64,000 bases of DNA from Ostrea edulis (taxonomy: Eukaryota). The notes beneath the pieces are model-generated. The model saw nothing but the letters and a program-made list of their open reading frames with translations, searched no databases and was not told the DNA's origin. Where the stretch lies: NCBI RefSeq assembly GCF_947568905.1, contig NC_079169.1:73966001-74030000 (forward strand), read 5' to 3'. Position numbers and translations under genes: made by a program. Shown one piece after another: positions 1-64,000 of this stretch. Each line of letters starts with the position of its first letter. Within the stretch, counting starts at the first letter, position 1.

Positions 1-12660: not shown

Positions 12661-13395
12661 GCCCAATAAAATGACTCACAATTCCGTTACAAGTCCCATG
12701 GGGATCCGGATTAGAATAGGTACTTTATTGAAAAATGTTAACAGACGACGTTAAACGAACAGAGGGAAGTTCCGCTTACTGTCAATTGTGAAGATGTTTA
12801 CCCCCACCCCCCAATCCTGAGACTTAGCACAAACTCAGCATACTTGCATCCTGTATGATAGAAGAGTTCTTGTCTGTAAACTGGAGAAGGAGTTTGTGCG
12901 AAATAGGTATCCTATATGCACTTAAAATGATAAATTGATTTAAAGAAAATGAAAATACTGAATGCAGTGCTGCCTCGATAGTATTTCTACTAATATCCTA
13001 CATGATATGAAATACTTTATTCAGGAAGCATGATAATCGTCGACGGTACCAATTCCTTATGAAATATTGATTCTGGAAAGACTTTTACCGATATGGAGAT
13101 GTGCTCCTGCTGTCCCTTTAGAAACAGTCTTGTGGATGACTTCATAAAACCAATAATGTTGGATAAAGAATTATAGATATCAATGGTTTCCTTCCCTACC
13201 ATATACACATCTCTCTGAAGTGGGCGAATACATGTATAAAACGAGGGCAAATTTTTTCCATGTATATATATATATCAGTTGCATATCAGTTTTTTGAGAA
13301 GATGAGTATGTCTACAATTTTTGAGGACAACCTTTGTAAACTTTTCTATCCATAACCCATCAATTTTCGCTATTCATGAATTGCATTCTACTTAC

Positions 13396-14110
13396 CGAAT
13401 AATGACTTTGCCATGCTCTGTTGCACTCTTTCTAGGTCTGACAAGGCAGTTGTCAGTTTTCTACCCGTGCTTCTCATTTCTCTGCTATACATGGCCATGG
13501 AATCATTAACTCTCTCTGAGATCATCATATATTTGTTTTCAACGAGTTCAGGTATATTTTTATCTATTTGCAGAGTGTGTTTATTCAGATCCAAAAGTGT
13601 AGTGGACAAATAGCGAACCTCGATTTTAAGGTCAGCAAGTACTCCTGATGTGTTCCGTTCAAACTTTCGTTTTTCGTCAGATAGCTGTTTTTCGAACACA
13701 CGGTGATTTTCGTCCATTTCCGTGATGTTTTCTTTTAAAGCGATAATATTTTCATTACATTTGGTAATATCGTCATTCAGTTTATTGTTCTGGAACTTCA
13801 GGGACTGTAACTCTGTCTTCAGTTCGGTTATTTCTCTGTCTTTAAGTGACGAAATTTCACTTTCTGCAGACACAAGGCTTTGTTGCAAGGACACCACGTC
13901 CTTCATCAAAACGTGGACATTTTTCACCAATGTCATTCGGATCAACGTCTCCTGATTTAGTAACTGTCGGAACACATCGACGCTCTTCGTATCAAGTGTA
14001 CTGAAGTCGATATCTGTTGAGTTATGCATGCTGTTGTCTGTTACAACTGATAAACCATTGGATCCGAACAAGCATATTGCCACGAACGACAAGCACACCA
14101 GCTGCTTCAT
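13396..14110 (-). CDS. C1qDC exon 1 (signal peptide plus long coiled coil, 715 bp), copy A; spliced CDS 1245 bp = 414 aa
   Basis: ATG at 14110, hydrophobic MKQLVCLSFVAICLFGSNG, heptad-rich region, donor G|gtaag at 13396/13395. 715+129+401 = 1245 nt with no internal stop. Confidence 0.9.
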
Positions 14111-14240
14111 GGTGGAAATGTCTTATTTTGATACGCAATTCAGTTTATATACCCGACCAATATTTACAAATCCGTTTATAAGATTTTTCGACCCAGATAT
14201 TTCTGAATTTTTCGCTCACCCGTGCCATAACATAATTCAT

Positions 14241-14270
14241 CTAGTTCTGATTGTAACGGGGACCGTTACA
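14241..14270 (-). mobile_element. Helitron-like 3' terminus (hairpin plus CTAG) just upstream of C1qDC
   Basis: Minus strand reads TGTAACGG-TCC-CCGTTACA-atcagaa-CTAG. Next base is A rather than the canonical T. Confidence 0.5.
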
Positions 14271-14866
14271 CATTTTCCCCAAATGTCCCCCATTTACAAA
14301 GTGCAGCCAATTTGTTTCACATTTTGTTTGAGTCGTTCAATATACACTTTAATTAATAACAGTATAACTTTCACTTTATTTCCTTGAGTTATGTAAGTTA
14401 AAGTATTATTCAATCAAAATGAACTAAACGTACATACACTTGCTGGTCAGCAATTTTGACCATGTCAATTCCGTTAAGCGTCTCAATAGATATCTACAGA
14501 ATCATTTTCAAAATCATTCCTTAAATAAGCAAAAATATTTTAGACGTTTGAGCATTATCCAATCAAAATGAAAGGGGCGGACATGTGTGTTGATAACTAC
14601 GATATATATTTAAAACGATTTCATGGGAAAACAAACACTTTAAACTGATTCCAAAGTTCCTGTACCAACATTTTGATGCACGTACATACATATGCATGTT
14701 CACAGAAAATAGCATCCGTTTTGTGCATCTACAAGTGATATACTATCATCCTAAAAGATTTCAACCTTCTGTAGTTTCTTAGAACACTTCTGGAGGTAAA
14801 AGTTCCGGAGAAAAACAATAAAGAGAAGAAGAGGAAGAGTAAAAACACTTCGTTTGGGGAGCATAA

Positions 14867-14896
14867 CTAGTTCTAATTGTAACGGGGACCGTTACA
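14867..14896 (-). mobile_element. Second Helitron-like 3' terminus
   Basis: Same hairpin, then attagaa-CTAG|T (canonical). Confidence 0.6.
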
Positions 14897-17345
14897 GATG
14901 CCCCCCTCCCCCTTTAGAAAGTGGTGCCATTGTGTGTCAGCACAACCAATCATCTTACATGTACAATCTTCTAAGTTTTTGTAGTTAGTACCTATGATGT
15001 CATTATCATTCCATTTTTCTCATACATAAGAGATTTGCAGGTCATCTAAATATTGGCCAATCAAAATTTAACGCAGGTGTTTGCGCGTGTGTAAGTGATT
15101 TTGACTATGCTACATAGAGAGTTTAAAATATATGTGTCACATAAATTTCGAAACATTTAATTGAAATCTCGAAATGTTATAGATCGATACCTGATGAAAG
15201 AAATTAAGAATTACAATGCACCATTCATTAAGTATTTGTATTGTAAACCCACAGCAAAAATATAACTTTACATCAGCCTTAAATTAGAAAATTATGGCCA
15301 ATTTGTTTCGGGAAGATAACAAAAATAATAACTAGACACGATCTCGTTTTGAACAACGAGGAGGTCTTCTGTTGGATTCTGTAATGCGATAGATGTAATA
15401 AAGATTACGATGATGGCCATTAACTTTGATCTACAATGCAAAGATATCTTTAGTTTCAGCAACAGAAAGAATAAAAATTTTGAACATAAGGCCCGTTTAG
15501 AATATTCATAACGTAATGGATCGTCATATTGGTGACGTCAGTAATCCAATATTGCCTAACCGTCATTTTCCTAGTATCAGAAGTTGCAAAAGAGATGTAA
15601 AGTTTTTATTTGTGTATAAACTGATATTGACAAAAATGTATACATTATGCAGTAAAAAAAATGGTGCTTTTTCTTAGCTTTACCGAGCAATTGATTACTA
15701 ATATTTTAAGCGTACTTTTAAAAGCATCACTATTTAGTACTATATGTAGATCAGGGAGTCTCCGTCGTCACCGTACACAATCGTACTTTTTCTCTGACAT
15801 AATTCAAAATGTTTGCAATGTTTTGTATTTACATATATGCATATTTTATGTTGTAGAATCACGTGTATGTGTGTGTGTCTTATGGTGTTTTTTCAAATAA
15901 CGGAAATTTTATCAAAATTGTTGCCATTGTCATAAAATATTTAAAAAAAATTACCGATGCATTGTCATCTGACCAGTACATATCATAGAAATGATTATAT
16001 GTCTCTGTATATTTTGATATCGGGTAATTGGTTAATTCCCATCAAAGATACACATTTCGTTTGTCGGGGTCCAGTTGGGGCCAGGCTGTCCTGTACTCGA
16101 TCTGCTTTCTGTTCCTTACATACCTATAACCTTTGCTATTTCCCCAAAACTGACAAGAGGTAATAACAGTATACATGCTATAAGAGGAGGCGGACAGGAT
16201 GAGAGGAAGGAGGTGCATGGAAGAGGAGAAAGAGGTTTAGTGGGGAGGTTCTTACACTTCTTTTCTTATAACTCCTTCGTTTTTCCTTTTTCACATCTAA
16301 TCTGCATCAACGGCTATACGTATTCGATGCCGTGCCCATTGTGTTTTAACAGATAAAAGAAACAATTAAAGAATACATTTGCAATATCACGTAAGCTTGT
16401 TATATCTATATGCATCATAATCGTTGCCGTGCATATGGGTAGTAAACTGGCATGTAATACGCTTTAGTACCCAAATGAAATATGCAATTCATCACTATTC
16501 AGGGATAGAGAGAGGGGGAGAGGACCACCCCCTGTACGCCCCCTGATATAAGGAGTCAAGTTCATGAGAAGGACCAACATCTTCATGGAACTTTACAATA
16601 TTTACGCTATGGAGTTGATGCGACTAGAAGTAGAAATCCTCGTCCGTAATGTCACTCAAATGACTGTCCAGTGTACACTGGTGACCGTGTTTCTATATAT
16701 TCTGATTCATTGTCCTTATTATAGAAACTTTTTCATAACTGTAGTCATCTACACCAATGTCTGACGGTGACCCAACGGACAACAAAACTGAGCCTGTATC
16801 GCTTTCAGCGCTATACTCCATGATTAAATTATGCGCTGTTTATGTTAGTCATGACAACGTAACAAGAAATGAAAATATTTAGACAAAACAACTTATTTGA
16901 CTTACTTGTACTGAAGTTATTTTTCTTTAAATTCTAACAGATTATTATTGCAAATAAACGGAAAAATCATAATCTAAACGCTAACATTTTTAAATGAGTA
17001 TACATACTTACATCTAGCACACACTGACAACTTGCTCGTAATGATTAACTTATAAAAATGTACATTTTAGTCCGTTCCATAGCCTACATCATATTTATTG
17101 CCTATTCATCTAATGAAAATATACATATATACCTTTTTTTTAATTCATGCATGCGAGACACTCAAATGTAAACAAAACTTTATTCTTCTAGATTATATAG
17201 TGCATGTACGTGAAAAGGATAGAGAAAAAAAACATAAATCGCGTGCGCTTTAGCCATTTTTCACACACATATACTTAGGCTGAATGCGGACATGTATGTG
17301 AAAAAGATAGAGAGAAAAAAACCCCCACAAATTCCGTGCGCATTA

Positions 17346-17529
17346 TACCACCTTCACACTCACGGATTTTTCTTACGAGTTCTTACGGATCTCCGACTCG
17401 TAGTCAATCACAAGCATTCGTAAATCACTCGTCGGTATCCATGTCTAAATCGTAACATTCCGTGTACTTTTATGGATTTGTGGAATACGTAAGAATCCGT
17501 AAGAAAAATCCGTGAATGTTAAGGTACTA
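17346..17529. mobile_element. PIF/Harbinger-like MITE (184 bp, TTA TSD) inside an ~88-bp tandem repeat
   Basis: TIRs taccaccttcacactcacggatttttcttacg / cgtaagaaaaatccgtgaatgttaaggtacta. TTA at 17343-17345 and 17530-17532. The neighbouring repeat unit shows the empty site (gcgctttagccat). Confidence 0.75.
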
Positions 17530-18139
17530 TTAGCCATTGTTCACACACGTATACCTAGGCTGAAGGCGGACACGCTTACATAGGGAAATAAATGTACATT
17601 TTATTTAGGTTGTAAAACAGTAGTTCTAATTCATAAAACAAAAACAAAAACCCAATCACAGATTTACCGTTATAAATTTGTTTAGTTTCTCCACGTAAAT
17701 ATAGTTATGTATCGTTATATAATCTATTTGCGCAATACACACGCACGCTAATGTCAAATGACGTTAAAATGCATTTTTATCGCGTTTAACTGTTAAAATG
17801 CATTACTTTCATGAAGAAATAGGTCTATGACACTTGCCCGTACCTAAATATGACCGTAAGAAAAAATGAAGCAAATGTTTCAACCTTTCCGAATATGATA
17901 TACGTTTTTAAATATTTTGTTTTTTAGAAAAGATTTCACTAACAGAATATGACACAAGTTTTGTCATTTCGGCTTAAATTTCCTACTTTCCGGTAACGAT
18001 GTGCGATTTTGAATGCATGTTTTCGACTAGTTCCCAACATCGCACAGAAAAATTTTGCGTAGGAAAATTGTTTAGTTTTTACTCTACTTTTAGAAAATAT
18101 GATTTGTTTCATTGTATTCCAATTATTAACAAAACGCCC

Positions 18140-18200
18140 CCAATTTAATCACGTCGGCACATAAAAGGCGTCAAAAGGCGTCACTGGGAGTTAAAGGGTT
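18140..18200. mobile_element. Isolated piggyBac-like terminus
   Basis: Reverse complement reads TTAA|CCCTTTAACTCCCAGTGACGCC. No matching second end found. Confidence 0.4.
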
Positions 18201-20301
18201 AAAGAAATTTGAATGCAATTCGGCACATCTATGAACTCAACTCTGAAAATTTCAATGTGATACCTGGAATAGTTTCCGAGAACACTCTTACGTAAAAAGC
18301 AACATATAATAAAAATCGAGAAAATACCTACCGAGTTCCTGAAATGTTCACGAAAATTGGCCCACGAAAATATCCGAGAAATCACATTTTAAAAAAAAAA
18401 CTTGTAAAGAAATTGTAGGAGTTATGAGATTGATCACTGTTCGTTATCTTCATCTTTCATATCATACAGAATAAAAACAAAATGTTAAAATCTTCGTTTG
18501 GGGAACTAATTACATATCTTATCTAGGCACTGGCACATTTTGAGGAATACACCGGGATATACTTGTAAGATATTATTGTGAACAATATAGATCTAGAGGG
18601 CATACTTAAAAATCAAACTGGAGTTTATATATAATGATATTGTATTTCCGACAAAGCGCAATGGAATGGAAAACTTTTTTTTAAAGGTTTTTTTTTTTTT
18701 TTTAATTTTTATTTATTTATGTATTTTGCTATGAAGAAGCAAGAAAATAAATAGCACAACAGAACAGTTTTTATTTCGTTAAATTAAATTGTGTCGGTGT
18801 GAGGCGGAGGAAGTTGCCCATGAGCCTTATAACCGCTTTTGAAAAAAAAATGAACGTAAACAGGAAATAAAAATCTCATGGGTTTCTGGAAAAAAGGGGT
18901 TAATGGTGAAGAAATTCAGCATTTTGACAGACGTGTTTGTAAACATAGATGAAAGGTGAAGATAACGAACAGTGATCAACCAAAAGTGATGTAATTCTTG
19001 ATTACTCTGACATATTTGAAAAATTCTTGACTCGTGAATGTGTAAATTTAAAGATTCCATATTTGATATCCATTAGTCATGATATCATAGGAATTACTTA
19101 GGCATTTTCCACGAAGTCTTCAAGCTGAGGCAACTACATGTATATGTAATAACAGTAAATAGGAACTTCCTTTTCCTTTCTAATCTGAAAATCACAAACG
19201 AAAATAAACACGTCCCGTGATTGCCAAAGGAAGGATTTACATAATCAATATGTCATACATGATGTAAAGTAGATCTAGATAGTTTCTAATTGATCACTGA
19301 TATAAATCCAGTGCAATGCGTATAAAGAAAACTAAAAATGTTTTACAAAAATAAAATTCTCAAGAATAATCTGTTCCTTTCATGAATACTTAAATTCGAT
19401 TTTTTTTCTTGTCAGAAACAAAATAATCGTATGCGGAGATATTCTGAATCAAATCAAGCACGCGATGTGTCCGATATGGGTAAGGGATGATTCCTTTCAT
19501 GTGTAGGATTGCACTTTCATAGGGATGAATTTTCGTGGTTTTGTATCAAATTTCGATTTCATTCGCAAAATGTTTCTTAAGTTTTTTTTGGTAATATATG
19601 GCATGGTTTAATTTTGCAGACAAATTAAATCCACCACAAGATGTATTGTGTTTACAGTCGTTCATTCTTTTATCAATTACAGTATAAATTATTGTAAATC
19701 TACATAAATTATTTCTAGCTTAAAATGATTAAAAATACAAATGTTTCTGCCTTTAAAACGTATAAAACATCATTCTATAATGTATAATGAACATGTTAAC
19801 CTCAATAAAATGGTGGTGGTGGTGGTGGGGGGGTATCCATGTCTTAGTTCAATCGCTAATGCTGTAGCCACTCAATTTCAATCTTTTATCACATGGTTTT
19901 GCGTCATGACTATTACACGTGATCTGTTCTGATACGGGGTTTCAAACTGTACATACGTTCCTGCGGAATTAACGTTTTCATGTCTGCGGAATTTACATGA
20001 ATTTATTTTGAAAAATATTTCGTAAATTAATGAAATACGTACTTTATTGGGATTTGAAGTTATTGTTGATACTAGTCTTCGAGTTATATTGTCTTTAGAA
20101 ATAAATCAACAATCTCTAGCAAGAGTTATCGTTCCTTACACACTTTTTTCGTCTTCGTGATTTACACTTGTAAGCTGTCTTGGTTACTGGGAGTACAAGA
20201 CCAACAGTCTGCTACAATAATTTATTACCAGACCGTTAACAGGCACTGTCCCTTGGTGCCCCCTGTAATCAAGTCTACAAAATCGTACTTTGAATTGTTT
20301 T

Positions 20302-20685
20302 CAGGGTGTTGCTAAAACGCAGAACGGAAAACAAGATGGAACGGAAAACGGAACAGAATTTAAGAATTAGAATGATAAATGTTGCTAAGATAACACCAAA
20401 AATCGGAAGACAATACTTTGTTATGATTAAAATCAAAATTTTGGGAATTTGTTTACAAGCAGTAATACAATTTCATCTTAAAATTCTTCATCATGAATTA
20501 AGAGAAGTTAAATGTTTTTGAATAAGAATTTACATTGCGTTTTACAAGAATGTCGACATTGACAGATGTGTTGGCGAGCAGCAACACTTTAGGGTAGAGA
20601 ATGGAAAGAACACACGTACTTTATATGCCCCCCCCCCCCCGTCCCCGGTGGCAAAATGTACATGTGATACTGTGTATGTGTATGG
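20302..20685 (+). mobile_element. Left part of the same hAT-like non-autonomous family as 48404-49622
   Basis: cagggtgttgctaaaacgc...gaatttaagaattagaatga...acacacg...poly-C...gtggcaaaa is colinear with 48403-48780. Confidence 0.7.
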
Positions 20686-21214
20686 CTCTAAATTCGCTCT
20701 TGAGCACATCTTGACCTACGATTTTAATAGGAGGAATAGAATGTAAATTATTAAACAAATTAAACAATAATTTATTACCAGACTGTTAACAGTCACTGTC
20801 CCTTGGTGCCTTCTGTAATCAAGTCAACAAATCGTACTTTCTTTAACTTTGTTCAACTGTTTTCAAAGTGTTGATAAAACGCGGAACGGAATTGAATTAA
20901 TTCCAAGTACACGATATATCTTAATTCATAACTGTTATGGAAGGATAACATTTACGTACTAGAGTGTGTTCATGCTCAAAATGTCACAAATTGAATAGAA
21001 ATTGATGTTTATTTCTCCTCATGTTTTAAACGTAACGTCTGTCAGCCACAACACATCGGGGACATTGATATAAAAAGAGGCACTGTTTACGCTAATTATT
21101 GTCTACTGATAGAAAAATTAAAACTTTATCAAAATATTGATCACAAATCCCCCCAAAAGTCCTGTAGGTTGAAATATTTACAAATCTTCGGAATGGTTGA
21201 CGTGTCTGTCAAAT

Positions 21215-21663
21215 GGAAAAACACCAGAATTGCCTAGCTACAGGGCGCCGCCATTGTGGACACCCAAAGTTGTGCGGAGAAGAAAAGTTGACAGGAGATC
21301 TGATTGGTCATTAACAGAAAATCTTTGTGATGGAATTTAATAGTGAAATATAAGTGATAAAAATGACAGGTGACATAACAGAATATGTAGAAAGATACAG
21401 AAGTTATAAGGGAAGATCTGAGTGGAGAGGTGATATTTGGATGGACAATTTCATTCAGTGCGGATCTACACTAGTTGTTAACAGGCCAAAATTTGAAGGA
21501 AAAACGCAACGGCAAGCCATATATTTTTGGGTGGAATTTTGAAGGGGAGATGATGAACTTTGCTGAATGGTGACTGATTTTTTGAAAATTGGCTTAATAA
21601 ATAATTGACAGTGATTGGAATTTGTATGGAAGTCTATGTGAAAACATTTGGTGGTGTTTGTCC
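21215..21663 (+). repeat. Left long terminal direct repeat (449 bp) with 12-bp TIRs
   Basis: Starts GGAAAAACACCA and ends TGGTGTTTGTCC (reverse complement GGACAAACACCA). Flanked by AAAT and TATA. Confidence 0.97.
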
Positions 21664-21748
21664 TATACTGAGGTAGCGAGAACCAGTTTATGAGGTAAGT
21701 GTAAGAAAGTAGTGCATTTTTAGCGCCATTTGTCAGTTTTACAATAAA

Positions 21749-22066
21749 ATGGATGCATTTTTTGATAATTTGAAAGAAAAAGTAAATCGTAGAAGTGTAC
21801 GGGGCCCCCAAGGGGGCACCTGCATCATTTGGAGGGGTAGGATTTCCCCCTCTGGCTATGGGCTACAAACTGTCTACTGGCCAGAGGAGGGAAGAAAAGT
21901 GGAAAAGGCCCACAGAGTTGCCCTTATGGCAGAGTGGAAACTGACTCGGAGTCTGTTTCCACGTGACAATGTAGAATGTAGCCACCTCTGCCATACCAAG
22001 CTGTGTGTGAACCCCCAGCATTTGGTAGTGGAGTCCCACTCTATCAACCAGGAGAGGATTCACTGA
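21749..22066 (+). CDS. His-Me finger (homing-endonuclease-like) nuclease, probably truncated by a premature TGA
   Basis: CIIWRG...GYG...AHRVA...CSHLCHTKLCVNPQHLVVESHSINQERIH*, continuing in frame as QLQGVCSKSHMPWCIL. Confidence 0.85.
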   Translation: MDAFFDNLKEKVNRRSVRGPQGGTCIIWRGRISPSGYGLQTVYWPEEGRKVEKAHRVALMAEWKLTRSLFPRDNVECSHLCHTKLCVNPQHLVVESHSINQERIH

Positions 22067-22148
22067 CAGTTGCAGGGGGTGTGCAGCAAGTCACACATGC
22101 CCTGGTGCATTTTATGTAATTATATGTATTTTACATGTAAATTTCATT

Positions 22149-22731
22149 TCATTTAGCATATTTAGATGGTGGTTTTGAATAGCTGTGCTCAATTTTTTTG
22201 CATAATTTCTGCTCTTTTGATGATTTTGAAAGCATCATATTTTTTCTATAGTTTACTTCTTCCTGATGTTGTTCATAAAGTTTATTAATATCAACTAATT
22301 TCTTACATCTTTTTTTCATATCAGACTTGTTTAAGGTGATTACTTTTTGCATAATGGTGTTGCTTGTTTTTTGTAGAGAAGACTCGGCTGGAGGTGGGGT
22401 GTTGGTTGACATGAGGATTTTACGAAGAGAAGAACTGCCAATGGGGGTTTGACTGAGACCTATTTGTAGGCCATAGTTTATTGCTGCTGCTTTCCTTCCC
22501 CTGGAACCGGATTCTACTTCGACATAGAGGCTATACATTTTGGACACGTAGGTGCAGGTGTTACATTTAAGCCGTAACCTAGTGCCCAGGTCACGCCTCT
22601 CTTCAGAGTCCAAGTCCCAGGTTAGGTCACCATCACAGCCTGGATTGGCCCGCCCATGTTCTTTGAACTCTGCGTTGAACATGCCACATGTCTTTTCCAG
22701 ATGCAGCAGTCTGTAGGAGTCATTTTCACAC
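22149..22731 (-). CDS. KolobokP transposase exon 2 (N-terminal Cys-containing region; DDE core missing)
   Basis: Acceptor ttcggcag|G, phase matches exon 1. CENDSYRLLHLEKTCGMFNAEFKEH...C.G.L.WD...LKCNTC...GRKAAAINYGLQIGL...; no catalytic region follows. Confidence 0.75.
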
Positions 22732-23102
22732 CTGCCGAAATCAGTTATGTACCTGATTACTTCCTAACCAGGCAAGTTCATTTTCAGAAATTAGAGTTAC
22801 TTCCCTTTGACTATACTTGTTCTCAAAGTTGAGTCAAGAGGCTCATCACAGTCCCTAACAACTGTTTTTTGTAACTTTCTCTTCATATGAATGAACAATT
22901 ATTGTAATGTTGCTATAATTTAGAGAGTTTATTAATTATAAAATTAATTAAGCTAATTAAATTTACAGGATCTTAGGGATACCCCTTATTTCAACCAATT
23001 TGGCCATATGTGGGCCTATTCTGAGAATTAGAAAAAAATATTTTCTACTCAAAGAGGTTTTGTTTCATAATTTAAGAAAGTTAGAGGAATTGTAATCGTT
23101 AC

Positions 23103-23368
23103 CCTGAGGATTCAGCCTGATTTAAAGTCTCATGGTTTCCTTCCTTTTTCAGGGGTCTTGGCCGAAGCAGTCGGTGGCACCCAGGCCTGAGCATCATTTC
23201 CTGCTCCTCGCACAGAGAGGGTGGATGCGTCACCAGTTGTAGGGTTTCCCTGTCAACTCTCGTGAATGGTGCAGGTGAGTTTTCTTTTTTTTCATGTAAT
23301 TTCCCCTTGTTGTGAGGCACATATTTTGGCTTAAAACCATAATTATTCCCTTTTTTGAATTTTCCCAT
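23103..23368 (-). CDS. KolobokP transposase exon 1
   Basis: MGKFKKGNNYGF...LLRPRP...ESSG, donor GG|gtaac (phase 2). Splices to 22731 to give a 282-aa ORF. Confidence 0.65.
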
Positions 23369-24063
23369 CTTTGAAAACTGACATATAATTCTGCTAGGAA
23401 TATTCTGTCTGAAGTAAAATTCACTTGTGATGTGCTTTTTCCAGTGCTCTATCAGCATCATGTCAAGTTTAAGTGATATTGTGTAATAATTTATTATCAT
23501 GATAGGAATTAGCAAGCAACCCTCACTGCAAAATGTATCTGAGTTAAAGAGGGTAGTGACAGTTTTACTGTTACAGAGAAACAACACTACTAGATCAGAT
23601 TACCCCTCATATGTTTTAATAACCTTCTATTAATTGGCTGTCAGCAGCTTAGTGAATTCATTCTGAATTGGAAAAGTAAATGCATTTTGAAAGCATTTTT
23701 CCTTGATAAATTAAGATTTTTTGGCCATTTTTTCAAAAACCGGGTAGAATGTACCCTGAATATGTAAATTACATGTGAATCCTCACATCCTCTTGAAAAC
23801 ATAAAAAATAAGACAATAAGACTGTTATTTACATTTTTTACTTCAATAAGCACTGTAAAAAGTCATTATAAAGTTGACATTCAACACAGCTTCATATCAC
23901 AGTTGAGTTCATCATGTGTGAGGGGTTACATTATATAGATAGTCATAATTTACATGTTTTTTCATGTAATTTTTTCATGTTACATATTTTACATGTACTA
24001 TGTGCATGTTATCTAAAAATGTCAAATTGGCCACTTTTTCACTTTGTTTTCCATTTGGTTATA

Positions 24064-24512
24064 GGAAAAACACCAGAATTGCCTAGCTACAGGGCGCCGC
24101 CATTGTGGACACCCAAAGTTGTGCGGAGAAGAAAAGTTGACAGGAGATCTGATTGGTCATTAACAGAAAATCTTTGTGATGGAATTTAATAGTGAAATAT
24201 AAGTGATAAAAATGACAGGTGACATAACAGAATATGTAGAAAGATACAGAAGCTATAAGGGAAGATCTGAGTGGAGAGGTGATATTTGGATGGACAATTT
24301 CATTCAGTGCGGATCTACACTAGTTGTTAACAGGCCAAAATTTGAAGGAAAAACGCAACGGCAAGCCATATATTTTTGGGTGGAATTTTGAAGGGGAGAT
24401 GATGAACTTTGCTGAATGGTGACTGATTTTTTGAAAATTGGCTTAATAAATAATTGACAGTGATTGGAATTTGTATGGAAGTCTATGTGAAAACATTTGG
24501 TGGTGTTTGTCC
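24064..24512 (+). repeat. Right long terminal direct repeat (449 bp)
   Basis: Identical to the left repeat except one substitution seen (agttat versus agctat). Flanked by TATA and AAAT. Confidence 0.97.
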
Positions 24513-25375
24513 AAATGAACTGGGTGTTACGTGCTATTTATAGAGTTTATCTCTGATACTAAGTGCGTCTACATGTGACCTGGAGGTTATAAATAATTTT
24601 ATTTTCCCTCAGTGTTCTCTGCATCTGTATTGACCTTCCGATTGTTAGCGCCCCAGATAGAAACCGAAGAGCCGTGAATTACTGTCTGTTCATGTGTGAC
24701 GTTCATCTGGTAAGTTACGTGCATAACAATTTTGACACAAATATCATATCAGTATGAACAACGAAAGGATTAATTTGGAATTTTTATAAATGTATGAATT
24801 TGTACACCTGTTTTCCTTGCAGAATAAGTTTACTAGATTGTATAATTGTGTGAATAACACAAGGACTGACGGACATTGCATCTAAATCATCGTAACAGTG
24901 ACAGACATGACGACGTTTGTTCATGTTACATAAATTTCAAAGCTGCATTCAGATTTAAAAAGTTTTATTAATTTAACAAATAAGTGTATATATTGAAGAT
25001 ATCAATGCATTATATTGCAGTGTTTGTCCTTTTTTTATATACACAAAAGAGAACTATACAATTAATTCTGGGCATGTTATAATAATTTAGCGTTGATAAA
25101 AATTTATGTCAAATCATTTAATTCTATAGAGAATTTTATATTGATAGGCCTTGTGAAATTCTAATTTATTTAGATGATATTAATATTGTTCATGGACATA
25201 AGAATTTGAATAGTAAGGTTTATAAAGGCAGCTGAAAAATATGAAAAAGACTGACCAAACAGCTATTGCTTAGATTGTAACAATGACAGACATTACCATG
25301 ATGACATTGTCTTCGTATGTTATACGGCATAAAAAGAAATCCTGATTTAAAGAAATTTCATAGTTTAAAAAGCCC

Positions 25376-25438
<63 letters not shown>
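25376..25438. repeat. (TA)n(GA)n compound microsatellite
   Basis: Direct reading. Confidence 0.95.
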
Positions 25439-25442
<4 letters not shown>

Positions 25443-25602
25443 TATTTCAAATATTGTCTATTTTTCAGCATCTATTATTTTGATAAAATAATGAAACTTT
25501 CAATTTCATTTGGTTGGCTATCTAGAAATGTCCACAGGGTTGTCATGTTTGTGTTACGATCTATCGATAAAGGAGACAAACATTTTTGCAATTTTTAGCT
25601 CA

Positions 25603-27942
25603 CCTCAGCTGAAAGTTCAGGAGAGCTTTTCTGATCGCCTGTTGTCCGTCTGGCCGTCTGTCTGTAAACTTTTTACATTTTGACTTCTACTCCAGAACCA
25701 CTGGGCCAATTATAACCAAACTTGGCCAAAAGCAGCCTTGGGTGAAGGGCTTTCAAGTTTGTTCAAATGAAGGGTCATGCCCTTTCAAAGGGAATCACGA
25801 AAATGCAAAAATAGGGTGGGGTTTAAAAATCTTCTTCTCAAGAACTACTAGCCAAGAAGAGCTGAAATTTAAATGAAAGTTTCCTGACACAATGCAGATT
25901 CGAGTTTGAACAAATCATGACCTCCGAAGGTAGGATGGGGCCACAATAGAGGATCAAAGATTTACATACAAATATATAGGGGAACTCTTTAAAGATCTTC
26001 TTCTCAAGAACCACTAGACCAGAAGAGTTGAAATTTACATGACAGCTTCCTGACATAGTGGAAATTCAAATTTCTTAAAATCATGGCACCCGGGGGTAGG
26101 TTAGGGCCACAATAGGAGATCAAGGATTTACATACAAATATATAGAAAAAAATCTTTAAAATCTTCTATTCAAGAACCACTGAGCCAGAAAAGCTGATAT
26201 TACCATGAAGCTTTCTGACATAGTGCAAATCGAAGTTTGTTATAATCATGGCCCCCGGGGGTAGAATGGGGCCACAAGAGGGGATCAAAGTTTTACATAC
26301 AAATATATAGGGAAAATGTTTAACAATCTTCTTCTCAAGAGCTACTGGACCAGGAAAGTAGAACTTTACAGGAAATCTTCCTGACATAGTGCAGACTCAA
26401 GGTTGTTAAAATCATGGTCCCTGGGGGTAATATGGGGCCACAACAGGGGATCAAAGTTTTACATACAAATGTATAGGAGGAATTTTTATAAATCGTCTTC
26501 TCAAGAACCACTGAGCCAGAAAGGTTGAGATTTACAAGAAAGCTTCCTGGCATAATGTAGATTCAAGTTTGTTAAACTCATGACCCCTGAGGCTAGGATG
26601 GGGCCACACTATGGGATCAAATTTTTACATATTGATAAATAGATAAAAATCTTTTTCGTAAGAACCATTTGGCCAAAGAAGTTTACATTTGCACGAAAGC
26701 TTTCTGAAATAGTGCAGATTCAATTTTGTAAAAATCATGGTTCCCGGGGGTAAGATGGAGCCACAGTAGGGGATCAACGTTTTACATACAAATATATAGA
26801 AAAAAATCCTTTAAAAATCTTCTGATGAAGAATCACTGGGAGAATTATAACTAAATTTGGCCAATAGTGTCCTTGGGTAAAGGGCGTTCAAGTTTGTTCA
26901 AATGAAGGGCCATGCCCCCTTGAAAGGGGAGATAATTACAAAAATTCAAAAATAGGGTGGGGTCATTTAAAATCTTCTCAAGAACCACTGAGCCAGAAGA
27001 GCTGAAATTTACATGAGAACTTTCTGACATACTGCAGATTCAAGTTTGTTCAAATCATGATCATGGCCCCGGGAGGCAGGATGGGACCACAATAGGGTTC
27101 ATAGTTTTAAAATATATAGGGAAAATCTTTAAAACTCTTCTTCTCAAGAACCATTGGGCCATAGAAGTTTACATTTGGATGAACGTTTCCTTACATAGTG
27201 CAGATTTAAGTTTGTAATAGGGATCAAAATTTTATATGCGAATATATAGTGTAGTGTTATATACACGAATTATTCTAGGAATGACTCGGTTTTTTGTGTA
27301 AGAGTTATGCCCCATTTTTCTACTCTTTATTTACAAAGTTTTGCACTGAGCCCGTGCACACCGCACAGTTTCTACCTTGTACAAGCGTACACCTTTTCCA
27401 GTGATGTAATCCCACAGTGGAAGTATTTTTTTGTGTTTTCTTATGTTTAAATTCTTTTTATGTACATGTTACATTTGCAGTCAATATCTATACAAAAGTT
27501 CATGTAAATTATTTAGACCTTTGGCGGGAAAACTGTTCGTGCTATGTTTCACCCATGCATAAACTAAACTTTCAAAGTAAGATTTATTAGGTAGTCATAT
27601 TCAGTTCTTTATTTATGTCATACATTTTTATTATCTTGCGTAATTTCTCGTTGTAAATCATAAATGATTTAGGTGTATTTTTTTGTCAACTGTGTGTTAT
27701 TAAGCAAGTGATACTTAGTCATAATTCAGTCAGTCATATTTATTATATTGAATTATTCATTGTTACACCATTATGTCATGTGTAATGTCTACATTTTCCG
27801 AATTGTAGTAGTTTTACTAATAGCGTACCAATAAAGAATTAACTGAACCACCATGGCTAGTGATCAGTACATATAGGGAAAATCTTTGAATATAGGCCAA
27901 GGTGACTCAAGTGAACGATGTGGCCCATGACCGTCTTGTTGA
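25603..27942. mobile_element. HINE element carrying a ~166-bp Cg170-like satellite array, with an internal restart near 26820 and a solo LTR insertion
   Basis: Left hairpin tttagctcacctcagctgaaagttcaggagagct plus a (GTCY)n-like tract. Monomers recur about every 166 bp (25831, 25996, 26163, 26328, 26496, 26655). The 5' unique part reappears at ~26828. Terminal box at 27877-27942. Confidence 0.85.
27250..27871. mobile_element. Solo LTR, unit B copy (622 bp)
   Basis: TG...CA with TATAG TSD at 27245-27249 and 27872-27876. Confidence 0.85.
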
Positions 27943-27999
27943 CAAAATGTATACTCAAAGAATGCAAATTAGCATTAACAATTGTAATTCAAAACATCT

Positions 28000-29647
28000 G
28001 AATTTTATAATCCATTCAGCTTAAATTTAGAGAAATTAATGATATACATCAACCTGTAACACACACACCACCCCCACCCACATAATGGTTCTTATAGTTG
28101 CATAATTACATGAATAAATATATATCATTATTTTTTTTTTATTTGGTATTCGGTTTTTGTCACATGCATACATGTACATATACTACCCTCTCACACTGAT
28201 TCATTCATCCTTTAATAGTTATTAAATCTAGGAATCCAAAAAACAAACACATGTGAAAAGTAGCTAGTAAAAAAAAATCAGTCAAAAATAATCTGATATA
28301 ATTTTAATATATATTATTTTTTATGCATGCATGCTGATATGTACATAGCTTGCAGGGCAATAAACACTTTTCACCACTTTCATCTTCTTTTTGTGTGATT
28401 CTATTGTTTTTTAATTCAATGATTTGTGGATAAACATTGTGTTGTAGCACAGATTTTAAAAATCCCTACATTAACACACACCCCCCCCCCCCCCCCCAGA
28501 TTGATTTAATGTTTTTTTTTTACTGTGGAGATTTATCATTTCAATCATTATTATTTTAAAAAGAATCATTTCATCAAATGAATTGTTTGCATTGACACAT
28601 CATGAGAACTTCCATCAAAATTGTCTAGCAATCAAACACAGTTTTCAAAAAAAAATAACAGAGAAAATTCGACATTTTTACTTACCACTTCCAACGGGAA
28701 CAAATATTTCCCTTGAAACATTGAAGTTTACTGCTCTGTCTGCTTTACACTTTCCTTTGTGTAGTAGATAACAACATTTGGTGGTGGTTGCCTCCAGTAA
28801 ATCCCCAAAGAATCGCAATGACCTCGGCATACTAGTAAGCATCTGCACCGTGCACGATAGTTTAAACAGTTAAACTTTTACGTCGAATTCGAAGTACCCC
28901 GATCTGTACAGCAGGGGGTCAATCTCGGTTGAATATTACACGCAGTTCCAACTTTAAAATATCTTGAATATCCACTTATGTCTTTTGAACAATTATTAAG
29001 GGTTGACAAGTCCCTAAAATAAGGACCACTCCTAGAAAAACTTCACCTTTCTATCATTTGTCAGCCATATCTGTTTACCCACGAAACTTATATAAGGTCC
29101 GGGCTGAATATTTATTTTTCACCATCAAATTAAAAAAAAAATTAATTCCACGTTTACACTTGATAAAAAAATCGAGATAAGTGAAAAATGTTCTAAATAA
29201 ATACTGTTTCTTCGAAAATTACAATTTATGCAAGTTTCGGATCATTTTACATTTTTTACGCCAAGGGAGGTAACTCAAATTACTGGCTTTTTGGCTACTT
29301 CTGTCAGTAAATGCTCAACAACAGCATTGTTTCCCAGCAATTTTATTGTTTCATCTTAATTATTAAGGAATTTCCTTCAAATATTGTTTATACTTTCTGG
29401 ACAAATTTTATTGTATTGGGTATTATTTAACTTTACAAAATGATCATTTTCTATAGATTATATAGTGTCCTCGAATTTATGAAATAGGCCAAGTTTTGGC
29501 ATCTAACAATGTTTTTTGTGAAATTCACTTTACATACGATAAAATTGGCGTATGACCTTAACTTTTATTGGGTATGAATAAAATTTTGGGGAATTGCATG
29601 TGCCAGCTGTATTATAGCTACTGCCTGATATCTCCGTGGACGGCCTC
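28000..29647. mobile_element. Unit-B-specific 1.65-kb insertion at a TTAA site with one Kolobok/Sola3-like end
   Basis: Unit A empty site aaacatcTTAAaaagaacc. The right end reads TTAA|GAGGCCGTCC on the minus strand. No matching left TIR. Confidence 0.55.
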
Positions 29648-30949
29648 TTAAAAAGAACCTGTGACTTAATATAGGTAATTGCACTTATATAAAAACTGCA
29701 ACACTTTGGAAGATGTGCATGGTCATAATACTATTCCATGAAGCTTATATTTAATGTAATCATGATAAAAGATGTAGATTTGTTAAAATGTCATATCAAA
29801 TTACATTTACATGAAAATCAGATGAATGGATAAGAATTTGTAAAGACCATGAAAATACTTAATAAACAGAACGTGTTACCTTACAGCAATAAGAAACATG
29901 CGAGGCCACACACATCCGAAAGTAAACTTAAAAATTAATTATGCTGAGAGAATGAGAAAATACAAAGAGAGTTGGAATGAAGATAAAAAAAAAAACCCAG
30001 AAAAACAGAGAGAAAACTAGAGAGAGAATGAGATCTTATCGAGAGAGGAAAAAAGATCAAGAAGCAAGGTCCAGTCAGAATACTGTCAGAATGACTCGTG
30101 AAGGATTTAAAAAGGAAGAAGAAAGGAAAACGAGAAATGCTGAATATAGAAGGAAATACAGAAAAGACGAATACGTGAAAAATATGTGTTAAGAAAGAAA
30201 ATGAAAAGAGAGGAGAGAAAAAGAAATCTGAGATCAAAGTATGCACATTGTCAGCAAAACGAAGTACAGAACCCAGCACATCAAGTGTGTCGTCAACTCC
30301 ATATAAAACTAGTGCTCTAAAGAAAGCAGTCTATAGGATTAAGGGGAAATTACCAAAATCTCCTAGAAAATTTGCTGAAATAGTTAAAGGACTCGTGGAA
30401 AAAGCTTCAATTCATAAAAAAAAGAGGTTTTGGCAGAAAAGGGTTTAATGGTCAACAAAAGATACACAGATGCCATCAGGGAAGTTGATCAAAGTTTAAG
30501 AGGAAGAGCAAATTAGTTAGAACATTAAGAAAGTCATTTATAAGTAGTTTAGTAAAAACATAAAAAAGTACATTTATGGAACAATCCAAAACGTCAGCAC
30601 TGAGTTAGGCATTCACAAAAATTTCTTAAGTTCAGGATGCCTGAAAGAAGACAGGAAGAGAAAAGAGTGTTTGGATGAGACAATAGAAAAATCTGTTAAA
30701 ACATTCTTCCAACAGGATCAGGTTTCAACTAATTTGCCAAATAAGAAGTTATTCAAGAAAGACAGTGATGAAAGTAGAGTGTTGCTGGGTACACTCAACA
30801 CGACTTATAAGATGTGAAAGGAAGCTAACCCACATCAGAAGATTTTACTTGACAAGTTCTCTAAACTGGAGCATAAAGAGGTTAAAACCCAAAAGTAAAG
30901 GAATTTTTTACAATGTCTATGTGAATATTGTGTGAGAATGCCAATTTGA

Positions 30950-31187
30950 TTGATTGATTGAATATTTCTAACGTCCCGCTCGAGAATATTTCACTCATAT
31001 GGAGACGTCACCACTATGCTCGGCGCTTATGGCCATTGAGCAGGGAGGGATCTTTATCGTGCCACACCTGCTGTGACCAGGGACATCGGTTTTTGCGGTC
31101 TCATCCGAAGGAAGGACCGCCCCATTTATTCGCCTCATACGAAAGCAAGGGGTACTGAAGACCTATTCTAACCCGGATCCCCCGGGG
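30950..31187 (-). mobile_element. SINE-like element (duplicate of 2069-2306)
   Basis: Same site and AATTTGA flanks. Confidence 0.75.
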
Positions 31188-32240
31188 AATTTGAAGCTTC
31201 AAGAAATTAACAAAATTGCAGACAAAAAGAAGTAGACCTGAAAATGAAAAACATTTTTCATGTATTGGACTTACTATGACACTATGTACAAAAAGAGGAA
31301 AGTTCCACAACTTAGAATGTATTGACAGAACATGTTCCAAATGTGATACTGAGAAGCTGATGGATAAGCTGAAAACTGAGTTTTTAGAAATGGAAGTGAA
31401 GTGGAAAAATGAGCAATGCAAACAACAACAAACAAAAAGACAGGAAAAGAAGTAAAAAAGAAGCAAATAACTACTTTAAAAGGAAATACAACTGACTCAA
31501 TTCAGAAGTTTTGTGGCGAAATTTTTTTTTATCCAAGTATTTGTTTGAGGCAAATTGGCAGGTTTCCCAGTTTGCAGAGTTAAGAAACCATCTTCATCCA
31601 AGCACGGTGGCAATAACAATTGATTTTGCGGAGAACTACACTTGCACTTGTCAAAATGAAGTCCAGTCTGCGCATAGGACAAAAGAGTGTATTACTATTC
31701 ACCCAGCAATAGTTTATTATAAATGCCCACAATGTCAAGATGAGGTAGTTGAAGAGGAGTGTGATATCATTCGTGATGATCTCACCCACGATTTTCATGC
31801 AGTTCATACATTCCTTGTGAAAATCTTTTCTTATAAGAAAGCACAGGACTTAGAATTAGTAAAGCAATTATCTTGAAGTATGGATGCACATCTTAGTACA
31901 AGTCCAAAATTCCGTTTGCAGATATTGCAAATGCCATTACATACTTTGGATTTACGATCTAAAGATATTATTATGGGTCTAGGCACGAAAAAAGCAGGTG
32001 TGATGGAGAGGGAGGGGTCCTTAAATCCAGAGTCACAAGAGCTGTGAAAAATAATGAAGCAGTTGTGGAAAATGCATTGGCTCAAGTTCTGCAAAGAAAA
32101 CCTGGGAAAGGAGACAGAGATAGGGGAAAATGTATTCACAAAGGACGGCACATGTTCTTTGTTCATTTAGAAGAGATTAGACAACCGAGACCAGAGTGAA
32201 ATGTTAAGACTGTCTCAGGAACTCAAAAGATGCATTCATT

Positions 32241-33400
32241 GTATAAATATGGGAAGTTGACGATGGAGAAACTGAAATCATCCCGTTTGTCATACAGTTG
32301 AGTTGTCAGTTTGCCGTTAATGTCTACTTTCAATAAAATATCTAAATATGAAGCAGAAGTGGACGACTCTGTGGTGTCTTTTATATTGAGCTCACAGGGA
32401 TAAATCGAATCGACATGAAAGTTATTATTGTTCATAGACAAAACGTCAACTTACCATATCTATGAAGCAATATTCCATTATCACCTGTATATGGTGTTTA
32501 TATATCTCAACTGATTCGATACGCTAGAGCTTGTTCTGCGTATGGTCAGTTTTTAAATCGATGCAAGCTACTGACAAACAAGTTGATGGCACAGGAGTTT
32601 CAACAGTCTCGATTGAAGTCGGCATTTCGCAAATTCTATGGTCGTTATAGCGATGTAGTTCGGCAATACAACCTACCATTTGGTCAAATGCTGTCTGACG
32701 TGTTTCATACCGATTGTTAGGCCGTTCTTGGCACTCTGATTTTGACTACGGATAACTCCGTTTACCTGATCAGGATATAGGGCTCGCGGCGGATGTGATC
32801 GGTCGACAGGGGATGCTTACTCCTCCTAGGCACCTGATCCTACCTCTGGTGTGTCCAGGGGTCCGTGTTTACCCAACTATCGATTTTGTATTGTTTATAA
32901 GAGTTGTGAGATTGATCACTGTTGGTTATCTTCATCTATTATCTAAATGTCGAATTGACGGCCACAGCAAGAGAGTTTTTCTTCGCACGTAGAAGTTTTT
33001 GAATAAATTCTGCTTCATATGAATATAGAAACAGGTCAGCTAAGAAAGGAGCACTATTCGTGCCCATGGGAATCCTAACAGACTGTTGGAAGACCTGATC
33101 ACCAAAGACCACGAATATATTGTTAATGAGGAACTCTAGCATATTTTTTATTTCAACTTCAGAGTACTTGTGCGTGGATTCAGAGTGCTGTTTAACAAAG
33201 TAAGTTTTTGGATGACTGATATGAATATTTCCGTTTTCCAGTTTTGTTGAAGAAGCAACTGTCTATGATGTCAAAAAATCTAATCTTTAATTTATCGTGA
33301 GGAATGGTCTTATAAAGTGTTGAAAAGTCATGGGTTTTGATGTTATTGATTTGGGAAAAGTTATTTAATTTCTTAAATTAGAGGTTTTTGATCGTGGACA
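32241..33400. mobile_element. Rearranged Penelope/Naiad-type RT fragment, unit B
   Basis: ORFs 32223-32441(-) and 32939-33142(-) with the plus-strand 3' part between them, same topology as unit A. Confidence 0.85.
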
Positions 33401-34271
33401 ATTCATTAAAGTCATCTATGTGTCTGGATATCTGCCAGCTGTTGTAAAGATTCTTGTTTTCTAATAAGTGAAACATTAAAATTCATTTGTTTATTTACTA
33501 GTATTTATTATTTATCTTATTTTAAACTTATCACATTATTCTTTGAAACCATGCAGTTCTTGTATGTTCTTCTGATTTTTTGTATCTAACTTTCCGATAT
33601 TGAATCTTTCAATGTGCCATTATGTAGGAAGAGTAGTAATTTTGATCCAAAATTTAATTTCTGGCAAAATCATATAAAGATCCATATCATTTTTTCTATC
33701 TGAATGTAGCAGATCTCTATATTGACAGTTTTCGGTCTGGTTTTGTAAGTAATACTAATGCAAATATTATGTTCTACTATTTTTTTCAGGTGGTTGAGTG
33801 GCCTTATGTACAATTTTATAAGAAAAAGAAAGATTTTCATTGGATAAAACTTGAAATTTCCCATGTAATAGATAAAAATGATGTCTGAGGACCGATAAGT
33901 GATCCTGTTGTCCAAAAGAAAGGCAGAAGAACATTTTATGAATTTTATGGTAATTAATGTTAATATTTATAATATGAACATTATTTCATTGAATCATTTA
34001 TAGAAAATTAGTTTTTCCGTTTCAAATATGGCTGAAATACTACCGCCTCAGCGTAAAACAATTATTAATTAATTAATCAATCAATCAATGAAATAGGTAA
34101 TAATAATGTAACATACACAGGATAAACTGATCTGTCAAATATCGCAAAATCAGAAAAATTTAAAAATCATATATATATATATTTTCATTTTACAGACATG
34201 GATCTCTGACAAACAGACATCGATCTCTGACAATGAAAATACACTGTATACATATAATTTTGACAATTTAA

Positions 34272-35726
34272 TACAAGAGGCCCATGGGCCTAGAATCGCT
34301 CTTCTGATACATTGTAGAACAGGCAAAACTTCTCACTAACCAATATTCATCAATTAAGAAAGTTTGATGATGTTAAGTCAAATAGTACCTGAAAATTTAA
34401 ATGTAACTGTCCAAAAGTAGATCACGGTGACCTACTTTTGGTCGACACACTGAAGACTCAAGATGCATCAACTGACAAGTCAAATAGTATTCAAATATAG
34501 CCGTCAAATTCCAAAAGGCCACAGTGACCTACTTTTTGGTCGAGACACTCCAAAGACCTAAGATGCATCAACTGACAAAGTTTGATAATTGAAGTCAAAT
34601 AGTATCTGAAATATTCTGATATGAACGTCAAACTCCAAAAGTAGGTCACAATGACCTACTTTATGGTCGACACACACCGAAGACTCAAGACCCATCAACT
34701 GACGAAGTTTGATGATTGTAAGTCAAATACTATTTGAAATACACAAATATAGCCGTCAAAATCCAAAAGTAGGTCAAGGTGACCTACTTTTTGGTCAATA
34801 AACTATGAAGGCTCAAGATGCATCAACTGACAAAGTTTGATGATCCTAGCTTTCATAGTGTCCAAAATATGCATCTAAAATTGAAAATGTGAAATTTGAA
34901 TGTCTGCAAAATTCAAAAAGTAGGTCACTGTGACCTTACTTTTTTTGATAAATATGTTTCGAGGCCTCTAGACGCATCATCTTACAAGGTTTGATGATTC
35001 TAAACCTCTCAGTATCTGAAATAACAACCTAAAATGTATTCATAAATAATTAATAACCATAAAATTCAGAAAGTAGGTCATGGTGACATACTTTTCACAT
35101 AACGCACTTTAAGGTCCCATGATCCATCAACTGACAACTTTTGATGACCATAGGCTCAAAAGTGTCCAAGATATGCATCAAAATCCATTTAATAATAATT
35201 ACCTGCGAAATTCAAAAAGTAGGTCACCATGTCCTACTTCTGAGACAACATGATATTAGGTCCTAAGATGCATCAACTGACAATTTTGATGATCGTAGTC
35301 CTTATACTAAGCAAAATATCAAAGTTTTAACAAAACAAAATTTAAGGTCAAATTTGAAGTGACCTTGAGACCACACCCTTTGCCCCAGGATGATGCCTTG
35401 AACAATTTTTTTTTAATTTACAACCTATCCTCATCCTTATGCATAAGTTTGGTGATAATTTGCCCAGTGGTTCTTGAGAAGAATTTTTAGCAACCCCTAC
35501 TTTTTTTGCATTTTCCTAATTATCTCCCCTTGTTAAAGGGTCACAACCCTAGTTTTAGTACAAATGAAAGCCCTTGGGCCAAGAACACCCTGTGACAAAT
35601 TTGACGAAAATTGGCCAAGGGGTTCTTGAGATATAGCCCTTTTTCCAAAAAGTTGGTGCACACCGCACGCCAGACATATGACCATATGATTAGCTCTTTG
35701 AGCCTTCGGCTTACAAGAGCTAAAAA
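34272..35726. mobile_element. HINE-type element with palindromic satellite, unit B (7 repeats)
   Basis: Same ends as 5423-6979, lacking one ~103-bp repeat. Confidence 0.8.
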
Positions 35727-36034
35727 TACATATCAGATCATTCTTCTTTCTTTTTATATGCAGAATAATTAAGTAAAAAAAATCATAAGGGTATAAATCT
35801 TGCATGGCAAAAAAAAAAAATACATCCCATAGAAATTTGTCAATGGAGCTGTCACACATTTGTCGGATATGAAGAACACAATGACCTTAATCAGTGGTGC
35901 AGAATCGCACACCACATTATAGATAGTATACATGTCGGGGTTTCTGTTAAGTTACATTAGACATGACATGTCTTTATTTGACCTGCCTGTCACGTTACAA
36001 GATTTGTTTGTGTTTATTATGTTATGGGAGTTGT

Positions 36035-37300
36035 CTGTCATGTTACATTATACGTCTGTCATTTTAAAGTATTTGGCTTTCATGTTACGTTACATGTCTG
36101 TCCATGTTACGGTATACGTCTGTCATGTTACAGTATACGTCTGTCATGTTATGGTATATGTCTGTCATGTTACGGTATACGTCTGTCATGTTACGGTATA
36201 CGTCTGTCATGTTACAGTATATGTCTATCATGTTACAGTATATGTCTGTCATGTTACGGTATATGTCTGTCATGTTACGGTATACGTCTGTCATGTTACA
36301 GTATACGTCTGTCATGTTACGGTATATGTCTTTCATGTTACGGTATACGTCTGTCCATGTTATGGTATACGTCTGTCATGTTACAGTATATGTCTGTCAT
36401 GTTACGGTATATGTCTGTCATGTTACGGTATATGTCTGTCATGTTACGTTATCTGTCTGTCATGTTATTGTATATATCTGTCCATGTTACGGTATATGTC
36501 TTTCATGTTACGGTATATGTCTGTCATGTTACGGTATATGTCTGTCATGTTACGGTATATGTCTGTCATGTTACGGTATATAACTGTCATGTTTCGGTAT
36601 ATGTCTGTCATGTTACGGTATATGTCTGTCATGTTACGGTATATGTCTGTCATGTTACGGTATATGTATGTCATGTTACGTTATATGTCTGTCCATGTTA
36701 CGGTATATGTCTGTCCATGTTACGTTAGATGTCTGTCATGTAACGTTATCTGTCTGTCATGTCACGGTATATGTCTGTCCATGTTACGGTATCTGTCTGT
36801 CCATGTTACGTTATCTGTCTGTCCATGTTACGGTATATGGTCTGTCCATGTTACGTTATATGTCTGTCATGTAACGTTTTCTGTCTGTCATGTTACGTTA
36901 TATGTCTGTCATGTTACGGTATATGTCTGTCCATGTTACGTTATATGTCTGTCATGTTAAGGTATATGTCTGTCCATGTTACGTTATATGTCTGTCATGT
37001 AACGTTTTCTGTCTGTCATGTAACGTTATCTGTCTGTCATGTTACGGTATATGTCTGTCCATGTTACGTTATATGTCTGTCATGTTACGTTATCTGTCTG
37101 TCATGTTACGGTATATGTCTGTCATATGATACGGTATATGTCTGTCCATGTTACATTATATGTCTGTCATGTTACGGTACATGTATATGTCTATCATTTT
37201 ACAGTATTTGACTTTCATGTTACGTTATATGTCTGTCATGTTACGGTATATGTCTGTCATGTTACGTTATTTGTCTGTCATGTTACGTTATCTCTCCGTG
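36035..37300. repeat. 21/22-bp minisatellite, unit B, roughly 60 units
   Basis: Direct reading. Confidence 0.98.
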
Positions 37301-37476
37301 ATTGTTACGTTACACAAATTCCAATTGTTCATAAAATATCTATTTGTGATTTATTATCTATTTTTGACATTTTATATCTTATTTAGAATCTAAACTTGAT
37401 ATCCAAATAAAAAAGAATTAGGAAAAACTCATGTTTAAATATTTTCTAATCCCCCCCCCCTCCCCATTATATGCTC

Positions 37477-37693
37477 AATGTGTTTTCACCAGCTATTAAC
37501 CTCCGAGTTCAAAGGAGTCAACCATATTGAAACTTTAAATTTCTGGTGAAGATATGCAAAAGAAAAGAAAAAAAGTAATATTCTCCAATCGTTTTGCACC
37601 TTTTGAACTTGCATCATCATGTGCTGAACAACCATAATATGGTTGACTCCTTTGAACTAAGAGGCTAATACATGTAGCTGGTGAAAATATATT
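37477..37693. mobile_element. MITE-like element (duplicate of 9423-9640)
   Basis: Same TIRs. Confidence 0.7.
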
Positions 37694-37999
37694 TGATCTG
37701 CCGAAAAGACGATCAACATTCATTCAAATATTGTGAGGGTGACCATAAGTAGCTATATTTTAAACAGTAATTCTAAGTTGGACTGCAACTGATGACGGAT
37801 GCATAAAATCCAACACAATGAAGGTAAATTGCAGGGATAATTGGATTTATTTTTTCAAAGTTTCTGTGACGTCAAGTAAACGATTTAGCATCTCTCTTGA
37901 TTGATCTCAGTATACATGTACTTATCATCCACATTCCTAATTATCATTTACAGGATTGTCATTTGACGATGGCATCAACATCTTTATGTATTGTTTCAT

Positions 38000-38400
38000 T
38001 TACAGCTGGAATCCAGAGAAGGTTGTGATTGGTACACTTTGGGAATAGTAACCTTTTCCCTGGTAACGTTTAACCCACACCGAGTCTCCCTTGTCCAATC
38101 TTAGAACAACCAGGTTAACTCCGGTCTCATAATAATCATTGTCACCAGAGTCATATGCCATCGTTCTGACCTGGGAATTGCCATTCAGTACAATATCTAC
38201 CCGAATTTGCTCAGTATGGTAACTTTGTACACTGACAAAGAAGACATAGTGACCGCCCACGGGGGCAGTGAAGATCCCTGTTCCGGTGTTGTAGCCTCCA
38301 CCCACGTTGTTTATCACCTGGGGAAAAACCAGTGTACCACCGGTCCACGAAGAGGAGCTTGACGTTATCGTAGCGGTAAAGGCCACTTTACTCGACAAAC
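38000..38400 (-). pseudogene. C1qDC copy B exon 3 (C1q domain, intact reading frame)
   Basis: Same splice acceptor. A to V and N to H substitutions versus copy A (SVQSYH versus SAQSYN). Confidence 0.9.
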
Positions 38401-39104
38401 CTAAAATATAAATATTGTCTCCTTATATATTGTCCTGCAGCTATGTTGAGAATGGAGTCTCTAAAAAGGAAACTAAATAAACCTTAAACGCCTCCATCTC
38501 TGAAAGATCATCTCTGACAATGTATTATTAATCAGAAAGGCACGTACTTTATCAATATTACAATGATGAAATAAAAGAAGGTATATTACATAATACACAT
38601 ACTAAATTATTGTTTTCCCGTAAAGAAGCCATTTAGGAAATGTTAAGTATTGTAAACAGATCACAGGTTCTATAAGTGCTCGGATACCGAAAATTATTTT
38701 AAGAATCAGTGACATAAATGACCATGGAAATGCTTCTGATATATAATTTATATTCTTTAGACTTTACACTGTTATCTGATTACATGTATTATACTTGTAT
38801 ATCATCCACATTATGGAATATTAAAAATTCATACAGTACTGAAATATTAAGAAATCTAATCAAAATCTTTGCAATTTGTTCATTTCATAAAACATACTCT
38901 TTACAAAACATAGTGTTATTACCTAATCTACAATATGAATTGATATTATATATATTTTTTCTATTTTCCAACTTTACTCAGCAGAAAAAGCTACACAAAA
39001 TGTGCAGGGGTGTATCACGTGACCTACTATTACCCGATCACGTGGCGATCTGTTTCCTGGTCACGTTAGAAACTATTACCCGATTAATAATATTAGGTAA
39101 TAAA

Positions 39105-39249
39105 AATTATTTCATGCCTACAAGGGAAAGTCAAAACTATTGCCTAGTGGCGAAGACCCGGGAAACTATTGTGACAACAGTTTCCCGGGTTTTCGCCACT
39201 ACCCCGAAACATTAGTTTTGACTGTTTCCTGAATAGGCATGGAACAATT
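39105..39249. mobile_element. Palindromic MITE-like element, unit B
   Basis: Duplicate of 11045-11195 with a small deletion in the left arm. Confidence 0.7.
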
Positions 39250-39279
39250 GTATACATGTAACAATGTAACAATACATAC

Positions 39280-39408
39280 CACAGTGGTTGTTAGTAACAT
39301 TCATTCGGAACACCTCTAAAGATGACACAGTAGACGAGAGTTTTAGTTGTTCATATTCAGCCTTCTTCACTTCTACTTCTAGACTACTAACTGTGCTGTT
39401 CAAATCAT
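39280..39408 (-). pseudogene. C1qDC copy B exon 2
   Basis: 129 bp with intact cag/gt sites; LEVEVK instead of LEAEVK. Confidence 0.85.
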
Positions 39409-39492
39409 CTGCAAAAAAGTATGTTAATATACATTGTATGTACTCAGTTTTAAGGAATTTCCTGAGTCACATTTCGTGTACCATATTGATAT

Positions 39493-39648
39493 NNNNNNNN
39501 NNNNNNNNNNNNNNNNNNNNNNNNNNNNNNNNNNNNNNNNNNNNNNNNNNNNNNNNNNNNNNNNNNNNNNNNNNNNNNNNNNNNNNNNNNNNNNNNNNNN
39601 NNNNNNNNNNNNNNNNNNNNNNNNNNNNNNNNNNNNNNNNNNNNNNNN
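39493..39648. other. Assembly gap (156 N) at the position homologous to the unit A gap
   Basis: N run with the same flanks as 11441-11573. Confidence 1.
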
Positions 39649-39935
39649 TACTGTTACATCATCAATCGGTAAATGTTAATGCGATGTAACGATTTCATAA
39701 ATATACATATATCAAAGTACTGAGAGTACTAATAGGCAGAAGCATGGTTTTTAAAAGTACAAAGTTATCCTTCAACTTGATGTTGTGACATGAAAATCAA
39801 TAAGGATCATATACTCTTTAAGAACAGCCAATGTCTCAAGTTTACTTACTGTCAAATACTTCTCTCAAGATATTGAGCAGACAATGTTTTCCATATTGTA
39901 GAAACATCCATTTTCAACTTGGGCCAATAAAATGA

Positions 39936-40191
39936 TGGTTGGTTGATTATATTTTTCTCGAGAATTTTTCACTCAAATGGAGACATCACCATTGCCAGTG
40001 AAGGACTGCAAAATTTAGGACTATGCTCTGCGCTTATGGCCTTTGAGCAGAGAGGGATCTTTATCGTGCCACACCTGCTGTGACACGAGGCCTCGATTTT
40101 TACGGTCTCGTCCAAAGTACCGCCCCATTTAGTTGTCTCTTACGACAAGTAAGGGGTACTGAGGACCTATTATAGCCCGGATCCCCACGGG
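39936..40191 (-). mobile_element. SINE-like element (duplicate of 12406-12660)
   Basis: Same CCAATAAAATGA flanks. Confidence 0.75.
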
Positions 40192-40702
40192 GCCCAATAA
40201 AATGACTCACAATTCCGTTACAAATCCCATGGGGATCCGGATTAGAATAGGTACTTTATTGAAATATGTTAACAGACGACGTTAAACAAACAGAGGGAAG
40301 TTCCGCTTACTATCAATTGTGAAGATGTTTACCCCCCCCCCCCCCAATCCTGAGACTTAGCTCAAACTCAGCATACTTGCATCCTCTATGATAGAAGAGT
40401 TCTTGTCTGTAAACTGGAGAAGGAGTTTGTGCGAAATAGGTATCTTGTATGCACTTAAAATGATAAATTGATTTAAAGAAAATGAAAATATTGAATGCAG
40501 TGCTGCCTCGATAGTATTTCTGCTAATATCCTACATGATATGAAATACTTTATTCAGGAAGCATGATAATCGTCGACGGTACCGATTCCTGATGAAATAT
40601 TGATTCTGGACAGACTTTTACCGATATCGAGATGTGCTCCTGCTGTCCCTTTAGAAACAGTCTTGTGGATGACTTCATAAAACCAATAATGTTGGATAAA
40701 GA

Positions 40703-41492
40703 CCTGTTTTTATATTCATATGAAGCAGAATTTATTCAAAAATTTCTACGTGAGAAGAAAAAATCTCTCGCTGTGACCTTCAATTCGACTTTTAGATATA
40801 TCGATGACGTTTTGTCTATTAAGAATGATAGCTTTCATTCATATGTCGATTTGATATATCCCTGTGAGCTGGAAATAAAGGACACCACAGAGTCGTCCAC
40901 TTCTGCTTCATACTTTGATATTTTATTGAAAGTAGACATTAACGGCAAACTAACAACTCAACTGTACGACAAACGGGATGATTTCAGCTTCTCCATCGTC
41001 AGCTTCCCACATTTATGTAGCAATATTCCATTATCACCTGCATATGTGTTTATATATCTCAACTGATTCGATATGCAAGAGCTTGTTCTGGGTATAGTCA
41101 GTTTTTTAATCGAGGTAAGCTACTGACAAACAAGTTGATGGTACAGGGATTTCAACAGTCTCGATTGAAGTCAGCATTTCACAAATTCTATGGTCGTTAT
41201 AACGATCTAGTTCGTCAATACAACCTCGCATTGGGTCAAATGCTGTCTGACATATTTCATACCGATTGTTAAGCCGTTCTTGGCACACTGATTTTGACTG
41301 CGGATAACTCCGTTTACTTGATCAGGATATGGGGCTCACGGCGGGTGTGACCGGTCAACAGGGGATGCTTACTCCTCCTAGGCACCTGATCCCACCTCTG
41401 GTGTGTCCAGGGGTCCGTGTTTGCCCAACTATCTATTTTGTATTGCTTGTAGGAGTTATGAGATTGATCACTGTTCGTTATCTTCACCTTGC
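40703..41492 (+). mobile_element. 5'-truncated Penelope/Naiad-type insertion, unit-B-specific, in C1qDC intron 1
   Basis: DLFLYSYEAEFIQK...FRYIDDVLS...KRDDFSFSIVSFPHLCSNIPLSPAY plus 3' UTR. Unit A reads ggataaaga-att-atagatatc at this point. Confidence 0.9.
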
Positions 41493-41569
41493 ATAGATAT
41501 CAATGGTTTCCGTCCCTACTATATACACATCTCTCTGAAGTGGGCGAATATAAAACGAGGCAAATTTTT

Positions 41570-41612
<43 letters not shown>

Positions 41613-41729
41613 TTGCATATTAGTTTTTTGAAAAGATGAGTGTGTCTACAATTTTTGAGGAAAACCTTTGTAAACTTTTCTATCCAGAACCCATCAATTT
41701 TCGCTATTCATGAATTGCATTCTACTTAC

Positions 41730-42453
41730 CGAATAATGACTTTGCCATGCTCTGTTGCACTCTTTCTAGGTCTGACAAGGCAGTTGTCAGTTTTCTACCC
41801 GTGCTTCTCATTTCTCTGCTATACATGGCCATGGAATCATTAACTCTCTCTGAGATCATCATATATTTGTTTTCAACGAGTTCAGGTATATTTTTATCTA
41901 TTTGCAGAGTGTGTTTATTCAGATCCAAAAGTGTAGTGGACAAATAGCGAACCTCGATTTTAAGGTCAGCAAGTACTCCTGATGTGTTCCGTTCAAACCT
42001 TCGTTTTTCGTCAGATAGCTGTTTTTCGAATACACGGTGATTTTCGTCCATTTCCGTGATATTTTCTTTTAAAGCGATAATATTTTCATTACATTTGGTA
42101 ATTTCGCCATTCAGTTTATTGTTCTGGAACTTCAGGGACTGTAACTCTGTCTTCAGTTCGGTTATTTCTCTACCGGTTGTGTCTTTAAGTGACGAAATTT
42201 AACTTTCTGCAGACACAAGGGTTTGTTGCAAGGACACCACGTCCTTCATCAAAACGTGGACATTTTTCACCAATGTCATTCGGATCAACGTCTCCTGATT
42301 TAGTAACTGTCGGAACACATCGACGCTCTTCGTATCAAGTCTACTGAAGTCGATATCTGTTGAGTTATGCATGCTATTGTCTGTTACAACTGATAAACCA
42401 TTGGATCTGAACAAGCATATTGCCACGAACGACAAGCACACCAGTTGCTTCAT
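41730..42453 (-). pseudogene. C1qDC copy B exon 1 with a premature stop (TAA at 42201-42199, codon 85) and a 9-bp in-frame insertion
   Basis: gaa agt TAA att versus gaa agt GAA att in copy A; extra accggttgt at ~42172-42180; exon length 724 = 715+9. Confidence 0.9.
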
Positions 42454-44469
42454 GGTGGAAATGTCTTATTTTGATACGCAATTCAGTTTATATACCCGAC
42501 CAATATTTACAAATCCGTTTATAAGATTTTTCGACCCAGATATTTCTGAATTTTTAGCTCACCCGTGCCATAACATAATTCATCTAGTTCTGATTGTAAC
42601 GGGGACCGTTACACATTTCCCCCAAATGTCCCCCATTTGCAAAGTGCAGCCAATTTGTTTGACATTTTGTTTGAGTCGTTCAATATACACTTTAATTAAT
42701 AATAGCATAACTTTCACTTTATTTCTATGAGTTATGTAAACTAAAGTATATTCAATCAAAATGAACTAAACGTACATACACTTGCTGGTCAGCAATTTTG
42801 ACCATGTCAATTCCGTTAAGCGTCTCAATAGATATATACAGTATCATTTTCAAACTAATTCCTTAAAAAAGCAGGAATATTTTAGACGTTTGAGCATTAT
42901 CCAATCAAAATGAAAGGGGCGGACATGTGTGTTGTTAACTACGATATATATTTAAAACGATTTCATGGGAAAATAAACACTTTACACCGATTCCAAAGTT
43001 CCTGTGCCAAAATTTGATGCACGTACATGCATATGCACACATGTTCAGAGAAATAGCATCCGTTTTGCACATCTACAAATGATATACTATCATCCTAAAA
43101 AGGTTTCAACCTTCTGTAGATTTTTTAGAACACTTCTGGAGAAAAAAGTTCAGGAGAAACACAATAAAGAGAAGAAGAGGAAGAGTAAAAACACTTCGTT
43201 TGGGGAACAGAACTAGTTCTAATTGTACCGGGGACCGTTACCGATGCCCCCCCCCACCCCCCTTTAGAAAGTGGTGCCATTGTGTCTTACCACAACCAAT
43301 CATCTTACATTTAATTCTTCTAAGTTTTTGTAGTTAGTACCTATGATGTCAGTATCATTCCATTTTTCTCATTCACGAGAGATTTACAGGTCATCTAAAT
43401 ATTAGCCAATCAAAATTTAACGCCGGTGTTTGTGCGTGTGTAAGTGATTTTGACTATGCTACATAGAGAGTCCAAAATATGTGTGCCACATAATTTTCGA
43501 AACATTTAATTGAAATCTTGAAATATTAATAGATCCATACCTGATGAAAGAAGTTAAAAATTACAATGTATCATTCATTAGGTATTTGTATTGTAAACCC
43601 ACAGCAAAAATATCACTTTATATCAGTCTTAAATTAGAAAATTATGGCCAATTTGTTTGGGGAAGATAACAAAAATAATAACTAGACACGATCTCGTTTT
43701 GAACAACGAGAAGGTCTTCTGTTTGTTTCTGTGATGCGATAGATGCAATAAAGATTACGATTATGACCATTAACTTTGATCTACAATGCAAAAATATCTT
43801 TAGTTTCAGCAACAGAAAGAATAAAAATTTCGAACATAAGGCCCGTTTAGAACATTCTTTACGTATTGGATTGTCATGTTGATGACGACAGTAATCCGTT
43901 ATTGCCTAACCGTCATTTTCTAATACCAGTAGTTGCAGAACGTCAGAAAGCACAAATTAGCATCAATACTGCTCCACAAATTCTTTATAAATTTTGAATT
44001 ATTATGGAAATATTATTGACATCACATAGCTCCATATCTGAGGGGGTGCTCCCTAAAACTTGATATTGTCGTATCGGTCTTGTCATACTTTGTTCTAAAA
44101 CGTCTAACATACTATATTTCAGTTTCGAGATAATTGGGATATTCATATTTATGTTCTGACCCCAGAATTCCTTAAAGAGATTGCAAGCTTATATATTTTT
44201 GAGAATAAAATTCTGCGCAATTGTTGTCTATAATGCTTTCCAAAATATTTCTCATTGAAGAGATGTAAAGTTTTTCGTACTTTAGTACTTTAAGCAAATG
44301 TCAAAACGAACGACTTTACTTCAATAAAGCTGCTTCATTAATTCGTTAAATTTTTTGAGATATTTAAAAATACTTTATCATATGAGAGATAACCTTATTA
44401 GAAACGAAGTCCTGAGTTATAGTAGGCGTTGGCACGATAAGAACCCTCATGCTACGATCATGAGCAAAA

Positions 44470-44605
44470 TATAGGGCTCACGGCGGGTGTGACCGGTGGA
44501 CAGGGGATGTTTATTCCTCCTAGGCACTTGATCCCTCCTCTGGTATATCCAAGGGTTATGAGAGGAGTTATGAGATTGATTACTGTTCGATATTTTCACC
44601 TTTCA
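44470..44605 (+). mobile_element. Isolated Penelope/Naiad-type 3' end
   Basis: atagggctcacggcgggtgtgaccgg...gagttatgagattgattactgttcg. Confidence 0.75.
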
Positions 44606-45844
44606 TTGATTTTAAGTGGACGGAAAGCAACATTAAAAGGCGACTAGAACATAACTATATGTAATGCAATACATATACCATTGCCAGAGCATATAATAAT
44701 TTTAAAAGTTGATCTCAATAATTCAAAGGACACCAGGGGACACAATCTAATAGTGTAATGGTGATAAGAAGAAACAGAATAAAAACAAAATGTTAAAATA
44801 TTCGTTTGGGGAACTAATTACATAGCATATCTAGGCACTGGCACATTTTGAGGAATACACCGGGATATCCTTGTAAGATAGTATTGTGAACAAAATGTAT
44901 AGATCTAGAGGGCATACTTAAAAATCAAACTGTAGTTTATATATGATGATATTGTATTTCTGACATAACGCAATGGAATGGAAAACGTTTTTTACACTTT
45001 CATTATTGTTTGTTTCGAAAGAGTGCACACATTTTTTGGGCTATGAAGAAGCAAGAAACTAAATAGCATGGCCGAAAAGTTTTTATTTCGCATTAGACAT
45101 ATGAAGTTCACGGGAGTTCTTGGTAATAAGGAATTTAAATTGTGTCGGTGTGAGGCGGAGGAAGTTGCCCATGAGCCTTATAACCGCTTTTGAGAAAAAT
45201 GAACGTAAACAGGAAATAAAAGTCTCATTGGTTTCTGGGAAAAGGGGTTCATGGTGAAGAAATTCAGCATTTTGACAGACGTGTTTGTAAACATAGATGA
45301 AAGGTAAAGATAACGAACAGTGATCAGTCAACAGTGATGTAATTCTTGATTAATCTGACATATTTGAAAAATTCTTGACTCGTGAATGTGTAAATTTAAA
45401 GATTCCACATTAAATATCCATTAGTCATGATATCATAGGAATTACTTAGGCATTTCCCACGAAGTCTTCAAGCTGAGGCAACTATATGTATATGCAATAA
45501 CAGTCAATAGGAACTTCCTTTTCTTTTCTAATCTGAAACTCTCATTCGAAAATAAACACGTCCCGTGATTGCCAAAGGAAGGATTTACATAATCAATATG
45601 GCATACATGATGTAAAGTAGATCTAGATAGTTTTTAATTGATCACTGATATAAATCCAATGCAATGCGTATAAAGAAAACTAAAAATGTCTAAAATTGAA
45701 TAGAAATTGATGTTTATTTCTCCTCATGTTTTGAACGTAACGTCTGTCAGCCACAACACATCGGGGACATTGTTATAAAAAGAGGCATTGTTTACACTAA
45801 TTCTCTTTCCTTTCTTGTCCACTGATAGACAAGATAGATTCTAA

Positions 45845-46326
45845 AGAATCACTGGGCCAATTATAACCAAATTTGGCCAACAGTATCCTTCGGTGAAGGG
45901 CTTTCAAGTTTGTTCAAATGAAGGGCTATATCTCCTTTAAAGGGGAGATAATCCCAAAAATGCAAAATTAGGGTGTGGCCATATAAGATCTTCTTAAGAA
46001 TCACTGGGCCATAAGAGCTGAAATTTACATGAAAGCATTCTGACATAGTGCAGATTCTAGTTTGTTCAAATCTTGATCATGACCCCCGGGGGTAAGATGG
46101 GGCCACAATAGGGGATCAACGTTTTAAAATATATAGAAAAAATCTTTAAAAATCTTCTCAAGAACCATTGAGCCATAGAAGTTTACATTTGCATGAAAGC
46201 TTCCTGACATAGTGCAGATTTAAGTTTATAAAACTCATGGCCCTTGGGGTAAGTTGGGGCCACAATAGGGATAAAAGTTTTACCTGCGAATATATAGGGA
46301 AAATCTTTAAATATGAGCCAAGGTTA

Positions 46327-46361
<35 letters not shown>

Positions 46362-46362
46362 G
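45845..46362. mobile_element. Partial Cg170-type HINE opening unit C; contains the empty site of the solo LTR
   Basis: Colinear with 26828-27249 plus 27872-27942. gaatatataggga has a single TATAG. Confidence 0.85.
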
Positions 46363-46810
46363 ACGAAATGTTTACTTTAAGATTGCAAAGTGTTAACAAT
46401 TGTAATTCAAAACATCGTTTAAAGAACCTTTGACTTGATATAGGTAATTGTAATTGTATAGAAACTGCAACACTTTGGAAGATGTGCATGGTCATATTAC
46501 TATTCCATGAAGCTTATATTTAATGTAATCTTGATAATGATTATGTTTCCACCAAAGAAATATTAAGTTTAGAAGTTTTAAGATACTTGCAATGCATCTT
46601 TCTTTGCTTGAAACATGCACATCCACAGATACAATGTAGATTTGTTAAAATGTCATATTTAATTAAATTTACATGAAAATCAGATGAATGAATAAGAAGT
46701 TGTAAAGACCATGAAAATACTTAATTTCATAAACAAAACGTGTCACCTCCCAGCAATACGAAATATGCCAGTCTACACACATCCGAAAGTGATCTTATCA
46801 TGCTGAGAGA

Positions 46811-47704
46811 ATGAGAAAATACAGAGAGAGTTGGAATGATGACGAAAAACCATGCAGAAAAACAGAGAGAGAGAGAGAGAGAGCTAGAGAGAGAATAAGA
46901 GCATATCGACAGAGGAAAAAAGATCAAAAATCTAGGTCCAGTCAGAATACTGTCAGGATAACCCGTCAAGAATTTAAAAAGGAAGAAGAAAGGAAAAAGA
47001 GAAATGCTGAATATAGAAGGAAATACAGAGCAAAACTTTCCTCCCAAAAGAACAGAAGAATACGTGAAAAAGATGCATTAAGAAAGAAATTAAAGAGAGC
47101 AGAGATAAAGACATCTGAGATCAAAGTATGCACATTGTCAGCAACACCAAAAACAGAACGCAATACAGCAAGTGATTCTTCAATTCCATATAAAACTAGT
47201 GCTGTAATGAAAGCAGTCTATAGGATTAAGGGGAAATTACCAAAATCTCCTAGAAAATTTGCTGAAATAGTTAAAGGACTCGTGGAAAAATCTTCAACTC
47301 ATAAAAAAGAGGTTTTGGCAGAAAAGGGTTTAATGGTCAACAAAATATACACAGATGCCATCAGGGAAATTGATCAAAGTTTAAGAGGAAGAGCAAAATT
47401 AGTTAGAACATTAAGAAAGTCATTTATAAGTAGTATAATAAAAAACCTTAAAAAGTACATTTATGGAACAATCCAAATGGTCAGCACTGAGTTAGGCATT
47501 CACAAAAAATTCTTAAGTTCAGGATGCCTGAAAAAAGACAAGAAGAGAAAAGACTGTTTGGATGAGGCAACAAAAAAATCTGTAAAAACATTCTTCCAAC
47601 AGGATCAAGTTTCAACTAATTTACCAAATAAGAAGTTATTCAAGAAAGACAGTGATGAGAGTAGAGTGTTGCTGGGTGCACTTGACACAACTTATAAGAT
47701 GTAG
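46811..47704 (+). pseudogene. Sola-like transposase N-terminal ORF, unit C (297 aa uninterrupted); remnant continues at 50178-50640
   Basis: MRKYRESW...KAVYRIKGKLPKSPRKFAEIVKGL...STNLPNKK; homologous to the frameshifted A and B copies but more intact. Confidence 0.75.
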
Positions 47705-47747
47705 AAGGAAGTTAACCCAGATCAGAAGATTTTCCTTGACAAGTTCT

Positions 47748-50177
47748 ATGGCGAGCCCTTTTACTATTTATTCGTAAAATAAGATATCTCTTTAAATAAG
47801 AGAGATATTTCTATTCGTTAAAGAGATATCTCTGTAAGTTAGAGAGATATCTTTTTACGCTAGGGAGATATCTCTTTAACTAAAAGAGATATCTCTTTTG
47901 TTTAAAGAGATATCTCTTTAAACAAATGAGATATCTCTTTACGCTTGGGAGATTTCTCTTTGAAAGATATTTCTCAAAGTTGGGGAGATATCTCTCAGAG
48001 ACAAAGAGATATCTCTCTAGCGTAAAGAGATATATCTCTATCGATGTAAAAAGAGTTATCTCTTTAAGTTAGAGAGATGTCTCTTTAAATTTTCAAAAAG
48101 AGATATCTCTTTAACTTAAAGAGATATCTCTTTAGAATTTTTCCCCCGGTGATCATAATGACTTCTCCCTGTTGCATTGTCATTGAAATGATGTAACCCT
48201 ATTTTTTAACCAAGCAAAATACTTCTAGTGGACAAATGGCGGGAAAGGTTGAAGAGGTAGTTGAGGTAACATTGTCAAGTTGCAGAGAGGCGAAATCTAG
48301 TCTAGCTTTCATATTTCATCAATTTATTGTCTTTGTTTTTTTGTTACCTGTATACATTTCACATGCGGTAAAAGCAAAATCTTCCCACGGGATTGCAGCC
48401 ATCAGGGTGTTGCTAAAACGCGGAACGGATCCGGAATTTAAGAATTAGAATGATTAATGTAGATAAGATAACGGTGAAAATCGGGGGGGGGGGGGGTCAT
48501 TTTGATTAAAATCAACAATTTGGGATTGTTTACAAGCTTTATCTTAAACTTTTGCATTATACATTGAGTAAGCGAATTTAGTTAAAAACGTTAATATATG
48601 AATTTACAAGGCATTTTATAAGAATTTTGAAATTTCGGCATTGACAGAGGTGTTAGCGAGCAGTGACACCCATGGGTGGATAATGAAGAGAACACACGTG
48701 GTTTATACCCCCCCCCCCCCCGTGGCAAAACGTCATTAACGCACATATACATGTATTTACACATAATACCGTGTATGTGTGTACTTACAACAGGGAGTGT
48801 GATATGTATAAAATAATAAAGAATAATTCATGATCTTATTTAGTCAACAAGTTAAACATCTTGTGTTTGATATATTATTTTTAATTAACAGGAGACTTAG
48901 TAACCACAGCACCCCAATCCTAAATATGGAGAACTTCTGGCAGTTAATTTTTAAACTAAATACTTGTATAGATTAATATTTGGATTAATAATGAGATGAC
49001 TTTTACTTCCATTCAAGCATAAATTCTGTGTTAGCTTTTTAGCTATTTCATATATTATCTCATATAAATCTGTTAATTCCTCTTTCTATTGGTCGTAAAC
49101 TTCACCCTAGTTAACATTGGTGTTGTTTCAATCTTTCTTTCCCACTGTATCTCTTCAGTTTCAACACTAATCCGCAAGATATCGGTAAATATACGAACTT
49201 TCACATAGATTCATCCCAATTGAGGCAAAACTTTTTTCTTCACCGGACTCGTTCGCTTTAAAATTTGATGTGATACATAATGTATATGACAAAGCCGGGA
49301 AAAATGATGGTGCCAACACACTCTTGCTTGATATTTTTATTAAAACTTACTATGCGAATTATTAGGCAAGCGCCTGTTGGTACATTTATCCACAAAATAC
49401 ACCGTGTAAAATTACATAATAATGCATTAGTATGAGGTATTAATATGAAATGGTGGATTCTGAGGATGACTTCCTGTTCTCTCTGTAATTCCTGCATCCC
49501 TTGTTCATTATAAGCCTTTTGATTTTGCAAAATGTTGACCTCATAACATTATTGCATAATGTATTTTCCGTTTTCCGTTCCGTCTTCAGTTCTATCTTCC
49601 GTTCCGCGTTTTAGCAACACCTCAGCCATCATGGGAAGATTTGCTTTGGCGGGCTTCCGTTTTAGGGAGAATTCCTAAAGTATTCAAATTAATAAAAATA
49701 TTGGAAAGAGATATCTCTTTTTCAATGATTAAAGAGATATCTCTTATACTTTGAGAGATATCTCTCTAGGAATTCTTAGAGAGATATCTCTTTAAGTGAA
49801 AGAGATATCTCTCTTAGTGAAAGAGATATATCTTAAAGTGAAAGAGATATCTCTTTAAGTGTAAGATATATCTCTCAAAGTAAAAGAAATATATCTCAGA
49901 GTAAAAGAGATATCTCTTTAAGTGTAAGAGATATCTCTTTAAGTGAAAGAGATATCTCTCTAAGTGAAAGAGATATCTCTTAAAGTGAAAGATATATCTC
50001 TTAAAGTAAAAGAGATATCTCTTTAAGTGTAAGAGATATCTCTTAAAGTAAATGAGATACATCTCTTAGTGAAAGAGATATGTCCTTTTTAGAGAGATAT
50101 CTCTTTAAAATAAGAGATATCTCTTTAATCTAAAAAGATATCTTATTTTTCAAATAAATAGTAAAAGGGCTTGTCAT
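47748..50177. mobile_element. Foldback-like non-autonomous element with modular AGAGATATCTCT arms and a 9-bp TSD
   Basis: TIR atggcgagcccttttactatttatt / aataaatagtaaaagggcttgtcat. TSD ACAAGTTCT (47739-47747) and ACAAATTCT (50178-50186). The empty site gacaagttctctaaa is seen in units A and B. Confidence 0.85.
48404..49622. mobile_element. hAT-like non-autonomous element nested in the foldback element (8-bp TSD)
   Basis: TIR (c)agggtgttgctaaaacgcggaacgga / ttccgttccgcgttttagcaacacct. CAGCCATC at 48396-48403 and 49623-49630. Empty site in the second foldback copy (~56050). Confidence 0.8.
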
Positions 50178-50275
50178 ACAAATTCTCTAAATTGGAGCTT
50201 AAAGAGGTTAAAACCCAAAAATATAGGAATTTTTTTTACAATGTCTATGTGAATATTGTGAGAATGCCAATTTGA

Positions 50276-50522
50276 TTGATTGATTGAATATTGCTAACGA
50301 GAATATTTCAGTCGTATGGAGACGTCCACCACTGCCGGTGAAGGGCTGCAAAATTTAGGCCTATGCTCGGAGCTTATGGTCATTGAGCAAGGAGGGATCT
50401 TTATCGTGCCAAACCTTCTGTGACACGGGACCTCGGTTTTTGTGGTCTCGTCCGAAGTACCGCCCCATTTATTCACCTCTTACGACAAGCAAGGGGGTAC
50501 TGAGGACCTATTCTAACCCGGG
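50276..50522 (-). mobile_element. SINE-like element at the same transposase site as in units A and B
   Basis: AATTTGA flanks at 50269-50275 and 50523-50529. Confidence 0.75.
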
Positions 50523-51310
50523 AATTTGAAGCTTCCAGAATTTAACAAAATTGCAGACAAAATCAAGAAAGTAGACCTGAAAATGAAAAACATTTTTCAT
50601 GTATTGGACTTAACCCTATGTACAAAAGCAGGAATCTGTGTCATCACAAAACATGTTCAATCAAAAGACATTGTTGTGTTTATCCATGTGCTTGTACGTA
50701 CTGGTAACTGTTGATAAATTATTACCAAAAAAAAGGTCGTAACACAGACTTCTATTATCACGGGGGAGGGGGGATGTTGGAATATCTAAATTATCATTTG
50801 TTTTGCCTCATTCTGGGCGTTCTGAAAATTTCCATAAAACTGATCTAGGACTAAAATCACGAATTGAAGAAACGAAGAGGCATATTTTATTTATTTAATA
50901 ATTATCAAAACTTACTTCACCTGTAAGATCAAAATCAAGCATCGATAAACAACGGATTTACTTCACATCGTATCAGCTTAAGATGTCATTTAAAAATTAA
51001 AAACTGGTTAAGATCCACTATTTGAAAGCGTATAACCCTTACTAAGTGGATGGAAGCATTCCACATTTTCGTAGCAATCTATGCGGAGAAGCACCCACAG
51101 GAAATATGTAATCTTATGGCATATGCACAGATTGTGCAGCGTATATCTGACGCCTGTGAAGATGCTGCAGCTCTGTCATATGATGACAAATTTAGACGAT
51201 GGAGTCAGAAAGATCCCGCCTCTTGCCCATGGCAAGAAAAAAATGTGGAACTGTATCAAGAGTATTTGCGGGGCTCGACTTCAAATTAAAAGCCAAAACG
51301 CAGCCCTTTC

Positions 51311-53093
51311 ATGCCCCCCAGAAGCACAGGTACAGCTACTCCTTCAATAATCACGGCACCTGTCCCAAGGGACGTGCATGTCCCCATCCCCATGTGTGCC
51401 AGCACTGCCAAGGCAAACATTAAAAAAGAAATTGTAATAGACCTCGACAAACAACACCCGCCCAACAAAACGCAGCACAAAGTAATACCAAAAGTAACCA
51501 GTCTTCAACCACCAAGTAACCCGGAAAAAACCTCTCCAATCACTACTCCAATAAAACCCAATCATCTTTCTGACTATTTAAATGGATACAGCCCAGTCTT
51601 AAAATCATTCCTTATTGAAGGGTTTACTTTTGGATTCAAAATTCTGTATACAGAACAATGTGTGTTTAGAATTTCCAAAAATTTATCATCTCTTCAAGGA
51701 CAGGAATTATTAGTGTCTCAACGTCTCCAACAAGAATTAAAAGCCAAAAGGATAGCAGGACCCTATTCAGATCCACCGTTTGTTAATCTTCAAGTTTCCC
51801 CATTAGGATTAGTGCTAAAGAAAGCATCAGGTGAATTCAGGTTGATACACCATTTGTCGTACTCCGAAGGCAACTCTATCAATGACCATATACCCAATCA
51901 TTTATGTACTGTACAATACCAATCCATTGACACTGCAATCTCGCTTATACAACAGTTGGGACCAAGAGCACTTTTGGCAAAAACCGACATTGAGAACGCA
52001 TACAAACAAATACCAGTCCATCCCAGTGACTTTGAATTGTTAGGATTTCGGATTGGAAATGACTACTATTATGACAAAACTCTTTCTTTTGGACTAAGCT
52101 ATTCCTGCAATCTTTTTGAGAGATTCAGCACAGCCCTTCAATGGATTTTAGAAAACAAGTTCTCTGTGGCACATTGCGTCCATGTGTTAGATGATTTTTT
52201 ATTTATTGGACCTCGAAATTCCTCTAAATGCTTATGTCCTTCTACAAACTAGCACAGGATATTGGCCTTCCCATTAAATCAAGCAAAACCGTCTACCCCA
52301 CCACAACTTTAACATTCTTGGGCTTGGAGTTGGATACTGTAAAATTTGAAATCCGCCTACCACAAGACAAGCTGGATTCCTTGAGAGAAGAGGTGCAAAA
52401 GCTTAAATCACAAAAATCAGCCACATTAGAACAATTACAATCTCTCATCGGAATGCTTAACTTTGCTTGTAAGGTCGTACCACCTGGCCGAACTTTTCTC
52501 AGGCGACTGATTGACTTGACAGTGGGCCTCAAAAAACCTCATCATCATCGCCGTTTATATTCTGAAGCCAAAGCTGATTTGAATGCGTGGGGAATCTTTC
52601 TGAGACATTTCAACGATAAAGCTCTCTTTCCATCAGGCATTACACACTCTTCCACCTCCTTACATTTATTCACTGACGCAAGTGACCTTGGATATGGCTG
52701 TACCTTTGGCAAGGAGTGGTTCTTTGGTAAATTTTCTAGCAACTGGCTGCAGTTTCACATTGCCGTCCGCGAGTTTCTCCAATTGTTATTGCACTAGAAC
52801 TTTGGTGTCATCAGTTCCCAAATTGCAGGGTGATTCTTCACTCAGATAACATTGCCGTTGTGCATGTGATCAACAAAACCACCTCTAAAGACCCAAATCT
52901 GATGACTTTAATGAGGCGCCTTATGCTCCTCTCCCTTCAACATAATATTCATTTTGTTGCTGAGCATGTCCCTGGTGTCTTAAATACAGCAGCTGATATG
53001 CTTTCTCGTCTACAGGTGACAGAGTTTCAAACTCGGTTTCCCTCACATGCAGCCCAGACGTACTCAGATACCTCCTGCTCTGGTGAGACTTTG
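51311..53093 (+). pseudogene. RT-RNase H of the YR retrotransposon, frameshifted near 52230, 52780 and 53040
   Basis: ORFs 51311-52252, 52228-52797 and the start of 52830-54032. The natural RNase H end FPHMQPRRTQIPPALVRL* lies in a shifted frame. Confidence 0.9.
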
Positions 53094-54021
53094 AAGCATA
53101 CAAAAGATTATTTGTTGAGGAACTCATTATCTCAGTCCACATTGTCTGTCTACAAGTCAGGTTTTGAGACTTATATGAACTTTATTAATTCGCATTTTGG
53201 ATCTTGTGCAAACCCCCTACCCCCTTCCCTTGAGCATTTGTCAGCATTCATTGCTCACTGCTTCCTCAGGAAGCTGGCTGCCTCATCTACTTGCACACTC
53301 ATATCATCGCTGAATTTTATTTTTCAACTCGGTGGCTACCAAGATCTTACTCAACATTTTATCATTAAGAAAATGCTGACTGGGTTTCAAAAATGTAAAC
53401 CTTCAATGGACTCGAGACTCCCCATAACTCCATCTATTTTGATACAATTGGTAAATGCCCTGCAGTATACTACTTCATCTTTATTTCTTAGGCGCCTGCT
53501 AAAAGCAATGTTCATTTTAGCATTTTCTGCTTTTTTGCGGATAGGAGATATCACTAAAACTACTGGCCCTGCACAACACTTCCTGCTCTTTGATCATATC
53601 TCAGTCCAGAGGCAACAAGATCAATTGCAGCTTATTGAAATTAATATTCCCCATTTAAAGCATTCTAAGTCAAATATTACTACTCTGCGCCTACATCAAA
53701 ATATTAAAAATCCAGTTATCTGCCCTTGTATAGCGCTTACGCAGTATCTCCTACTAAGAAAGCACGTGTCTCCCTCGGAACTCCTCTTTTCATTTATGGA
53801 TGGGTTGCCAGTTTCAAAAAAAAATAAATTCACACACCATTTACGCAAAGCCTTAGCCTTTTGCAACCTAGATTTAAAACGATATCAAACACACAGTTTC
53901 AGAATAGGTGCAACAACCACCGCTGCATCCTTAGGGTTTTCAGAACTTCAGATCCAAACTATGGGAAGATGGCATTCCACCGCTTTTAAAAATACATCCG
54001 TATCCCCACACTTAACGTGTG
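53090..54021 (+). pseudogene. Tyrosine recombinase, catalytic Tyr lost by a terminal frameshift
   Basis: LLRNSLSQSTLSVY...AFLRIGDI...HSFRIGATT...MGRWHSTAF, then an A run where KKYIRIP appears only in the shifted frame. Confidence 0.85.
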
Positions 54022-55328
54022 AGCTAACATAATGTTTCCCTATTCAAGAGCCCTATGTTCTAATCGTAAAGACATTTCATGCAAACAGGGGTTGTATGAT
54101 ATTTAATATTAGTACCTTTCTTACCATCCAGTCAGGGGCTGGTGGTGTATTATTGTGTTTAGCAGTCAGGGGCTGCAACTTCAATGTATTGTTATTATTC
54201 TGCAACTGTTAGGTTTGTTTGCTTTATTTTTATGGGGCGTTAACAAGCTAGCCAATATTTGTGTTTTCATATGCTCAACAAATTTTATCTATCTTGTTAA
54301 GGTGGCGATGTAACACCCCATAACATATTTTTTCCGATGTTAGGATCATGTTTTTTCTAGTCCCTTCAGCGTACTAGTCCAAATATTTTTCGATTAGACG
54401 TAAATATTTCCATGCTCTACATATTTTATTCTGAATATGCATAATATGTTCTATGCAACCATTTTATTAGTTGGACTGTTAGCCTAGTTGCATGCTGTTT
54501 GATTGAGCATATTGTGTAATTTTATGCAACAGGCTATTATGTATATTTCTATTTGTTTATTGTCATTAATGTTCAACAAATGACCTATTTTATCTTTAGC
54601 CAGGAGTTCTCTTTATTGTATTTGGTTGGAGGCAGACAGACATAAAAATAATTTATGGCAATAAATTGTTTAGTTTATCGAAAACGAAAGTAGATTTTTA
54701 ATTAATTTCACGACATTTACTAATGAAGTAAAATTCTATTATAGCTTACGCACTTCACCTCTTATATAAAACAATATCAAATGTTCAAGCAGTAACTCCG
54801 GATCAAGCGTTTCGGAATTTATTGGCAAAATTCATTAATTTATAAATATAAATATACGTTATTGTATTATGGGAAAACAACGGAAGCATGGGATACCAAA
54901 TAAATTCTACAATTGGTTTTTTTAATGGTCTATCCGCAAATAGTGAACTTGTTTGTAAAACACTTCATTCAGTGTAATTTCCTATGCAATGTACAGTGTA
55001 ACTTGAAAGACGAGTTTTGTTTGGAAAGAATAAGTAGCCTGCTCGGTCAACGGTCAAGATAGATAACACAGTATATATTACAGATCTAAAAATGTATCTA
55101 AATTTTATTTTGAATGACAATTGAGAAATCAGTGTTCAATCATTCACAATATTGTGTGCATCCGCTGAAGCAATGCTGACCTCCGACGCGTTGCATGATG
55201 GGATTTACGTCACAGTGGAGAGGGTCCGTGTTGATGCAATTTTGTAGATTGTGAAGTTGGGTTAAGCATGGGTTGAAACACATCTTTCTTGAAGCTTAGG
55301 AGAAAACAACCATAATTAGCAGTCATTT

Positions 55329-56534
55329 ATGGCAAGCCCTTTTACTATTTATTCGTAAAATAGAATATATATCTTTATATAAGAGAGATATCTCTTTACA
55401 CTAGAGAGACATCTCTATTGCTTGTAGAGATATCTCTGTAAGTTAGAGAGATATCTTTTTAACCAAGAGATATCTCTTTAAACATAAGAAATATTTCTTG
55501 AACTAAAATATATCTCTTTAAACATAAGAGATATCTCTTTACGCTAGGGAGATATTTCTTTCTCTTTGAGAGATATCTCTTAAAGCTAGAGAGATATCTC
55601 TCAAAGAGAAAGATATATCTCTCCATCAAAGTAAAAAGAGATATCTCTTTAAGTTAGAGAGATATCTCCTTAAATTTTCAAAAAGAGATATCTCTTTAAC
55701 TTAAAGAGATATCTCTTTAATACCCCCCCCCCCGTGATCATAATGACTTCTCCCTGTTGCATCGCCATTAATATGATATAACCCTATCTTTTAACCAATC
55801 AAACAACTTCTAGTGTAAAAATGGCGGACAAGTTTGAAGAGGTGGTTGGGGAAACATAATTTGGTATAAATGTAAATCCAGTGCAGCTCCAATCTGATTA
55901 AAACCAGATCCTGAGATCCGCTCACTTAGATCGCTACACTAGTGTAGCGATTGTGAGCGGATCTCAGGATCTGGTTTTAATCAGATTGAGTGTAGCTCAC
56001 ATATTTTATTAATTTATTGTCTTTGTTTTGTGTTACCTGTATACGGGATTGCAACCATCATGGTAAGATTTTCTTTGGCGGATATCCGGCTTAGGGAGAA
56101 CTCCTTAAATATTCAAACTAATAAAAAATCTTTTTTAGAGATATCTCTTTTTTAACAATTGAAGAGATATATCTTATACTTTGAAAGATATATCTCTGGG
56201 AATATTCTTAGAGAGATATCTCTCAAAGTAAAAGAGATATCCTTCAGAGTAAGAGATATCCCTTTAAGTAAAAGATATCTCTCAAAGTGAAAGAGATATC
56301 TCTCTAAGTGAAAGAGATCTCTCTAAGTGAAAGAGATCTCTCTCTACGTGAAAGAGATCTCTCTAAGTGAAAGAGATCTCTCTCTAAGTGAAAGAGATAT
56401 CTCTTTTTTAGAGAGATATCTCTTAAAATCAAGAAATATCTCTCATTTTAAAGCGATATCTTTCAAATAAGAGATATCTCTTTGATTTAAAAAGATATCT
56501 TATTTTTCGAATAAATAGTAAAAGGGCTTGCCAT
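55329..56534. mobile_element. Second foldback-like AGAGATATCTCT element
   Basis: TIR atggcaagcccttttactatttattcg / cgaataaatagtaaaagggcttgccat; internal segment homologous to the first copy. No clear 9-bp TSD. Confidence 0.85.
55890..55988. repeat. 99-bp near-perfect palindrome inserted in the second foldback copy
   Basis: 36-bp perfect outer arms, inner ATCGCTACACT|AGTGTAGCGAT, flanked by AGTGCAGCTC and AGTGTAGCTC. Confidence 0.9.
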
Positions 56535-57361
56535 AATAATTCCCTCTTTATAAAGCTGTTATTGGATTTCAAAAGATGTACCTGGCTATGCACATGTGCA
56601 AACCATTTGAATAAATTGATGTTGTGTCTTATACTATGAAACTGTAATTTCATTTTTGGTTGGTAGATTCATCGTGCATACTTGAAAAATCTTCGTTTAG
56701 CTAACATTAATGTAATAAAATGACAGATTCATGAAAAACGATTCAACCTCCTTACTCGAGCACTTTTTCACACATCCGCGAAAACATCCAAACCCGAACT
56801 GGTCAATGGTGTGCGAAGGTTGAACTGTACAGCATGGGTCCATGTTCCAGCAGGCCAGCAGGTCTTGTTGTTTTAATGGTGGGCATGCTTCTGATTGTCA
56901 GAAGAGAAAAATCAAACTATTAACATACACCTAAAACCGAATTGTGGTGAATTAAAGTCGAGGGTGGGAGTTGTAGTCGCTTTAAGTATGGTTTAGAACT
57001 TGACATTACGGTGGTATACTAAAAACACCGATACTTTTACCAGGCGAAAAATCGATTTATCATCTCCAGCGATCGACATATTATGCCATGCGTGTGACAT
57101 AATCATCCTGTGCGCTTAAGATATTATCTCGTTCGGTCGACATATCTTGACTCCGAGACTCGGTGACGGCGTCAGTCCGAGTATTCAGCTTACGAGGATA
57201 TCTATCTATTTATTAGAATAAAATAAGTCCTTGGCTTAGACAAAATATAGGAAAAATTCAGATGAAGATTTCACGGGTCTTCAGCGGTTTTTTTTTTAAA
57301 AATCCCGTAGAGCGAAAGCGCTTTGGAATAAATGTGAAATCTTCATCTGAATTTTGTCGTT

Positions 57362-57374
57362 CGCGCGCGCGCGC

Positions 57375-57439
<65 letters not shown>

Positions 57440-57440
57440 C
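57362..57440. repeat. (CG)n(TA)n compound microsatellite
   Basis: Direct reading. Confidence 0.95.
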
Positions 57441-58161
57441 ACACAGCATGGCAACAGACAGAATAAACTCTTGTTCAGATTGTTTAATTCTTTAACTTTT
57501 ACAGTGCCCGAAACCTTTGCAAGTGTACAGGGTATTAGAATGAAAAACATTCAAATCAAATTAAAAATATTCAAAGGGGAAGGGATTAAATATTGTTGCA
57601 TTTTTATTCGACGAAAATGGGACATGGCTGCAAAATTGCGAGAAATAACTTTTTGGTATAAAAAAAGACATCCCCACTGATATGGGTGATACATTACTGA
57701 AGAAGAAAAAACAAATGAAAAAAGAAGAATTTTCATAAGTATATACAAACTTCGGAAAGCCCTTTATGAACTTTGCCAGCATATTTAAAAGTTATAAAAA
57801 CCAAACAAACCTAGCTTCTGATGGAGAAGAAATTGAATCGCAACAATCCAGATGACATTTCTACAGCTGTACTTTGAGTCCATGTTTAGTGACGATTCAA
57901 GCAGGCACCGAGTGAGGACTTCAGTGAATGCAGCGTCATTTGAAACAGCTGCTGCTCTATCACCAATTAGGAATATGCAGCTCATTAACAGACAATAAGA
58001 ATATATCATGTCTCATTTATTCGCCAATAAAAATTCAGATTAACGACACATTTATTCTTATCTAATTGCTGTGATTTTTTTCTCATTTAACCGTCATGTA
58101 TATTCACACTGTGCACTGAAATGAAAATTCATAACATGTTGAACTAAAGAAACAATCCGGC

Positions 58162-58281
58162 AAAAGAGGTTTAGACATCTGTGGCAAAACACCCTTCCTA
58201 AATAACCCAAGTATGTACCGTAAAAGAGGTTTAGAGATCTGTGGCAAAACACCCTTCCTAAATAACCCAAGTATGTACCGT
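58162..58281 (+). repeat. Two tandem 60-bp repeats (one mismatch)
   Basis: aaaagaggtttaga(c/g)atctgtggcaaaacacccttcctaaataacccaagtatgtaccgt twice. Confidence 0.95.
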
Positions 58282-58362
58282 AAAATGTAAGAACTAAAAG
58301 ATAAAAACCTTGGTATATTTCTACAACCAGACACTGATCGATTCATGTTTGGTGAAGAAGCG

Positions 58363-58605
58363 ATGCCGCGTCGAAGCAATGATTTGCGAAATCAAGCACT
58401 CGGTATGGTGCAAGCAAGCGTCAGTCGGGGGGGGGGGGGGGTGTTCAACGTTCACGCTAACACAATCAGCCGATTGATACGACTTCCTCACCAAACAGGG
58501 TCCATAAATGAGTGCGCAAGACCGGGTCGGTCATTTGTGACAACACAACGTCAACAAGCGTTGATACGGCAACGTCACGTGCGGAATAGATATACGGCTG
58601 CCACA
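58363..58605 (+). pseudogene. Tc1/mariner transposase, N-terminal HTH part
   Basis: MPRRSNDLRNQALGMVQA...FNVHANTISRL...TGS...RPGRSFVTTQRQ...IRQRHVRNRYTAAT. Confidence 0.85.
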
Positions 58606-61228
58606 ATTCTCTCATCAGAGGGCGCGTTACGCAAGCTTCACACACACCTCTGTCAACGCTTGGAATCACGTGACAATATAATCACATGATATAAACAATA
58701 ATTCTCGGTTTCCTTCCTGTTTAAAAGTTCTGGTAACAAGTGATGACATCAGGCTCTTTTCATAGCCCACTGGCACTTTACGTACATATTTGTCATTTAG
58801 CTGTTTGTCTCTTATTGCACAAGTTTTATGGTATTTTTACAGCCTTTCTTACTTTTGATTCCATGTTTACATTCAAATCTTCGCCACGTGGATATCCTAC
58901 ATTCATAGGCACATTACGAAGTAGTTCCAAATTTAGGATTAAAAAAACGGCGATTTTAAACAATTTACAGTAAGCATCAATTTAATTGCACCAAAAACAT
59001 TTCATAGTATGACTAAATATTTAGTCGAAGACACAATTCTTTTACCTCAGTATGAGAATTCTATGCAACGCGTAATCTGATTGGTCTATACAGTCACGTG
59101 CCAGGGATGACAAAACTTCGCATCTCCCTCTCAAACATCATATCTCTCCAAACTTCCACCAGAGTTTGTTTGCTCACAAACCAATTCGTAGGTGACGTAA
59201 TGGGGCCTCGACGGGGAGTTTGCATATCTCCCCATTAAACTGGTTCCCCGCTGTTTGATGCTACACACAAACAACGGGTAAGCGGTACTTTGGTAGCCCA
59301 AATGAGCCGATTTCATTGGTCAGTTGGTTATGTCTCACTAGAGAGATTCCGAATGGTAAAGTTGGTGTAGTCTAGTTATGACGTCAAAGTCTATTGCGCT
59401 ACGATACGAAGTTTCGCGCTTCATAAGCCTGCTTCACTGTATTCATAACGTAGTGTGGTCAACTGTGACGTCAAAGTTAGCGTCGTTGTTGTTTTGAAAG
59501 GAACTCTCATCATACGTGTAAAATTACGATACAGCCCGAATCCTGGCCGTCAAAAATTGGCGCTTACCTGTTGTACCCGTAGAGTAGTCTCGTGCAACCA
59601 GGCGCTCTGCTTTTTCCGTAAATATCTGCTTGTCGGTGATCTACGGAGACAGCTGAGTGTCTGGTTGAACGAGACTACCCGTAGAGAAGCGAGATCAACA
59701 GGAAACCAGTTTAATCTCCCCATCATATTTACCTCTTGGGCAACCTCGTTCATTTTCCATATATTTTACGGCAAAGTAGACGTAGTTTGTTGTGACGTCA
59801 CAATGAGTCCGAGTCATTGTACTTTCATAGTTCATAAGGCACAAAATATGCGGGTCCCTGATACAGAGTTAAATTGCCTGGTTTTGGTTGATACAAAGAC
59901 AAGAAAGTAAATCAGCATTCAAGGAGAATGGAACTACAAAAAATGGTTATTATATCACTGTATTTTGTTGTTTGTACCTTATACCGTACTACGTTAACGG
60001 CGCGGTGTTACCCTTAGAACGATGTCAGCTACATGCAATATATATAGATGAGCGGACTCCAATTTCAAATGATCATTTATAGTCTTGCTTTGTTTTGGTA
60101 TAATAAACAATTTATATTATTGCATGAATCTTCATATCTCCCTCACTATCATGCAATAAATGTAATATGTATTACGGCGTGACCGTGTTTGAGGGCGAAG
60201 CAAAAACATTTTGGCATTATATAGTATCTAGATCCATAACAGGACAAAAAAATATCCCGAAATATTTGCACCTAACATGTGAGGACAGAGCTCAAAGTAT
60301 TCTAACTTCAGACATTTTTGATCCGCCTATTCATTGAACGCGGGAAACTCTATGCAACTGATGTAAACAGTGCATTGTGACGTCATATTCAGCGTCGGTG
60401 TTTAGCAAATACACAAACATTTGAAACGTTGTATATGTACTATTCGTGTTTTAAATCGAGGAGTAATTATATATGACTAAGAAAATAAGATTTATATGCT
60501 TTTATGGATTTTATGTAACATCTCAGAATAACGTTCCATAGGTATGGTTTAATTTTTCATTAGTTTTCTATATTTTCCTTTTAAACATGTATATACGTGT
60601 TACCTATAGGGAGAGCTCCGCTCTCACGGCCCTTCGAGCCGTGAGAGGGCTTCGCCCTCTATAATGTTGAATAATATGATTACGGTGTGACCGTTGGGGC
60701 GAGCGCAGCATATCTGAATACATTTTCAAAAAATTTATATTGAAAACAAGGAAAACTGATCTGGTTCACTGTCAATACGTAGGATTACTGTCGTGCTCTT
60801 CTCGTCAATGTAGGAACCAGTTTAGCGGGAAATGCAACGAGCTTGTTGTGACGTAGCCTGGTAGTTGTGACGTGACTGTTTACATTTCTTTAGACAATAT
60901 TTTAAAAAGAAAAAGAAAGGGGGAAGAATATGATTGTCATCCTTTCCTTTCAAATAAGAAAGGTTTGTAATACTTCAAAGATTTTTTTTATTATTATTTT
61001 ACGAATCGAACCATCCGCCATTTTGTACAAGGGACTTCTGGGATTGGCGTCCAAAAAAATTCTTGTTAGAGGTTGAGATTTAGCTCGGATTATTTCCCGC
61101 GTTCTAGTCATTAGAGCTCGCAGTACGAGCCAGCGCTCCGCGCTTAGAAACTTTTACAAGATTTCTGTAAAAAGCCGTTGACAGAGGTGTAGTGCGAGAG
61201 AGCGCACGGAACTCTGGGTAGAGAATGA
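58606..61228. mobile_element. 2.6-kb non-coding element with imperfect TIRs splitting the Tc1 gene (9-10-bp target duplication)
   Basis: GCTGCCACAA at 58597-58606 and 61229-61238. Both ends share attctct..cagag...acacctctgtcaacg in inverted orientation. Confidence 0.7.
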
Positions 61229-61530
61229 GCTGCCACAACGACGATGAGGCAAACAATTGGGTGCCATGGTAGGGCAATTCACTGTAGAACAGTTTCTGGA
61301 ATATTGAAACGTTGTGAGATTTTCTGCAAAAGACCTTATAAAAGGCTTACAACTGAAACCAAATCATCGACGTAACAGAATGTAGTGGACTCGACAGCGG
61401 TTAAAAATCAACTCCTGAATTGGACTCAAGATTCAACGTCAGTAATGTGAACGGCAGAATACGAGTTTACCGACGTGTGCATGAACACTAAGTTGATAAT
61501 TGCGTGCTTGAACAAGACAGATTTGGCAAA
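61229..61530 (+). pseudogene. Tc1/mariner transposase continuation
   Basis: AATTTMRQTIG...TV...KRPYK..L.LKPNHRRNRM*W...SRFNV...GRIRVYRR...CVLEQDRFGKGS, with frameshifts and stops. Confidence 0.8.
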
Positions 61531-61741
61531 GGTAGCCAGATAGACATCGATATAATTTCTTTGAAGAAAATTCTGTGTCAATCTCGCAGTGTGCGGGTTC
61601 TCATTGTCCTGCTGATAATCTGAAATATCACCTGGCCTTGTCTGTGCTGCTGTATCAATGGTGCCAACACAGGCTGTTGTGAGTGGCTGCTGAACGTCGT
61701 CTGATTCTACCTGCCTGGTATGGATAAGTATACACTGGCTC

Positions 61742-61742
61742 T

Positions 61743-61808
<66 letters not shown>
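61742..61808. repeat. (CT)n(TA)n compound microsatellite
   Basis: Direct reading. Confidence 0.95.
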
Positions 61809-62495
61809 AGTTATTTCAGGACCTAAGTTCTAAATAATTAGCAAATTACAGAGTAGACAGACAACAGACAAAGTTTGATACATATTTCCGACCTAATTAT
61901 TTGTGATAAAAATAAAATTGTATTTGTTTTGCGATATTGTCATGGCCGTTTAATCAAAATTGCAATATAACAGATTCTGACAGAGCTGTGGACAAATATG
62001 ATACATGTGCATCAGATAAGATATGCTACATGTATATAGATACATATAATGCGCCGAACATACAATATGGCAGCATATATCAGATGTAAAATACACAATT
62101 ATGAAATAAAATATTATCTTTATCCGATGAGCCTGGAAAAGACAGTACACACCGGAGACAATATTTTAATCAAAATTATGCCAAATGGATCACAGGACTC
62201 AGTCATGGGAACCATCCGCCAATATTAAAAGGCGGCAATTTTGCATTCACTAGATATATAATTTTTAGCTTGCATGTACCATGTACACAATGTCAGCCAA
62301 ATAGATATAGATATATGTCATAAGTTCTATTTACACGTGCACCAATTGCTACCCAGATTTAATATGCACATGAATGTCATAATGTACGTGTGCCAGATAT
62401 ACCAAAATAATTGGCACGATGTATATAAATTTAAGATAGATAGATGATACTTTCTGAAAACTGACCATGACTCGCCAGTATATGTAAAAATTGAT

Positions 62496-63074
62496 TCAAG
62501 GGTAAGTTCGAGTAGATGTAGTGACGAATTGCACGATAGCATTTTTCCAAGTGTTGATGAGAATACTATTTCCTAGATCTGACAAGTGTACCCTATCTAT
62601 TCTAAATAGCCTCTTGTAAGATACCTGAATATCAGGGTATTTAATGGAGGCACCATGAAGTTGGTTTAAAACAAAAGTTGCAATTGCACTATTAATTCTC
62701 TTTTTTGCTTTTTCACCTTCAAAATTTGACAATGACTTTCTCCAATTGCCGCGAGGTAAAATATGGGACCATACAATTAGTGTATTTGGCAGATCTTGAC
62801 CTAATTGTGCTAACGTACGTTTCATGAATTTTTGGATGCCTTTAAGGGTATTTTGAGGATCGCCTATGTTATTACCTCCACAATGTAGAATCAAAATAGA
62901 TGGAGGGCTATGAGATTTCGACATTCTTGCAACAACTGAAGACAAATTCTCCCAAACCATCCCCCTTTTACCATTCCATATGATAGCAAACTGCTTCAAA
63001 CCAAGGTCTAACTGATTGGTGTTTTCTGCATATTGCTGTGCCCAGTGAACAATTGATGAACCAATGATCCACAC
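62496..63074 (-). CDS. SGNH/GDSL-like hydrolase ORF of the Ngaro-type element
   Basis: WIIGSSIV (block I Ser), WNGKRGM (block II Gly), ILHCGGNNI (block III Asn), IDRVHLS (D..H-type block V, altered). Open for 192 codons. Confidence 0.8.
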   Translation of the reverse strand: MWIIGSSIVHWAQQYAENTNQLDLGLKQFAIIWNGKRGMVWENLSSVVARMSKSHSPPSILILHCGGNNIGDPQNTLKGIQKFMKRTLAQLGQDLPNTLIVWSHILPRGNWRKSLSNFEGEKAKKRINSAIATFVLNQLHGASIKYPDIQVSYKRLFRIDRVHLSDLGNSILINTWKNAIVQFVTTSTRTYP

Positions 63075-63105
63075 AGAGTCTGAAAATGTTTATGTGAAAT
63101 TGAAT

Positions 63106-63979
63106 TTATGGTCTAATATAGGATTTAAAGGCAGACGAATTCCACCTACCCATTTGTTTAATCTGTAGTTCTGAAACACCCTTGAGGTACAAATAAGTTG
63201 CCCCACCAATACGAAACGAATGAGATTTGTAGGAATTGCTAGGTATATCTAGAAATTTGAGTGATTTATGTAGCATCCATGAAAATTGATATTGAGTTAA
63301 GGGCTTAGCATTGTAATGTGCAAACAACTGCTTCCCTTGAATGCTTCGACGGAGATCAGTAAATTGTTGTAACATTTCAAACAACACCAAAGAATCTAGA
63401 TTTTTCATTATTCTAACGGAATTACCCTTCCCAAACTGGTCAGTTTTGGAACACTGAATTAAAAAACAGATTTGGTCTTCAAATATTTGAATATGATTTC
63501 TTTCCAATGACACTACTTCACTCACCCTCAATAAAGCGAAAAATGCAAGAAGGAATGCTGACTGAAATAATTGGGATTCATACGAAGAGTACGTCAACAC
63601 AGGAATGATTTTGATTATTTGTGTAAGCAAAGATAATGTAATGGGTTGCCTATAATCCACAACTTCCTGAGTTCTCTTAAAACCAACCATCAACTTTCGA
63701 ACCAAAAAGCATTCAGTTGGATTTTCCCAACCATGTAAGTTGATCACGTAACTTAAACCACTCATATAACACTTTGCTGTTGAATGTGCCAGACCTGATT
63801 CTTTCATAAAGGCTATAAGATTTACAACATGAACTAAAGGGGGGTGGCCACAAATCATCAAGAGAAGCAAGTATCCTAAAATTGATGAATGCCTGAATAC
63901 CTTGTTTATAAACTTTACTTGAATTTTCAGATATGCTCGCTTCTAATAGCTGATCTATAGTAGCTGAATGATTTCCCAA
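63106..63979 (-). pseudogene. Tyrosine recombinase with a single +1 frameshift in a G6 run (63839-63844)
   Basis: LLEASISENSSKVY...LWPPP then shift into LVHVVNLIAF...FFALLRVSE...SKTDQ...HSFRIGGAT...MGRWNSSAFKSYIRP; catalytic residues intact. Confidence 0.88.
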
Positions 63980-64000
63980 AATTGAGTAGGAATTGGGGAA

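What the first reader, a model, noticed from the sequence alone, without database searches (positions are those of the whole stretch)
21215..24512. Young, structurally complete KolobokP-type composite transposon: a DNA transposon built like an LTR element
Seen: two 449-bp direct repeats differing at one position by eye, each with its own 12-bp TIR (GGAmAAACACCA), an outer AAAT TSD, and TATA at both repeat/internal junctions. Each repeat therefore looks like a self-contained mini-transposon bracketed by 4-bp AT words. Known: this matches the described KolobokP lineage of bivalves (LTDRs near 450 or 660 bp, DDD/E transposase plus His-Me finger nuclease), so the lineage is not new, but this family or copy may be uncatalogued. 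Inference: near-identical repeats with damaged internal genes mean recent mobilisation in trans. It is absent from unit B, where the region is deleted.
Basis: partly seen in the sequence, partly recalled or inferred. Interest (0 to 1): 0.8.

Follow-up and report, generated by a model that had tools for sequence, protein, structure and literature searches.

The report
Non-autonomous KolobokP DNA transposon copy
This is a real, cleanly bounded copy of a KolobokP DNA transposon, a kind described in 2022 mainly from bivalves, but its transposase gene has lost its catalytic core, so it is an ordinary non-autonomous member of a known lineage.

Summary
Two 449-bp direct repeats (21215-21663, 24064-24512) differ at one base. 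Each starts GG and ends CC with an 11/12 12-bp inverted repeat. AAAT flanks the whole element, and TATA sits at both inner junctions.

The 2400-bp internal region carries two convergent genes:
- A His-Cys box nuclease gene (PF05551, I-PpoI-like) on the plus strand, with one premature stop.
- A transposase gene on the minus strand. Its first exon is intact. Its main exon has one large in-frame deletion of about 1.15-1.2 kb that removes the catalytic part.

Four related families from public assemblies show the same layout at full size: LTDR, TATA, nuclease, convergent 563-724-aa transposase. Every structural criterion of Kojima & Bao 2022 (PMC9587614) is met.

It is not an LTR retrotransposon: there is no RT, no TG..CA ends and no PBS or PPT.

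- 'Structurally complete' applies only to the ends.
- Identity between the repeats is not an insertion clock for a DNA transposon.

Mobilisation in trans is plausible but unproven, because the host genome was not available.

The family's termini and conserved blocks are absent from the 2022 catalogue text. Its repeat ends are homologous to the Crassostrea gigas KolobokP-N7/-10 families.

Verdict: new member of a known kind, low to moderate interest.

The parts
21211..21214 (.). Left target-site duplication AAAT
   Evidence: Identical 4 bases at 24513-24516; bases further out differ.
21215..21663 (+). Left long terminal direct repeat (LTDR), 449 bp, with its own 12-bp terminal inverted repeats (21215-21226 and 21652-21663), termini GG...CC
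   Evidence: Non-coding: no Pfam hit for its ORFs and no 3-base periodicity of substitutions against relatives. Identity is 65% to the L001 repeat and 54% to the L010 repeat, with conserved blocks. The last 68 bp are 97% identical to L002.
21664..24063 (.). Internal region (INT), 2400 bp, begins and ends with TATA (21664-21667, 24060-24063)
   Evidence: Relatives L001 and L010 have TATA on both sides of their repeat. [quoted passage not shown]
21749..22156 (+). His-Me finger (His-Cys box) nuclease gene, 135 codons, broken by one premature stop; catalytic motif residues present
   Evidence: PF05551 E=2.8e-12. 13 relatives of 94-181 aa, best 83% identical. The profile hits I-PpoI chains at E=3e-4. 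dN/dS against L002 is 0.16. The frame read-through is shown. It shares words with KolobokP_9_CGi in the paper's nuclease alignment.
22149..23368 (-). Transposase gene remnant. First exon intact (about 23105-23368). An intron-like spacer sits at the position shared with relatives. The main exon carries one large in-frame internal deletion that removes the catalytic part.
   Evidence: The 177-aa ORF hits PF20700 at E=6e-24, profile positions 11-145 of 357 only. 653 relatives by phmmer, full-length ones 650-750 aa. tblastn of 53 full-length relatives covers only about their first 255 residues, and of L010/L004 proteins also the last few dozen, in one frame with no stops. Relatives have an 89-aa ORF plus a 563-613-aa ORF about 435 nt apart.
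23742..23756 (.). Conserved 15-bp semi-palindrome GGGTA-N5-TACCC in the non-coding stretch upstream of the transposase gene
   Evidence: It is the only match in the window, with 0.02 expected. There is exactly one match in each relative locus that covers this part, 371-376 nt upstream of the transposase ATG. It is absent from the more distant L017/L018. Function unknown.
24064..24512 (+). Right LTDR, 449 bp, one base different from the left one
24513..24516 (.). Right target-site duplication AAAT

Best explanation
The stretch 21215-24512 is one monomeric LTDR-INT-LTDR copy of a KolobokP-lineage (Kolobok superfamily) DNA transposon. It lies in the opposite orientation to the published convention: the transposase is on the minus strand and the nuclease on the plus strand.

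Shown: two 449-bp direct repeats, each with its own short inverted ends; a 4-bp target duplication; and two convergent genes homologous to the transposase and the I-PpoI-like nuclease that travel together in full-length relatives.

Shown: this copy cannot supply its own enzyme. The transposase gene has one large in-frame deletion that removes the catalytic part, and the nuclease gene has one premature stop.

Inferred: a Kolobok-type DDD/E transposase recognised the outermost inverted ends (left end of the left repeat, right end of the right repeat). It integrated the whole unit at a staggered 4-bp cut in AAAT. If the deletion predates this insertion, the enzyme came from another, autonomous copy.

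Inferred from Kojima & Bao 2022: each repeat can also behave as a small non-autonomous transposon, and the nuclease may promote repeat-to-repeat recombination that yields multimers and solo repeats.
For: - Anatomy.
- Nuclease: PF05551; relatives; I-PpoI by profile; purifying selection along the lineage, dN/dS 0.16.
- Transposase remnant: PF20700; 653 relatives; coverage limited to the N-terminal third plus a short tail.
- Relatives have the same gene order. The nuclease is followed convergently by a 563-724-aa PF20700 protein in L004-L012 and on the contig that encodes P0024.
- Relatives have the same repeat layout, TATA|GG..CC|TATA.
- LTDR+INT units of 3993-4036 bp in relatives against 2849 bp here give a deletion of about 1.15-1.2 kb.
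- The published definition is met on every structural point: LTDR about 450 bp, TIR 11-18 bp, RR..YY ends, TSD 3-5 bp, convergent transposase and nuclease.
- The repeat end of L010, and less closely ours, is homologous to the start of KolobokP-N7_CGi-LTDR printed (compare).
Against: - The catalytic DDD/E region cannot be inspected in this copy because it is missing.
- Pfam labels the transposase family 'Mutator-like' (PF20700), not Kolobok. I could not place the remnant in the published Kolobok tree, because no reference alignment was usable by reference. Peptide words from the remnant were not found in the noisy supplement text.
- No second copy of this family was available: exact look-ups of three ORFs were blank and the best nuclease relative is 83% identical. 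Copy number, sharing of the deletion and an autonomous partner are therefore all untested.
- Unit B gives no empty site.
Confidence: 0.85

Rival explanations
1. Same element, different history. It inserted as a full-length autonomous KolobokP copy using its own transposase, and the internal deletion and the nuclease stop arose afterwards in place. No mobilisation in trans would then be needed.
For: There are only two lesions in about 400 retained codons. No other copy with the same deletion was found in public protein collections. Repeat identity does not date the insertion, as left and right repeats of unequal length in Table S1 show.
Against: Internally deleted KolobokP families that have multiplied are common in the published survey. 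Examples are 39 of 50 KolobokP-1_MeMe monomers sharing one deletion, and many N families of 1.6-3.7 kb. The blank searches mostly reflect that the host genome is not in the collections.
Confidence: 0.35
2. An LTR retrotransposon or a non-autonomous derivative (TRIM/LARD-like) whose direct repeats are true LTRs.
For: Direct terminal repeats of a few hundred bp and a 4-bp duplication are also seen in LTR elements.
Against: No RT, integrase, gag or protease signal appears in any ORF of the element. The repeat ends are GG..CC with 12-bp inverted repeats, not TG..CA. No TGG-initiated primer-binding site follows either repeat, and no purine tract precedes either repeat, on either strand (reading). 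There is no tRNA or Rfam match. The internal genes are a DDE-type transposase and a homing-type nuclease.
Confidence: 0.01
3. A chance composite: two independent insertions of a 449-bp MITE-like solo repeat that happen to bracket an unrelated fragment with transposon genes.
For: Each repeat has its own inverted ends, and the paper argues that solo repeats move on their own.
Against: The outer flanks form one matching AAAT pair, while the flanks of each single repeat do not match. The same INT, with the same TATA junctions, gene order and spacing, adjoins the repeat in four other families.
Confidence: 0.03
4. An assembly artefact: a single repeat plus INT from a tandem or circular graph, wrongly unrolled into repeat-INT-repeat.
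For: Relatives assemble from short reads as cycles of one repeat plus one INT, with terminal overlaps of 141 or 55 bases. This shows how easily such units confuse assemblers.
Against: The two repeats differ at one base and are joined to different unique flanks with a matching 4-bp duplication. No gap (N run) lies near; the nearest are at 11441-11573 and 39493-39648.
Confidence: 0.02

Closest known systems
KolobokP families of Kojima & Bao 2022 (PMC9587614), in particular the about 449-bp-LTDR group of Crassostrea gigas (KolobokP-8/-9/-10/-N7_CGi)
   Same: LTDR length of 449 bp; 4-bp duplication; GG..CC ends with short inverted repeats; INT bounded by TATA; transposase and His-Cys box nuclease convergent. 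The nuclease shares conserved words with KolobokP_9_CGi. The repeat end is homologous to the KolobokP-N7_CGi repeat start. The overall size, 3298 bp, is close to the non-autonomous KolobokP-N7_CGi at 3261 bp.
   Different: The sequence is different. None of the tested 11-15-base words from its termini and conserved blocks is in the published consensus file. The inverted repeat is 12 bp with one mismatch, against 17 bp listed for those families. The host species is unknown.
Unnamed relatives in public assemblies: L002/L003 (ENA metagenome contigs), L001 (SPKZ01020850.1 of GCA_004566355.1), the L004-L009 family and the L010-L012 family
   Same: The same repeat, junctions, gene order and spacing. 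L002 is 84% identical over the repeat end plus the nuclease gene, and 97% identical over the last 68 bp of the repeat. L001 is about 70% identical.
   Different: These carry the full-length main transposase exon (563-613 aa) and an uninterrupted nuclease gene. The window's copy has the deletion and the stop.
I-PpoI and other His-Cys box homing endonucleases of nuclear group I introns
   Same: The catalytic His-Me finger motif aligns: S-H, the following Cys/His ligands, His, Glu and Asn.
   Different: The gene is not in an intron. It is carried by a transposon, its target is unknown, and this copy is truncated by a stop before the C-terminal zinc-binding residues.
Bacterial composite transposons and IS26-type pseudo-compound transposons
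   Same: Two copies of a self-contained element with its own inverted ends bracket a central segment, and either the whole or one end can move.
   Different: Here the flanking repeats are non-coding and the transposase lies in the central segment. The architecture is inherited over long evolutionary distances rather than formed ad hoc.
LTR retrotransposons and TRIMs
   Same: Direct terminal repeats, and the solo-repeat and tandem forms reported for the lineage.
   Different: No reverse transcription machinery, PBS, PPT or TG..CA ends. Repeat identity is not reset at each insertion.

Membership tests
KolobokP (Kolobok superfamily) | Two long terminal direct repeats of about 450 or about 660 bp | tested here: met
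   449 bp each, 448/449 identical. Definition.
KolobokP (Kolobok superfamily) | Each LTDR has its own short (11-18 bp) perfect or imperfect TIR, with termini 5'-RR...YY-3' | tested here: met
   12 bp, 11/12 complementary, GG...CC.
KolobokP (Kolobok superfamily) | Target-site duplication of 3-5 bp around the whole unit | tested here: met
   AAAT on both sides. Only one copy was available.
KolobokP (Kolobok superfamily) | INT encodes a Kolobok DDD/E transposase | tested here: inconclusive
   A remnant homologous to 650-750-aa transposases is present, but the catalytic part is deleted. Pfam names the family Mutator-like (PF20700). Full-length relatives in the same architecture match the whole PF20700 profile.
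KolobokP (Kolobok superfamily) | [quoted passage not shown] | tested here: met
   PF05551; I-PpoI by profile. The genes are convergent and their 3' ends overlap by 8 bp. One premature stop.
KolobokP (Kolobok superfamily) | Transposase falls inside the KolobokP clade of the Kolobok tree | not tested
   The published alignments could not be used by reference, and word look-ups in the supplement text were blank.
LTR retrotransposon | Reverse transcriptase/integrase/gag between the repeats (or in autonomous partners with the same repeats) | tested here: not met
   No such Pfam hit in the element's ORFs. Relatives carry only the transposase and nuclease.
LTR retrotransposon | LTR ends TG...CA, a PBS next to the 5' LTR and a PPT next to the 3' LTR | tested here: not met
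   Ends are GG...CC. Both junctions read TATA followed by non-PBS, non-purine-tract sequence on both strands. No tRNA-like or Rfam signal.
MULE / Mutator superfamily (because of the Pfam name) | Target duplication of about 8-11 bp and long terminal inverted repeats (my knowledge of the superfamily) | tested here: not met
   4-bp duplication and 12-bp inverted repeats inside direct repeats.
Bacterial-type composite transposon | Transposase encoded within the flanking insertion sequences | tested here: not met
   The repeats have no Pfam hit and no coding periodicity. The transposase gene is in INT.

The most novel reading that the evidence does not exclude
The non-coding parts of this element may be functional modules that the 2022 description did not resolve.

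1. The whole repeat, and above all its INT-proximal 70 bp, is far better conserved than synonymous sites. It is 97% identical to L002 where pS is 0.39, and 65% identical to L001 where synonymous sites are saturated.
2. Because of the inverted ends, both junctions read 'repeat end + TATA' facing inward. The nuclease ATG lies a conserved 74-85 nt inside one junction and the transposase ATG a conserved 693-695 nt inside the other. The repeats could therefore act as inward-facing promoters, much as LTRs do.
3. A 15-bp semi-palindrome GGGTA-N5-TACCC is held at a fixed position upstream of the transposase gene in four families. It could be the binding site of a dimeric regulator or the still unknown recognition site of the His-Cys box nuclease.

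Separately, the in-frame deleted transposase (N-terminal third plus tail, still open) could encode a truncated DNA-binding protein that damps transposition.
Probability: 0.15. Interest if true: 0.55.

Novelty: new member of a known kind. Interest (0 to 1): 0.3.

Why it matters
KolobokP is an unusual lineage: a eukaryotic cut-and-paste transposon shaped like a composite or LTR element, carrying a homing-type nuclease whose role was still unconfirmed in 2026. One more copy adds little by itself.

Its value is as a clean, well-bounded example of a family that seems absent from the 2022 catalogue. Comparison with four relatives also shows that the repeats and a short palindrome in the internal region are under constraint. 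That narrows where to look for the binding and cleavage sites the published model leaves open.

For annotation, the practical lesson is that such elements are easily misfiled as LTR retrotransposons, and that 'LTR-style' dating does not apply to them.

Tried and rejected
- Exact-sequence look-ups of three ORFs of the element (nuclease ORF, 177-aa transposase ORF, 62-aa repeat ORF) in public assemblies were all blank. The host genome is evidently not in that collection.
- One metagenome scan with a 28-base degenerate pattern of the repeat end returned only the contig already held. A viral-contig scan with the nuclease alignment returned nothing.
- Literature look-ups for GCA_004566355, SPKZ00000000 and PF20700 were blank. 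Neither the host of L001 nor the Pfam-to-Kolobok correspondence could be named.
- Word look-ups of 23 DNA words and 12 peptide words in the paper's supplements were blank, except for the nuclease words and the palindrome. The PDF text is visibly noisy, so these negatives are soft.
- An empty site in paralogous unit B does not exist there: about 4.6 kb is missing.
- The repeat is not coding: no Pfam hit and no 3-base periodicity.
- The 695-nt stretch upstream of the transposase ATG shows no single conserved frame.
- No RNA genes or tRNA-derived origin was found: only sub-threshold Rfam hits and no tRNA.
- The palindrome is not universal. It is absent from the intronless family L017/L018.
The pieces were searched apart.
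- I did not use the two remaining word-index protein searches, because the family scans had settled both proteins.

- While thinking about the neighbouring satellite at 25.6-27.2 kb, I wrote out in my reasoning, from memory, a stretch of a bivalve repeat.
- While working I located the two lesions for myself. One script printed alignment ends, one of which coincides with the deletion junction. Those places are not repeated in this report.
Full report
**1. Observation**

- The repeats 21215-21663 and 24064-24512 are each 449 bp and differ at one position.
- Each begins GG and ends CC. The first 12 bases match the reverse complement of the last 12 at 11 of 12 positions.
- The four bases outside the element are AAAT on both sides (21211-21214, 24513-24516).
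- The 2400-bp internal region (INT, 21664-24063) begins and ends with TATA.
- The bases next to each repeat differ between the two copies, so the repeat length is exact.
- No other copy or solo repeat lies in the window.
- The only N runs are at 11441-11573 and 39493-39648, far from the element. I left them untouched.

**2. What INT carries: the nuclease gene**

- On the plus strand, 85 nt inside the left junction, starts a 135-codon gene for a His-Me finger nuclease (21749-22156).
- Its first 105 codons hit Pfam PF05551 at E=2.8e-12.
- The word-index search found 13 relatives of 94-181 aa, the best 83% identical.
- A profile of them hits I-PpoI in the PDB at E=3e-4 across the catalytic motif.
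- The residues that align to the catalytic Ser-His, the zinc ligands, His, Glu and Asn of I-PpoI are all present.
- The gene has one premature stop. Downstream, the same frame still reads the conserved C-terminal motif of relatives.
- Between this copy and L002, dN/dS is 0.16. The gene was therefore under selection along the lineage, and the stop is a late lesion.
- In the paper's nuclease alignment, the words HRVALM and SHLCH sit in KolobokP_9_CGi in a context that closely resembles this protein.

**3. What INT carries: the transposase gene**

- The gene lies on the minus strand, converging on the nuclease gene. The 3' ends overlap by 8 bp.
- A 177-aa ORF (22149-22682) hits PF20700 at E=6e-24, but only profile positions 11-145 of 357.
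- An exhaustive phmmer search found 653 relatives. The full-length ones are 650-750 aa and match the ORF with about their residues 100-255.
- tblastn of 53 full-length relatives against the element covers only their first quarter to third.
- The main-exon proteins of L010 and L004 match with two pieces in one frame, without stops, covering the beginning and the very end.
- I read this as a single large in-frame deletion that removes the catalytic part.
- Upstream, at about 23105-23368, lies an intact counterpart of an 89-aa ORF. In relatives that ORF precedes the main ORF by about 435 nt, and it corresponds to the N-terminus of the full-length proteins. That amounts to a first exon and an intron shared with relatives.
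- I searched the pieces apart and did not join them.
- Break count: transposase, one deletion; nuclease, one stop; nothing else detected.

**4. Relatives and architecture**

Contigs that encode the nuclease relatives show the same plan:
- The nuclease is followed convergently by a 563-613-aa PF20700 protein, with the 89-aa ORF further upstream (L004-L012). The contig that encodes P0024 has a 724-aa single ORF followed by a 143-aa PF05551 protein.
- L001 (SPKZ01020850.1) is an INT-LTDR-INT piece about 70% identical to the window's element.
- An alignment of the repeats shows TATA|GG...CC|TATA in L001 and L010 as well, with several conserved internal blocks.
- Several of these contigs have identical ends of 141 or 55 bases. 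They assemble as cycles of one repeat plus one INT, 3993-4036 bp long. The corresponding unit here is 2849 bp, so about 1.15-1.2 kb is missing.
- With the second repeat, the relatives would measure about 4.45 kb, inside the published range for autonomous families.

**5. Comparison with the literature**

Kojima & Bao 2022 (PMC9587614) define KolobokP by the following features:
- LTDRs of about 450 or about 660 bp;
- each LTDR with TIRs of 11-18 bp and RR...YY ends;
- TSDs of 3-5 bp;
- frequent solo repeats and multimers.

They also note an INT bounded by TATA in KolobokP-1_MeMe, and internally deleted derivatives that have multiplied.

Every structural criterion is met here. The catalytic criterion cannot be read in this copy.

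Pfam's name for the transposase family (Mutator-like) differs from the authors' classification. The 4-bp duplication and the short inverted repeats do not fit a MULE. I treat the Pfam name as a label, not a contradiction, but I could not run the phylogenetic placement.

As of 2026 the role of the nuclease is still a model.

**6. Is the family catalogued?**

- None of 23 DNA words of 11-15 bases from the termini and the best conserved blocks, in either orientation, occurs in the consensus file of the paper.
- The start of KolobokP-N7_CGi-LTDR printed is nearly identical to the reverse complement of the L010 repeat end, and about 63% identical to ours by my count.
- The element therefore belongs to the 448-449-bp-repeat group known from Crassostrea gigas but is not one of the listed families.
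- This negative is soft. The supplement text is a noisy PDF extraction, and later Repbase or Dfam entries could not be checked.
- The host species remains unknown.

**7. Mechanism and what is inferred**

Shown:
- the ends, the duplication and the two gene remnants;
- their homology to a conserved two-gene transposon;
- the loss of the catalytic region.

Inferred:
- integration by a Kolobok-type transposase acting on the outermost inverted ends, with a 4-bp stagger;
- supply of that enzyme by another copy, if the deletion came first.

The rival history is insertion as an autonomous copy followed by decay in place. I cannot exclude it and give it about one third.

In an LTR element the two repeats are made identical at each cycle. 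Here they are simply carried along, and published families have left and right repeats of unequal length. What does speak for a fairly young copy is the perfect duplication and only two lesions in about 400 retained codons.

**8. Rivals rejected**

- LTR retroelement: no RT or gag, GG..CC rather than TG..CA ends, no PBS or PPT, and no tRNA or Rfam signal.
- Chance composite of two solo repeats: the outer flanks pair while the single-repeat flanks do not, and the same INT adjoins the repeat in other families.
- Assembly artefact: the repeats differ by one base and have distinct flanks. Only long reads could close this fully.

**9. Extra observations on constraint**

- The repeat is non-coding, yet it keeps 65% identity to L001, where synonymous sites of the nuclease gene are saturated (pS 0.78).
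- Its last 68 bp are 97% identical to L002, where pS is 0.39.
- The nuclease ATG lies 74-85 nt inside the junction TATA in three families. The transposase ATG lies 693-695 nt inside the other junction.
- A semi-palindrome GGGTA-N5-TACCC occurs once in the window, at 23742-23756, with 0.02 expected by chance.
- It also occurs once in every relative locus that covers that part, at a fixed distance from the ATG. At least one published consensus carries it. The intronless family L017/L018 lacks it.
- The paper's text mentions neither a promoter nor this motif.
- These are leads for the unknown binding or cleavage sites, not findings.

**10. Context**

- The element lies in unit A of a roughly 29-kb duplicated stretch. 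For example, 15215-21113 matches 43565-45832 and 25694-30512 matches 45845-47397, at 78-94% identity.
- Unit B lacks about 4.6 kb that includes the element, so it does not provide an empty site.

**11. Slips**

- I also located the two lesions while working. One script printed alignment ends that include the deletion junction. I do not repeat those places.

**12. Verdict**

This is a genuine, cleanly bounded, non-autonomous copy of a KolobokP transposon. It is a new member of a known kind. Interest is about 0.3.

Noticed in passing
window 23742-23756; L001 1359-1373; L004 3869-3883; L010 903-917: A 15-bp semi-palindrome GGGTA-N5-TACCC is conserved at a fixed position (about 371-376 nt upstream of the transposase ATG) in four KolobokP families. 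It is unique in the 64-kb window, present in at least one published consensus, and absent from the intronless family L017/L018.
   Followed up: partly
L004, L005, L007, L008, L010: Full-length relatives assemble from independent metagenome samples as cycles of one repeat plus one INT (3993-4036 bp), with terminal overlaps of 141 or 55 bases. This is expected from collapsed repeats or tandem multimers, and it cannot distinguish these from true circles.
   Followed up: partly
window 1-1630 vs 27231-30512; 15215-21113 vs 43565-45832; 25694-30512 vs 45845-47397: A large duplicated stretch (about 29 kb period) with 78-97% identity and many length differences between the units. The two N runs (11441-11573, 39493-39648) lie 28052 bp apart, at roughly corresponding places of the two units.
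   Followed up: partly
window 25822-26838 (also 45844-46314, 6712-6884, 35460-35630): An array of about 6 copies of a 166-bp unit (76% matches) just downstream of the element, with related monomers elsewhere in the window. It looks like a satellite-bearing repeat and was not classified.
   Followed up: no
window 7295-9240 and 36032-37291: Long arrays (92 and 59 copies) of a 21-bp unit. They create spurious ORFs of 400-570 aa in all three plus-strand frames.
   Followed up: no
window 51311-54032 (+), flanked by arrays at 47782-48141, 49704-50143, 55356-55720, 56212-56501: ORFs with reverse transcriptase (PF00078), RT thumb, and weak tyrosine-recombinase-like N-terminal hits suggest a DIRS-like retroelement. 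On both sides lie arrays of a 21-bp unit containing the palindrome AGAGATATCTCT.
   Followed up: no
window 62496-63870 (-): Adjacent ORFs with a tyrosine recombinase domain (PF00589, E=1.4e-8) and a weak GDSL/SGNH hydrolase hit. This may be another tyrosine-recombinase element (DIRS/Ngaro- or Crypton-like) running towards the window end.
   Followed up: no
P0090 (1835 aa): One database protein is a cadherin-repeat protein with a complete PF20700 transposase domain in its middle. It is probably a gene model that swallowed a KolobokP-like insertion.
   Followed up: no
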